Below, one piece after another: positions 1-64,000 of a stretch of DNA of 64,000 bases; within the stretch, counting starts at the first letter, position 1, and every line of letters begins with the position of its first letter. The position numbers were made by a program, and so were the translations under genes. The stretch spans positions 50,716,001 through 50,780,000 of the forward strand of contig OZ024741.1 of assembly GCA_964016885.1 (NCBI GenBank), given 5' to 3'. Under the pieces are notes generated by a model. It did not search any database. It saw nothing but the letters and a program-made list of their open reading frames with translations, and was not told where the DNA came from. The stretch is from Eledone cirrhosa. Lineage: Eukaryota.

Positions 1-3000
1 GTATGTGTGCATGTGTATATGCTTTGTATCTGTACATGTGTATATGCAGTTATTAGATGCAACATTTTGGGAATGTTTTTCATATTTTTACTGTTCCATA
101 ATGGATTGTACTTGTAATTTCCTAACTAGTTGTGTTCTTTCTGTTCCTGTGAAGCCTAGCTTCTCAAGATTTGTATTGAGGCAGTTACTAACATATCCCA
201 GTGCCCCAACAATCACAGGCATAAATCTGAAGGTGTAATCAGGGTGGAGTATCTGCAGATTTCTCATCAGTTCTGCATAAATATTCTCCTTTTCACTAAT
301 CTTTGATATTATATTGGCATCTGCTGGGCAGCTAATTTCCACTACTGTGCATGTTTTCTTCTCCCTGTCCCATATCATAATATCTGGTCTGTTATGCCTG
401 CATTTTATTGGGGTTTTTACTGGAACATTCCACCAGTCCTCTTTCATATTATGTACATGGATGTCTTCCACATTGTTGTAGCTTTTAATGTGTTTATTAT
501 CGGGGCTATCTTTTTTACGAACTGCATTGTACAGTGTTTTGGCCACTACATCATGCCTCATAGGTAGATAGTACCGCGATGACATCTTTGGGAAGCTGCT
601 GATGACATGGGTGATATCCTCGATGTTAGTTCTGCAGAGTCTGCACTTGTTATCACATCTAGGTGTTTTGCCTGCATCCCCTATCTCTTTTGTGAATCAG
701 GTATTTCGTACTAATCTCCTGTTCTTGGATTGCAAAAGCGTATCCTTCAAAGTGGGAGCCAATATAGTGGTTGTTGGTCCAAGATAGACTACTTTCCTTA
801 TCTATATTACTCTCACTCTGGAGCTTCCTGGCAACATATCCATGCATGATTTTTTGCTGATAGGCATGCAGTTTTTCATCCATGGATTCACTGCGATACT
901 GCTGAGCGACATCCCTGGGTGTGAGTTTTTGATTATCACACAGGGAATATCTCTCAAGGAGTTCCTTCCCAACTCTCATGATCTTATCTGTTTCATGCAG
1001 ATAGACTTGCTCGAGAAACGGGCTCCTACGCTTCGAGGTTCGTAGATGTTGTCGGAGAGATATGATGCGATTCAAATGTTGTCTGGACTGATGTTAGGCC
1101 TCTGCTTCCCTGCTTACGTTTCAAGTAAAGGCGGTCTATGTCACTGTTGATGTGTAAGTTTCCGGTGTTGTTCAGTATTTTTCGAGTTCCAACATCAACT
1201 GCTCGGATTTTGTCTATTGTCCAATTGAGTATTCCAAACGTTGGTGTTAGGACAGGCACAGCAAACACATTGTGAGCCACTGTTTTGTTTTGCGCAGAGA
1301 GTTCCGATGACCAGATCTTTCTTAATCGGGTGTAGTATTCCCTGGTTACGCGTTTTTATTACAGATACCATTATAGGATATGTTCTTATCTATCCCCAGG
1401 TATCTGTAGCAGTCCTCATCAGATATCGGTGAAACAGTTAGACCATTGATGACAATGTTGCTAGATTGGGTTGTTGTTTTTCCCCGCTTTACAGTCATGT
1501 AAGAGCATTTATCTTGGCCAAACTCCATTCCTATATCCTTTGAGAACGTTGTAACCAGGTCAAGATTTTTCTTCATCCCATCCATGTTCTTGGCATAGAG
1601 TTTCAGATCGTCCACAAAGAAGTTATGGGTTAGGTTTGTATTTCTGTCCTCCTGTGAGCCAATGATGTATCCCTCACATTTCTTGAGCAGAAAGGACAAG
1701 GGGTTTAATGACAAGATGAACAATATCACAGAGAGACTGTCCCCCTGAAATATACCCCTGCAATATTTTATTTTATCAGTGAAAATAGAGTCCCCCCTCT
1801 CTGTCTTTAACCTTAGGATAGTAGCCCAAGAAGAAGACAGCCTCTCTATGGCTCTGACAATAATATCTGGGACTTTAGCAAGTTGGAGGGCCTCTATCAT
1901 CCAAGAGTGGGAAACAGAATCGAAAGCTTTCCTGTAGTCCAGCCAGACTGTAGTCATATTCCTCCTAAGTTGTCGCACCTCCGACATCACAGTTTTGTTG
2001 ATTAGGAGTTGTTCAGCACATCCCCAAACCCTTTTCTTTCCAGCTGCTTGTTCATCTGTGATGATGTTATTATTTTCACAGTGATCTTGGAGGAATAGGT
2101 TGAGGCAGGCTGTATACATCTTATACATCAGGTTCTGGCATGCAATGGGTCGGTAGTTTTTTGCCAAGTGGGTGTCTTTGTTCTTGGGAACCAGTAACGT
2201 TTGTGCTAATGTCAACCATTCTGGTATAAGTGTATCTCCCTTAAGAACTTGTTGGTAGAGGTCAGTAAGATACCTCCGATAGAATATTAGTTTTTTGTAC
2301 CAGTAGCCGACAATCATGTCTCTTCCTGGTGTTTTCTTATCTTGGAGTTTTCCTATCACAGTCTCAAGGGTACCCTCACTTATTTCGTATGTTTTTGTTG
2401 TAGTGTAGGAGCAATAGTTCTTTCGGATTTCTCTTAGCCACACTGCATCTTGGTTGAAATTCTTCTTTTCACCCCATATTTTTCTCCAAAAGGAATCTAT
2501 GTCTTTCTGGGATGGGGCCTCAGTGACACTTATTATTTTGCCCTTCATATCTCTATAGACTGATGTTTGGTTTCGTCTGAATCTTTTGTTAAGCATTTTT
2601 CTCTCATCTACCTTCTTCAGGTATCGGCGTTTTTCGCTAACAGCTCTCAATTCTTGTTTGAGGGTGATCAGCTTATATTGGAGAGTTCTGGTTCTACTGT
2701 TACCAAACATCGTCTCTATTTTATTTTTCACTCTTTGTTGGTGAGGAGTGAGGTTTTTTTGTGTTTGTTTGCACATGACCTATGTTTTTTCGTAGGTCAG
2801 CAATCTTTTTTTCTATTTTAGTTATATATGATGATATTTTTTGGTGGTGTTTTGTTCTTGTTAATATCTCTGCTATCACCAAGATAATGTTTCAGTCATT
2901 GCTAAGGCATATAAACAGGTTATGATTTGCCAAAATGTTGGGGTTTTTATCCGTCGTAAATATTCATCCCCTATTTCGTCAATAACACGTAGTATTTCAT

Positions 3001-3937
3001 TATTTGGTTTTTTATTCACCATTATCATTTTAACACATTCAGCCAGAGAGATATTTATACATGAGTTAATTTCTCTCTGGAAGATTTCGTTGAGGGAAAT
3101 TTTCAATTGTTTATACTTTTGATTATCATTATCGATAGTATTTTCCACAACAGTCGAGGTAGACTTGGATGGTATACGTGGTGTCACATTTATTTGATTA
3201 TTATTATTATTTCTTCGATTATTATTATTATCGATAGTGTTTTCCCCAGCATTCGAGGTAGACTTAGATGGTACAGGTGGTGTCAAGTTTCTTACAGGCA
3301 TAGTTGTTTCAAGGCGCTGTTCGACCTGGCTGCTAGGAAGTCTAGTAGCATGGCGATCTGTAGCACGTGTTGTTGATTCCATGTTTGTTGTGGGGGACTT
3401 ACAATTAATAATATTTATCTTATTTTTACGTTCAACAAACGTCGCTTGTTGGCGTAATTGTTTCGCTGTCAAATAATTTAGCTCTGGGTGTATTTCGTCC
3501 CAGTGTAGCTTCATTCTTTTCATATAGCCAATGGAGGGATTGTTTTTTGCCATTTTATAACAATTAAATAAATCATTATTAAGTTCGCAACTCCAAGAGA
3601 AATGCGATTTATAATTTCGGTTTCTTCTGTAGCTACAACTGAATAAAGTTTGATTACCTTCTTTGTTATTTGTCTTCGATACTTCCTTAATTTTCTTGTT
3701 GATGTTGTGTTCAGCCATGCTGTTTGTAGCAAATCCTTGTAAAATGAATTATGTATTTAGTCGGATATCTCTACGAATTCGAATAAAAGGTGTCTTCAGA
3801 AGGGATAGTTAGAAGAATAACCAGTTATTCAACCTGGCTGTAGTTGTGGCATTACTGTCGGAGATAGTATTCATCTTAAATTTAATAAATAGTCTCCCAC
3901 GCCAAAATATGTGACTGATCGCGTTGACTGATGGAAT
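1..3937 (-). mobile_element. R4/Dong-type non-LTR retrotransposon (RT + REL endonuclease), near full length, frameshifted; 3' end runs off the window
   Basis: Minus-strand ORF pieces 3718-2876, 2776-1346, 1280-1026, 1075-659 and 585-88 give an N-terminal W..E.N..L..CY..GY.KRM...W domain, RT motifs (NYRPIAC, WLDYRKAFDSV, GIFQGDSLS, FVDDLK), a CCHC-like knuckle (CRLC...H...), RHD and RPDIM...EISCP...K. The 5' end abuts (TGTA)n at about 3945. Confidence 0.93.
1346..2776 (-). pseudogene. Reverse transcriptase domain of the R4/Dong element
   Basis: 476-aa ORF with RPIA, DYRKAFDSV, QGDSLS, FVDD and YRYLG; flanked by frameshifts. Confidence 0.95.
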
Positions 3938-3939
3938 AT

Positions 3940-4076
3940 ATGTGTGTATGTATGTATGTATGTATGTATGTATGTATGTATGTATGTATGTATGTATGTA
4001 TGTATGTATGTATGTATGTATGTATGTATGTATGTATGTATGTATGTATGAATGTATGTATGTATGTATGTATGTA

Positions 4077-4137
<61 letters not shown>

Positions 4138-4230
4138 ATATGTGTATGTATCTGTATATGTATATGTATATATCGGGGTATAGATGTGTATGTGTGGATA
4201 TAGATATATATGGATATGTATATATATGAT
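3940..4230. repeat. (TGTA)n/(TG)n/(TA)n compound microsatellite
   Basis: Direct reading. Confidence 0.97.
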
Positions 4231-4863
4231 TATATGCATGCGTGTGGATGTGTATTTAGGTTTGCATCTATTTGCACGTATGTATATTTTGGTTAGATAT
4301 CAATATAACTGTACCTCTCTCTATATGTGGTGTGAATATGTGCACTTTGTAGGCTATGAAATTTATGTGTTTTAACTATGCCAACATGTACTTATCTGAG
4401 TTTGATTGTTTATGCATAAACATACTTAGTAATATTTTAGAGCGTATAATATGTTATATTATACTGAGTGCAATTTACCACACCGTACTATATGCTGTTG
4501 ATTAAGTTGTATATTATCGCATTACTATATCACATTATCTTATTATAATTTTCATCTTTTAATATACTATCTTTCCTAGCCATAACATTAATTTATATTC
4601 ACCTTAAAACTCAATACAACACTAATCACCATTTATTTTGACATTCCTTTTAAATTCACTATACAAGATACATTCAACTATCAGTTTGACAATCCCCTTC
4701 CTTCCTAATAGATTTTTATGCCATTTCTACTAACACCTTTCAACCCTTCCTTTCAAAGTGTATTACTTTTCATCTTAACACCATATGAAAAAAACAATTT
4801 GATTCGTTAGTTCTTCAACTACCTCCAAATATGGACATGGTACTAATTCTTAGTAAAATTATT

Positions 4864-4999
4864 ATTGCTTTTGAAAACAGCTGGTGATATGCATTTAAGT
4901 AAATATTCTATCTATCTGATAGTTTGTAAACTTACATAGATCAATAACTGAGTATAGATACAATGTATTATCACCATCTAGAAACGATCGTAAAGCAGT
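4864..4999 (+). ncRNA. Degenerate hammerhead ribozyme in a solo PLE 3' region (about 4380-5045)
   Basis: Stem I ATTGCTT/AAGCAGT, core TTGAAAA (decayed CTGAAGA), long stem II (TGGTGATATGCATT...AATGTATTATCACCA), GAAA, palindromic ACGATCGT, then A. Confidence 0.5.
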
Positions 5000-5062
5000 G
5001 AAGTATATCTCTAATGACTTGATTTTATATTTCATTGTTTTAACTTATATATATATATATAT

Positions 5063-5518
5063 AAAATACAATATGTTGAAAAGGTAACACACTAGAGAGA
5101 GATAGTGCGTCATCAATAAAACAGGGAAAACCACCAGTGTATGGAATGTATAATCTATGGAAGGCAGGGTAGACACACAATAATTAAAAATATAAATTAA
5201 AATGTATATACGCACCTCTATAACTATATAACACACGCGTACAAATGTACGCGTGTGTTATTGTACGCGTGTGTTATATAGTTATAGAGGTGCGTATATT
5301 CATTTTAATTTATATTTTTAATTATTGTGTGTCTACCCTGCCTTCCATAGATTATAGATTCCATACACTGGTGGTTTTCCCTGTTTTATTGATGGCGCAC
5401 TATCTCTCTGGTGTGTTATTTTTTCCACATATTGTATTTTAAAGAGCTCGGGATTCCTTTTCCTTTGAGCACATTATTGACAGGGAATAACGAGAGTCTA
5501 TGGCTCCGTTAATTTATC

Positions 5519-5520
<2 letters not shown>
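5063..5520. repeat. Foldback insertion with ~180-bp inverted arms between (TA)n tracts
   Basis: 5063-5243 is the near-perfect reverse complement of 5261-5440, with a short duplicated spacer at the centre. Confidence 0.85.
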
Positions 5521-5597
<77 letters not shown>

Positions 5598-5600
<3 letters not shown>

Positions 5601-6277
5601 ATAATAATAAATTTGAAGACTAAAATCCAAAGAGGGCTCGATAAGGATAAATTATATATCAGATATATAAGAACCGTAGAGCAAATATTTATTAAAATAA
5701 CAGATTAAAGTTTAAGCAAAGAATCGCTGCTTTCACCCTTAACGGGATCTTCTGAAACTAAAAAAGTCAATCTGTAAACGCAGAAGTAAATATTTCAAAA
5801 AACGTTGCAACCGAAGGAAGACAGGAAGACGATACTTTGGTTCGTGGAAACGTTCCTTGGCAAAGAACGGAAAAAACGAAGATAATACATCATTATTTGG
5901 TGCGGCGAAAACAATTACACGCAAAGACAAAACCATGTTTATGGTATAAATGAAGTCGTAGACTAATATTCTATTAGGTGGTTCATGGAGACGTTCTCTG
6001 GCAATGAACGAAAAAAACGAAGATAATACGTCATTATGTGGAGCACTGAGAACAATTACACGCAAAGACAAACTTTAATCTGTTATTTTAATAAATATCT
6101 ATATATATATTGTTATACTTGGGGAGGGTCATATTTGTGTAATAATATTGCCAGAATTAATAACAGAACACACTCACTGTTTGGTTGGTTTTCGCTTCTG
6201 TATCTTTTAATTTATTCGGTCCTCAATGTTACCATTGACTTACCAACGGTTAAAAATACAGATATAATTCATCGCCG

Positions 6278-6365
<88 letters not shown>

Positions 6366-7261
6366 TAAAATAACAGATTAAAGTTTAAGCAAAGAATCGC
6401 TGCTTTCACCCTTAACGGGATCTTCTGAAACTAACAAAGTCAATCTGTAAACGCAGAACTGGATATTTCAAAAAACGTTGCAACCGGAGGAAGACAGGAA
6501 GACGATACTTTGGTTCATGGTGACGTTCGCTGGCAAAGAACGGGAAAAAACGAATAATACGTCATTAATAGGAGCGGTGAAAAACAATTACGTGCAAGGA
6601 CAGAACCACGTTTATGGTATAAAAGAGGTCGTAGACTAATGTTCTCTAAGTGGTGCATAGAGACGTTCTCTGGCAATGAACGAAAAAACGAAGATAATAA
6701 GTCATATGTGGAGCGTGGAGAACAATAGCGTGCAAAGACAAAACCACGTAAATGGTATAGCAGAAGTCGTAGACTAAAATTCTAACTAGGAGACCGAATG
6801 AATCTCCGCTACAGAGTTAGGTGTGTGTATATGTGTATTTCTTGTTTTAGTTGACTTACGTCTCCGAACCTTCATGTATTTATTTGTAGGTATGTGTGTG
6901 CGCTTGTTATATACGTATTTATTTACTTATATACGTTTATATAATTATTTATTTATTTGTACACAAGCATACACACATACACATATTTATATGTGCGTGG
7001 TTTTGTATACCTATGGTAAGGTTATGCGTATGCTTGTGTATGTACGTATCTGTTTGCGTGTATGTATTTATTTGTTCCTATTACTTCTGTATTGTATTTA
7101 TTTGTTTTGTTCTTAACTCTGTAGCGGAGATTCATTCGGTCTCCTAGTTAGAATTTTAGTCTACGACTTCTGCTAATATTTGCTCTTCGGTTCTTATATA
7201 TTTGATATATATTTTCCTTATCGAGCCCTCTCTGGATTTTAGTCTTCAATTTTATTATTAT

Positions 7262-7264
<3 letters not shown>
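5598..7264. mobile_element. Two adjacent non-coding PLE-like terminal insertions (family C) with inverted arms and an internal ~141-bp tandem repeat
   Basis: 5598-6069 and 6359-6790 are diverged direct copies. 6069-6098, 7114-7173 and 7175-7264 are inverted copies. All outer ends abut (TA)n, and the same terminus recurs at 35575-35670. PLE identity is inferred from architecture only. Confidence 0.6.
6107..6280 (-). mobile_element. Mini insertion of PLE family A' terminus
   Basis: Matches 14135-14300, and ends in TAATTCATCGCCG as at 16293-16305; flanked by (TA)n. Confidence 0.85.
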
Positions 7265-7318
<54 letters not shown>

Positions 7319-7331
7319 TACATATATATAT

Positions 7332-7545
7332 ATGTAAAAGGTAAACAGAAATAACAACACAATCGGTACAGTATATGGAAGGGATATATTAGGTTAACGC
7401 TTGATATAGCAGGAAGTGGGTCTTAACGTTTCGGACGCTAGACTTTCATCAGAAGAAAGAATAAGAAATAAGATAGATTGAAAGGACGGGTGGGATGGAA
7501 TTTGAAAAAAAAATGTCTTTAGATAAAAATAACAGGTCCATTCAT
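7332..7545 (-). mobile_element. Solo PLE pseudo-LTR (family B) with HHR motif at 7421-7456
   Basis: Homologous to 38340-38536. Minus strand reads TCTT CTGATGA [weak stem II] GAAA CG TT AAGA. Abuts (TA)n. Confidence 0.7.
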
Positions 7546-7728
7546 CTGAATTATGTGTGTGTACATGTGTGTATGTGAATGAAGACGTGTTTGGGTAATG
7601 GCTAGAGTGTTCGTTTCTCTAAGTAAGGTGTGAGTTCAATTCCCGGTGGCGCATTTTGTCCTTGCGCCACTATATTTTATGTTGATACAGTCCATTCACC
7701 TGGCAAAACTGAGAGAGAGAGAGAGAGG

Positions 7729-7777
<49 letters not shown>

Positions 7778-7993
7778 GTATATACATACATATCATCTCA
7801 CTCACTAACCCTTTCTCATGGATAATCTGTAACTTCGATTTCTTTCTCCCCACCGCTCTCTCTCTCTACACACATATATGTTATGTTATGTATGTGTATG
7901 TATGTATATATGTATGTATATGTATGTATGTGTATTTATGTATATATATATATATATATTATACACACACACATATATATATATACATATATG

Positions 7994-8024
<31 letters not shown>

Positions 8025-8031
8025 GTATATG

Positions 8032-8158
<127 letters not shown>

Positions 8159-8366
8159 CGTTTCTGAATTTGTTTAGCAAGATTCTTTATCTGAAAACGT
8201 GTGTTGAAACCGATATTGTTATACTTTGGGAGGGTCATGTTGCCAATAAGAAACACACGCACCAGTTGCTTTCACTTCAATTTATTATAATAAATTTATA
8301 AATTTAGGAATTTATAAATTTCTGGTTGGTTGGTTGGTTCCACAACCAGATAGTTGTTTATATATT

Positions 8367-8409
8367 GTCAAAGTTCTTTCGTCACACATTCTGTGACCTC
8401 TTCAGTGAC
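8367..8409 (-). ncRNA. Minimal type I hammerhead ribozyme (family A)
   Basis: GTCA CTGAAGA G GTCACA-GAATG-TGTGAC GAAA GAAC TT TGAC. Confidence 0.8.
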
Positions 8410-11400
8410 TGGGGATTCTTTTCTTTGTTTTTGTGCCTCTCCTTTGTTCTGTCCTACGCCATTTTGTTTCTGTGTGTCTGTTGTGTGCTCAGTCTGCGCA
8501 TGCGCCACATCCGGATGTCTGTGTGTGTTTATATTCGTTTATTTATTTGTTTATTTACATGTTACCGGTTGGTTGTTTGTTCTATGTGCGTGTGTGTTTT
8601 CATTCTGTCCTTAATTGTAAGTTGTGATGTTGCTGTTCCACTCATATTTTCTATTTAATTTTGGTTGTAATTCTTTTATGTTTATTGCCTCTGTGATTTG
8701 TCTAAACATTGCGTCTTTTCTGTGTGTAGATTCTATTTTTATTTCTATGTTCTCTAATTTACTCTTATGTTCTATTTTAGCATGTTGGTAGAGTACAGAT
8801 GATTCTTTACTATCTTGAAGGTCTCGCCAGTGTTCATTTATCCGTTCCCCTACACTACGAGCTGTCTCACCTATGTACACTATATTTTTGTCTCTACATT
8901 GTCCTTCAGTACATCTTATGCTATATACTACATTTCTAGTTTTACAGTTAATATGGGGGCTTATTTTACAGGTTATACATTTCTTATCTATACAGGGGGG
9001 TCTTTGAAAAGGGTATGCCTTGCTAATAAGTGTTTTTACGGAGGTACCTGGTCTTTCTACTATCTTAATATATGAGTTTATGTTTATCTAGGGCCCTTCT
9101 AAATTTGTAAGCTAATTCAGCTCTAGGGGTTGTATCGATGAACATTACACTCTGGTATTTATTGCTATCATACCATGAGTTTATTCTATTAGCCTTATTC
9201 CTAGTTCTTTCTATTCTATTCCAAAATTTGCTCCTATACAAGGGGCAGGTCCCATTTGTGTCATTATTTACCATTTTTTCCCATTTGGTTCTGGCTCCTC
9301 TATACACTCTGCATACGGTGGATGAAGTGTTGTATGTGTCTCTCTAATTCTTCGGGGTTGCACATGCGGGACACGTTTCTCATCACCCGTACCAAATCCG
9401 AAATCAGTATGTTGATTTTGGTATGGTCCGAAACAGCTGAGTTTCGGTGGATCAGATGTTTGGAAGTCATGGGTTTGGCATAATGGGAATGGAGGATTTG
9501 TTTTTTGTTATTAATGGTATCTAACCAGAGCTCTGTGTCTAGTAAGGTAATCGATGGTTGGGGTGTTTACTTGGGTAGTCTATAGTAACTCTAATACTCT
9601 GGTGGATGGAGTTAGCTATTTGCTGGAGGCTTTCCATTGTGTTTTTCTCTAGTTGCTGACTGTTCTCTAGTGGGGGTGTCTTAACTACGATGTTTATATC
9701 ATCAACGTAGCGGGAGTACATTATCAGGGTTAAGAGGTCTTCTAATTGTTCTTTAATTTTAAGTTTAAGTCTACTGTCCCACCATACCATGAATAAGTTA
9801 GCTATGTCGCCAGCAATGCTAACACCAATGGCTGCTCCTTCTTCTTGGGCATATGTTTTTCCATTAAATTTGAACATATGTTCCTTGAGGGTTAGTTTTA
9901 TGCTGGCCCCTACCGCATGTGCAATCATTTTCTTCAGTTCATCGTGGTTTTAGGGTGTCCGTATGGCTCTGGTCCACCCGTTCCATCTATCTGTGTGGGT
10001 TTTCTTGGCCATTGAGGTAATGGTAGGTGGTCTGCTTCTTGCTGGTCTTGTAGGGCACAGGTTGCTAAGGTCATATGTGTCTAGGTAATTATTACTATAG
10101 GTAAGTTTAAGTAGGAGTCCCAGCTCACTGGTATCAGTCCAACGGAACTCAACATTGCTCTCACTGATCATTTCTACGCATTTCTCCACAGCAAAATCCA
10201 CGTCAATAGATGGATACAGGGACACAACATCCATACTACCTATTATGCAGTTTGTTAGGTCCCTAGATCGGTTACTCTCGCCGATTCTGCTGAGGAGGTC
10301 CTCCGTGCTGTCACATACATCTGGGGACATTTCAATGATGGGGCGTATGATCAGGGAGAGGAAGTAGGACAGTCTGTAGTTACTAGCAATGTTAGCTCCA
10401 CAGACTGGCCGTGTTGGTGGTCCCGTGACAGGGTCACTGCCCGTTTTATGGTCTTTTCGAAGCCCATACAACGCCGGCACGTCATTGTTCCAGGCCTGGA
10501 AGTTGTTGAACAGTCCTTTTGTTGGGCTGCATTATATTCGTCCACATCACCATATGGACATTGAGGGCTTTTTCTCTATCCTCATGCTCCTGTCGTGTTA
10601 CCTCTCTTGTGTTAGTGATGTGGGGTTGCATTGCCTGGATGTAGTTTGGCAGGCTGTCAACCGACATTCTGCCAGACTTGTCTGTTGGAAAGCATGCTAT
10701 CTCTCCATTACGCGAGCGCTGCATGAGCTTACGCAAGCCATTTGCAGATTTTTCTCCCAGTTGCTGGGCCTCCATTCTATTATGCTTCTTGCTATACTGT
10801 TCTATAATATTTCTAAGTTCGGATCTAGCTAAACTAAATTGTGCTTCTGTTTGTTCATCGACCTGCGACGGCAATTGCGTGCGTTTGTTAAATGGTAAAG
10901 TCGTGGCGTGGACTCGTCGCAGGTCGAACGACTTATCGGAGGGATTATAAAAAGTAGAGTTCCAGGCTGCTGCTTTATGTGTACTAGTGCTATTGTTATT
11001 GTTAGTTGTGTTGTTTCTATTTCTATTTCCACCAACAGCCTCATGGTTGTTTCTATGTCTCTCATTATTACTCCTGTCTCTTTCCACTGGCTCATTGTTA
11101 TTATCTACTCTATTTTGTGTGTCTGTGTGTTCGTCTTGGTTATTTTCTTTGTCCATAGTCTCCCTTCTCCTTTTAATCCTATTACTTTCCCTTATTTCTG
11201 TGATTTCTGTGCTACTGTCATTACTTGTTTTCTGTGTCTGTGTGTTTGTTAAGATTGTGGTGGTGGTGAGAGGCATTGAATGTGTGTGTGTTGTTGTTGT
11301 TGATGTGTGCTGTTGTTGATATGTGTTGTTGTTGTTGTCTCCGTGTGTGTTATTATTGTTGTGTGTTGTTATTGTTGTTTGTGTCTGCGTGTCTGTTGTT

Positions 11401-12404
11401 GTTGTTTCTGAGTATGTTATTATTGTTGGTGTGTGTGTTGTTGTTATTGTTGTTTGTGTCTGTGTGTCTGTTGTTGTTGGGATGTGTGTTGTATATGTGT
11501 GTGCGTATGTTATTACTTTTGTTTTTGTTTTTGTTTTTGAGGCTCCAACGTAGTTTTGTAAATGATTTTTCTATTTCTGACAGACAACTAATCACATTTA
11601 CCTTCTTGAATGTCGCAAATTTCGGCGGTAGTTGTAATACAGATAATTCATCAGGATCTATTGCCGTGTTGCCGTATATATTTGTGTTGTTGTTGTTGTT
11701 GTTGAACTCATCTGTTAATGAGGTGTCGGCCATATTTATACCGTCAATTTTGTTGCGATATGTATTGGTATTCTCTACAGTATCCTGATTTAGTTTTATC
11801 TGCTTAAGCCACTTTAGTTTCTTGTTAAAGTGCTTATCACATTCTTGAGCAATGTACTGTTCTTCAGGACGTATAAGGCTTATAAATATTAGTTTTTCTC
11901 TTGGTGTGGTGATCCTAGTTATTTCTTGTATTAGGTTACGCTTATGTTTTTCTTGATGACTTAATTCTCTATAGATCTTCTTTTTTATGTTTAGAATTAG
12001 TGTTCGTTTTAGCCTATCTGCTTGCTTTTCGGTGAGTTGTAATCTTCTTACATCGGTGTTGATGGTGTTGGTGTAAACTCGGGACGAGGCATATTCTTTT
12101 ATGAAGTGTAGTTGTCGAGATGTTATTGTTTTTCGTAGACAACAGAACATGGTGGTTTTCAGTATCTTGTTAGCCTGGCTAAGGCTTACGATATTTCGTT
12201 TCTGAATTTGTTTAGCAAGATTCTTTATCTGAAAACGTGTGTTGAAACCGATATTGTTATACTTTGGGAGGGTCATGTTGCCAATAAGAAACACACGCAC
12301 CAGTTGCTTTCACTTCAATTTATTATAATAAATTTATAAATTTAGGAATTTATAAATTTCTGGTTGGTTGGTTGGTTCCACAACCAGATAGTTGTTTATA
12401 TATT

Positions 12405-12447
12405 GTCAAAGTTCTTTCGTCACACATTCTGTGACCACTTCAGTGAC
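12405..12447 (-). ncRNA. Hammerhead copy in the 5' pseudo-LTR, core mutated (CTGAAGT)
   Basis: Same as 8367-8409 apart from one core substitution. Confidence 0.7.
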
Positions 12448-14004
12448 TGGGGATTCTTTTCTTTGTTTTTGTGCCTCTCCTTTGTTCTGTCCTACGCCAT
12501 TTTGTTTCTGTGTGTGTGTTGTGTGCTCAGTCTGCGCATGCGCCACATCCGGGGTCTGTGTGTGTTTATATTCGTTTATTTATTTGTTTATTTACATGTT
12601 ACCGGTTGGTTGCTTGTTCTATGTGCGTGTGTGTTTTCATTCTGTCCTTAATTGTAAGTTGTGATGTTGCTGTTCCACTTATATTTTCTATTTAATTTTT
12701 GTTGTAATTCTTTTATGTTTATTGCCTCTGTGATTTGTCTAAACATTGCGTCTTTTCTGTGTGTAGATTCTATTTTTATTTCTATGTTCTCTAATTTACC
12801 CTTATGTTCTATTTTAGCATGTTGGTAGAGTACAGATGATTCTTTACTATCTTGAAGGTCTCGCCAGTGTTCATTTATCTGTTCCCCTACACTACGAGCT
12901 GTCTCACCTATGTACACTATATTTTTGTCTCTACATTGTCCTTCAGTACATCTTATGCTATATACTACATTTCTAGTTTTACAGTTAATATGGGGGCTTA
13001 TTTTACAGGTTATTCATTTCTTATCTATACAGGGGGGTCTTTGAAAAGGGTATGCCTTGCTAATAAGTGTTTTTACGGAGGTACCTGGTCTTTCTACTAT
13101 CTTAATATTGAGTTTATGTTTATCTAGGGCCCTTCTAAATTTGTAAGCTAATTCAGCTCTAGGGGTTGTATCGATGAACATTACACTCTGGTATTTATTG
13201 CTATCATACCATGAGTTTATTCTATTAGCCTTATTCCTAGTTCTTTCTATTCTATTCCAAAATTTGCTCCTATACAAGGGGCAGGTCCCATTTGTGTCAT
13301 TATTTACCATTTTTTCCCATTTGGTTCTGGCTCCTCTATACACTCTGATTTTATCTCTCTGATTGTAACCAGAGAACTGCATACAGTGGATGAAGTGTTG
13401 TATGTGTCTCTCTAGTTCTTCGGGGTTGCACATGCGGGACACGTTTCTCATCACCCGTACCAAATCCAAATGAAATAGCTCGAAGAAAGACTATTCTGAG
13501 CCGTGTAATATAGGTTAACACACTGCTCCTTCGTTGAGCTGATTTTAGCCCCATACAAACGGCTGTTATTTCTAGCAGCACGAGTATGTGGCTAGCTAGA
13601 CACTGGATAACCGTATGAGGTTACCTCGTGCGCTAAACAGTCTTCCTAAATATTTTGAAGTGGAACATACCAATTTTGATAGTGCTTGCTGAGGAGATCA
13701 AAATGCGGTATTTTCTTCCACTTTTTCATTATTCGAAACATATTTGGATTTTAAGGTTTAAACCTGTCTACGGAACAGGTTTGATTTTGAAATTTAAATT
13801 TGTCCAAGCACTACGGCCATTGCCAATACAATTTGTTTTTGTTGATTTATGATATATTATCTTAAGTCATGATAGGCAAACTGTAATATTATTATTAGTA
13901 TATTTCTATCTAGCTAACTTGGTCATTTACAATACAAACATAAATATGAGGATATTTGTGTTTATCAAATATATTGATTTGTGTTAACCTATATTATGTA
14001 TATA

Positions 14005-14048
<44 letters not shown>

Positions 14049-14099
14049 AATATGTATATGTATATATATATATATATATGTATATGTATATGTATATCT

Positions 14100-14133
<34 letters not shown>

Positions 14134-14334
14134 ATGGGGAGGGTCATATTTGCGTAATATTGCCAGAATTAATAACAGAACACACTCACTGTTTGGTTGG
14201 TTTTCGCTTCTCGCTGTCTTTTATATATATATATCTGCGATCTAACTTACTCGGTCCTCAATGTTGCCATTGACTGACCGGCGGTCAAAAATAATACAGA
14301 TACAATATAGACAAACACATATATATATAGTTTA

Positions 14335-14374
14335 CATAAATCTTTCGTTGCACATCTGCAACATCGTCAGTGGT
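14335..14374 (-). ncRNA. Minimal hammerhead ribozyme (family A')
   Basis: CA CTGACGA T GTTGCA-GATG-TGCAAC GAAA GATT TA TG; stem I is short. Confidence 0.7.
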
Positions 14375-14644
14375 GTTATATTCATTGTTCCTCCTGTTGT
14401 GTTGTATGTCTACGCCATTTTTTTTTTGTTCAGTCTGTCTATATATTTATTTATTTATTTGCTTGTTTGTTTATCTTATTTTATTTTATTTTGTCTTCTT
14501 TGCGCATGCGTTTGCGTGTGTGTATAGTGTGTGATGTGTGACTAGTGTGTATAGTGTTGTGTCTGCTGGGTGACTAGTGTGTGTTTATGTGCTTGTGTAT
14601 GTATTTATTTATCTTATTTTATTTAATTTAATTTACTTATTTAT

Positions 14645-16246
14645 TTATACTTCTCTTAGGTCAGTGTTGTTTGTTTGGGTGTTGTTGTTGTTCCACTCAT
14701 TCTTTCTGTTTAGCTTTGGTCTTCTAATTTCTATTTCACTGGCCTCTCTGATTTGCCTATCTGCTGGGTCATTCCTATGTTTAGATATTATTCTAATTTC
14801 TATGTTGTCTATGTTACCGTCATGATGTTGTCTAGCATGTTCGTATAGTACTGACCCGTTTTTTCGTCCTTTTAGTTCCCCCCAGTGTTGGTCTATCCTT
14901 TCACCTATGCTACGAGCTGTCTCACCTACGTATGTTGTTGTCGTGTTTCTGCAAGTACCCTCTGTACATCTTATGCTATAGACTACGTTTCTAGTTTTAC
15001 AGTTTATCCGGGGGTTCACCTTACATATGATACATTTCCTATTGGTACAGTGGGTTTTCTTAAAAGGGTAGGTTTTGCTGATCAGGGATTTTATGGTGGT
15101 TCCTGGCTTTTCTACCACCTTTATTTTTAAGTGGGTCTTTCTCAGGGCCTTTCTACACTGGTTAGCTAATTTCCCTCCAGGGGTGGCGTCCACAAACATG
15201 ACACTCTGATATCTCTGGTTGTCGTACCATGATGTGGCCTTCCCTATCTTATGTCTAGCCCTATCTAAGCTATTCCATGATTTGCTCCTGTATAGTGGGC
15301 AAATTCCTTTCATGTCCAGTTCTATGAGGGTCTTATACTTTTCCATGGCTCCTTCGTATACTCTGACTCTGTCTCTTTGGTTGTAGCCAGAGAACTGCAT
15401 GCGGTTGATGAAGTGTTGGATGTGTCCTTCCATTTCTGTTGGGTCGCACATGCTGGACACATTCTTCATCACTCGTACCAAATCTGCGATCAGAATATTA
15501 AACTTAGCACTACTGGACATTGCTGAGTTTTTGAGTATCAGGTATTTGGAGGCCATGGGTTTAGCATAGTGTGAGTGGAGAATTTGGGCTCTCTCGTCTA
15601 TAGTGTTAATCCAGAGTTCTGTGTCTAATACAGGTAGTCTATTGTTAGGGTGTTTGGAAGGGAAGTCTATAGTTACAGTTATACTCTGGTGTATGGAATT
15701 AGCTATCTGCTGGATGCTTTCCATCGTGCTACGTTCTAAATCAAACTTGTTAGTGCTCTCTAGTGGGGGTGTTCTTATAACTATATTGATATCGTCTACA
15801 TAACGAGAGTACATGATGAGGTCTATGGAGCTTTCATTAAGGAGATCTTTAAGTCTCCTTTCCCACCATACCATGAAAAGGTTGGCAACATCGCCAGCTA
15901 TGCTGACGCCGATGGCTGCTCCCTCATTTTGGGTGTAGATTTTCTCATTGAACTTAAATATGTGGCCCTTTAGGGTAGTTTTGATACTAGCCCCTATTGC
16001 ATGTGCGACCATTTTTCTTACCTGATCAGTGTTTTGGGGGGTCCGTATAGCTTTGGTCCACCCAATCCACCTTCCTATGGGAGTCTTTTTAGCCATTGAG
16101 GTTATGGTGGGGGGTCTACCTCTTATAGGTCTACTAGGGCAGAAACATCTAAGGTCATGGCTGTCTAGGTAGTCAGTGTCGTAGGTAAGTCTAAGTAGGA
16201 GGCCCAGTTCGTCTGTGTCGACGTCGCAGAACTCCACCTCACTCTC
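14645..16246 (-). pseudogene. PLE RT C-terminal half + GIY-YIG endonuclease, uninterrupted ~530 codons
   Basis: 542-aa ORF in the track; its first ~9 residues come from the inverted segment. Confidence 0.92.
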
Positions 16247-16522
16247 AATATCTGTTTCGACACACGATTTCATATAAAAAACCTCGCAAAACTAATTCAT
16301 CGCCGCTATATATATATATATATATATATAATGTTTTATATAGAAATGGCTTCTACAGGACTAGAACTGTTTCACTTAAGAGAAATCATCAGGAAAGGGC
16401 TTTCCTGATATATGATGTTTACACTCTACTAATGTATTGAGTACCTTACTAATTGTGGTTACTCCCGATTGAACCCAGAACTCTCAAACATTCTCTCTCT
16501 CTGTCTCTCTCTCTCTCACACA

Positions 16523-16722
16523 NNNNNNNNNNNNNNNNNNNNNNNNNNNNNNNNNNNNNNNNNNNNNNNNNNNNNNNNNNNNNNNNNNNNNNNNNNNNNN
16601 NNNNNNNNNNNNNNNNNNNNNNNNNNNNNNNNNNNNNNNNNNNNNNNNNNNNNNNNNNNNNNNNNNNNNNNNNNNNNNNNNNNNNNNNNNNNNNNNNNNN
16701 NNNNNNNNNNNNNNNNNNNNNN
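16523..16722. other. Assembly gap (200 N)
   Basis: N run. Confidence 1.
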
Positions 16723-17197
16723 ATTCAATTTAGCTTCCCATAACTTTATTTATTTCTCTAGTTATTTATTTATTCATTTATTTGTGTTTTTCGAAGGAAA
16801 AAAATTATTTTAGAAAATGTAGATTTTAAAAAAATGAAAAAGAAAAAAATATATATTAAGAAAAAAATAGAAATTAATTGTTTTTAAAAGACAATTGAAT
16901 TTAGCATCGTGTATTTATTGTCCCGCAGGGGTTGTTCATAACTAGTGTTTGTGGTGGTGGTAAGGTATGTGGTGATCGCCGCCATGATGGTGATGGTAGA
17001 AGTAGTTGTAGTGAAATTGTATATATCTATCTTGTTATTTTCATTAAAATAACTCCCATTTTGGTCATCTTGTCCAAATAACTATATTTGATGCATAATA
17101 ACCTCGCCTAATAACCAAACATAGCATGAGGTGTCCGTTGCTCATAAAAGTTTTAAATAGCAAAGGAAGTTCAAGGACCTAATTTGAAAAGGGTACC

Positions 17198-17331
17198 CAG
17201 TGCCGGATTTAGGACAAATGTAGGATCTGTGTTAGTTAAGTTATGAGGCCCTTTACCTAGGCCCTGAACAAGGTAGGCCAACGGGGCCTTGTGCTTACGC
17301 ACACCTAAGCACAATGGAAAATCCGGCACTG
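17198..17331. mobile_element. hAT-type MITE, 134 bp
   Basis: 13-bp TIR CAGTGCCGGATTT/AAATCCGGCACTG; the 8-bp flanks match at only 5 of 8 positions. Confidence 0.65.
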
Positions 17332-17632
17332 CCGGCACCCCATCAGAACTTGTTAACCACTCAATTAAGCTTGCCTCCACCTAAACAATGTATTGGAATA
17401 GTGAAACATATACTTACGAGGATGGGATGAAACGTTCATAGGTTGACTATGGGGGAGAGAGAAAGGAGTAAGTAAGAGAGATATAGAGAGAGGGGTAAGG
17501 AAGATAGAGAGAGAAAGAAAGAGAGGAATAGGGAAGAGAGAGAAAGAGAGGAGTAAGGAAGAGAGAGAGAAAGAGAGAGGAGTAAGGAAGGGAGAGAGAG
17601 GGGAGAAAGGAAGTGAGAGGCAGGAAGGAGTA

Positions 17633-17672
<40 letters not shown>

Positions 17673-17717
17673 TCATTAGTGCGAACTATCAAAGTAAAGT
17701 GGTAACTGTATAATAAT

Positions 17718-17907
17718 TGTTTCTACATTTGGCACAAGGCCAGCAATTATCCCAGTACATCACTGGTACTTTATTTTATCGACCCAGTAAGGATGAAAAG
17801 AAAAGTTAACCTCAGCGGGATTTGAACTCAGACCATAAAGGCCCGTAACGCATTGCTGCAAAGCATGGCGTCCGACCCTCTACCGATACCGCCAATCCAC
17901 CGCCCCT
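17718..17907 (-). mobile_element. tRNA-derived SINE (Nin/Deu-like central domain)
   Basis: B box GAGTTCAAATCCC, central CTTTTCATCCTTAC.GGGTCGATAAAATAAAGTACCAG; imperfect TSD TGT(A/G)TAATAAT. Confidence 0.85.
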
Positions 17908-18090
17908 TGTGTAATAATACAATATATTAGGTAAGAACTATTTTGGGTAAAACCAATGTACCTCCGAATCAGGGTAAAGTGGTAAAGTGTAATAATACAA
18001 TATATTAGGTAAGAACCATTTTGGGTAAAACCAATGTACCTCCTAATCAAGGTAAAGTGGTATCTGTGTAACAATACAATATATTAGGTA
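17908..18090. repeat. ~78-bp tandem repeat, about 2.3 copies
   Basis: GTAA(T/C)AATACAATATATTAGG at 17911, 17989 and 18068. Confidence 0.9.
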
Positions 18091-18212
18091 GGAATCGGTG
18101 TCCAGTAATGGATGAGATGGAAGTTCTGTTATCTCAACGTTGTTGAATATTACAATTCCCTCTGGCCATTTTAATTTACTTACCAGGATCGGCAGAAAGG
18201 TTGATAGGCTAA

Positions 18213-18502
18213 CTATGAAGGAGTAATGCTAGAGGTGTGACATCTTACATGCATTAATTTTAACTCTTCTCATCAATAACTGCATTGTTTCTTTCCAGGG
18301 ACCATGTTGTAAAATAAACCTCATTTGGTCATTTCATAAGAGTATCTTGGCCAGTCTATGAAGGAGTGATGCTAGAGCTATGAAATCTTGCATTAATTTC
18401 AACTAATCTTATTAATAACTGAATTGTTTCTTTCTTGGGACTATGTTTGAAAAATAAACCTCATTTATTCATTCCATGAGAGTATTTTGGTCAGCCTATG
18501 AA
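18213..18502. repeat. ~143-bp tandem duplication
   Basis: CTATGAAGGAGT(A/G)ATGCTAGAG at about 18213 and 18357. Confidence 0.85.
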
Positions 18503-18999
18503 CAGTACAGTCCTCTCTCTATTATCTTTCTTTGCTGGTTCCATATAAGTTAATTAAAAACTTTTATAGTTTTTGGCCCCTGGTGTACCGTTCATCTTTT
18601 TTCATGTTACCTTTTAGCTGTTTCAGTCAGGGGCGTTAGGGCAGGTCCCAAGACATCTTTTAGGGTCACTGAAGACAGGTAGAATGAAATTATCCCGAGA
18701 TTGGAAGAACTAGCTCTAATGATTTCAACTGTGTGGAACTTCACTAAAACCAATGAAGGACCAGGTGATGGTGTTAAAACAGACAACAAATAGGATCTGC
18801 CACCCAAGTGAACCCCAATAAAGGTAGACAAGGGTCAGGTGTTAAATTATGTCTGGAATACTATAACCAACAGTGCCATTGTCCACCGATTGAAACAAAA
18901 TATACAACAGAAGCAACGTCAAAAGTTTAAAAATAACCAATGTAGAACCATTAAAGAGAAATGATATGGAAGGCACTGTAGGTGTATGTGTCACAATTC

Positions 19000-19400
19000 C
19001 AACACAGTTTATGTTGAGGTAGACATGACCAGAAGCTCTCTACATTCAAGAACTACATCATGAGACTTATGAATAACAAACGACTCAGCGACCATATCTC
19101 TATCAATGAGCTACTCAACATTACCAAGCTTAAACCAATCACATCAGTTATAAAGTCAAGAGTACTTACTGTATGATTATATCAAAAGATCGACTCGTGG
19201 CGTAAGTAAGTTATGCCTTGAAGGAAAGTTAGTCAGTAAGAGAAGCAGAGGTCAACAGCCTAAACGATGGCTTGATAATGTCAACTTATGGACTGAATTT
19301 GACCTTTGCTCTTTAAACTTTGCTGTTGGTGATCGAACTTTGTGGAGAAGAATATCTCATGTTGATGTGCAGTCTGCAATAGGCGGAGTGAGCGTCTAGG
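19000..19400 (+). pseudogene. RTE-clade LINE 3' coding remnant
   Basis: Translates to ...LCLEGKLVSKRSRGQQPKRWLDNV...AVGDRTLWRR, a typical RTE post-RT C-terminus. Confidence 0.65.
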
Positions 19401-19808
19401 AAAGATATGACCAAGTGGTTAACAAGTTCTGTTTGGGTGATTGATTTAATTAGGTTCTTAAACATTTTCTGTTATTCAAAATATAGAATTTGCTATTTAA
19501 AAAGAAATTTTTACAGAACGATAGGCGGGTACAGGTTATACTTATTCACTCTGTAAATGAGGTGTGTGTTTCAGAACATATGCTCCCGGCCTCATTATAA
19601 ACATTGGAGATGTTGTAGTTGGTGCCTGTGGTGTCCTTTGTGGTGGGGGTGGGCTGCTGATGATGGTGAGGTTTGTGTGGGTGTTGGCATTTGTTGCCTC
19701 ATCATTTTAACTTTTTTCTTCTTTTTTTCAACATCTTTTTATTGGGGGGGGGGGGGGGGGGGGGCGAAAATAAAGAGTCTTTTCTTTTTTTCTTTTTGTT
19801 CTTGTGGT

Positions 19809-19982
19809 AGGCGGCTTGCGATAGAGCGTCAGACACCATGATTTGCAGCATAGTTATGGCCCTTTGCGTTCTGAGTTCAAATCCGCCGAGGTTAACTTTG
19901 CCTTTCATCCTTACGTGGTCGATAAAATAAAGTACCAGTGATGCACTGGGGTAATCGCTGGCCTTGTGCCAAAAGTAGAAAC
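19809..19982 (+). mobile_element. tRNA-derived SINE
   Basis: Same family as 17718-17907. Confidence 0.8.
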
Positions 19983-20238
19983 TCTCTAGTCTCGTCACAA
20001 TCCATGTCCAACTGTGTGACATTGGGGAGGATCATGGCTTCAAAGAGCGTTGGTGTTGTTGGAGGTTATGGCGTTTCTTGTGACATATTTTTAGCAGGCT
20101 GTATTCTTCCTTGAGCTGCTGCTGCTGTTGTTAGTGCTGGTGATGATGTTGTTGCGCTTATTGCGGTTGATGGTGGTTTTGTTGTTTTTCCTGTGGAACT
20201 TGTTGTTGACCTTTCTTTAGGCGCTTATACGAGTTTAT

Positions 20239-20310
20239 AAGCGTCTGAAGAAAGGCAACTAATTTGATGCCTCTTGTATGTATGTGCCTTGAAACCTTGG
20301 GTAGCGACTT
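20239..20310 (+). ncRNA. Isolated hammerhead ribozyme (solo pLTR fragment)
   Basis: CGT CTGAAGA AAGGCA...TGCCTT GAAA CC-TTG-GG TA GCG, followed by AATAAA. Confidence 0.7.
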
Positions 20311-20340
20311 TGTTCTGTGTATGAACGTAAATAAATAATT

Positions 20341-20496
20341 GTCTCTACTTTAGGCACAAGGCCAGCAATTATCCAGTGCATTACTGGTACATTATTTTAT
20401 CGACCCCGTAAGGATGAAAGGCAAAGTCAACCTCGGCGGGATTTGAACTCAGATCGTAAAGGGAGGTAACTATGCTGGAAAGCATAGCGTCCGACA
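20341..20496 (-). mobile_element. tRNA-derived SINE, 5'-truncated
   Basis: Same family as 17718-17907. Confidence 0.8.
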
Positions 20497-20514
20497 TAAA
20501 TAATATAATATAAT

Positions 20515-20593
<79 letters not shown>

Positions 20594-20612
20594 ACACACA
20601 TACATATATATA

Positions 20613-20644
<32 letters not shown>

Positions 20645-20690
20645 TATGGAATACTGTGAGCTTCTCGCTACAACAATTTCTATACTTTTC

Positions 20691-20771
<81 letters not shown>

Positions 20772-20779
<8 letters not shown>

Positions 20780-21074
20780 AAGAAAAAAACATAGAATATT
20801 CGAAAATATTCTGTATGTTTATAATAAACATTTTGAAGACCTAATCGCTATAGAATAGAATACGTCACGTATTACAATTTGAGATTCTCGATAAAAGCAA
20901 GGGAAGTAACCTACGCGTTTCATTCTTATTAGAAATCATCAGGATTACATATCCAATGCTTTTATCGAGAATGAGCGATTAGGCCTTCAAAATGTTTATT
21001 ATAAACATACAGAATATTTTCGAATATTCTATGTTTTTCTTCACATATATATCGCTATTTCAGAGCATTAAATC

Positions 21075-21078
<4 letters not shown>
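20772..21078. mobile_element. Small HHR-bearing foldback element in (TA)n; HHR at 20906-20948 on the minus strand
   Basis: 20772-20849 is inverted at 20973-21050. HHR reads GTAATC CTGATGA TTTCT-AATA-AGAAT GAAA CGCG TA GGTTAC. Confidence 0.8.
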
Positions 21079-21132
<54 letters not shown>

Positions 21133-21614
21133 GTATTTATGGAAGTATACAAAGGTCTACGCTTCCGCCTTAAAACTAATATGTTTATGAATGGGCAATA
21201 TTTTTACCTATATCTAACTTGTTCATGTATATTGTTTGGTGGTGGTTCCCATCCTTGATCGCAGAGTTTATTTCTCTTTCCTTTCAGTAATTGTTAATCT
21301 TTCTATTTCAAGCTTTGCTTTATTTTAGCCTTGCTTATGTTTCTTGCCATTACTTCCATGTACAACTTACCTCCAGTTCAGTTCGTTGTATTTCTGTTTT
21401 CTTGGACGTGTGTCAAGCCTTTAGTAATAATTCATTTCTGGGGGTAATGAAGTAATTGTATGTGGGTTTGCAGTGGCCAATGATAACGCAAACGTGGTGT
21501 GGTAAGTAAATACATACATATACATCAAGTCCGAACAAAATGGAACCAAACTCCCACTGTCTTTGCCTCTGTTTCTCCCACTCTCCCCATCTCTCACTAT
21601 TATAAGCAAATGGT

Positions 21615-21815
21615 GGTCTACGCACTGGCGGCCCAGGCGGTCAGAATAGAGAAGGCGTTTCTCCGGAGGATCGTGAGGAAGACGCACTGGAACAGCCATT
21701 CCAGCTCGCGTGTGTCACTCCTGCGAGTAGCCAACTCTGTGGCGATGGTGGTAAGTAGGGAGGTTGTCCTAGAGCCAAAGACACCAGAAGTCTCCACTGT
21801 TTTCTTAGTCAAGCA
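21615..21815 (-). pseudogene. CRE-like REL endonuclease C-terminal remnant
   Basis: VETSGVFG...RELEWLFQ..FLTILRRNAFSIL. Confidence 0.6.
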
Positions 21816-21970
21816 GTTTCTATGTGAAAAAACTTCGATTGCTTTACTGGCAATTACCTGTTGAATATTTGAAACATTGACTCTCCCATTTACTTCTTTT
21901 ATGCTGTCAATCCTCTACTCTTCTTCATTATTCTTTCCACTTAATTCACGTATTTCATTATTTGTCTTCA

Positions 21971-22154
21971 TTAAGGCGGTGGATTGGCAGTATCGATTGA
22001 GAGTCAGACACCATGCTTTGCAGCATGGAGGTATGGTCCTTTACGGTCTGAGTTCAAATCCCGCCGAGGTTAACATCCTTACGGAGTCGATAAAAAAGCA
22101 CCAGTAACGTACTGGGGTTGATTTAATCCACTTTCCCCTCCTCCAAATTACCAA
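21971..22154 (+). mobile_element. tRNA-derived SINE with 16-bp TSD
   Basis: TSD TCATTATTTGTCTTCA at 21955 and 22155. Confidence 0.9.
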
Positions 22155-22487
22155 TCATTATTTGTCTTCACCTCTATTTATATAATTCTCTTCTCTTCAT
22201 TTCCCATGTCCGCCCTGTGCACACTTCGAAAAATCTTATCTTATTTTATTTTTTATATCTACCATTCTTTCTATCTTTCGCTCGTCATCTATGTCTCTGT
22301 TGTATCACGTCACCTCTCTAATCGACCCTTCTCAATTATAGAGCTCTCTATTTCCTTTCTCAGCCTATATGTTTTAACTTTATTATCACTTCGCCTTTCA
22401 CATTTTTTGCATTCCTCCCTATATTTCACTGGCCGCTAAGTGTCAGCTGAGTATTTTTCTCTCTTTTCTTCTCTGTTAAATTCCTGC

Positions 22488-22576
<89 letters not shown>

Positions 22577-22577
<1 letters not shown>

Positions 22578-22989
22578 GCTGAGGTCAGACACCTTTCTCT
22601 CCGGCCAACAACTGATTCTTTTTTTCAAATACCACTTTGGAAGAAGAATCAGGATGGAGAGAGAGGTGCTGTACCCCAGCAAGTTTTATGAAAGGTGGGT
22701 GAAAGTGACGAGAATGACCCAAGTGAATGGGCCTTCTCTCTATATCAGCCTGTAGGTTGAGGAAAAAGAGGAAGAGAGGAAAGGGGTACAAATTCTTCGT
22801 ACTCCTGAAGATGAGGGTTGCACATTTTTTTCGGGGGTATGTGCTACCCATATGAACTGTCTCCCCTATTGGGGAAAATCGATTAACTTTTAATTTACAA
22901 TTGTGATAACATTTTACACGTTTTTATTGTATGTAACCCCCCCTTTGTAATTGTCCCCTTCTTTTGTGCCCCTGTGGCTAATAAAGAAA
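22577..22989 (+). mobile_element. Tx1/L1-like 3' fragment in (TATC)n
   Basis: C-terminus FFKYHFGRRIRMEREVL..SKFYERWVKV; ends GTGGCTAATAAAGAAAC; related to 63118-63665. Confidence 0.6.
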
Positions 22990-23039
22990 CATATCTATCT
23001 ATCTATCTATCATCTAACCATCCATCCACCCCTATATTA

Positions 23040-23620
23040 ATAATTTCTCTCTCTTGCTTCTCTCAGCATATCCATTTCTTTCACGTTCTACATTCCCATA
23101 TCGTCTTGTATGTATAGACCCGTAACTTCTGATGGAGTTGTAGGGGCACCATTGAGACATACAGTGTCCCCTGGGTATTTTTGAAAAACTGGCGGGCTGA
23201 TTCCCTCTCCAGGACTTCTTCTCGCTGCTATCTTTAGCGCTCTTAATGACCAGTCCTGTAAAATATCTGCTCTTATGTAAGACGTTAACTTTTGGCACCA
23301 TATGCTTATATTTTGAGCGTCATGCTTGGACAAGCTTTTTAGGGTTTTATGAGGCGTTACGTCAGACCGATTTCCTTGAAATTGTAACTATGTATTAGTC
23401 AGTCTCTTCTTCATACCGTGAGCAAAGAAAATCCAACTATTTTTTATGGCTTAGGCTATGTAGAACCTGCATTTTTCTTGCTTCATTGAGGAAAATCTTA
23501 AAGATTATCCAGCCATCAGAGTATTCGGTTTATTTTCTTTACATATTGTCCAGACATGCAGTTTTTCCACGATTAGGTCTGTTGGCGACCCGCGTTCCAA
23601 AATACCTTATCCTGTGCAAC
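23040..23620 (-). pseudogene. Old LINE (possibly CR1/L2 group) 3' remnant
   Basis: Weak, frameshifted similarity to post-RT C-termini, by eye only. Confidence 0.3.
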
Positions 23621-23637
23621 GCCGGGTACCACTGCTA

Positions 23638-23683
<46 letters not shown>

Positions 23684-23689
<6 letters not shown>

Positions 23690-25118
23690 CGTTTATGAAT
23701 TTGTTTAGCAAGATTCTTTATCTGAAAACGTGTGCTGAAACCGATATTGTTATACTTTGGGAGGGTCATGTTGCCAATAAGAAACACACGCAAAAAAACA
23801 GATCCTCCATTCCCATTATGCCAAGCCCACGACTTCCAAATATCTGATCCACCGAAACTCAGCTGTTTCGGACCGCACCAAAATCAACATACTGATTGCG
23901 AATTTGGAACGGGTGATGAGAAATGTGTCCCGCATGTGCAACCCCAAAGAACTAGAGAGACACATACAACACTTCATCCACCGTATGCAGTTTTCTGGTT
24001 ACAATCAGAGAGATAAGATCAGAGTATATAGAGGAGCCAGAACCAAATGGGAAAAAATGGTAAATAATGATACAAATGGGACCTGCCCCTTGTATAGGAG
24101 CAAATTTTGGAATAGAATAGAAAGAACTAGGAATAAGGTTAATAGAATAAACTCATGGTATGATAGCAATAAATACCAGAGTGTAATGTTCATCAATACA
24201 ACCCCAAGAGGTGAATTAGCTTACAAATTCAGAAGGGCCCTAGATAAACATAAACTCATATATTAAGATAGTAGAAAGACCAGGTACCTCCATAAAAACA
24301 CTTATTAGCAATACATACCCTTTTCAAAGACCTCCCTGTATAGATAAGAAATGTATAATCTGTAAACTAAGTCCCCATATCAACTGTAAAACTAGAAATG
24401 TAGTATATAGCATAAGATGTACTGAAGGACAATGTAGAGATAAGAATATAGTGTACATAGGTGAGACAGCTCGTAGTATAGGAGAACGGATAAATGAACA
24501 CTGGCGAGAGCTTCAAGATAGTAAAGAATCATCTGTACTCTACCAACATGCTAAAATAGAACATAAGGGTAAATTAGAGAACATAGAAATAAAAATAGAA
24601 TCTACACGCAGAAAAGACGCAATGTTTAGACAAATCACAGAGGCAATAAACATAAATGAACTCAAACCCAAATTAAATAGAAAGCATGAATGGAACAGTA
24701 ACATCACAACTTACAATTAAGGACAAAATGAAAACACACACGCACATAGAACAAACAACCAACCAGTAACATGTAAATAAACAAATAAATAAACAAATAT
24801 AAACACACACAGACACCTGCATGTAACACATGCGCAAACTAAGCACACAACACACACAAAAATAAGATGGCGAAGGACAGAACAAAGGAGAGGCACAAAA
24901 ACAAAGAAAAGAATCCCCAGTCACTGAAGAGGTCGCAGAATGTGTGACGAAAGAACTTTGACAATATATGAACAATCGTCTGGTTGTGGAACCAACCAAC
25001 CAACCGGAAATTTATAAATTCCTAAATTTATAAATTTAATTTATAATAAATTGAAGTGAAAGCAACTGGTGCGTGTGTTTCTTATTGGCAACATGACCCT
25101 CCCTAAGTATAACAATAT
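23684..25118 (+). mobile_element. PLE family A, 5'-truncated, with inverted terminal arm (23684-23791 minus, 23791-25118 plus); HHR at 24920-24962
   Basis: Highly similar to 8153-9510; GIY-YIG ORF at 24451-24720; both ends in (TA)n. Confidence 0.93.
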
Positions 25119-25149
25119 ATATATATATATATAAATATATATATATATA

Positions 25150-25196
<47 letters not shown>

Positions 25197-25547
25197 GAAT
25201 ATATTAGAATCAAAGAGTTCATTATTATCAACCCGAACAACCACAAATAAATAATAGACCAGAAATGCTCGAAGCAGACTGGTTATCACAATGACTTCAC
25301 GCATGAGTATTAGATACAAGCAGGCCAGTTTAGGAAGTACACACCGATCGTTCATTTAATTTTGAACTGTTTCAGCTCTACATTTGAAAAGTGGGTGATA
25401 GCCCTGAAATATCATGTTGAAATACATTGGATAAAACATTACTTTGTTTTGTGTCATTTGTCATCATTTTACCGTCGTATTTTTCTGCCGCATTGTACCA
25501 GGTTTTTGAAAATTATCAAATATATATATACATATAAACACACACAC

Positions 25548-25636
<89 letters not shown>

Positions 25637-25703
25637 TATGTGTGTGTGTATAGAGCAATGAAAAAAAACAGAAGTCAGCCCCACCGCAACCAGGTAGAAT
25701 ACG

Positions 25704-25764
<61 letters not shown>

Positions 25765-26212
25765 CACATATATATATATATATATGCAGTTTAAAATGCA
25801 CACATTGTACGCATCAATACGCATATTCAATGACAAATACACGCAGGAGACGTATATGCACAGACACACATGGTACATAAATAAAAACATATAGAGATGG
25901 CTAATTAAAAAAACTGTACATATATACATACGTACATACACAAATATAACATGAGTACACCGATAGAAATACTTGCGCATACACAAACGCACATATAATA
26001 CGCCATACATGCATATATATATATATACAAACATATATATATATACATGTCATTAACAACTCATACAGACATACATAGAAAAAGATACACAGACACTTTC
26101 CTACACATCCATACATCCATAGTTGAACACTCACATAAGTTCTCGCATACTGCCATACTATAGCTATATACACACGTCCGCACACAGACACACACACACA
26201 CGCGCACACACA

Positions 26213-26255
<43 letters not shown>

Positions 26256-26742
26256 ATATATATATATATAAATATAATTATATTTACATATATAGATAAA
26301 TACATATATTGATAGATACATACATATAAATATACACACATACATATATGTATATATGCTTATATATACATACACAGACATATTTATTATATACTCGTTG
26401 TTTTTGTAATTTTCTGATGTTTTAAAAACTTTTTGTTTGTTTTTTGCCCTCTAGTTTGACGAGATGGTGACGGTTATTTCAAGGAAGTAACAGCACCCCT
26501 CGTTCTAAATTGATATTTCCTTCCCAATAGAAGTCTCCATAGCAGAATGTCTGCAGTTGTTCTGCTAATGACGGTCTTGAACCTATTTTAGCTTCTTTCC
26601 GAACAGGAAATAAAGACCAGCTTCCCACTCGGTGCCGAGAATGAGCGACGCCTTGTAAGTGCTAACGGCTTCCATGTTCGCCTGACATAACGTTCTATAT
26701 GGCTGAAGCCTTATCGTCTGCTCGGAGGACGTAAAAAGCATC

Positions 26743-26810
26743 TATGTATGTATGTATGTATGTATGTATGTATGTATGTATGTATGTATGTATGTATGTA
26801 TGTTTGCATG

Positions 26811-26844
<34 letters not shown>

Positions 26845-26933
26845 TGTGTATGTGTACGTACGTATGTATTTGTGTATGTGTGTATGTATGTATGTTTTTC
26901 TTTCTTTTAATTTCGAGTATGTATTTATGTATG

Positions 26934-26967
<34 letters not shown>

Positions 26968-28096
26968 TGTATGTATGTATGTATGTATGTATGTATGTGT
27001 ACGTACGTATGTATTTGTGTATGTGTGTATGTATGTATGTATGTTTTTCTTTCTTTTAATTTCGAGTATGTATGTATGTATGTATGTATGTATGTATGTA
27101 TGTATGTATGTATGTGTACGTACGTATGTATTTGTGTATGTGTGTATGTATGTATGTATGTTTTTCTTTCTTTTAATTTCGAGTATGTATGTATGTATGT
27201 ATGTATGTATGTATGTATGTATGTATGTATGTATGTATGTATGTATGTATGTATGTATGTGTGTATGTATGTATGTAAGTATGTGTGTATGAGTGTATGT
27301 ATGTATATATGTATGTATGTGTGTGCGTATGTATATATGTATGTATGTATGTGTGTATGTATGTATTTATGTATGTACGCACATATCTATGTATGTATGC
27401 ATGTATGTACGTATATATGAATGTATGTATTTATTTATGTATGTATGTACGTATGTATGAATGTATGTATGTATGTATGTATGTATGTATGTATGTATGT
27501 ATGTATGTATTTATGTATGTATGTACAAATTTATGCATGTATTTATGTATGTAATAATGTATGCATGTATGTTTGTATCGTACATATGTATATATGTTCG
27601 TGGCTATGTGTGTGCATATATCCATTTGTATGTGAGATTATGTGAATTTGTGCGTGAGTGTTTATATGCGTGTATATATGTCTATTTGTGCTGATGTGAG
27701 TATGTCATTATATTTGTATATGTGTCTGTGTGTTTCTGAACTTGTTTGTATTCGTCAGAGCATCTAAATTGTGTGCGTGTGTGTGTGTGTGTGTATGTGT
27801 GTGTGTGTGTGTTTGTTTGTGTGTGTCTATAAACATCGTGTATGTATATATGTATGTATGTATTTGTGTATGTATGTATGTATATATGTTTGTATGTATT
27901 TGTGTATGTATGTATGTATATATGTATGTATGTATGTATGTATTTGTGTATGTAAGTATGAATATATGTTTGTATGTATATATGTATGTATATATGTTTG
28001 CATGTATGTATGTATGTATGTCTGTATGTCTGTTTGTATGTATGTATGTCTGTATGTATGTGTGTATGTATGTATGCATGTATGTATGTATGTATG

Positions 28097-28127
<31 letters not shown>

Positions 28128-29125
28128 ATATGTATGTATGTATGTCTGTCTGTATGTATGTATGTATGTATGTATGTCTATGTATGTATGTATGTATGTA
28201 TGTATGTATGTATGTATGTATGTATGTATGTGTGTATGTATGTATGTATGTATGTATGTATGTATTTGTGTATGTATGTAAGTATGTGTATATGTTTGTA
28301 TGTATATATGTTTGCATGTATGTATGTATGCATGTATGCATATATGTTTGAATGTATGTATGTATATACGTTTATATGTATATATTTATGTATGTATGCA
28401 CGCACACAAGCACACACACGCACACACACACATATATATATACAAAAATGTTAGAGAATTACATATGTGCAAGTGTGTGTATGTGTGTATTTACATTACT
28501 AACATGCGTGCGTGTGTGTATGTACAATGTGCAAGTAGGTGTATATACTTATATATACATTGCGTGCCAGAACAAAATCCATATACCTCTCTCCTTCCAC
28601 ACACTCTCTCTCCTTCTGATACGCAGGCACACACATACTCACACTTACACACTCTTACACACACAAACACACATGCACACACACACATATACACACACAC
28701 ATGCACACACACACACACACGCATACACACACAAATACACTCACACAAATACACTCACACACGCGCACGCACATACACACAAGCACACAAGTATGCACAC
28801 ATATACACACACGCACACACGCAAATACACACATACACAAAAACACACACATATATTCAAAACACATACACATATACACATACAAATACAGACATACATA
28901 AACACACTCGCACACACACATGCACACAGAAATACATATATATACATACACAAACACATTCACAAATCCACACATGCACACATAAATACACGCACATGCA
29001 CATACACGCACATACACGCACAGACACGCGCGCACACACACAAATACACGCACACGCACACACACGCACGGACACGCACACACACGCGCACACACACACA
29101 CGTATGTATAAATACATACACATAT
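26743..29125. repeat. Long degenerate (TGTA)n/(TG)n array switching to (CA)n
   Basis: Direct reading. Confidence 0.95.
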
Positions 29126-29473
29126 TATTACGAAGTTAAAACTGCAACAGGAATCTCCCAGAAACTTATAGTTTCTCTTGAAATCACATTCGATACACAA
29201 TTTTACTTTTTCCCGAGGAGCTGAATTTTCTTGAATTGAAACTCTGAGTTTCATTCTGCCGATTATTGAAACGATTCAAATAAAGAAGCAGCATGACAAT
29301 ACAAAGGTAGGCAGAAACGTTCAACAATGAAAGTGAGGAAAAGACGGTGTGGGAGAATAAAGAAAAGACCAAGAGGAGAGAGGGGAGTTCACAAAACATA
29401 TGTGAGAAGAAGCACGATACAGAAAAGACGTGTTGTGTAAGTATACATTACAGATACACTTATGTATATATGA

Positions 29474-29508
<35 letters not shown>

Positions 29509-29704
29509 TGTATGTATGTATGTATGTATGTATGTATGTATGTGTGTATGTATGTATGTATGTATGTATGTATGTATGTATGCATATATGTATGTATGTA
29601 TGTGTGTGTGTGTATGTATGTATGTATGTATGTGTGTATGTATGTATGTATGTATGTATGTATGTGTGTATGTGTGTATGTATGTATGTATATATGTATG
29701 TATG

Positions 29705-30341
29705 TTCTGGTTTTATAATTTCACAATTTTTTCCCCAATATAGAGAGAGTCGGTTTCTAACATAGACACAAGACTCTCTCATTGGAATTTACACAGCTAG
29801 GTAGATTATGTATGCATGCACGCATGTGTGGATATGGATGTTATTGTATGTGTGGATGTGTATGTTTTGAGTTGTATGTGTGCATATGTATATGCTTTGT
29901 ATCTGTACATGTCTATATGCAGTTATTAGATTCAACATTTTTGGAATGATTTACATATTTTTACTGTTCCATTAATGGATTGTACTTGTAATTTCGTAAC
30001 TAGTTGTGTTCTTCCTGTTCCCGTGAAGCCTAGCTTCTCAAGATTTGTATTGAGGCAGTTACTAACATATCCCAGTGCCCCAATAATCACAGGCATAAAT
30101 CTGAAGGTGCAATCAGGGTGGAGTATCTGCAGATTTCTCATCAGTTCTGCATAAATATTCTCCTTTTCGCTAATCTTTGATATTATATTGGCATCTGCTG
30201 GGCAGCTAATTTCCACTACTGTGCATGCTTTCTTCTCCCATATCATAATATCTGGTCTGTTATGCCTGCATTTTGTTGGGGTTTTTACTGGAACATTCCA
30301 CCAGTACTCTTTCATATAATGTACATGGATGTCTTCCACAT
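29705..30341 (-). mobile_element. 5'-truncated copy of the first R4/Dong family (REL domain + complete 3' UTR)
   Basis: 29873-30341 closely matches 1-472; ORF 29932-30339; (TGTA)n on both sides. Confidence 0.93.
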
Positions 30342-30416
30342 GTATGTATGTGTGTATGTATGTATGTATGTATGTATGTATGTATGTATGTATGTATGTA
30401 TGTATGTATGTATGTA

Positions 30417-33400
30417 TTATCTTTTTCTCTTAATTTCGAGTATATTTTTTTTGACCGGCCACCTTCCTGGTGGCAAGGTTGTAAAAGAAAAGAAATTGTC
30501 ATCCCTTGAATCGCAAGAATGTTTTGCAAATTTTGAAGGTGCCAGCTATCGCAGCCATTTGTAGACTATGAATTAGGGAGCTGCGCTTTTTGTCCGCAAA
30601 TCCAAGTTCAGTCATACTTTGGTCCAAGCGGGTTGGTATATAACCCGTAGCTCCAATAATGATGGGTATGAAGCTAAAGGTGTATACTGGATGTGTAAAC
30701 TCCTCATCAATGGTCCGTAGATGTCCTCCTTCTCCTGTATTTTTCTGACAACGTTTACATCAATTGGGCAGCTGATCTCCACAACAGAACACGTTTTCAA
30801 TGTGTGGTCCCAAACAACAATATCAGGCCGGTTGTGCTTTAATTTGGTGGCAGTTTTTATTTTCAGGTTCCACCAGTATTCCTTAGTGCCATCTGTCTCA
30901 ATATATTCTTCCTCGTTTGTTGTTAATTTTGTTTTCCGAAGTGCGTTCCAGATGGTTCTAGCTATCCCATCGTGTCCCATGGGGAGGTAGTAGCGAGATG
31001 ACATTCTTTCGCATTTGGCAACAATGTGGCTTACATCCTCGATCTTTGTTTTATATAGCCTACATTTATTGTCAGCTGCTGGCCCTCCTCTTTTGTGCAG
31101 CAGATATTTGGTAGGGAGTTCTTGTTCCTGTATTGCATAGAGATATCCCTCAAGGTGTGATGTCATAAACTTGTCGGAACTCCATGCCAGGCTTTTTGAG
31201 TGGTTTATCCCCTCTATGGTCTGTGTTTTACGCCTCAAGTATCCATGCACAACTTTTTCTGTAAATTGGTCAATTTTTTTTATCTTGTTTGAACATTGAA
31301 TAGGATCTTCCAATTTCTCTGGGTGAGAGATTTATATCACGCTTTATTCCATAACTCTCCTCCAGATCAGTCGCTATTCTAATGATATTTTTTTTTTCAT
31401 GCTCATAAACCTGGGTAAGATGGTTGCCAACCTTTTTCCTCTGTTGAAGGTGTTGCTTCAGTGTTACTATTCGGGTCTCATATGTTGTTGATATTGATTT
31501 TAGACCCCGGCCACCTTCCTTGCGTGAGAAGTATAGCCTATCCACATCACCATTGATGTTAAAATTCCCAGTAACACTGAGAAGTTTTCGAGTTCTAACA
31601 TCCATCTCACTTAGTTCTTGCAATGACCAGTTCAGCAGGCCAAATGTTGGCGTTAGAATTGGCACAGCATAAGTATTGTGGGCAATGTATTTGTTGTACG
31701 CTGACAGTTCTGATGACCATATTTTCTTTACTCTTCTGAGGTATTCAGTTCTGGTTCTCTCCTTATTTATGGGTCCATCATATCTGACATTCTCATCCTG
31801 TCCAAGATATCTGTAGTTGTCACCTGACTGTAGAGGTTGTATTGTCAGGCCGTTCATCTCTAGATTTCTAGAGGAGGGCACATCTTTTCCATGTTTTACT
31901 GCCAAATATGCACACTTGGACTCACCAAATTTCATTTTGATGTCGGTTGAAAATTGTGTAATGAGATCCAATTGTTTCTTGATGTCATTGATATTTGGCC
32001 CATACAACTTCAGGTCATCAACAAAGAAAAGATGGGAGATACTTCTGGGCCCACTTCTTTGTCCACCTTGTTTCCTGAGTAGGTAAGATAGTGGATTCAG
32101 TGAGAGAACGAAGAGTAGCACTGACAAGCTATCACTCTGAAAGATGCCCTTCTGGTAATGTATCTTATCAGTCTTAACTTGCTCCTTCTCACCTCTAAGG
32201 ATCAAATTGGTGTACCAGTTCTTGGTCAGGCGTTCAACAGCAGCTACAAATGGTTGTGGGACTTTAGCTAACTGTAAAGCCTTAATAATCCACCCATGAG
32301 GTACACTATCAAATGCTTTTTGATAGTCCAGCCACACCACAGTTATGTTTCTGCGATTCTTTGTTGTTTTTTCCTGAATCATTTTGTTAGTTAGTAGGTG
32401 ATCTATGCAACCCCACACCTCCCTCTTTCCACCAGCTTGCTCAGGTGTTATGATGTTGTTGGTAGCACAGTGATCCTGTAAGAACAGGTTAAGGCACCCA
32501 GTATATAATTTATACATGATGTTTTGGCAGGCTATTGGGCGGTAATTTTTAGCAAGGGTGGTTTGGCTATTTTTGGGAATGAGGAGAGTAGTGGCAGTTG
32601 ATAACCATCTGGGCAGTTCTTGTGTGCCTTTAATGGTTTCTGTAAAGAGCCGTATGAGATCTTGCCGATAGAAAGTGAAATTCTTCAACCAGTATCCTGT
32701 AATGAGGTCTGGCCTTGGCGATTTCCTATTCGACATTTTCTGTAGAGCTGTTTCCAGTATTGACCCATCTCTGTCATATTGTTTTGTCTGGACATGTTGG
32801 CAGTAGTCCTGTTCCAGTTCTTTTAGCCAATTAGTTTGTCTGTTGAATCCGTCATCCGTTTCCCATACAGATCTCCAGTAGCTCTCAACCTGTTCTTTTG
32901 AAGGGGTGTCATTTAAAGGGATTGAGCTTTTGCCACCGAAGCTGCGATAAACTGATTTAGGATCTCTGGCAAACAATCTATTTAGCACTTGTCGTTTATG
33001 TGCTGTTGACTTATATTTTAGTCTTTCTGTTGTAGCTGTGAGTTGTTGTTTAACTGGTGTAATTTGGAGTTCAAAGTTTTAAATTTTGTATCTCCAAATC
33101 GTCTCTCTAACTTTTTGTTTAGGTCTTCCTGGTGTCGTGTGAAGCTGCTCTCTATGTTGCATTTCATAACGACTGCGATGTGTGAGATACTTCGTCTCAG
33201 GGACAACATTTTGCTTTTTAAATTTCGCATCCACGCTGGTTCAGGCTTTCTGTTTGTATCTTGATTGCGTGGTTTTAGATGTGTGTTATATGATAGCAAT
33301 GTGACAGCTGAAACATATAACAAAATATTAAGAGTTTCAAATGTCGTTTCTACACCTTTAGATCGTATAGCCTTCAGATAATTGCTAGCTATTTCGTTCA

Positions 33401-34646
33401 CCGCTTTCAATTCCAATTTAGTGGGTTCTTTACTGATTCTGGTGTTGTATGGTCTGTCAACAACATTAAGGTTGTGTATCTCTTGAAACATATCGTTCCA
33501 TATCACTTGTAGGGTGTCCACAAGTTTTTGGTGCTCTGTTTGTTCAGTAGAGTCATGAATTTCAGCCTTCGTGTTGATGTGGTGACAATTACTACTAGAG
33601 TAAGCTGACTTTTCTCGCTGTTCTTCAGTGGAAGTGGGATGGATTTCAGCAAAATTGTTGGTGAGCTGTTCACTGTTAGATTTAGCTGGCCATTCTCTTT
33701 GTCTGTCAGTGGAGGTGGGGTGGTTGTCTACAAGGGCTGTATTTGTAGTATCACTCAATTCCGTTAGATGTATCAATTTACATCTAATGATACGTTTTGC
33801 CTGTTCATTTAAATGCTTTGGAGAAAAGTCTAATTCTAGGTGTTTGGAGTTCCATAAAGTTTTTAGCCTTTGCATAAAACCGAACTTTTGGGGTTCAGAT
33901 TGTTTGTATACTTCATATAATACTTTGTTAAGCTCGTAGCTCCACTGTATACAGCGGTTGTAGTTGCGATTTGGTCGAAGAAGACTTTTACTTTTTGCCA
34001 CGATGAGTTCGTCTATTCACTAATATTTCGTATTTATTTTTCAAAATAGTCGATGATCTTCTTTAAAAGTTTCGACAAAGTTCTGTCAGAATCAAATTTA
34101 AAGTTATTCACAGCTTGGGTAATATTTCTTTTCAGTTAGTTTTTAATTCTACAACTGTGTTTTAAACGTTGTTCTTGAATCGTTTGAATCGAGAACAAAA
34201 AGAACCGTTACTTAGTATATTTCTTTATGAATGTAATATTTCTTTATGAATGTAATAACAACGCTGTATTTATATGTTAAAGTTTATGTATCATTCATAT
34301 AAATAGGTGTTCTACAACTTATTCACAACATATTCACAGTTCAAACACTTATGTTTTTGTTTCTGAATCGAAAACGTTACTTGTATATTTCTTTATAAAT
34401 GTAATATAACAACGTTGCATTTATATGTTAAAGTGTATGTATCGTTCATATATCATAAGTGTATGTATCGTTCATATAAATAGGTGTTTTACAACACACT
34501 TACAGTTCAAACACTTATGTAGAATTATTGTATGTAATCTTACTGCGTAATGTAGCTCAACTTTTTCCAATATATGGTATGTTGCCTTCATGTAAGCCGT
34601 AATTACACACGTCCGATTATTGGACACTGACCACAACGGTCGCCAG
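30417..34646 (-). mobile_element. Second R4/Dong family, full length (~4.2 kb), few frameshifts
   Basis: ORFs 34001-33018, 32988-31270 (RT: WLDYQKAFDSV, FVDDLK) and 31313-30612 (knuckle, RPDIV, EISCP). The 5' UTR has a ~170-bp tandem duplication at about 34205-34520. (TGTA)n on both sides. Confidence 0.95.
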
Positions 34647-34710
34647 TATGTATGTATGTATGTATGTATGTATGTATGTATGTATGTATGTATGTATGTA
34701 TGTATGTATG

Positions 34711-35313
34711 GTCACATATGTCAGGTCACCAGTTGGTGCTACTGGTAACATGTATCCCAGTACAACCTGTCTCATGGTCGGGTCGTTGGCGACTAAACTG
34801 GCAACCCCACCAAGGTTTCTTGGTGAGGAGGGGGACTTTGGACATCCTGCAGGACTAAAAATAAAACCTGTCGAAGGCCAAAGGAGCTCTTAAGAGTCAA
34901 TGGCCATCCAAAATCATCCTGAGAGATGACCCCTTAGCCTTTATCAAGGCAGAATTCTAGGAGAAGGAAAACTCTGATATAACACCTGCAACTCTGATGG
35001 TATCCAATGATGTTGACTTGTTCTTCTTTTTGGTAAATATCATCTTGGTTAAGAGAGTGGGACTGGCTTTGTGCAGTGCCTTTGCTCACGGCACAGGCAT
35101 TGCTTTATATCTGGAGATCTCTCTGCACTTGTCGTCACATGGTACCATGGGCTCAGCACTATGTGTCAATAATTGTCACAAGTGTAGTGTTTGTACCAGA
35201 GTTTTCAAGTCGCTGGCTGGACTAAAAAGTCACACTCGTTCAGCGCATCGGTAGGGGTTCTCCTACATGGATATAAAGTAGTGGCCGTACTCGAAAACGA
35301 GTTGGCAGCCACC
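34711..35313 (+). mobile_element. Non-autonomous RTE-derived bipartite element with (ATGT)n tail
   Basis: RTE-like 5' UTR motif CTAGGAGAAGGAAAACTCTGA, C-terminal C2H2 finger CSVCTRVFKSLAGLKSHTRSAH*, 3' hairpin; second copy at 40022-40630. Confidence 0.8.
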
Positions 35314-35538
35314 ATGTATGTATGTATGTTTGTATGTATGTATGTATATGCCGTTTTCAACGCAGCATACTAAAGACATACAGAAAATTATGTGCAATGT
35401 TAGTTTAAGTTAGTTTGTGACCGATGATCGATTGCTTAGATTGATTTTAAGTAATGGTACTACGGGTAATGAAATAGCTTTTTCATTGAGAAGCACAAAC
35501 ATCAAGCCTAATTACTATGGTTTGATACCATAAACATT

Positions 35539-35574
<36 letters not shown>

Positions 35575-35670
35575 GTAATAATAATAAATTTGAAGACTAA
35601 AATCCAAAGAGGGCTCGATAAGGATAAATATATATCAAATATATAAGAACCGTAGAGCAAATATTTATTA
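35575..35670 (-). mobile_element. Family C terminal fragment
   Basis: Matches 5598-5694; abuts (TA)n. Confidence 0.85.
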
Positions 35671-35723
35671 TATATATAGTTCAAGGAGATAAAAAAAACA
35701 GACGTACAAAATAGAGACAGGAT

Positions 35724-35843
<120 letters not shown>

Positions 35844-35887
35844 TATATATGTATATATATGTATGTATGTATATATATATATATATG

Positions 35888-37678
35888 CAGGGTAAAGCCA
35901 ACATTTGGCCGTAACGGACTGCTTTTTATAGTAGCACGCAACCTGCCAATGTCCACCTTACTACCCCCCTGTTGATTACATATCACGTGATAATTCTTCC
36001 ATTTGTAATTTATACTGATATATATAATTATATACTTACCAAGCGACAATGAATTATACACAGAGATCCCGGACATGACTGCAGCCCAGATCGAAAAACA
36101 GACCAACTCCATCTGGTTCGATATCTGTAGGAGAAGACAACTCCCAAATAAAGTTAAGCTCAACTACACCACTAGAAATAGCAGACTGCCCACTTTCTAC
36201 CACCTCATCAAGACCCACAAGAATAGCACTAATACGCAAATAAGACCCATCGTCTCTAGCATAGAAGGACCCCTATACAAAATTTCCTGGTTCCTCTCCC
36301 AGATCCTCAAGCCTCTACTCTCCACCTTTCCCGGGCATGTCAGTAGCTCCGACGAAGTTATACGTAGACTACACCAACTCCAGCCAGAACAACTTAAACT
36401 AAATAAATATGCTTTTAGCCTCGACGTTGTCTCCCCGTCTACACTACAGTCCCCGCTCATCCAGCTGTCGATTTATTGACGGACTGCGTGGTAGCAGAGG
36501 ACATCCACTGCTACGGCCTCCACCCGACGGACATACACCAGCTTTTGTCCTTCACAGTAGACAACACGTACTTCACCTTCCACCACCACACATACAGACA
36601 GACAACAGGATTACCCATGGGACCCAGCCTATCAGGCCTGCTGGCCATCACCTACATGAACCAGCTAGAATGCCGAGCCCTCAACACCTGCCATTCCCAT
36701 ACCTTCTTCACCCGATATGTAGATGACATACTCATCCTTACATCATCCCGTGAGGAGGCAGATAAAATATACACAACATTCTCCAGCATGGACGCCAGTA
36801 TAAAGTTCAGCATGGAACACCCCGATGACCGCGGATCCCTATCCCTACTGGACTTCCATCTCAGGGTAACAGAGGAAGGCAACATCCACACCTGCTTCTA
36901 TAAAAAAGCTGCCAGCAGGGACCTGTTCGTACATTTCAGATCGGCCCTCCCACTCGGTGCCAAGTTCGGATACATAAGGAACAAACTGGCACGTATCCGG
37001 AACAAATGCACCGACGCTAGAGACCGAGACACACACACCACACATTTCCTGGAAGTACTCAAACTGAACGGATACACGACATCCACCACAAACCGTGCCA
37101 GAAAGAACAGAGGACATCACACCCGAGGCACTAACACTTGCTTCCTGAAGCTCCCACACTTCAGTAAAGAAACAACAACAGCCATCTGCAGAGCTATCAG
37201 ACGAGAGGGACTAGATATCCAACTGGCCCACTCAGGTCCTTCTCTACGCGGTCAGCTAACCAAAAGACACTCCACCAGACATGACAACTGCTGCAGACTA
37301 GCCAACTGCCCCATCAACGACACAGACCTATGCCACCAGGCTTACGTCGTATACAGACTAGAGTGTGACAAATGCAACAACTTCTACGTAGGTAGCACCA
37401 CCAGACCACTCCACATAAGAATAAAAGAACACCTCAATACTAACGCTTCCTCATTTAAGAAACACCTAGCTAGTTAAATGCAAAAACACCGACAAAACCA
37501 TAACAGTTAGGATAGAAACTAAGGAAAGAAACCTCGGCAATCTTAGAATTAAGGAAGCACTAATTATAGACAAAACACAACCACCAATTAATAATAGACT
37601 AGAACTCAACACCCAATTTATAACTTGATAGAGCTCCTAGCCCCATATTTACACCCCCCCCCCCCCCCACACACGCAC

Positions 37679-37710
<32 letters not shown>

Positions 37711-38242
37711 GCTTACACCTCCCCTTATTCTCTCTCACACATACACACACAAAACCAGTTCTAACACGAGATAACATCTATCCCCCACATTTACGTATAG
37801 ACATATCTTCTCACACTCACACACACACTCACATACTTACACCTTCATGCCTTCTCCCACACACTTAAACAGGCATGTATAAAAAACAAACAAAAAACAA
37901 TAACAAACCCCTCTTAAAGGGAGACTACTCTTTATCCACCTAATCTTAACTCTTTGACATTAGAGATAGAACAGATACTCTATACCATTTCCTGTCAGCA
38001 TAACTTGGCAGGCTTTTTAGAACACTGGTTTGACAGCTTTACTTCCCTCTGAAGAAGAGATATTATCTCGAAAATTTAGGACATTTAAATAAATCTAAGG
38101 TAAAAGACTAATTGTCAACAATATCTTTTGCATTTGCATTCTTTATTCTATGTCCATACCTGCATTGTTTTGGCTTTATTATACATATACAAACGTTTAT
38201 ACCTCATTACACAATGCTTCAAGTGAACTATAACCTCCTCCA
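35888..38242 (+). mobile_element. 5'-truncated PLE (Nematis/Poseidon-like, family D); HHR at 38046-38080
   Basis: ORFs 36075-36479 and 36476-37477 contain FYHLIKTHK, IRPIVS, SLDVVS, GLPMGPSLS, RYVDD and VVY.LEC..C..FYVGST.R....R..EH. HHR reads CCT CTGAAGA A GAGAT-ATT-ATCTC GAAA AT TT AGG. (TA)n flanks. Confidence 0.9.
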
Positions 38243-38268
38243 TATATATATATATATATACATATATA

Positions 38269-38339
<71 letters not shown>

Positions 38340-38344
<5 letters not shown>

Positions 38345-38863
38345 AAAGGTAAACAGAAATAACACAATCGTTACAGTATATGGAAGGAATATATTAGGTT
38401 AACCCTTGATATAGCATGAAGAGAGTCTTAACGTTTCGGATGCAAGTTCTTCATCAGAAGAAATAAGATAGATTGAGGGAACGGGCGGGTTGGAATTCGA
38501 AGAAATGTCTTTAGATAAAAATAACAGGTCCATTCACTTTGACATCTCTTGCAAAACTGTTGGTGCTGGCGTTTTGTGTATGATTTACTTTTTAGAAAAG
38601 TGGATGATGGAGTGCATTTACCTGAAATGGAAAAACAAATCGTTTTGTAAAAATACTTGTGCACACTCTTTTACTCTTTTACCTGTTCCAGCCAGGTCAA
38701 AATTAACTTAGTTTATTCATATTCGGTGTTATATATATTTCGGTGATAACCATTATTCAACAGCTATGACGTCATCAGACAACTAGAACTTGAACAGAAA
38801 AAACAGAAAAACATAATGATGGAACAAAGTTTACCTCAGTTATTTCGATCTTTTGATATGCCC

Positions 38864-38867
<4 letters not shown>
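38340..38867 (-). mobile_element. PLE family B 3' region between (TA)n tracts; HHR motif at 38426-38461
   Basis: Homologous to 7332-7545. Confidence 0.65.
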
Positions 38868-38921
<54 letters not shown>

Positions 38922-38943
38922 TATATATGTATATATATGTATA

Positions 38944-39055
<112 letters not shown>

Positions 39056-39175
39056 TACATATATAACCCCTGGCGGCTCTCTTTATTTTTATTTTTTTAA
39101 TGACAGGCTGAATGAGCTGGGGTCCAGAACCCAAAGAAAATTAAGTACCTGTTTATGTCACTGTTGTGTGTGTGT

Positions 39176-39271
<96 letters not shown>

Positions 39272-39273
<2 letters not shown>

Positions 39274-39975
39274 TAGGATTGGTGCTCTGAAATAGCGATG
39301 TATACATGAATGTATGCACAGTATATTTGGTAATATACTGTATGTTTAATTAAAAACATTTTGAAGACCTTGCGTTATTATTTTAAAGTAGTGACTATGT
39401 CATTTACTTCTTTTTTCAGGAAAGGAGAGAAGCTGACAGATCTGTTTCACACTGTTGGTGTTCCCCAGAGCAACGTACTCGCCGACCTCTGCCGAAAATT
39501 ATAGAGGCTGGATTCTTATAGAATTCCAGTTATAATCAGAAACTGATTATACAGAGCGATTGCCTGTCCAGCGAAATATAAAATTAGGATTGGTGCTCTG
39601 AAATAGCGATGTATACATGAATGTATGTATGGTATATTTGGTAATATACTGCATGTTTAATTAAAACGTTTTTCAGAGCATCAATCCTAATTTTTAATTT
39701 TTGCTGGACCGGCAATCGCTCTGTATAATCAGTTCCTGATTATAACTGGAATTCTATAAGAATCCAGCCTCTATAATTTTCGGCAGAGGTCGGCCAGTAC
39801 GTTGCTCTGAGGAACACCAACAGTGTGAAACAAATCTGTCAGCTTCTCTCCCTTCCTTTGTTGAACAAAGAAGTAATTGACATAGTCACTACTTTAAAAT
39901 AATAGCGCAAGGTCTTCAAAATGTTTTAATTAAACATACAGTATATTACCAAATATACTATGCATACATTCATAT
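39272..39975. mobile_element. Retrozyme-like ~309-nt HHR monomer: 1.3 tandem copies (minus) plus one permuted inverted copy (plus)
   Basis: 39272-39360 repeats at 39583-39670; 39672-39972 is the reverse complement and spans the monomer junction; no ORF. Confidence 0.8.
39804..39843 (+). ncRNA. Hammerhead ribozyme with GUC site (mutated copy at 39431-39470, minus)
   Basis: GCT CTGAGGA ACAC-CAACA-GTGT GAAA CA(A/G)ATCTG TC AGC. Confidence 0.85.
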
Positions 39976-40021
39976 ATATATATACACATACATACATACA
40001 TACATACATACATACATACAT

Positions 40022-40630
40022 GGTGGCTGCCAACTCGTTTTCGAGTACGGCCACTACTTTACATCCATGTAGGAGAACCCCTACTGATGCGCTGAACGAG
40101 TGTGACTTTTTTAGTCCAGTCAGCGACTTGAAAACTCTGGTACAAACACTACACTTGTGACAATTACTGACACATAGTGCTGGGCCCATGGTACCATGTG
40201 ACACGTGCAGAGAGATCTCCAGATATAAAGCAATGCCTGTGCCGTGAAGCTTTTATACTGAGCAAAGGCACTGCACAAAGCCAGTCCCACTCTCTTAACC
40301 AATATGATATTTACCAAAAAGAAGAACAAGTCAACATCATTGGATACCATCAGAGTTGCAGGTGTTATATCAGAGTTTTCCTTCTCCTAGAATTCTGCCT
40401 TGACAAAGGCTAAGGGGTCATCTCTCCCGGTGATTTTGGATGGCCATTGACTCTTAAGAGCTCCTTTGCCCTTTGACAGGTTTTGTTTTTAGTCCTGCAG
40501 GATGTCCAAAGTCACCCTCCTCACCAAGAAACCTTGGTGGGGTTGCCAGTTTAGTCGCCAACGACCCGACCATGAGACAGGTTGTACTGGGATACATGTT
40601 ACCAGTAGCACCAACTGGTGACCTGACATA
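40022..40630 (-). mobile_element. Second copy of the RTE-derived non-autonomous element
   Basis: Reverse complement of 34717-35313; in (TACA)n. Confidence 0.85.
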
Positions 40631-40699
40631 CTACATACATACATACATACATACATACATAGATACATACATACATACATACATACATACATACATACA

Positions 40700-43645
40700 T
40701 AATTGAAAAGTATGTGTACAAACCAATCAAGAAGGGTTAATGCTAAAAATAATTAGGATGGAAGGATACTAAAAGTAGTGTGTTATAAATAAATAGTTAT
40801 ATATCAGAGTAAGTTAAAAAGAGTATAAATCTGATGGGAAAGGATATTAAACTAAGAGAGTATAGGGGATGTGGATGAGGAAATATAGATTAATATATAA
40901 GGTGGGAATAAGGAAAAAATAAAATAAAATAAAATAAAATAAAATAGATAAAAATAAAAATGAAAAAAAAAACAAACAAAAAAATAAAAACAAAAAAGGA
41001 GAAAATTTATACTAGTTATTGTGTGACGATAAGATAGGTTATGAGGGTACTTGGGATAGGTAAAAAGATAGCTAAGTCAACTAATAGAATCTAAGCAGGA
41101 TCAAATACTCTGCTAGCGAACGAGTAAGCCAAACGATGATGGTAATTAATTACGATTTCATTGCGATAATTTATTGGGCTGGGCTTAGACATAGTTATGA
41201 AAAAAGCTTCTTATAAACAGAGATCACAGTGATTTGTGACCATTGTAAGGAGAAGATTTAGCTAAAGATAATTCAGTATTTGACAGCTCTAGTTGATTAA
41301 TATATCTAGCTAAAGACGTAGTAAATTTTAAATTTCTATTCTTAAAGGTATGTTTATGGGAATTAAAACGAGTCTTAACACAGTTAGCAGTAGCTCCAAC
41401 ATGCGTTTTAGTGTCACTATTGGTGTTAACAGTGCATCTATATACTGCATTATTAGCAAGACAATGCCCATCAAGAGGGCAGTTATTAGGATTTCTACAA
41501 TTACAGTTAAGGTTAGAGGCATTGGAGTTAGTAGGTAAGGGAATAGAATGAGTAGGCGTGTCATTTGGAAGTGAAGTGACAGGGGAGTTAAAGGAAGACC
41601 TATTAAAGTTAGAATTATTAGTATTCAAAGGGCTAAATGGTAGGGGTAGATTAACAGAAAGGGAGGCACGATATTTGTTTAGTTTCTTATGGTTTCTAAA
41701 AGCAATATGGTCAGCGAGGTTAGGGGTAATAGAGAAAGAAATTTTAACATTATTTTTGTTAAATAATCTATAGTACTTATGGCTAGGTGGGAAGTTGCTG
41801 CGCAAGATGGAGAAAAACTTGGGGGGGGGGGGGGTTAGAAGCGACGCTACGGGAGAACGGAGGATTATACCAGGAAAAATGTCTAGACCTTTTTCGGTGA
41901 GGAGTACTTGCAGTACATGTTTATTGGTACATGTAGAGTATATTTTAAGTTATTATACATACTAAAGCATGAATTCTTAGTATTACAGAAAAGCAGTTGG
42001 TTAGGATATCTATTAGAATTAATCTTGAACTCATTGCTAGGAGTGGGTAGCAAACTATTGTTAGAAGACCTGTTCTTTCTAATTCTGTTTTTAAATCTAT
42101 TATTACTAGAAAAACAACTCTGCGCAATTACATTATTTTAAACTAAACTATAGGTAGATTGAAAAGCAGGGAGGTAATACATCTTATTGTTATAGGTTGA
42201 TTTAGAAATAGCCTCATTGTAGTACCAAGCTATTTCGTTAAATATGTTTTCATTCGCAGAGAGTCTAGAGATCCTATGGGAATAGACTTTATAATAGATT
42301 TAAGAACAGAGGGGTGGTGGTTAGAAAGACTATTAATATAAAGTTAGGATTTCACCAGGTTTATGACAAGGACGACAGAGACCTGTATCAAGGTCCAAAG
42401 TAGCATCTAGAAAATTAATGACTTTGTGGTTAGATTCGATAGTGATAGAGAGACCAAAGGCTTTAAAAAATCTACGCAAGAGTTTCTTAAGAAATTCAAT
42501 TCTACGTGCGTTAAAATTATCAAAAGTAAAGAGAGCGTCGTCTCTATATAAACCGCCTTGCAGCATGAGTAATTCTTTTTTCAGCTTGTGCAGGAGGTAA
42601 ATACCCACAAGGCAGAGTCACTTAACCCCATAGTGATGTCGAAATTATCAGGTCGATTAGCTCTAGTCCAGTAACTGCCGTTAAACTCTATTATAGTGCG
42701 TCTAGCAGTTAGTATAATATCTATTTCCTTCTTAGATAAATTAGTATTAGTTCTAGCTAAAATTAGAGCCTTATTTAACAAAATAGGTATAATAGTTATC
42801 AATGTCAAACTGTATGAATTTAAGATGATTCCTATCCTCAATTTTAGCAAACCAGTCAATTACTTGGTTAGTACCAAGCCAAAGTTTAAACCAATTTCTA
42901 TCCTTCATTTTAGCTGGGATATGGTCTAGATACACTTGCTTATTCAACCAATATCAGAAGTAGAAGGGTTTATAAACCTAACAAAGCGGTTATCTAAAAA
43001 GTAGCATTTATGGTCTTTCAGAGAGAACTTCAGGGTTCACAGGTTTATAGGGGTCTAATTATATTGTTCTTAGTGATTCTTCTCATATTAACTCTCTTGA
43101 ATAATATTGCACGCTATTTCTTTTCACACCTATATTCAATTTTTATTCTACCGTAATGAATAACAATAACACTTCTCATCCTTTTTAAAATATCTCCTTA
43201 GCATATCAACACTAACTTCCATTAAGAACCAGATTTTAATTCTTTTTATCAAATAGTCTCCCTTTCATCAAATTTATGCCCCTTGCTATTTACACTTGCT
43301 TACTTCCTGTTTTATAGTTCTTCCATTATTTAAACGTTTAACTTCTTTGATTTTAGAATGTATTTTAATTCTGTTTCGGTCCCTCGAATGATAAGTGGTA
43401 TGGTTTGTCTTTCATGTTTTTTGTAGTCCCCCGCTCCACCAGTGACATGTATTTTTGAATTTTATGTTTATTTTCTTTTTGGTTCTGAAGATGAAGTCAG
43501 TTCTTAGTTCAGTTTTATTATCTGTTTTTATCGATTATATAATTGATAACTTTAATTTTTATGAACTGAATTTTGATCTGATTTCTGAAACAACTGTAAA
43601 CCAATAAATATATTTGTTTATGAATTTGGTACTGCATTCTCTAAT
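40700..43645 (-). mobile_element. Decayed Hydra-like PLE (family E); coding part on minus, terminal HHR region (about 43050-43645) on plus
   Basis: FDITMG..DSA, GGLYRDD, NFLDATLDL, CNCRNPNNCPLDGHCL..AVY..HVGAT...KTRFNSHKHTF. Confidence 0.8.
43480..43603 (+). ncRNA. Hammerhead ribozyme with ~95-nt stem II
   Basis: TGGTT CTGAAGA T GAAGTCAG...CTGATTTC T GAAA CAACTG TA AACCA. Confidence 0.75.
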
Positions 43646-43661
43646 TATATATATATATATA

Positions 43662-43749
<88 letters not shown>

Positions 43750-43784
43750 CGTGTGTGTGTGTGCGTGTGTGCGTGCGTGTGTGT

Positions 43785-43848
<64 letters not shown>

Positions 43849-44023
43849 TACAAAAGGTACAATGTTTTCATAATGATTAATTTTATCAGTTCGATAATCC
43901 TTCCCTGAGATGAAACTGATCAGTCACCGTGAGAAATTGTACTTATATCTTCAATACAAATAAATATACTACTTATTTACACACACACACGCGCACACAC
44001 ACACGCGCACACACACACGCGCG

Positions 44024-44104
<81 letters not shown>

Positions 44105-44224
44105 AATACAATTGTTCAAATTTCAACGCGACTGATTTTTCACATTTCACTTCGTATCTTCTCAAGTACTTTCATGTCTTCTGCGACATTCTTCAGGTGA
44201 ATGTTAACACCACCATGTTATGTT

Positions 44225-44975
44225 ATTTTAGTGAATATTGGTGCTTTTGACGGAACACAAACCAGAAAGTTAATGAAATGCCAAAACTTCTCGAGTTCGA
44301 TAACTGATGTAGAACAAAGAGCATGGGATTCATTTGTGTCTGTTGTGAAAGGATTTTTGGGCAACAAAAAGGCAGAAAATTACAAGGATTTGGCGGAGAC
44401 ATTGCTTGATAGCTTTCATCTTTTAGGCTGCAACATGAACATAAAGATTCATTTCCCCAAGAGCCATCTCGATGAATTTCCTGCAAATCTTGGAAACGTG
44501 AGCGATGAACATGGCGAGCGCTTCCATCAAGATATCAAGGTTATGTAGGAGAGATATCAAGGTAGAAGGAACACACACATGATGGCAGACTACTGTTGGA
44601 GTCTTCAAACAGGCGGTGTAGACATGAAACACTCCAGGCGCTCTCGTAAGCGAAAATTTGTTTCACGAATATGTTGGTTAGTGTACGACTGTTTGTGCTT
44701 CATCCATTTTATTTGAGAATTAACAAGATGTATTTAATAAAAGGTGATGTTATCTTATATTTCATCTGTCATATCAGATTCTATTGATATTATAACTTAT
44801 GGTTTCAAGTTATATGACTTAATAATTCATCCTAAGTAAATTATATTATTCATACTGTACATTATAAAATAAGGATGTATTATAGAATGAAAACCTGATG
44901 TGTTAGGAAAAAATGGATGTAATCAACACCTCAGGATTAGTTAAAAATAACAACAAAACACAAGTCAGTAAAAAT
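44225..44975 (+). mobile_element. Chapaev3-like (CMC) transposase 3' remnant
   Basis: FDGTQ.RKL...GCNMNIKIHF..SHLDEFPANLG.VSDEHGERFHQDI...MMADYCW; superfamily assigned from memory of these motifs. Confidence 0.75.
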
Positions 44976-45330
44976 GTGAAGCATTTTCACATTTTCTACT
45001 TTAGAATTGGTGATGTTATTTTACGTCGTACATAATTCAAAATTATAAAATAATCTCAGTTAAGAATTACAGAACACACTAAATTGAATTAAATCAAACT
45101 AAATAAAACTAAATCAAATCGAATCAATATTACTGTCTATTCAGAACTGGTTTGAACTTTTCAATAAAATCTTTTCGCTTAATTTTCTTTTGACTTCCTT
45201 TGAGTCATGTATTTATGAAATGGGAATATTAAACATATTTTTATTGCAACATATTTCCAAATGACCACTTAGAGGGATCTGTTTGACATTAGGGTCTCTA
45301 ATCTGTTGACGGTATACTTGTGCTTGTGTT

Positions 45331-45650
45331 CTGATAATGAGATTCCTGTCTGATCAATGTATACTGGTCCGTCTTATAATGAGTTTCCCGTTGGACCAAT
45401 ATATACTGGTCGGTCTGATATTGAGCTGCCCGTCTGACCAATGTATACTAGTCCATCTGACCAATGTATACTGGTCTGTCTGACCAATGTATACTAGTCC
45501 ATCTGACCAATGTTTACTAGTCCATCTGACCAATGTATACTAGTCCATCTGACCAATGTATACTAGTCCATCTGACCAATGTATACTAGTCCATCTGACC
45601 AATGTATACTGGTCTGTCTGATAATGAATTCCTGTCTGGCCAATGTATAC
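45331..45650. repeat. Minisatellite: 42-bp units with an expanded 23-bp subunit
   Basis: CTGACCAATGTATACTAGTCCAT repeated about 8 times. Confidence 0.92.
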
Positions 45651-47889
45651 TTCTTCGCAATTCAGAATTTGATACAGTAAATCAGATTTCTGCTTTCACA
45701 GTTCATATTTGCATTCGCAAATATTTTTCTTCCAGGTTTTGTGTTGATATAATAACCATCACATATAAATCGAAATGTACCACAACGATTGTCATTACAC
45801 TTACTTGTACATACATATTATGGAGTTTTTATTATTGTTGTTTAGATAAAACGTTGCTCTTGTTAATAATTGTTAAATAAAATATGTTGTTTGTCTTTTG
45901 CTTTGAATATGTCTTCTATCAGTAATTTTGTCTTTACTTTAATACTTTGTCTGATAATCGGTATGATTGATTTAGCGACTTAAAACAATATTTTGATTAA
46001 ATAGATTGTCTGCCACTATAAACGGTGTCATACCTCTTTCTCGTGTTACCCGAAGCTGCTCTTTAGCTATTCGTTTCGCACGTTCTATACCATTCTATAA
46101 AAGGAGGAGTGTATATATGTTTTTTAGTAGAAATCCAAGTTATGCAAGTCTTTCATCTCTGGTAATTATATCAGCAACAATAGTATAAATTTTTCTGGTG
46201 AGACAGTAGGTTTTCTCGGCAGAGCTGTTCTGCTAGAGAACGGGTCGCATGTGGCGGATAGTGATACGGCCACCAGACATGATGGTTGTTGCAATATATG
46301 CGGGCAGTTGCAGGACGAATAAGCAGCCCTGGACCTACAGCGGTAAACTACTAGGGGAGATGGAGCAATGGGTGACACATGTAGCTCCCAAGAAAACTCT
46401 CACAATCCAGTAATGTAGCTATGACGAAGCGAGTAAAGGCCGCCTCTAAAAGAGCCTAGTCTTCGCAGGTTTGAGAAAGTACCAGATTGGTGACTGACGC
46501 GAGAAAGACCGCCAATACTGCAATATGGTGAGAGGAACGAAAGTGAGGATAGTCGGTTTTAAAATATGATGTAGATTGTTCAGGATGCTACTAAATTCAT
46601 AAAACACTCACCAAGGAAAAATCTCCCTTGAGTACACTATATACTTTCTTGCAAGAGCCGACAATTTTAAGTGGTTCTCTAAAATTAAACCGTGCGCAAC
46701 CATAGACGGTCTGAGAGCTGAAAATGTTAAAAGATATTTGTGTGGTCTTGTCTCGTCCATTTTATTCCTTTGCTCCTTTCTTCCTGTTACTTCTGTGGGC
46801 CAACACACTTCTAGCCGCTGATTTTTGTCCTTTGAGGTAAATTTTATCCGACGCTCTCATTGATGGCATTTTGCTGTTTTAACAGCTATTCTTGCGTTGA
46901 GTTTTTCTCATTATTCTGTGAATATTATAATCCCCAGCCCCCAATTTTTGATATAGTTTTTCTTCTAAATATCCTATTACCAAGTTTGCATATGTTGGAG
47001 CAAACTTAGTTTCCATGATTGTACCTTTGATTTATATGCGTTTTTTCCATTGAAAGATAATGTATTATTCTCAAGAATGAGAATAACTGCATCTAATATG
47101 CAGTCAATGGCGGATCTACTGAAAATCACCTCTCAAATATCAATCAATTATCTCCCTTTAACTAAACTAATGCTACTTAGATATCATCTCCATATTAATA
47201 TTCACCAAAATAACATGGTGATGTCAACATTCACCAGCAGACGTTCCAGAAAACATGAAAGTATTTGTGAAAATACGAATTAAATGGTGAAAAGAATCTA
47301 GGTGTGTTGAAATTTGATCGACATATATATATATATATACGCACACACACATACACATATACATACATAGTAATACATATAAATACATAAATACACACAC
47401 ACACACACACATATATATAGATACACGCACACTCACATATATAAGCTGAGGTCGTCTGTAGACTTATCAAAATCATAATAGAGACCACTTGTAAGGATAT
47501 CATTTGTATAAGTACAGAAAAATGGGCATTGTAGGAGAGATGGAATTAAAACGAAGGTAGAACTGAAGGTAGCACAATAAATCACAAAATGAGATATATA
47601 AAAAATTTCAATAAATAGTTAAAGAAAGAATTAATATAAAATAAAATATCCAAATTTAATGTCGTAAAATATATGGACGATGTATGAATTAAATATAAAA
47701 TAAATGGAACATATTTTCTTGATTATTATTTTAGGGGGTATTTTATGTTGTGTTGTACAAACTAGACTTCCTGACGTGCTGCATTATGCCGAAATCTATG
47801 TGGATAGTTTGAGGGTTTAATGTCGAGAGACAACGGGAGGAAGTGGAGAACGGCTTATTAAGTAATGGGGTCGTAATCGCTGCAGATAA

Positions 47890-48930
47890 CACTGGTCAAC
47901 AAAATTTTCCTTTTTTTTTCTGCTGACCTAAGTTTGAGACCTATTCTTGAGTAATTTGGGACCGTTGAGTTTAAAAATGACTATACTGTTTTTTATATCA
48001 CGTCAAGTTTTTGTTATCTTCTAGACTTAAAGAGAAGAATATACTGCAGAAAGAAACAAATGTAACTTTTTATCGGAACAGGGAAAAAGATCTCTTGGCA
48101 TTCTTTAAAACTGAAAAAGATTTTGTTTACTGTTGTGACGTGGCGGGACTGTTAAAAGTGATGTTGCTCCACAGTATGATCCTCATGAATGGAGACTCTT
48201 TATAGACAGTTCAAAGAAGAGTCTAAAATGTGTATTACTCCAAATAAAAACTTGTTAGGTGCAATTCCTATTTGTCACTCTGTGCACTTAAAAGAGAAGC
48301 AACAAAACATAAAAACTGCATTAGATTTACTCAAGTATGATGAACACAAATGGGTCATATGTGTGGATCTGAAAATGGTCAACTTTTTACTTGCCCAACA
48401 AGGAGGGTATATGAAATATCCATGTTTTCCGTGTTTATGGGATAGCCGAGCACTGGCCAGTTAGAAAAAGTTTAACTGTTGGAGAGAAGAATATCAAACA
48501 CCAACCACTTGTTGGGCGAGAGAAAATCATCTTCCCACCCCTTCATATTAAACTAGGATTAATGAAGCAGTTTGTCAAAGCTCTTAATGTTAATGTTTCA
48601 AATTCATATGTACAATATTTCCTGGCCTAAGTTATGATAAAAGGCTGTTGTTTTTGACGGGCCACAAATCAGAAAATGAATGAAATGCCAAAACTTCTCG
48701 AGCTCGATAACTGACGTAGAAAAAAGAGCATGGGATTCGTTTGTGTCTGTTGTGAAAGGATTTTGGGGCAGAAAAAAGGCTGCTAACTACAAGGATTTGG
48801 TGGAGACATTGCTTGATAGCTTTCATCTTTTAGGCTCAAGTGCCATCTCAATTAATTTCCTGCTAATCTTGGAGTCGTGAGCGATGAACATGGGAGCGCT
48901 TCCATCAAGATATCAAGGTTATGCAGGAGA
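47890..48930 (+). mobile_element. Chapaev3-like transposon: left terminus + internally deleted transposase
   Basis: Starts TAA|CACTGGTCAACAAAA; WVICVDLKMVNFLL.QQGGY.KYPCF.CLWDSRA, PPLHIKLGLMKQFVKAL; homologous to 44225-44550. Confidence 0.75.
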
Positions 48931-49069
48931 GATTTTTTTCCTAACACATCAGGTTGTTGTCACACAAATGCAACACTTTACCTTTTTACTCTCCACTCTA
49001 TATGCAGGATGGTGCTCTCTGAGAGATGTATTTGTTCAAGGATGGTATCAACATTTTTTTAAAAATTAG

Positions 49070-50545
49070 TTTGGATGAAGAGTTCTATCCCCATCCCCGA
49101 TAAGTTTTCCTTTGTGGCCTGGTAGACTTCGAGGATTTTTTATATTCTCAATGTCTACCGTGACCACTTGGAGTTAGCTAAGGAATGGCTATTTCAGGCG
49201 GCACCAACTGCACACAGATTCTTGCTAACCTCTGGCCGTAATAATACGGGACGAGTAAGATTTCGTCTCTTTTCAGTGGTTTTAATGAGTGAGACCTTGC
49301 TTCTTCTTCTGTAGCAAATCTCACCTCCACTGTGGCGAAACCCCTGCCTCTTTCAATATAGGTTTTTAGGTTCCAGACGAAGCCTAGTGCCTTTTGTATA
49401 TGAGCCTCGGTTGTTCTCTCCACCCGTCTCATCACTGAGGGACGTACTGTATTTTAGATAGCGTCAACTGAGGTGTTAACTTTTTTGGAAGGACTTTGTT
49501 GTACTGGTGACAGAGAAACTTCCGTTGATACCTGTTGCAGCCATTGTTGTTGTCCTGGTGTTGGTGTTTATGGTTGGTTTGCCGGTTGGCTGGTTAATCT
49601 GTTGCTGTTGTTCTTGTTGTTGTCGTTGTCGTTGTTGCTGTTGTTGTTCTCGTGGTTGTTGTTGTAGCTGCTGCTGTTATTGTTGTTGTATTGTTTTTGT
49701 TTTTGTTGTAGCTGTTGTTGTTGTCGTTGTCGTTGTAGCAGCTGCTGCCATTGTTGTTGTTGTTGTTGTTTTTGTCATCGTCGTCGTTGTTGTTATTGTT
49801 GTTGTGGTTTCGGCTGCTGCTGTCATTGTTGTTGTTGTTGTTGTTGTTGCTGCTGCTGCTATCATCGTTGTTGCTGTTATTGTTGTTGCTGTTGTCGTTG
49901 TTGTTGTTGTTGTTGTTGCTGCTGCTGCTGTTGTTGTTGTTGCTGTTGTTGCTGTTGTTGTTGCTGCTACTGCTGTTGTTGTTGCTGTTGTTCACTCGAA
50001 ACAGTCATCTCACAGACGAGCGAATCTGCTTTGTTTTCGTTGTTGTTGTTGTCGTAGTCGTCGTCGTCGTTGTTGTTGTTGTTGTTGTTGTTGTTGTAGT
50101 CCATGCTTAAATAATTTTATTTGGTGTTTAAATCCGTATTGTTTGAAATAACAATACGGATTTATTCATTTTTTTTTCTACTTCGTTTGTTAAATGACAG
50201 ACGCTGTTATCCAGACGGCACATTTATATTTTAGGTGTTGAAAGGTTCTCCCTCTCACTTTCTGATGTAGTAAAGCTCTCTCTTTCTCTTTTAAATTGTG
50301 GTAATCTATTATTTTTGTTTAACAAAAATGTAGGTGCTGATACTAAGATTTTAAAGTCACGAAACTCCCCACTATCCCCTGAGAGTGTCCTTCCAAATAC
50401 GACAACCACAAATACCACACGTAGGTTAGTTCATTTTAGTTTTTGTTAAGTTTAAAACTTTGAACAAAAAATTAGGAGTCGGTGGCAAAAAATCAAAAGT
50501 CCTGGAAATTTTTGCAGAGCCGAGATGAAACTTGGCTTTCATTTC
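49070..50545 (-). mobile_element. Probable Tx1/L1 5' portion (ORF1 remnant) with (AAC/AGC)n low-complexity tract at 49600-50100
   Basis: ORF 49178-49435 (VEVRFATEEEARSHS..PL....LLVPYYYGQRLARICV..VPPEI) resembles an L1/Tx1 ORF1 RRM region. Confidence 0.5.
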
Positions 50546-50559
50546 AGTAGTCAATATAA

Positions 50560-50773
50560 TGGTTTCTGATTTAGGCACAAGGTCAACAATTTCGGGGAGG
50601 GTAAAGTTGAGTAAATCGACTCCAGTGCATTACTGGTACTTCATTTTATAGACTGTGTTAAGGATGAAAGGCAAAGCTAACCTCGGCGAAATTTGAACTC
50701 AGAACGTAAAGGGACGTAACTATATACCGCAAAGCATTTTGTCCGACGCTCTATCAATTCTCCCAATACCGCC
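50560..50773 (-). mobile_element. tRNA-derived SINE
   Basis: Same family as 17718-17907. Confidence 0.8.
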
Positions 50774-50819
50774 ATACCAATAATAATAGTATTCGCGCCA
50801 TCACAATCTCCACCCAAAT

Positions 50820-51284
50820 AACCATCACCACCACCACCACCACCATCGTCACCAGCACCATCGCCATCATCACCACCACACCACACCATCACCATCACCA
50901 CCACCATCACCACCACACTATCACCACTACCATCTCCGTCACCACCACAACCACCGCCGCTGCCGCCGCCACCGCCACCACCACTACCACCACCACCAAC
51001 ACCGCCGCCACCACCGCAGTCGCCTCCGCCGCCTCCGCCGCCTACGCCGCCTCCAGCGCCGCCGCCGCCTCCAGCGCCGCCGCCGCCTCCGCCGCCTCCA
51101 GCGCCGCCGCCTCCGCCTCCAGTGCCGCCGCCTCCGCCTCCAGCGCCGCCGCCTCCGCCTCCAGCGCCGCCGCCTCCGCCTCCAGCGCCGCCGCCTCCGC
51201 CGCCTCCAGCGCCGCCGCCTCCGCCGCCTCCAGCGCCGCCGCCTCCGCCGCCTCCAGCGCCGCCGTCGCCTCCAGCGCCGCCGT

Positions 51285-51317
<33 letters not shown>

Positions 51318-51365
51318 TGCCGCCACCGCCGCCGCCACCGCCACCACCACCATCGCAGTCGCCTT

Positions 51366-51416
<51 letters not shown>

Positions 51417-51500
51417 GACCGCCGCCGCCGCCATCACCCCCATCACCACCACCACCGCAGCCGCCGCAACCACCACCACAATACTACCCCTCCCACCATC
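50820..51500. repeat. (CCA)n to (CCG)n trinucleotide array with 18/21-bp higher-order units
   Basis: GCCTCCAGCGCCGCC-type units. Confidence 0.9.
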
Positions 51501-51739
51501 ATTATCATATAAGAATATAAAAAAAAAAACTATAAAAAAAGAACTATAAAGGCAACAATAATAACAACAAAAGGAAGAACAATCATTGATTGAGCTAATT
51601 AATTAATTATGAGAATTGTCACATTAATTAGTATAATTTATTGACATTACAATGACCTTTGCTGTGCAAGGCTTCATTAAACTTCATAGGATATTTATTT
51701 AAACCACATCGTACAATTGATTGATAGCAGACGATGTTA

Positions 51740-51849
51740 CAACATACACATATACACACACACAAATGTACACGTACGTACACACATATACATCTATACG
51801 TACATACATACATACATACATACATACATACATACATACATACATGCAT

Positions 51850-51897
<48 letters not shown>

Positions 51898-52565
51898 ACA
51901 CATATATACATACACATATGCATACATACATTCAAATAGATACGTACAAACATACATATGTACATACATACATGCATACACACATACATACACACATACA
52001 TACATATATATACACACATAAATGCATACACACACATACATACATATATACACACATACATACGACCCTTCATAGACACACATACATACATACATACATA
52101 TACATCTACACATACACACATACATACATACATAAGTACATGAATGCATATACATATACACACACACATACGTACATACATACATACATGCATACACACA
52201 TAGACACATATATTGACATAAATGCATACATAAATACAGGCAAACAGCTACACATGACACGCTTATATACATACACATTTATTTAAACCACATACGGATG
52301 ATTGATAACAGACGATATCTAACACACCCATTTACATACATACATATATATATACATACATACATACATACATATATACATACATGCATATATACATACA
52401 TATATATATATACGTACATACAAACATACATACATACATATATACATACATGCATACATACATTACATATATACGTACATATGTACATACATGCCTGCAT
52501 CCACACAGCCATACAGGCACATAACTCCACATACACACAACTACACACCACACACCACACCACAC

Positions 52566-52596
<31 letters not shown>

Positions 52597-52750
52597 TCAA
52601 TTACACACCCTCATCATACAAACAGACATACATATACACATATGCACACATATATACTCCTCCACATAAGCACTCAAATACGCATACACAAACATACGCA
52701 GCCGTACACATTTACTCACATTCACACGTACATATACAGAAACACACACA
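51740..52750. repeat. Degenerate (TACA)n/(CA)n array with a duplicated unique spacer
   Basis: TTTATTTAAAACCACAT...GATTGATA.CAGACGAT at about 51694 and about 52278. Confidence 0.85.
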
Positions 52751-53105
52751 AGCAGTTATACGCATTCTTGTAGTTTTTGTTTTTCGAAAAAAAACCCAGG
52801 ATGGTCACGACTGGAACAGATTTTGTCATAGGGCTGCCTGATAACAGTTGACTAGGGGGCGAAAAAACAACTACCATCACCGTCACCATCTCCATTACCA
52901 CTAACTTAAAGAAGAATACCACTAAAATTATCATCACCAACAACACTACCATCAGCATTACTATCACCACCATCATCCATTCCCCCCTTTCTCACATCCA
53001 TCACCCCCTCCTCACTACCACAACTAACACTACTGCCATTCAATGTCTAACAAACGCCATCACCACATAACATTACCCCCTGTCGAGTCACCACCACCAC
53101 CACCT

Positions 53106-53150
<45 letters not shown>

Positions 53151-53619
53151 TTACACATTAGTCGCCTCCCTCCCCATTTCTCTACTTCACCCCTTCTCTC
53201 CCTCTCAATCATGTATTCTCTCTGTTTATTACTGTGACCACAAACCCTACTCTCTCTTTCTCTCGCACACACATTGTCTCTCTTTCTTTCACTCTTTCTT
53301 TCTCTTTTTCTTTCTCTCTCGCTCTCTCTCACACACACTATCTTTCTCTCTCTCACACCCATACACTCCCTCCTTTTTTCTCTCTCTCTCTCTCTCTCAC
53401 ACACACAATCTCTCTCTCTCTGTATTTCTCAACTTTCCTCTCTCTTAATTTCATATCCCCGTTGTCTTACCTTCCCTACAAACCCTACTCTCTCTCTCTT
53501 CTAATTTTATACTCCCTTGTCTTATCTTTCTCGGAAACCTTACTCTCTCTCTCTATCACACAATCTCTCTCTCTCTTCTTATTTCTCAACTTTCCTCTCT
53601 CTTCTAATTTTATACCCTC

Positions 53620-53952
53620 GTTGTCTCACCTTCCCCACAAACGCTACTCTCTCTCTCCCTACCTTTCTCGCAGAAGCTACTCTCTCTCCCTACCTTCCCC
53701 ACAGACGCTACTCTCTCTCTCTCCCTACCTTCCCCACAGACGCTACTCTCTCTCTCTCCCTACCTTCCCCACAGACGCTACTCTCTCTCCCTACCTTCCC
53801 CACAGACGCTACTCTCTCTCCCTACCTTCCCCACAGACGCTACTCTCTCTCTCCCTACCTTCCCCACAGACGCTACTCTCTTTCCCTACCTTCCCCACAA
53901 ACGCTACTCTCTCTCTCCCTACCTTCCCCACAGACGCTACTCTCTCTCCCTT
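53620..53952. repeat. ~30-bp minisatellite CCCTACCTTCCCCACAGACGCTA(CT)n
   Basis: About 10 copies. Confidence 0.92.
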
Positions 53953-54271
53953 ACACACACTCTCTCTTTTCATAATTTTCAACTTTCTCCTCTGTCTTCT
54001 AATTTTCCTCAAATTCTCCCTCCTCCCTCCTACACCAACTTTCTTTACACTTTCCTCTCCTCATACTTAGCCTTTATCTCAAACTCTCTTTCTATCTCTC
54101 TCTCATTTTCCTTACCACTCTCTCCCTTATCGCAGTCCACTCCTTCTCACGACTTATCCTTTGTCAACCATTTCTCAATTTTTCCAATTCATCCTCCATT
54201 TTGTTTTTTCGTTGTTTCTATTTATCTTTCTTTTTAAGCTCATCTCAGTTTCTCTCTCCGTCCATTTAAAG

Positions 54272-54600
54272 CAGAAGTTCTCAAACCTTTTGCATCAGCC
54301 CTCCCCCCCAAGACCACGTAATACCCTCAGTGCCCCAAACCCCTATTTCCAGAGAGACCTGCCTACATGCAAATTGTAAATAAATAAAGTCGTTAATTTA
54401 TATATAATATATAATATAACATACTATGTTTAAATAAATATTATATATTTTCTATTTTACTATACATATATAATATGTATCATTTGATATTTAGTATACT
54501 ATTATATCATCTCTACCGCCCCGCCATCACCCTTTACGCCCCAGCGCCCCCGGGACATTCTCAACGCCCCCGGGGGTAGCGCCTACTTTGAGAACTTGTG
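54272..54600. mobile_element. hAT (Charlie-type) MITE
   Basis: TIR CAGAAGTTCTCAAA/TTTGAGAACTTGTG with a perfect 8-bp TSD ATTTAAAG. Confidence 0.9.
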
Positions 54601-54692
54601 ATTTAAAGAACCAGGCCTCCCCAGCCCCGATGTTCTCATTCAAGGTAACACAACATGTTCACAGAATATCCTGTATTATCTGATACAAACAA

Positions 54693-54902
54693 GGGCGATG
54701 GATTGGCAGTATCGGTAGAGCGTCAGACAGCATGCTTTGCGACAAAGAGTTACGGCCCTTTGCGTTCTGAGTTCAAATCTCGTCGAAGTTAGGTTTGTCT
54801 TTCATCCTTACGGGGTCGATAAAATAAAGTACCAGTAATGTACTGTGGTCGATTTAGTCGACTTTTGCCCTCCCCAAAATTGCTGGCCTAAATCAGAAAC
54901 CA
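54693..54902 (+). mobile_element. tRNA-derived SINE, full length
   Basis: Same family; imperfect ~18-bp TSD ATTAT(C/A)TGATA(C/G)AAACAA. Confidence 0.88.
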
Positions 54903-55009
54903 TTATATGATAGAAACAATAGTTATGAACTTATCACATACAGTTGGTTACCTGGTGAGTCGAGAGGTTTGGTAAATTGATAGTTGGTTCATTACATTGT
55001 TAGTATGTT

Positions 55010-55345
55010 GGTTCGGCATTACTTTCTTCCCATTCCAGGGAAGCAAATCCTTTATCAGGGACACAGCATGCTGCGACACGTTCTCAGCCTCCAACATAGT
55101 CAGTGCAGAGGAGAGGAAGATAGGAAACTACCGGGTATTGTCCGGCAGCTTCCTCTTTGCCCCGGTCGCAGTCAAAACCTCAGGCGTCCTCGGACCTAAT
55201 AAAGCTGACCTCCTCCGTAAAATCGGAATGACAGCAGCCCGTTTGAGGAAGAACCTCACATGTGGGCTGGCTGTTGCAACGGGTGTCACTGGCGGCAATG
55301 TCTTTGCCATTTCGTCCGTGGTGCTCAGCGGAAACATCGCTCTGA
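55010..55345 (+). pseudogene. CRE-like REL endonuclease remnant
   Basis: GITFFPF..SKSFIRDTACCDTFSASN...AEERK..NY....FLFAPVAVKTSG..G. Confidence 0.65.
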
Positions 55346-55608
55346 CTCGTGTCTGTCACCCTCTCTCTAATTTCCCTAATTTATTCATTGCTTAACAATC
55401 CTTGCACTTTCCTTCTTTTTCTCTCGTTCGTTGTTTTTGTTTTTTATCCATTCATAATAATTAATTTGTTAAAATTTCTATTAATGGGTCAACTTGTTAT
55501 ATAATGTATGACAAAATAAACAGGAGTTTCTTGGTTGTTGTTGTTGTTTGTTGTTGTTGGTTGATGTTGGTTGTTGTTGGTTGTTGTTGTTGGTTATTGG
55601 TTGTTGTT

Positions 55609-55641
<33 letters not shown>

Positions 55642-55942
55642 GGTATTGGTTGTTAATTATTTGGTTGTTGCCAAATTCAAATCTTCCTTAAACCAATGAG
55701 AGACTCTCACTATTGTCGCCCCACCACGCAAGTCACTCCTCATCAACCTAAATTACAATATTTACACAGTTCTTTGTTACATGTCAAAGACAATTTCATC
55801 ACATATCTCGAACACAAACAAACAAACCATCAATACCAATAACACAATCAACTTCTTATTTACACACGCTCACACACACACACATATATATACACACACA
55901 CTTACACACACTCACACACGCACGCACACACAATTTCTCACA

Positions 55943-55979
<37 letters not shown>

Positions 55980-57852
55980 GAAAAAAAGAAAAGAATGACT
56001 TCAGTTGTAATTCTAGAGAAAGTTCTCCAGGAAAGTTAACCAGGAATCTTTAAAAATCTCCCCACCGAAGTTAACAAAGAACTTACTAGATCTACAAAAC
56101 CAAATTGCAAAATTATAATATTAGAAAATTAACCAAAATAGCAATAATAATATTTCTAACAACAATATTCAGAATAATAGTACCATTCTGAACAATAATA
56201 ACTCTAGTAAATGTAACTGTAGAATCAAATCAAACTGCCCTTTACAAAATTAATTGTTTAGACAAAAACATAGTTTATAAATGCACAGTTAAAACTAGCG
56301 ACAAAATATTTAACTATGTTGGTGCCACTTCAACGAAATTTAAAGAACGCTGGAATAACCATAATCATACATTTAGGAAATCTGGTAAAAAATCTTCTAT
56401 TTCACTTTCACATCTAATCTGGGATTTAAAATATAGACTATTCAATATCTTGGAAAACGATTTCGAAAGCACCTGCATACCGAAAATTGGCTTTATCAAG
56501 ATTCTGTAAATTGTGTATCGAAGAAATTTTTTATATAATTAACTGTCTTTTTATATAATTAACTCTATTAATCTCAGAACAGAATTATTTTCTTCTTGCA
56601 AACATCGCCAAAATTCCACGTTCAGAACTATTTTTAATTTATAATATTCCTATACACCTTCAATGATCCTACCTTTTTTAAATGATCCTCCCTTTTTTAA
56701 ATGATCCTACCTTTTTTAAAAATTTAAATGTAAATTTTTTAATATTTTTAATATTTTTAATATTTTTTAATATTTTTTAATATTTTTAATATTTCAAAAA
56801 TTTTTTAATATCTCTAATATTTATAATATTTTTAATATATATATTTAATATTTTAATTTCCAACATTATTTTAATTCTTACATTATTTTTAATTCCGACA
56901 TTATTTTTAATTCCGACATTATTTTTCTAAATATATTTTTAGATGTAGATTGATAATCTTTAAATGACATTCTGAAAATTTATCCTCTTTACGATAGATC
57001 TTCGAAAAACACATTACATTTTTCCTCTCTCTTTTTGTTATTCAAACATTCACACATCTTTCGACTAAAATAACAGATCTCACACTAAATAATATATAAT
57101 TTTCTCGAATTTAATGGTTAACAAACAAAATTGGAGTTATCTTTCCTTTCTCAATCGTGCAAACATATTATGTTTGATAATCTGTTTAGCTTCGCTGAAA
57201 ACATTTTCAATGTTGAACAAAATTTGTGAATCCACAAATTGTTCTACTCTCACAACTTGAACCACCTATTTTTTAAGTAAAATACAAATTCAACTTCCTT
57301 CGTAACTCATATTTGATATATAAACAACTAATACATACGCAATTTATTAATATATATATAGATATTTATATACATATAACCTATCGTAATGTAATAAGAT
57401 AAAAATACCTACAACCATAATTCTTCATATAATCTAATTGATTATATATACAATATTATAACTCATAATATAGGTAAATAAATCTTTTCCCCCAAATTAA
57501 CGTAAATGGTAGCTCTTCTTTCTTTCTCTTCTTTCCTACGCATACAATAACTTATAATTATTTAAATTTTCCATAGCGTCTAAAATAACGTTTTTTTCAG
57601 CCCTTTTACCTAAACCTCATTTGCATACTCATCTTAATAATTTGAAATATCTGACTTTTCTTCTTTTTCCCTTCACTATCCAGGGATAACTTGAACCATT
57701 AAGGTATATTATCCTTGGTTATGTCAAAATTTATAAAACACACTTCGTATTTTATCTGATGATAGCGTACCAAAATTTTGGTACCCTTGAAATATATATA
57801 ATAGAATAAATATGGTTTTATAAATATAGTTTCCATTTATTTAATATCATTG
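55980..57852 (+). mobile_element. Hydra-like PLE 3' part (family F): decayed GIY-YIG, AT-rich UTR, HHR at 57751-57803
   Basis: CNCRIKSNCPL...VYKCTV...YVGAT..KFKERWNNH.HTF; CTGATGA..GTACCAAA-AT-TTTGGTAC..GAAA TATATA TA. Confidence 0.75.
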
Positions 57853-58075
57853 TATATATATATATATATATACGCTATCATCATATAAAATACGAAGTGT
57901 GTTTTATAAATTTTAACATAACCAAGGAGAATATACCTTAACGCTTGAGCAGGCCGGTGGGGGTGAATTGGTACTCACAAGGGAGCGGATGAAAAACCCC
58001 AAAACACGCAATTCATCCGTTCCCATGTCGATCCAATTTGGATTGCCTCGGAAACATAACCTTATTATGTAACAA

Positions 58076-58149
58076 GCTGTCTGATGATGACACGACACTC
58101 GCGCACAGAACAGTGTGGCCAGTGTCGTCACTGAAATATATATCACAGC
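58076..58149 (+). ncRNA. Hammerhead ribozyme in a structured ORF-less unit (57939-58200)
   Basis: GCTGT CTGATGA [..ACGACACT...AGTGTCGT..] GAAA TATATA TC ACAGC. Confidence 0.85.
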
Positions 58150-58296
58150 ATTATTATTAAAGGACTTGAACATCTGAAACTACTTCGCTTTTCCTTATTC
58201 TATATATATATATATGTATGAATGATGTATGAAATATGCATGTATGTATGTATGTATATGTATGTGTGTATGGGTATGTTTGTGTATGTGTATGCA

Positions 58297-58393
<97 letters not shown>

Positions 58394-58394
58394 C

Positions 58395-58427
<33 letters not shown>

Positions 58428-58602
58428 CTCTGTATGTATGTATGTGTGTATATATGTGTGTGTGGTTGTATATATGTATGTGTATGTATGGATGTGTTGA
58501 TATTTATGTGCGTATGTATGTATGTGTATATGTATGTGTATGTGTGTATTTATATACACATATATGTGTGTATATATGTGTGTGTGTATGTATGAGTGTA
58601 TG

Positions 58603-58649
<47 letters not shown>

Positions 58650-58808
58650 ATGTATGCTTTTGTGTGTGTGTGTGCGTGTTTATGTGTGTGTTTGCATGTG
58701 TGGTTTTATTTTATTTTTCCTTTCCTTCTTCTTTCTCCAGCCTCACTTTCATATAGATTGCATTTTTGTTTTTAAAATCAAAATTCAATAAACAGACCAG
58801 GATTTTTT

Positions 58809-58862
58809 CATTCTGAGGATTGAAAGCAAAATCTTTTGCTTTTAAGAAACCACTGGTAAATG
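58809..58862 (+). ncRNA. Hammerhead ribozyme (solo pLTR ending in (TA)n)
   Basis: CATT CTGAGGA TTGAAAGCAAAA-TC-TTTTGCTTTTAA GAAA CCACTGG TA AATG. Confidence 0.85.
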
Positions 58863-58890
58863 GAATAATTGCCTTATGTTGTTTATTACA

Positions 58891-58957
<67 letters not shown>

Positions 58958-59418
58958 GTATGTGTGTTGTTTATTACATAACTAATAAGCTCTGTAGCCT
59001 ACATAGAGCACTTTTTTCCTGTACCTTTCCGTCGGAAATACTTCATTTATATTGGTGCAGAGCAAAATACCTGTTGATAACGTGATATTCCTTGTTCGAT
59101 CATTATACCAAAAGCTTATAGTTTTAAGCAGACAGTATTATTGATTTAGGTGTCATAGAAACCCTGCATTTGGATTTTACCATCAATTCCAATGGGTCCA
59201 GGTCTGTTTTTATCATTTATTTTGTTTGACCTGTTTAGCTTGATTTGTTTTTTGGCTTAGGTGGTTAATGCTTTCTTGACCACCTTTTCAGTTTGTATGG
59301 CGTTTTAACATATTTGTTTAGCTCTGGTTTTTTAACTGTGGAGCGCTTGCCAGCATAACTCTGATTTTGCGTTTCGTTTCGCTTTTTCTACCCGCCGAAA
59401 TGCGATTCTCGCTGAATT

Positions 59419-59588
<170 letters not shown>

Positions 59589-59699
59589 ACTATATGGACA
59601 GACAGATAGATAGATAGACAGATAGATAGATCTATATATATTAAAATATAGTCGCCCACAATGGATATCACTATAACAACCGTTAGCTGTATTCTGGTT

Positions 59700-60069
59700 A
59701 CTATATATGTTCATATATACGCGGGGACATAGAAATAATCGGGCTGGATACCCGATCACGCGGTTAAACCACTGGGAGTGAAGGACCCCTACCCTTTGTC
59801 AGGGCATTTTTCTAGGAGAAGGGAATTCAGGAAACTGGGATAACTCCGATATAAAACCTGCAGGTCAGTTGTTATCGACGATGTTGATCTTTTCTTCTTT
59901 TCGGGTTATAGCTACTGTTGCTCAGAGAGTGGGATTGGCTCAGTGCACAGTCCTTTCTCACTTTAAAAAATATCTTCACGCACAGGCATTGCACGATAGA
60001 ATTAATTAATAATTATTAATAATAGTATATCGTGCAATGGCCATACTCGATAACGAGGGGGCAGCCATC
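59700..60069 (+). mobile_element. Diverged RTE-derived non-autonomous element with (AT)n tail
   Basis: Shares TCTAGGAGAAGG, GATGTTGA.(T)TTCTTCTTTT, AGAGAGTGGGA.TGGCT, GCACAGGCATTGC and the 3' TGGCC.TACTCGA.AACGAG..GGCAGCCA end with 34711-35313; 5' limit approximate. Confidence 0.75.
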
Positions 60070-60073
60070 ATAT

Positions 60074-60204
<131 letters not shown>

Positions 60205-60482
60205 ATCATGTCCTTAGAATTATTAGATAAAATATATACTATTTCCTCTTCTAATTAGCATAATTAACCATATAAAAAATCAATTAGACCAAGCTATAAG
60301 AAGAAAGGCTCTTATGAAGAAATCTCCGACAAATAATCGAAAGTGGCCTCTTCGCGGTGGCCCCAGTAGATTATTTATCCAACATTTCGACAGCATGTAG
60401 AAACTGACTAAATATATCATCAACCATACACAATTAGGTGTAAAATTAAACTTAGAAGAAATGTGTACATACCGTAATTATA

Positions 60483-60557
60483 TCTCTACCATGGCTTCAT
60501 CCGTATTTTTAGACATCCAAATAATAGGAATGTCTTGAGTTAGGATTCATCAGGAGA
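60483..60557 (-). ncRNA. Hammerhead-like motif (GAAG variant) in a (TA)n-flanked insert at about 60198-60650
   Basis: TCTC CTGATGA ATCC...GGAT GAAG CCATGG TA GAGA. Confidence 0.7.
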
Positions 60558-60686
60558 CAAACTCAAAATCAGACATCTAGTTTTCTAACCCGAACGCGCC
60601 AAAATTAGATTTAAAAATGGCTAAGAATCGCTATGTGACCGATTGCAGCATATATATATCTATAACTTTATGTATATGTAAACCTT

Positions 60687-60740
<54 letters not shown>

Positions 60741-61433
60741 TGTGTGTGTGTGTGTATAAACACTACCTCATCACGCCACCACAACTCCATCATACCACCA
60801 CTCAATCACACACCAATACAGCGCCACACCACGCCACATCACAACTACACCAAGTTACCACCACGTCCATACCAGATTTAACCACCACCACCACCACCAC
60901 CACCACCACCACCACCACCACCACCACCACCACCACCACCACCACCATCACCACCACCACTACAACCACCAAAACTACCACCTCACCACCACCACCATCA
61001 CCACCACAACCCTCCCCCTCCACCACCATATGAACACGTCAATACACCATGCCGCCACACATTAACTCATTAATTGTATTGCATTTAGTAAGCTTCATCA
61101 ATAGGGTACTTTGCAATGGTGGCGGCGACGGCGGTGGCGGTAGTGGTGGTGGTACTCGTGATGGCAGGGGCGGCAGCGTGGGGTTTGTGGTTATGGTGTG
61201 TGATGGTGTGATGGTGTGATGTTATGTAATTTGGTGGTTATTGTTGTGGCTGTGGTGGTGTGATGGTACGATAGCAATGTTGTGGATCTATGGTGGAGTG
61301 CTAATGGTGTGGTCAGCGTCCAGCCTGTGGGGATGTGTTGTTTCTATGATTTATCCTCAACTCAAAATCATTCCTAATAATGCAGAAGCTGTGACCATCC
61401 CGTCATTGTAGCGTTATATACGATGGAGTTAAT

Positions 61434-61468
<35 letters not shown>

Positions 61469-61474
<6 letters not shown>

Positions 61475-61794
61475 CGTTTCTGAATTTGTTTAGCAAGATT
61501 CTTTATCTGAAATCGTGTGTTGAAACCGATATTGTTATACTTTGGGAGGGTCATGTTGCCAATAAGAAACACACGCACCAGTTGCTTTCACTTCAATTTA
61601 TTATAATAAATTTATAAATTTCGGAATTTATAAATTTCTGGTTGGTTGGTTGGTTCCACAACCAGATAGTTGTTTATATATATTGTCAAAGTTCTTTCGT
61701 CACACATTCTGTGACCTCTTCAGTGACTGGGGATTCTTTTCTTTGTTTTTGTGCCTCTCCTTTGTTCTGTCCTACGCCATTTTGTTTCTGTGTG

Positions 61795-61796
<2 letters not shown>
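61469..61796 (-). mobile_element. Solo pseudo-LTR of PLE family A; HHR at 61685-61727
   Basis: Near-identical to 8153-8478, with the same junction to (TA)n. Confidence 0.93.
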
Positions 61797-61865
<69 letters not shown>

Positions 61866-61868
<3 letters not shown>

Positions 61869-62995
61869 TTATTTAGGTTTGTTGGTTCACCACTGGATAG
61901 AACTGGTCATTTCGTATGGTCAACCTCGATGTAATATTATGGAGAGCACTCAACGTAATGCAACTCACCCGTCTTCGTTAGTGTAGTTGGTGGTGCGAGT
62001 ACGGAGTTAATTATTATAAAATAACAGGAGGCTGGACTGGTGTAAATCCTTGAAAGGTTTATTATACTATGATCATTTCAATGATCGGGTTCAGTATGAA
62101 TCCGGTGACATCATCAAGTATTCAAAATATAACAAATGAATATAACAGATAAAATCCATGGGGCTGAAAATCAGAGACAAGAGGACGACCGACTATTTAG
62201 CAGCTTCTACCTCAGTTGGTCGCTCTCAAGTGTTGATTATTAAGTCTACTTATGACCATCCGGGGAGGGGCCGCAAGTTTATAATGTGCTACTACCTCGC
62301 CGTCAAAGAGAAATGTCAGCGTTGAGTTCATGCCTCAATCAGGCTGATCATGCATGCTAGAAATTTCCGCGAAAAATGTTTTTTCCAAAGAACATATATT
62401 TTCAACAAAGGCATATATAGTGGGCGTCTGTATGGTATAATGCGTGGACAGAAATTTCGGTTAACAATTAGAAACGTTAAACTTATGTTTAGAGTTATAG
62501 GATGAAATTAGAAAAATAAGGTTTACGGTTTGGGTTGTGAGATTTAGTTAAAGAATTTACAGAAAGAGGCTTTTATGAAAAGGTTTAAGTCACGATAAGT
62601 TTTCAGAGTAGGATATAGAGTAAAGATTAAGCCTTTATTTAGCGGTCGATAACCAGCGACGACTGCAGACCCCGGCCAGCCCTCCCTAACTACGTGCCAC
62701 CCATTCCTAGTAATATCGTCTAGCGAAAGAAATGGAAATTAATTTTTCCGAGCACTCCAGGAATATAACTGTCTTAGGCGTCGGGTGTGTTAACGGGAAG
62801 TCCGCCACCGCCGTCTTACACCAGTCCAGCCTCCTGTTATTTTATAATAATTAACTCCGTACTTGCACCACCAACTACACTAACGAAGACGGGTGAGTTG
62901 CATTACGTTGAGTGCTCTCCATAATATTACATCGAGGTTGACCATACGGAATGACCAGCTCTACCCAGTGGTGAACCAACAAACCTAAATAAATA
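61866..62995. mobile_element. Non-autonomous element with ~180-bp terminal inverted repeats
   Basis: 61866-62046 is the reverse complement of 62816-62995 with about 4 mismatches; no ORF. Confidence 0.85.
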
Positions 62996-63033
62996 ATGCT
63001 CCAGAAATATCGAGCGCTTTCAGATGTAATAAT

Positions 63034-63105
63034 TGTTTCTACTTTTGGCACAAGGCCAGCAATTATCCCAGTGTATTACTGGTACTTTAATTTACTGGTA
63101 CTTTA
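63034..63105 (-). mobile_element. SINE 3' half
   Basis: TTTCTACTTTTGGCACAAGGCCAGCAATTATCCCAGTG...TGGTAC. Confidence 0.7.
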
Positions 63106-63117
63106 TTTATGTTGTCG

Positions 63118-63665
63118 TCGAGTCCATAGAGAAGACCGACCCACAACCTTCTTTTGACCAGGACGGGCAGGCAATTTTCCTCTGTCTGGTGGCAGTAGCG
63201 AAAGAGGTTGTATGGTGGACCAGGTTGAAAGGACTGAAGACAAGCACTTTTCTCTTCGGCCAATCCCTCATCAACTTTTTGAAGTTTCACTTGGAAATGG
63301 AAGGTGAGGGTGGAGAGAGAAGTGCTGCACCCTAGTACATTTGCTGAAAGGTGGGTGAATGTGGCGAGAATGGCCCGTGTGAATGGGCTTACTCTGATCA
63401 TGCACCTGTAGGCTGGTTAATTTGAAGAGGAGAGGGGTGCCCTCTCCGGGTGCCCTCGAAACTTCGGGTGGTTCAGGATCGATGGGGTGCCTGAGTCAAC
63501 CATGGGTGGTTATCCCCCCTATTGGGGAATTTCATTGTTGTATTTTTCTTGTTTATTATTATTGTTTTCCTATTTTTTTTACTCAATTTTTGTGTAAACC
63601 CCCACTGTCCCAGCCAACTGTATTGACCCCCCATATGTCGGTCCTTGTGGCCAATAAATGAAACT
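63118..63665 (+). mobile_element. Tx1/L1-like 3' fragment
   Basis: FLCLVAVAKEVVWWTR...FLKFHL...FAERWVNV; ends GTGGCCAATAAATGAAAC, just before a degenerate (GTT)n tract. Confidence 0.6.
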
Positions 63666-64000
63666 ACGTTGCTTGATGTTTGGTTCTTGTTCCAGTTATT
63701 GTAGTTTTATTTATTGTTATTATTAGTTTTTCTTTGTTTCTTTATATTCCTTGAAACTTTGTTTGGTTCTCTTCTGTTATCATTGTTGTCGTTGATGTTG
63801 TTGATGTTGTTGCTGTTGTTGGTCGTTCTATCCTTTGTTGTTGTTGGGGCTTCTATCCTTTCTTGTTGTTGTTGTTGGTGTTGTTGCTCTTCTTTTTCTT
63901 TTTTCCTTTTCTAAATATTTGTTTGTAACTGTTTGTTGTTCTTTGTTGTCTTAATTATGGCACTAATATTATTGTTATTGTTGATGATGTTACAGTTACT

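Follow-up and report, generated by a model that had tools for sequence, protein, structure and literature searches.

INTRODUCTION

Copies of Penelope-like elements (PLEs) are described as having an inverted 5′-truncated copy and a tail of 30–40 bp, often at one end only, and as being inserted in (TA)n targets (PMC8557442), and hammerhead motifs occur in their pseudo-LTRs (pLTRs) (PMC4209133). In the rotifer element Pen2a, an inverted internal piece lies beside the pLTR, for which self-priming and template jumps were proposed (PMC3846280). The PLE protein Poseidon of the lizard Anolis carolinensis (PAc) nicks and extends both strands in vitro, and two internal starts of reverse transcription (RT) downstream of the hammerhead bound the PAc tail; a dimer was predicted, uncut RNA was used, cleavage was dispensable in vitro, and no RNA reads were found to end at the cut (PMC11167929). 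For LINE-1, twin and dual priming have been described, in which primers on opposite strands yield two inverted truncated fragments (PMC2837659). The route by which inverted, tailed PLE insertions arise and the role of the hammerhead are both stated to be open questions in two of these papers (PMC8557442, PMC11167929).

Here we analysed a 64-kb stretch of Eledone cirrhosa DNA (the window), in which microsatellites and fragments of RT and GIY-YIG sequence abound, and which contains three copies of a repeat designated family C. A first-pass annotation had ascribed to this family two fixed ends, a and b, tiled by two inverted arms. The account that we favour, and regard as likely, is that a PLE 3′ end was inserted into TA microsatellites by two RT events starting from two fixed RNA sites.

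RESULTS

Family C copies have fixed ends against TA tracts

The similarity among the three copies is not a matter of chance (BLAST E-values 1e-37 to 1e-139), and no fourth copy was found within the 64-kb window by nhmmer --max or by a pattern search that matched both expected sites (2/2). The features of the three copies are as follows.

5520–5597, no strand: target tract (TA)39 on the left side of copy 1 (TRF)
5598–6072, minus (inferred RNA sense): copy 1 long arm, outer end at a, crossing b and the hammerhead-like motif and truncated in tandem unit 2; 348/390 identical to the copy 2 long arm
5598–5688, minus: tail between a and b (87–91 nt), ATG-free in copy 1, the copies differing by 1-nt indels
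5703–5772, minus: type I hammerhead-like motif of copy 1, C3 at 5754, predicted cut between 5714 and 5713
5834–6072, minus: about 1.7 tandem units of ~140 nt, copy 1
6070–6098, plus: short arm of copy 1, inverted, with its outer end at b; 29/29 identical to the reverse complement of 5685–5713
6099–6109, no strand: C(TA)5 spacer, followed by an unrelated family-B PLE fragment (about 6110–6277)
6279–6357, no strand: TA target tract left of copy 2 (TRF)
6358–7113, minus: copy 2 long arm, outer end at b (6358–6361, ambiguous with the flank), 5′-truncated at ~7113
6376–6445, minus: hammerhead-like motif of copy 2, C3 at 6427, predicted cut between 6387 and 6386
6507–6784, minus: about two ~140-nt tandem units, copy 2 (TRF period 138)
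6758–6819, minus: source of the extra block of copy 2
6820–7113, minus: A/C-rich segment (A 49%, A+C 67%), in composition style like the neighbouring PLE 3′ UTRs (A+C 73–77%)
7114–7175, plus: extra inverted block at the copy 2 joint; 62/62 identical to the reverse complement of 6758–6819
7175–7264, plus: copy 2 inverted arm, i.e. the tail, outer end at a and inner end at b
7265–7333, no strand: TA target tract right of copy 2 (TRF)
35575–35670, minus: copy 3, a solo tail from a to 4–9 nt beyond b (5692–5694), with TA on both sides

At site a all three copies stop at one identical base (5598, 7264 and 35575), each abutting (TA)n, and at site b both b-ends (6098 and 6358–6361) fall inside one 4-nt ATAT window, 5685–5688 in copy 1 coordinates, an ‘exact’ b-end thus meaning one placed to within 4 nt, with the ATAT common to the TA flank and the element. 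Both sites lie where the first-pass annotation had put them. Six out of six outer ends adjoin TA runs, inside which target-site duplications are unreadable, and the primed ends of the family within the window number five. In copy 1 coordinates, a (5598) and b (5685–5688) are followed by a conserved block extending to ~5833 and then by the ~140-nt tandem units.

Two of the three copies are two-armed, their inner ends all being different, and in both of these the tail sits at one end; it also occurs solo, as copy 3. In copy 1, the long arm passes through b and the 29-nt short arm repeats 5685–5713, so that the arms overlap; at 6070–6072 they have AAA in common (3-nt microhomology). In copy 2, the long arm starts at b and has no tail, and the tail is provided by the inverted a-arm (7175–7264), which goes back to 5688–5689 and abuts the long arm. 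The tiling earlier reported for 6359–7264 was thus recovered, and the sites are indeed swapped in 5598–6098, but the arms there overlap by 29 nt instead of tiling; similarly, the solo copy at 35575–35670 starts at a as annotated but extends 4–9 nt beyond b rather than spanning only a to b, and the extra inverted block is present at the joint but measures 62 bp (7114–7175 versus 6758–6819), not 60 bp (7114–7173 versus 6759–6820).

The copy 1 tail and the copy 2 a-arm are identical at 86/92 positions, and their matches to the solo copy 3 are 90/92 and 87/91. The long arms of copies 1 and 2 are direct repeats 11% apart with TA and another element between them, and from the sequence are read as separate insertions; the two copies belong to a cluster of separate insertions in one TA region, with the family-B fragment lying between. 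At 87–91 nt, the family C tail does not match the 30–40 bp that are typical, though not strict, for PLEs. A coding tail was rejected, as the three translated segments contain no ATG and the copies differ by 1-nt indels, and a 111-aa frame at 5739–6074 had no Pfam match.

A hammerhead-like motif lies upstream of both sites

The hammerhead core consists of C3 U4 G5 A6 N7 G8 A9 and G12 A13 A14 A15.1, with the cut after U16.1-H17. In a whole-window scan, both long copies of family C proved to carry on the minus strand a motif shaped like a type I hammerhead, in which A replaces U4 (U4A) in 2/2 copies and every other core base is present; by this one deviation, the A at position 4, the motif falls outside the canonical type I core. 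The core numbering was partly checked against PMC3088659 (section 8). Stems I, II and III comprise 5+6, 3 and 5 bp, the 6 bp being an extension of stem I, with 19/19 standard pairs, and stem II is closed by a U10.1-U11.1 mismatch, which occurs in natural hammerhead ribozymes (PMC3088659). The motif is upstream of both sites, its predicted cut being 26–29 nt from b and 116 nt from a. The tandem units yielded no hammerhead in our scans, each long copy having one motif outside the units.

Of 1500 dinucleotide shuffles of 5598–6072, none yielded such a motif with stems of this length when a single core deviation was permitted at any position, whereas looser settings gave 2, 17 and 43 of 1500, all thresholds having been fixed after the motif had been seen. 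Between the two long copies, the ribozyme block is more conserved than the tandem units (144/149 versus 204/241 identical positions, Fisher p = 1.5e-4), and 5685–5761 is identical throughout (77/77); the motif stems are likewise identical in both copies, so covariation is unavailable. Rfam gave no matches over the whole window at gathering scores, and its 19 matches at E ≤ 10 over 5500–7300 were all miRNA or RUF21 models on simple repeats, none of them a hammerhead. The hammerhead topology lies 2.5–3 kcal/mol above the MFE structure (−7.1 versus −9.6/−10.2 kcal/mol), and the motif folds no better than shuffles do (z +0.4 and +0.6). The hammerhead-like motif sets the inferred RNA strand and indicates the class of the element; the earlier reading, sound on the two sites, had left out both this motif and the published PLE layout of an inverted copy plus a one-sided tail.

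The inner end of the copy 1 short arm is the first base after the predicted cut (5713), with a 3-nt ambiguity inward, a coincidence seen in a single case (n = 1) and spotted after the fact. Ribozyme cleavage is a credible though somewhat doubtful explanation of where this arm ends. For comparison, the closest counterpart, a family-E arm (20957), begins ~12 nt short of its own predicted cut. Isolated canonical-core hammerhead motifs were also located at 58813–58896 (+), with long stems (I 7 bp, II 11 bp), and at 16330–16392 (−), each separated by a few tens of bases from a TA tract downstream.

Family C resembles a PLE 3′ end in its architecture

Read on the minus strand, family C runs through the A/C-rich segment, the tandem units, the ribozyme motif, b and a, with the fixed ends 3′ and the variable ends 5′, which by our comparison is how a PLE pseudo-LTR and tail are laid out. 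Two of the three copies display 5′ truncation with an adjacent inverted truncated copy, a trait of EN+ PLEs, and the AT-rich or microsatellite targeting of these elements is found as well. No ORF is attached to any copy, in up to 755 nt, and an autonomous partner, which the first-pass annotation had suggested searching for, produced no candidate in the 64-kb window, where blastn and nhmmer matched only the three copies. Alignments of family C with the neighbouring pLTRs were all non-significant (6/6, the score being reached by 53–667 of 1000 shuffles). With no ORF, no partner in the window and no significant pLTR similarity, PLE membership is thus deduced from the architecture, on which basis family C very probably represents the 3′ end (pseudo-LTR plus tail) of a Penelope-like retrotransposon, without protein-coding sequence. 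GTDB genomes, when scanned for exact 24-nt matches, yielded 0, a result of little weight for an animal repeat.

Several other assignments were rejected. A 9-mer shared with family E was discarded as a sign of homology, the alignments being non-significant. A PLE at about 36009–38242 (+), which adjoins copy 3, carries RT and GIY-YIG sequence and a minimal hammerhead at 38049 and ends in TA, but it has a different ribozyme and no similarity to family C and was not accepted as its partner. A tRNA-SINE head was dismissed, with no tRNA detected in the window by ARAGORN. DIRS elements are defined by ITRs together with an internal region that is complementary to both termini (PMC8969392), but the extra block of copy 2 matches the internal 6758–6819, not the termini, and is present in 1/3 copies only.

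A further reading is that family C is a stand-alone non-autonomous element, retrozyme- or SINE-like, which uses a PLE protein and the same insertion mechanism; it partly overlaps the main explanation, and so do the probabilities given to the two. The lack of an ORF in up to 755 nt and the internal ~140-nt tandem units accord with it, and animal retrozymes have been proposed as non-autonomous PLE derivatives (bioRxiv 10.64898/2026.07.22.740005). However, retrozymes have a hammerhead in each tandem unit, while in family C there is a single one for each copy and its units yielded none, and the inner ends vary between copies and the far segment resembles a PLE 3′ UTR. We therefore regard a stand-alone element as unlikely, and a non-autonomous PLE derivative as possible.

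Neighbouring PLE insertions pair one a-end with one b-end

Neighbouring PLE copies, some of which carry RT/GIY-YIG sequence and Cys-rich linkers, have the same layout of one a-end and one b-end as family C (the neighbour labels B, D and E were assigned here, and A and B may not match those of the earlier annotation). Seven two-armed insertions, chosen by eye from the window self-comparison, were tabulated, i.e. copies 1 and 2 of family C, A 23687–25118, B 14135–16306, B 6107–6277, E 20777–21079 and E 39273–39971. All seven have one tail-bearing (a) and one tail-less (b) end, an outcome expected once in 128 if the arms chose independently. The arms abut exactly at b in two (copy 2 of family C and B 16246–16306), overlap in four and leave a gap in one, so the rule is one site per strand and not tiling, and the two-site tiling proposed earlier does not stand as a general layout, exact abutment being confined to those 2/7. 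One family-B end lies ~11 nt short of b.

Tail lengths in the window are 35–36 nt (E), 61 nt (A), ~78 nt (5442–5519) and 87–91 nt (C). Family A is a PLE present at 8156–12515, 23687–25118 and 61472–61795, with a partial tandem, RT and GIY-YIG fragments and minimal hammerheads (C3 at 8405, 24924 and 61723), and its sites a and b are 61 nt apart within the first ORF codons. Family B (14135–16306 and 6107–6277) is a PLE ~70% identical to A in the ORF; its 16246–16306 arm has its outer end at a and its inner end exactly at b, and the small copy that separates copies 1 and 2 of family C is closed by a 13-nt a-arm. For the element at 14645–16291, the best of 114 protein matches comes from Octopus vulgaris (a predicted protein; 66% identity, E = 1e-208), and both this element and family A have before the endonuclease a CX4CX2C linker, which is given for the Neptune and Nematis clades (PMC8557442).

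Family E comprises two related non-coding two-armed insertions (20777–21079 and 39273–39971; score above that of 1000/1000 shuffles) with canonical-core hammerheads (C3 at 20942 minus and 39807 plus) and one-ended 35–36 nt tails, i.e. textbook PLE ends. At 5064–5519, a 376-bp near-perfect palindrome (5064–5439, 92.6%) follows a TA run and has a ~78-nt right-arm extension (5442–5519), which reaches the TA tract that precedes copy 1 of family C; this is probably a further two-armed insertion with a long tail, in which motif scans found no hammerhead.

Other repeats in the window

A ~210-bp repeat occurs at 7331–7544 and 38339–38536 (84% identical), each copy beginning right after the TA tract that closes a PLE-type end. 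Non-LTR retrotransposons, both of them broken, occupy 88–2779 (−) and 29874–34016 (−), and one of the two ends beside (TACA)n; they have RT domains by Pfam (E 1e-23 to 1e-24), and their C-terminal motifs resemble what we take to be a restriction-like nuclease. Decayed GIY-YIG-type C-terminal fragments, presumably Neptune-like in their motifs, lie at 41224–41949 (−) and 56192–56509 (+), and the sequence downstream of them has no similarity to family C. A dispersed repeat of ~150–200 bp, SINE-like though without a tRNA by ARAGORN, is present in seven copies that are 74–93% alike.

17711–17928, 19819–19982, 20334–20495, 21972–22149, 50554–50776, 54665–54908 and 63027–63094: copies of the ~150–200 bp dispersed repeat

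Outside the seven-insertion tabulation, an inverted pair of 177 bp (61869–62045 / 62816–62992, 97.7%) bounds ~1.1 kb and may be a MITE or a two-armed insertion; at 57699–57941 there is a weak palindrome, rich in AT.

Probable two-site, two-strand priming on PLE RNA

We consider two-site, two-strand priming on PLE RNA the likely origin of these insertions. A GIY-YIG/RT protein from an autonomous copy outside the window would nick both strands of a TA tract, one nicked strand would prime at a and the other at b, and both cDNAs would end early and be joined head to head with 0–4 nt of microhomology. Copy 2 would then represent twin priming on one RNA, in which the a-primed RT halts where the b-primed hybrid begins. 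For copy 1, the stretch from b to the ribozyme would have to be copied twice, most simply by b-priming with run-off at the ribozyme-cut RNA end (a 5′ tail copy or a second RNA) and by a-priming with read-through of an uncut copy.

Alternatively, a single priming event could have been followed by DNA rearrangement, with the inverted arms produced by self-priming, fold-back or repair synthesis and with a and b as AT-rich microhomology hot spots. Consistent with this are the 4-nt ATAT match of b to the target, the 2-nt TA microhomology through which the solo copy 3 joins its flank near b, the extra block being a perfect local inverted copy as fold-back predicts, and the neighbouring palindrome at 5064–5439. 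However, the longer and better TA runs in the tail (5663–5669 and 5653–5659) were used by 0/5 primed ends, so the sites were not picked by TA homology alone; all tabulated two-armed insertions combine an a-type with a b-type end; both strands are known to be extended by a PLE protein in vitro (PMC11167929); and fold-back of one cDNA cannot give the copy 2 tail, because the long arm of that copy has no tail. A single priming event is thus improbable in our judgement. Under two-strand priming, a and b are probably set by protein or structure, with pairing of at most 4 nt at b. One candidate structure, an 8-bp AU stem joining a and b, was no better than shuffles (z 0.0 and −0.4) and was rejected.

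The extra 62-bp block of copy 2 shares 1 nt with the a-arm, which is the microhomology at its single readable junction. Identity at 62/62 positions would arise by chance with a probability of 3e-5 at the tandem-unit rate (~15% divergence) and of 0.12 at the conserved-block rate; since the block is identical to its source while the units differ by ~15%, it was likely copied within the same insertion, and judging from the sequence it likely arose during or after the insertion of copy 2. Either the a-primed RT would have jumped ~400 nt along the RNA, or the long cDNA would have been copied by fold-back, the odds being about even, and as jump and fold-back give one identical sequence they are indistinguishable. 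The earlier proposal of two-primer synthesis is kept as the best explanation, fitting the lizard PLE in vitro and the 7/7 a/b pairs, but its template jump has no priority over fold-back, which has the same product. A hairpin as the cause of the block ends was rejected (z −0.2 to −1.4).

A more specific version of two-strand priming would take the locus as a record of integration by a complex of two RTs, with one start per strand, in which the copy 1 b-cDNA is a run-off at the U4A-ribozyme cut and the 62-bp block an RT jump over the stretch held by the partner; as a whole, we offer it tentatively and think it rather unlikely.

5598–7264 is not well described as a DNA transposon

The whole of 5598–7264 could also be regarded as one ~1.7-kb MITE-like TIR DNA transposon with a TA target and ~90-bp TIRs, the solo copy being an orphan end, and 5598–5689 and 7264–7175 are indeed inverted, 86/92 identical and both abutting TA. 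But the members of this supposed pair are less alike than either of them is to the solo copy, which lies 30 kb away (90/92 and 87/91), the b-ends against TA tracts and the family-B PLE fragment lie in its interior, the long arms are direct repeats whose 11% difference indicates separate insertions, and the interior has no transposase ORF. Within one insertion, moreover, the ends differ (a versus b) and there are no matched termini, and neither a hammerhead-like motif nor one-sided truncation is a TIR feature. A TIR element is therefore very improbable. That the inverted joints are assembly or chimeric-read artefacts of a microsatellite-rich region, as the 100% identity of the block to its source, the long TA tracts around the joints and an N gap elsewhere in the window might suggest, is scarcely credible, given that the copy 2 a-arm differs from both other tails and so is not a duplicated read, and that the layout recurs in several unrelated families of the window and in the literature.

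DISCUSSION

Inverted truncated copies, one-sided tails, TA targeting and hammerheads have already been published for PLEs (PMC8557442, PMC3846280, PMC4209133), as has a two-site account of the tail (PMC11167929). Family C is mostly explained by this known PLE biology, to which it adds the twists of a long tail (87–91 nt), a U4A core and, in one case, a short arm ending at the predicted cut. A literature search whose scope left out most subscription papers, the early PLE reviews among them, brought up no report of a long tail, of a core with U4A or of an arm that stops at the cut. The one testable lead is the arm that ends at the predicted cut of the variant ribozyme. If short arms accumulate at the predicted cut genome-wide, this would be evidence that the ribozyme processes RNA in vivo and that a U4A core works, and the long tail and TA-flanked ends make the counting of junctions easier. 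If they do not, family C would be one more unannotated PLE end of the ordinary kind, of use in annotating repeats and also a caution that paired tails mimic TIR elements. Were the tentative integration-record reading true, the ribozyme would cut in vivo and cut and uncut pseudo-LTRs would be copied in one event, and the unexplained layout of inverted copy plus tail would become a rule testable by end counts.

Compared with EN+ PLEs (Penelope/Poseidon, Neptune, Nematis and Naiad), family C is alike in its 5′ truncation, head-to-head arm, one-ended tail and microsatellite targets (PMC8557442, PMC3846280), and its type I hammerhead-like motif is placed, near the 3′ end, as is the type I hammerhead of the canonical clades, the Naiads lacking a canonical one. 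It differs in tail length, 87–91 nt against the 30–40 stated, and in that its copies show no ORF and no partial tandem; the tails of Pen2a_Av and PAc, as described, overlap the ORF start, whereas the family C tail has no ATG. Family C also has ~140-nt tandem units upstream of the ribozyme motif, and the motif combines the U4A core with a full stem III, unlike the minimal metazoan form.

Like the animal non-LTR retrozymes, family C is non-coding, probably PLE-related and furnished with tandem repeats, and it has a type I hammerhead-like motif, but in those retrozymes, as described, each tandem unit contains a hammerhead, whereas family C has one per copy, outside the units (bioRxiv 10.64898/2026.07.22.740005). 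With respect to LINE-1, copy 2 fits one RNA as in twin priming, and copy 1 would involve two templates, as in dual priming, or two tail copies; in the LINE-1 scheme priming takes place first on poly(A) and then at an internal site (PMC2837659), whereas family C lacks poly(A), both of its sites are fixed, and the long arm may come from either.

There are close parallels with PAc, in which two RT starts downstream of the hammerhead bound the tail, both target strands are nicked and extended, and long cDNAs pass through an uncut ribozyme (PMC11167929), as would also be the case in family C. The PAc starts lie in an AC-rich stem-loop without homology to the target, whereas those of family C are rich in AU, with b matching TA over 4 nt; and while no PAc reads ended at the ribozyme cut (PMC11167929), one arm of family C ends at the predicted cut.

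Follow-up and report, generated by a model that had tools for sequence, protein, structure and literature searches.

Unequal pairing of fixed end sites in two-armed PLE insertions of the Eledone cirrhosa genome

In two large families of Penelope-like elements (PLEs) of Eledone cirrhosa, both ends of one insertion were almost never found at the same site of the element, and this was the strongest signal obtained in the present analysis. The near-strict exclusion of two start sites within single insertions is new, as are non-overlapping arms, which are not directly producible by the published self-priming model, whereas the layout itself, the inverted copies, the one-sided tail and the two start sites seen in vitro were already known. 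The window considered here is a stretch of 64,000 nt of contig OZ024741.1, in which an insertion with two head-to-head PLE arms in (TA)n, at positions 14135-16310, was confirmed as real. This insertion belongs to family C, whose coordinates are counted from the A of the ORF's ATG as +1, and copies of this family and of a second, related one, family A, were located by exact patterns in the 3.0-Gb assembly.

Fixed end sites and their pairing within single insertions

The clustering of ends at a few sites, which the earlier note had put forward as a check of its reading, was borne out. In family C, the ends fell at a proximal site (+22/26) and at two distal sites (+69/71 and +84), with minor sites at +13 and +19. 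The exact pattern spanning the ATG site presented 14,771 matches genome-wide in family C and 30,152 in family A. Among the first 100 family C matches, classed by eye, 57 ended at +22/26, 39 read on, three ended at +13 or +19 and one was other, and the first 100 family A matches were divided into 50 that ended, 49 that read on and one other. The family C copies that read through ended at +69/71 or +84 or entered the next tandem unit, while the +13 end was counted 312 times genome-wide and in two of the first 100 family C ATG-site rows. RNA folding around the end sites revealed no significant structure (z from -0.01 to -1.49). We infer that the "tail at one end only" corresponds to the distance between the proximal and the distal sites.

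Base complementarity with (TA)n does not choose these sites. The self-complementarity of (TA)n had been proposed as the cause of twin priming, yet better AT sites were hardly used: the perfect AUAUA at +44..48 was the end of 27 copies versus 8,017 with the tail start, and the internal (TA)6 was found in 2,741 copies, three of which extended the tract, with one clear and one possible end there, a count that misses ends with short or interrupted tracts. Every end site carries two to five AT bases, and the +84 site has three matching bases. Moreover, a palindromic target is not needed, since PAc, the Poseidon of Anolis carolinensis studied in vitro (Frangieh et al. 2024, PMC11167929), primes without homology, and Pen2a_Av presents the same layout with a 9-bp TSD (PMC3846280).

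The pairing of the ends was assessed from both sides. The tail sample comprised the first 100 of 3,338 distal-site pattern matches genome-wide, 99 of them with sequence, and yielded 83 tail-ended insertions once internal tandem junctions had been left out and one two-ended copy had been counted once. An inverted partner was present in 64 of these, (TA)n lay directly at the 5′ end in eight, eight had neither and three were unresolved. The partner could be typed for 60 distal ends and was proximal or at +13 in 57, distal in two (C1:21326603/21330626 and 36133893/36135459) and elsewhere in one. Conversely, 52 proximal ends with sequence were accompanied by a distal-ended partner (32), by (TA)n directly (13), by neither (4) or by a family A arm (1), two being unresolved, so that 32 of the 33 partners were distal ends and no proximal-ended family C partner was found among the 52. 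Copies with a single arm and with (TA)n adjoining its 5′ end directly thus made up 13/52 of the proximal-anchored and 8/83 of the tail-anchored copies, the two samples sharing part of their insertions. In family A, all 28 divergent pairs within 4.5 kb in the first 100 rows joined one proximal and one read-through end (27 directly and one after resolving a tandem). Independent site choice would be expected to give about half of the pairs unequal. The sampled copies come from one contig, within its first 90 Mb, together with 30 loci picked for their +13 end, and eye inspection decided several of the classes.

The only proximal+proximal junction found was that at C1:36626100-36628900, where a family C arm stands head-to-head with a family A arm, both proximal-ended and joined with 4-nt microhomology; this single case possibly reflects a single event involving two separate RNPs, or else a deletion that came later. 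The neighbouring insertions C1:36133893 and C1:36143407 share an identical inner junction (-68/-1434) and differ in one outer end (+71 and proximal, respectively). Tail-only inserts (about +15/23 to +84), TA-rich on both sides and with no adjacent inverted arm, were observed at C1:23083272, 23578288 and 23657020.

The focal insertion and the nature of the element

As the earlier note had described, the focal copy consists of a minus-strand body and a plus-strand end, both directed outward into (TA)n (Table 1). The long arm includes the 5′-truncated RT, the GIY-YIG endonuclease, the 3′ UTR/pLTR and the first 13 nt of the ORF, whose ATG lies at window 14147-14145, and its outer end, at the minor +13 site, reads ATGACCCTCCCCA followed by TATA at window 14135. 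The short arm codes for NICFDTRFHIKNLAKLIHRRY and then passes into (TA)n. It had been aligned to the N-terminus of family A, and it is indeed N-terminal, albeit of the element's own sequence, being the same in 64/64 nt as +21..+84 of a natural full unit (C1:86.06 Mb) that shares 98.5% identity over 2,166 nt with the focal long arm. The RNA stretch missing between the arms is +14..+20, in agreement with the gap of about 7 nt noted previously, and since CAAT is common to both sides of the junction, the short arm could start anywhere from +21 to +25. The focal +13 end may reflect slippage at initiation, or a proximal (+26) end that was afterwards shortened by a small deletion. The abutting layout is not due to chance, as it was found again at three independent loci, C1:23385922 (-3519/+21), 79146541 (-2543/+19) and 24239448 (-588/about +25). 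The focal copy is a young 5′-truncated PLE insertion of known layout.

Table 1. Features of the focal insertion and of two further two-armed insertions in the window
Feature	Position in window	Strand	Element coordinates or content	Basis
Second family C insertion ("copy E")	6107..6281		minus arm proximal-ended; plus-strand arm of 13-17 nt ending at +84	
Left (TA)n-rich target tract	13990..14134			TRF period 2, 73.5 copies; sequence
Long arm	14135..16249	minus	-2108..+13	match to natural unit; breakpoints
Internal (TA)6 of pLTR	14222..14234	minus	perfect match to (TA)n primer, hardly ever an end	
Hammerhead-like core in pLTR	14342..14372	minus	CTGACGA-stem II-GAAA	conserved core
Open RT-EN frame of long arm	14645..16246	minus	533 aa	ORF; motifs
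Short arm (PLE tail)	16246..16309	plus	+21..+84, distal-site end	64/64 nt identity to natural unit
Inversion junction	16246..16249		4-nt microhomology CAAT	
Right (TA)n target tract	16307..16330			sequence
Family A two-armed insertion	23685..25118		minus arm -22..+85 (distal) and plus arm -1267..+26 (proximal), overlapping	

By the definitions of PMC8557442, the element appears to be an EN+ PLE with a C-terminal EN, of the Neptune/Nematis type. This assignment relies on motifs, because the Pfam search of the RT-EN frame returned a weak RVT_1 match under the Pfam cut-off (E=0.0012) and no GIY-YIG match, and the protein relatives found, all of them unnamed, were of no use for placing the clade. 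The EN+ PLE motifs DKSG, SRYVDD and VVYSIRC-x4-C...Y(V/I)GET with histidines are present; in the long-arm frame they take the form of SRYVDD, the linker CTNRKCIIC (CX4CxxC), VVYSIRC-x4-C...YVGET and downstream histidines, and the linker conforms to the CX2-5CxxC pattern placed between RT and EN in Neptune/Nematis. Naiad/Chlamys was rejected, as it would need an N-terminal endonuclease and the EN is C-terminal here. The natural tandem units of 4,147 and 4,136 bp form tandems whose pLTRs take in the ORF start, tandem arms reach up to three identical units, and family C copies show the inverted 5′-truncated copy and the one-sided tail of EN+ PLEs.

A second hammerhead-like core was located at about 8378-8408 (minus) in family A, and its stem II letters differ from those of family C and yet stay complementary, with pairing judged by eye. 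The Rfam search returned no hammerhead, solely (TA)n/(GA)n noise matches. The core coincides with neither end site, and a ribozyme cut as the origin of the proximal site (cf. +26 in PAc) was rejected, as the core lies ~190-225 nt upstream of the ATG.

These traits are shared with the canonical EN+ PLE unit (Craig et al. 2021, PMC8557442; Arkhipova et al. 2013, PMC3846280), which likewise presents partial tandems, an inverted 5′-truncated copy at the 5′ end, a one-sided tail, (TA)n targets in clades with the CX2-5CxxC linker, an asparagine-rich ORF insert and a hammerhead motif to which the hammerhead-like cores may correspond. The family C tail differs in its 45-60 nt and its two distal sites, while PLEs are described with inverted 5′-truncated copies, a tail of 30-40 bp often at one end and (TA)n targets in PMC8557442, which attributes the inverted layout to endonuclease resolution. 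The portions available of PMC8557442 and PMC3846280 treat the layout qualitatively, with no per-insertion counts of end pairing and no appeal to twin priming, and the word "twin" occurs 0 times in PMC3846280. Literature searches for PLE twin priming retrieved no paper on it, and the accessible parts of PMC8969392, PMC12350158 and bioRxiv 10.64898/2026.07.22.740005 held nothing further on the mechanism.

Other elements were also observed in the window. Two degraded copies of one further RT-encoding retroelement family lie at 88-3748 and 30260-34016 (minus), their ORF content showing no relation to families A and C, and another PLE-like RT of a different lineage, with a GIY-YIG-like C-terminus (VVYRLECDKC..YVGST), was found at 36009-37477 (plus).

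Arm overlap, junctions and haplotypes

The tiling of the RNA by the two arms, which had been read as the signature of the event, holds for the focal copy with its 7-nt gap and fails as a general feature. Among 53 distal+proximal pairs, four abutted (+8..+27), seven were gapped and 42 overlapped by 36 to 2,103 nt (median 208 nt), so that 11 pairs, the focal copy included, had no sequence in common. The tailless arm extended further 5′ in 34 of the 53 pairs without being significantly longer (Wilcoxon p=0.075, n=53), and the arm lengths lacked a clear correlation (Spearman 0.23, p=0.08, n=61); as both results were non-significant, one RNA is not separated from two by these data.

The expectation that short arms would stop at the upstream site fared poorly, the 5′ stops of tail arms in +8..+27 reaching only about twice the rate of neighbouring windows (8 versus 3.8 expected, p=0.04), with 10 of the first 100 tail-bearing copies starting there by eye. 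This peak is weak and may be inflated by alignment into AT-rich sequence. The 5′ ends of family C arms also seemed to cluster at about -1414..-1441, -2077..-2119 (focal -2108) and -748..-783, which are possibly RT pause sites. A further apparent cluster at -280 was discarded as partly an artefact of alignment to the initial reference copy, which has a long poly(A), and a second natural copy served as the alignment reference afterwards.

Exact matching resolved 54 junctions, of which 26 were clean and the other 28, with unmatched or inserted bases, were left unscored. Microhomology of at least 2 nt was observed in 14 of the 26 clean junctions versus 14.7% at random positions, and in 12 of 24 once the focal copy and one duplicate were set aside. 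Three young near-perfect hairpin junctions were located at -287 to -301 of the family C pLTR (window about 14400-14440, around -290). Immediately upstream of them in the reading of the pLTR is not where the poly(A)-ATGGCG motif lies: the junctions directly precede this motif, which is common to family A and may be a YY1-like promoter motif.

The two arms of an insertion proved to carry matching haplotypes. At subfamily-diagnostic sites, own-arm discordance ranged from 0 to 0.25 and was mostly 0 (48 scorable of 49 pairs with overlap of at least 40 nt), whereas comparison with other arms gave medians of 0.3-1.0 for older copies and close to 0 for the youngest. The differences between own arms were for the most part private, amounting to as many as 70 in 2,198 nt (26 in 978 nt in another pair), and several arm pairs had common variants found in no other insertion. 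Pairs with only 0-3 differences, that is, young ones, were already unequal by kilobases (-2077/-3908, -3885/-780 and -5550/-510). The single insertion event is deduced from these haplotypes because no empty site or TSD is readable inside (TA)n. The earlier note had assigned both arms to one RNA, which goes too far: the shared haplotype fits one RNA and also two RNAs of one source, and gene conversion between arms may account for it.

At C1:42293187, C1:158498134 and C1:24374213, the terminal (TA)n is spanned by short duplications in inverted orientation, with the rare +13 end mirrored beyond the tract or a flank of ~45 nt mirrored at both ends, which looks like fold-back at (TA)n.

Origin of the two arms and its meaning for PLE integration

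The two arms probably end at different fixed sites because each cut target strand primed its own reverse transcription, and priming by both target strands is likely to be the usual integration route. Each outer end, read from the target inward, is antisense to the RNA, as expected from a target 3′ end extended on RNA. The earlier proposal of twin priming as the default is upheld as regards the two-armed majority (64/83 and 33/52), the junction microhomology and the single haplotype of both arms, and not as regards L1-like tiling and the palindromic primers, neither of which is general. In such a process, the element RNP would cut both strands of the (TA)n tract and bring the two target 3′ ends to different RNA sites, one to the proximal site (+22/26 or, in rare cases, +13/19) and the other to a distal one (+69/71 or +84), these sites being defined by protein and RNA and not by base complementarity, with the 2-5 AT bases merely steadying the start. 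Both cDNAs would be extended in the direction of the RNA 5′ end, each stopping independently of the other. Mostly, the distal cDNA would pass the proximal site, either displacing the other cDNA on one RNA or using a second RNA of the same source; in roughly one pair in five, the focal copy included, it would stop at or before that site. The cDNA 3′ ends would then be joined via 0-4 nt of microhomology or through a few extra bases. If a single RNA served both strands, each site could be used only once, which would produce the exclusion, and overlap would then need strand displacement, as would multi-unit tandem arms if the template were circular; alternatively, a dimer could hold two RNAs in unequal registers.

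A more specific version is advanced tentatively, as a possibility rather than a probability. The default integration of EN+ PLEs might be a programmed asymmetric twin priming, in which one RNP with two RT active sites would hold both cut target strands on one RNA, itself possibly circular and ribozyme-cut, in two fixed places separated by 45-60 nt, the trailing RT displacing the leading cDNA. If true, this process alone would yield the multi-unit tandem arms as well as the one-sided tail and the head-to-head repeats.

One observation against both-strand priming is the equality of the 5′ ends within 3 nt in five of 61 pairs, versus 0.42 by permutation, since such near-perfect hairpins are what self-priming predicts. 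In that process, priming takes place on one strand and the product, folded back, serves as its own template, the arms becoming unequal afterwards through central deletions; a version of this process with an antisense template has been proposed for head-to-head Penelope copies (PMC3846280). A hairpin that then lost part of its centre asymmetrically could pass for a pair of unequal arms, unequal ends would follow if synthesis left for (TA)n at the ATAT of +23..26, the shared haplotype is accounted for, and further equal ends occur in family A at palindromic pLTR motifs (-80/-80 and -57/-57). We nevertheless consider this origin unlikely, as direct fold-back nests the tailless arm in the tailed arm and, unless large central deletions followed quickly, gives neither the 34/53 pairs in which the tailless arm reaches further nor the 11 pairs without shared sequence, the focal copy included. 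Young pairs are already unequal by kilobases, and 13/52 proximal ends have no tailed arm. Strict twin priming of the L1 type, by complementarity of (TA)n primers to AT sites of one RNA, with the first cDNA stopping at the second primer, would explain the textbook geometry of the focal copy (7-nt gap and 4-nt microhomology), the by-eye starts at +8..+27 and the AT bases of every end site. It is quite improbable given that 42/53 pairs overlap, that +44..48 and the internal (TA)6 are so rarely ends and +84 matches in three bases, and that the layout is known for a PLE with an ordinary 9-bp TSD (PMC3846280).

The fusion by deletion of two unrelated insertions in one (TA)n tract has in its favour that elements do land side by side in (TA)n and that one head-to-head junction links family C to family A. 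It predicts random pairing and mixed haplotypes, in conflict with the unequal pairs observed (57/60, 32/33 and 28/28) and with the matched haplotypes, and is highly improbable. An assembly or read-chimera artefact is scarcely credible: the focal junction was absent among the listed contigs and reads of four public runs, an absence that decides nothing either way, and a scaffold gap starts ~215 nt to its right, while the ends are fixed in two families, the private mutations of older arm pairs are unlike palindromic chimeras, and 159 raw short reads of a 2026 run join the tail to an antisense-looking 3′ UTR, with a loose-end agreement of only 0.64. Matched haplotypes together with private differences thus disfavour both fusion and read chimeras.

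Priming by both target strands has counterparts in two characterized systems. In PAc, both target strands are cut and extended, cleavage is AT-rich, a dimer is predicted, and RT is initiated internally, close to the ORF start, at two sites that delimit the tail (PMC11167929). [quoted passage not shown] In bulk, PAc start sites did not differ between the strands, which is compatible with per-molecule exclusion and with its absence alike, and PMC11167929 does not connect the two start sites with both ends of a single inverted insertion. In L1 twin priming (bioRxiv 10.1101/2024.08.27.596794), both target ends also prime, the 3′ ends face outward and joining involves microhomology, and the family C insertions correspondingly have two arms joined at their 5′ ends, RNA 3′ ends outward and junction microhomology. 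In L1, the first primer sits on poly(A), the second at a variable internal site of chance complementarity, and the arms nearly abut, with 66% of inversions carrying a deletion and 17% a duplication (medians of 14.5 and 22 bp). In family C, by contrast, both sites are internal and fixed, the overlap mostly reaches hundreds of nt, two arms are the majority outcome, and a first cDNA ending near the second primer was found in the focal copy and in 4/53 pairs overall.

PLEs are the sister group of telomerase RTs, and the origin of their inverted ends and one-sided tail is called unresolved in PMC8557442, PMC11167929 and PMC3846280, as far as the consulted portions of these sources go. Non-overlapping copies such as the focal one count against direct self-priming, and the proximal+distal pairing rule, in two families whose ATG-site matches number about 15,000 and 30,000, is a constraint for any model of how these elements integrate.

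Follow-up and report, generated by a model that had tools for sequence, protein, structure and literature searches.

Dong elements of the R4 clade (Dong of Bombyx mori, DongAg, DongBg and Darwinula Dong1/2) have (TAA)n as their target, and Dong carries a Myb-like domain (PMC7998251). The two families described here, A and B, resemble Dong in having a single ORF with a Myb/SANT-like domain at the N-terminus, a reverse transcriptase (RT), a restriction-like endonuclease (REL) and microsatellite at both ends (PMC7998251, PMC3812793), but differ from it in their apparent TACA/TACT target, their position in a separate clade and a characteristic R(R/P)NR(D/N/K)Y motif. The B. mori Dong also has an HDV-like ribozyme (PMC3774820), whereas none was detected in the TACA/TACT elements examined. 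Other REL retrotransposons with microsatellite targets, namely Togen in (TG)n and some HERO families (PMC4640811), belong to other clades and use other repeats. R2 differs from A and B in its 28S rDNA target and in having N-terminal zinc fingers besides Myb (PMC7998251), but R2 proteins (R2Bm, R2Tg) are the closest solved structures by profile and fold and the source of the target-primed reverse transcription model used below. The A/B lineage resembles Dong in its way of working and has the features of the R4 clade, yet does not share the TAA target.

Waldo elements are APE-type members of the R1 clade. Their endonuclease differs from that of A and B, and the two types converge on one repeat: the ACAY target of WaldoAg1/2 and WaldoFs1 includes the ACAT/TACA repeat (PMC3812793), which makes the TACA repeat already a target of an APE-type family. 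The microsatellite targets given in the same review are ACAY (Waldo), AC, TC, TTC and TAA (PMC3812793).

The best named protein match is from Argonauta hians (62%), and the octopus "Dong-R4" repeat class is probably the same class as A and B. Octopus vulgaris is reported to have 51 Dong-R4 families that occupy 92.7 Mb and include 5 with recent activity (PMC13282606), and among molluscs R4-Dong has been reported almost only from cephalopods (PMC10294476). The Argonauta match and this restriction to cephalopods make an octopod the likely host. The accounts of Dong-R4 consulted in PMC13282606, PMC9115989, PMC8967140, PMC10294476 and PMC12988792 name no target for it. No TACA/TACT-specific R4/Dong element was found in the literature searched; Repbase, Dfam, Kojima and Fujiwara 2004 and Fell et al. 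2025, the last a screen of 4,464 genomes as cited in a review (PMC13586686), lay outside that search and may record the target.

Copies and Junctions in the Window

The window, that is, the whole stretch of 64,000 nt that was analyzed, is AT-rich animal DNA with many microsatellites and the remains of LINE and Penelope elements. It contains copies of two divergent R4/Dong-like families (table 1), A and B being 50% identical over a long ORF piece and 57% identical over the trimmed RT.

Table 1. Element copies, flanking arrays and annotated parts of copy A, in window coordinates
Feature	Position	Strand	Remarks
Copy A, full-length R4/Dong-clade non-LTR retrotransposon	30418..34645	-	ORF ~34001-30499, three frameshifts
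5' UTR of A	34002..34645	-	136-bp internal duplication, short terminal hairpins, GGACGTG motif
Myb/SANT-like three-helix domain of A, predicted	33756..33956	-	pLDDT mostly >90
Reverse transcriptase domain of A (FVDD)	31825..32580	-	Pfam RVT_1 E 3e-23
CCHC zinc knuckle of A	31011..31064	-	zf-RVT E 4e-5, under curated cut-off
Restriction-like endonuclease of A (RPD…EISCP…K)	30499..30840	-	interrupted by frameshift near 30684
Copy B, second, divergent family	1..3936	-	ORF decayed; 3' end beyond window
Copy C, family B member, 5'-truncated	29706..30340	-	endonuclease part and 3' UTR
(TATG)16 array, 5' flank of A	34646..34710	.	(TACA)n on A sense strand
(TATG)19 array, shared by A (3' flank) and C (5' flank)	30341..30417	.	
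(TATG)61 array, 3' flank of C	29461..29705	.	
(TATG)57 array, 5' flank of B	3939..4163	.	
A-type 3' terminus, ~25 nt, three tandem-amplified copies	26896, 27045, 27162 (26896..27186)	-	TACA both sides

At the junctions of A, B and C the sense strand always reads (TACA)n, and the preliminary description, which had placed five junctions of two divergent families in (TACA)n with one polarity, proved accurate for all five in the window. The junction of B with its array is slightly degenerate (…TACACACATA/TATTCC, the slash marking the junction), and the 19-unit array is common to A and C. Over 474 bp, copy C matches the 3' end of B with 95% identity, and it shares a 2-nt microhomology with the repeat at its 5' junction. 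The short termini are identical to the 3' terminus of A at 19 of 20 nt (E 0.001), with a microhomology of ~4 nt to the repeat at the 5' junction; as the contexts of the three are near-identical, they were counted as one insertion amplified in tandem. Such a stub is likely an extremely 5'-truncated A-type insertion, and a stub-like 3' end variant is also present among the loose ends listed for read runs X3 and X4.

Positions at most 10 nt from a same-strand TATG run of at least three units, with the element-flanking arrays counted, make up 3.3% of the window. By chance, both full-length 5' junctions would fall at such positions with a probability of ~1e-3, and four 5' junctions would do so with one of ~1e-6, the four not being fully independent since the 5' array of C is common to A. 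Microsatellites in the window include 1696 bp of (AT)n, 1438 bp of TATG/TACA and 958 bp of (AC)n; although (AT)n and (AC)n match TATG in abundance, no element junction lies in either. The window has no (TACT)n array and no TAA run of 16 nt or longer, and the (TAA)n junctions expected of Dong are absent from it.

An unrelated RTE-like element in the window has TATG at both sides in two of two copies, and flanking by this repeat is therefore not unique to the R4/Dong protein type.

Structure of Copy A and Its Predicted Protein

Copy A had been described as nearly intact. It is full-length, but its reading frame changes near 33051, at 31270-31320 and near 30684, the second Cys of the CCHC knuckle is replaced by Tyr and the LPxRH motif is altered. 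Other family copies in the read runs carry indels at the same frame-change positions. The ORF of B is more decayed than that of A, and the CCHC knuckle, also damaged in B, is intact in relatives. Pieces of A and B tile relatives with intact ORFs of ~1150 aa in order and end to end, indicating a single long ORF with a non-LTR RT (RVT_1). Such naturally intact relatives make the reconstruction of A proposed earlier unnecessary.

The R(R/P)NR(D/N/K)Y motif, typical of the clade described below, precedes the predicted Myb/SANT-like domain. The structural neighbors of the N-terminal model include Zeste (Z 5.4), ISWI SANT (5.1), GT-1 (5.0) and TRF1 (4.8), many Myb/SANT/trihelix entries falling at Z 4.3-5.4, which are middling scores, all below 6; a Foldseek search with this model gave no match at E ≤ 0.001. 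The model nonetheless agrees with what R4/Dong elements require, a Myb/SANT-like N-terminus that appears to be free of zinc fingers. Aligned motifs place a CCHC knuckle and a restriction-like endonuclease (PD…E…K) at the C-terminus, again as in R4/Dong, and the Pfam scan gave no APE domain match. R2 proteins are the best structure matches, and L1 ORF2 a weaker one, both for a profile of 80 relatives and for the model of an intact relative (P0002, pLDDT 90).

Relatives in Metagenomes

A metagenome scan recovered 42 loci, 30 of which entered an RT tree of 99 sequences; the remaining 12, none with TACA/TACT arrays, covered less than 230 aa of the RT and were left out. Sixteen loci form one clade with A, B and P0001-P0025 (FastTree support 0.988). 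The clade was also recovered in a 32-sequence subset (UFBoot 96), apart from L015, L016 and L018, which are flanked by TAA/TAAA. Terminal arrays are visible in 10 of the 16 loci and comprise TACA (2 loci) or TACT (8 loci) and no third repeat type, although these loci are not independent, representing about three hosts in all, the present one included; the other six have no visible array. Both ends carry (TACA)n in L005 and L007 and (TACT)n in L003, while (TACT)n is seen at the 5' end of L001, L002 and L011 and at the 3' end of L006, L009, L012 and L013. No 3' array was found in L001, L002 and L011 within the ~320-830 nt from the stop codon to the contig end. Six of the loci (L001-L003, L005, L007, L011) have intact ORFs of 1134-1175 aa. 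Metagenome contigs frequently terminate within arrays.

Loci outside the clade carry arrays of TAA or TAAA (L015, L016 and L018, and L032, L036, L038 and L039 among the loci left out of the tree) or of TA (L035), and no TACA/TACT array was found in them. Two candidate arrays were discounted: the 5' (TAAA)n of L015 as a clean flank, a tRNA-like sequence following it, and the 5' (ATA)n of L009, which resembles Asn-rich coding sequence. The R(R/P)NR(D/N/K)Y motif occurs in most aligned clade members; it is degenerate in L011, P0013 and P0025, whereas P0029, P0033, P0045 and L015 lack it.

Two assemblies, which have a near-identical element in common (L006/L012), supplied all TACT loci, and a single assembly supplied both L005 and L007. 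Copy B is not sister to A but groups with TACT loci (0.959 in the 99-sequence tree; only UFBoot 70 in the subset), and L011/L013 and L003, which are 48% identical, are all flanked by TACT in related assemblies. The repeat type follows the host, not the element tree, a pattern compatible with the target being set either by the protein or by the RNA tail.

The clade shares ~36-42% RT identity with L015, L018 and an element of Pediculus humanus; a Pediculus element is treated as R4/Dong in PMC7998251. In the RT tree, which did not include the B. mori Dong, Rex6 or Ascaris R4 sequences, the clade groups with the P. humanus element and other insect proteins, the deeper branching differing between the two trees. 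Assignment of A and B to R4/Dong is supported by fold and motifs and, within these limits, by the tree.

Reads across Family A

Reads from 4 of 13 listed runs were aligned to copy A extended by 16 nt of repeat on each side. Depth over family A rises from 5' to 3' by 38-44-fold in X3 and X4 and by 9-fold in X1, as expected of a LINE that is present in many copies and truncated at the 5' end. Run X11 consists of raw reads of a reduced-representation (RAD) library, with ligation chimeras, from a species carrying family A. In this run 633 reads overrun the ends of the aligned stretch and depth at the 3' junction is 332; from these counts we infer passage through the 16-nt repeat for no fewer than 301 of the 333 reads near the 5' end. 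The 5'-end reads begin at about 40 start places. Unaligned overhangs cannot be part of the overrun count, since long loose ends at 30432 occur in 834 reads, more than that count. The loose ends listed are mostly RAD chimeras at AATT sites. Depth in the last bin (241) is nearer to that expected for passage (244-250) than for a stop at the junction (208-214), with a passing fraction of 0.75-0.91.

Proposed Target Recognition and Alternative Explanations

In the window, the reads and the relatives alike, the repeat occurs at 5' and 3' junctions in a fixed orientation, the pattern expected of a site-specific element. Most likely the feature represents a tetranucleotide-targeting R4/Dong sub-lineage. 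The proposal of the preliminary description that these R4/Dong elements are specific for (TACA)n finds support in the junctions, the reads and the relatives, with the qualification that the target of the lineage looks like TAC(A/T), given the eight clade relatives in (TACT)n. Targeting, whether by a protein or an RNA-guided route, is very probably real. We assign a probability of about 0.62 to the explanation that the element protein recognizes and nicks TAC(A/T) four-letter repeats and then initiates target-primed reverse transcription in one orientation, and it accords with the repeats at the junctions of full-length and truncated copies alike.

By analogy with R2, the Myb-like domain, perhaps together with the R(R/P)NR(D/N/K)Y arm, would bind the repeat and the endonuclease would nick the strand reading TGTA. 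The 3' end of the nicked strand would prime cDNA synthesis on the element RNA, fixing the polarity, and this synthesis would either run to the true 5' end or stop short of it where there is microhomology with the repeat. Recognition of the fourth base is probably relaxed, such that the abundant repeat of each host would be used; the presence of TACA and absence of TACT arrays in the window fits such use.

An alternative, which we regard as unlikely though worth serious consideration, is that nicking is loose and a read-through repeat tail of the RNA pairs with the nicked strand, each family re-inserting into the repeat that it trails. This would account for the occurrence of the non-sister families A and B (57% RT identity) in TACA in the present host, of L011/L013 and L003 (48%) in TACT in related assemblies, and of TATG at the 5' side of both copies of an RTE-like element with a TATG tail; RNA homology arms can, moreover, redirect some R2 proteins, according to a review (PMC13586686). 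However, TACA and TACT share TAC and the clade has no third repeat type; drift led by the tail should also have brought elements into (AT)n, (AC)n and other abundant repeats, and the clade keeps a conserved motif of its own beside the Myb-like domain. Combining the two routes, an old, unrecognized R4/Dong sub-lineage may have moved from TAA to TAC(A/T) with a relaxed, TAC-reading protein and a read-through RNA tail programming the fourth base in each host, a scenario that we put forward only tentatively.

Microsatellite tails are common in LINEs, including an octopus RTE (PMC9115989), and the arrays might be tails or other parts of the elements, at the 5' end too, with insertion being sequence-unspecific. 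The 5' array of C does double as the tail of A, and the 5' array of A adjoins another element, but B has a 57-unit 5' array of its own, and TACA also borders the truncated 5' ends of copy C and of the 25-nt stub. Upstream repeats are cut off by the ribozyme of Dong and not carried along (PMC3774820), although no such ribozyme was found here. By the X11 counts at least 90% of 5'-end reads would run into the repeat, and since their alignments continue into TACA at the 5' end of full-length copies the arrays are not mere tails. The earlier reading, under which 5' flanks of copies elsewhere should contain TACA, survived an indirect check against the X11 counts and L005 and L007, and we consider unspecific insertion improbable. 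It appears more improbable still that the elements merely gathered in a region rich in repeats, or that the assembly was wrongly joined across TATG arrays. Among the microsatellite classes of the window TATG/TACA ranks second in abundance, and metagenome contigs often terminate in arrays, but the junctions abut the arrays at base resolution with one polarity, raw reads cross the family-A junctions and the single N gap of the window lies at 16523-16722.

Implications

The way in which REL retrotransposons switch targets matters for R2-type gene-insertion tools. A TAA, TACA and TACT series within one clade, with intact ORFs (L005, L007, L003) and a candidate specificity motif, would allow experiments to distinguish what the Myb-like domain, the endonuclease and the RNA tail each contribute. 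If the combined scenario put forward above is correct, the lineage would amount to a REL retrotransposon that is re-targetable in nature, and in octopus the Dong-R4 load, which is abundant and still active, would be confined to (TACA)n microsatellites. Should the abundant Dong-R4 families of cephalopods be of the A/B type, their insertions would go to microsatellites, which would bear on the claimed somatic activity in the brain and may hide new insertions from short-read callers.

5' Ends of the Elements

The window gave no match in Rfam at the gathering score, to HDV-like ribozymes or otherwise, and six relative loci gave only repeat-driven miRNA/snoRNA matches below it. No L3-like ribozyme motif was found in eight clade 5' ends, where a divergent ribozyme may yet be present. 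The 5'-end DNA of six elements aligns poorly, with four invariant columns. The 5' ends have short hairpins, and six of eight carry GGAYG(T/C).

Repeats beside (TATG)n arrays

Two non-autonomous elements, which we take to be RTE-like from their motifs, are 94% identical to each other and possibly represent a second TATG-associated family. Each is bounded on both sides by (TATG)n when read in its own sense, the reverse of the TATG polarity at the R4 elements of the window, and the sequence outside the arrays is not alike between the two copies. The elements have a C2H2-like end. A more distant, shorter relative ends in (TA)n rather than (TATG)n.

Coordinates of repeats in the window
Feature	Position	Strand	Size
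RTE-like, copy 1	34711-35313	+	~600 bp
RTE-like, copy 2	about 40022-40630	-	~600 bp
RTE-like, distant relative	about 59730-60070	+	
Penelope-like (RT + GIY-YIG)	8087-10126		
Penelope-like (RT + GIY-YIG)	12191-13470		
Penelope-like (RT + GIY-YIG)	14679-16330		
Penelope-like (RT + GIY-YIG)	23639-25204		
Penelope-like (RT + GIY-YIG)	36060-37650		
Penelope-like (RT + GIY-YIG)	61440-61796		
Dispersed repeat	17712-17928		~150-200 bp
Dispersed repeat	19819-19982		~150-200 bp
Dispersed repeat	20334-20495		~150-200 bp
Dispersed repeat	21972-22149		~150-200 bp
Dispersed repeat	50554-50776		~150-200 bp
Dispersed repeat	54665-54908		~150-200 bp
Inverted repeat	61866-62045 and 62816-62995		180 bp per arm

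5′ ends of the R4/Dong relatives

Six of eight elements from the TACA/TACT-flanked clade within R4/Dong (the full-length copy A and the metagenome loci L002, L003, L005, L007, and L011) carry GGAYG(T/C) no more than about 55 nt from the 5′ end, often preceded by a short hairpin; this motif resembles the downstream promoter element known from Drosophila LINEs. TACA units also occur in the 5′-junction (TACT)n array of L011 (L011:1-60), which fits relaxed recognition at the fourth base of the target. At L015, a locus outside the clade, the (TAAA)n array and the Dong-like ORF are separated by a tRNA-like sequence (L015:73-160), marking either an inserted SINE or an element headed by a tRNA.

Other repeats of the window

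Several of the Penelope-like copies start or stop at (TA)n arrays (at 8087, 16330, 23639, 25204, and 61440); other copies do not. The six copies of the dispersed repeat share 74-87% similarity and are probably a SINE or MITE. The inverted-repeat arms, 98% identical and spaced about 770 bp apart, may belong to a DNA transposon.
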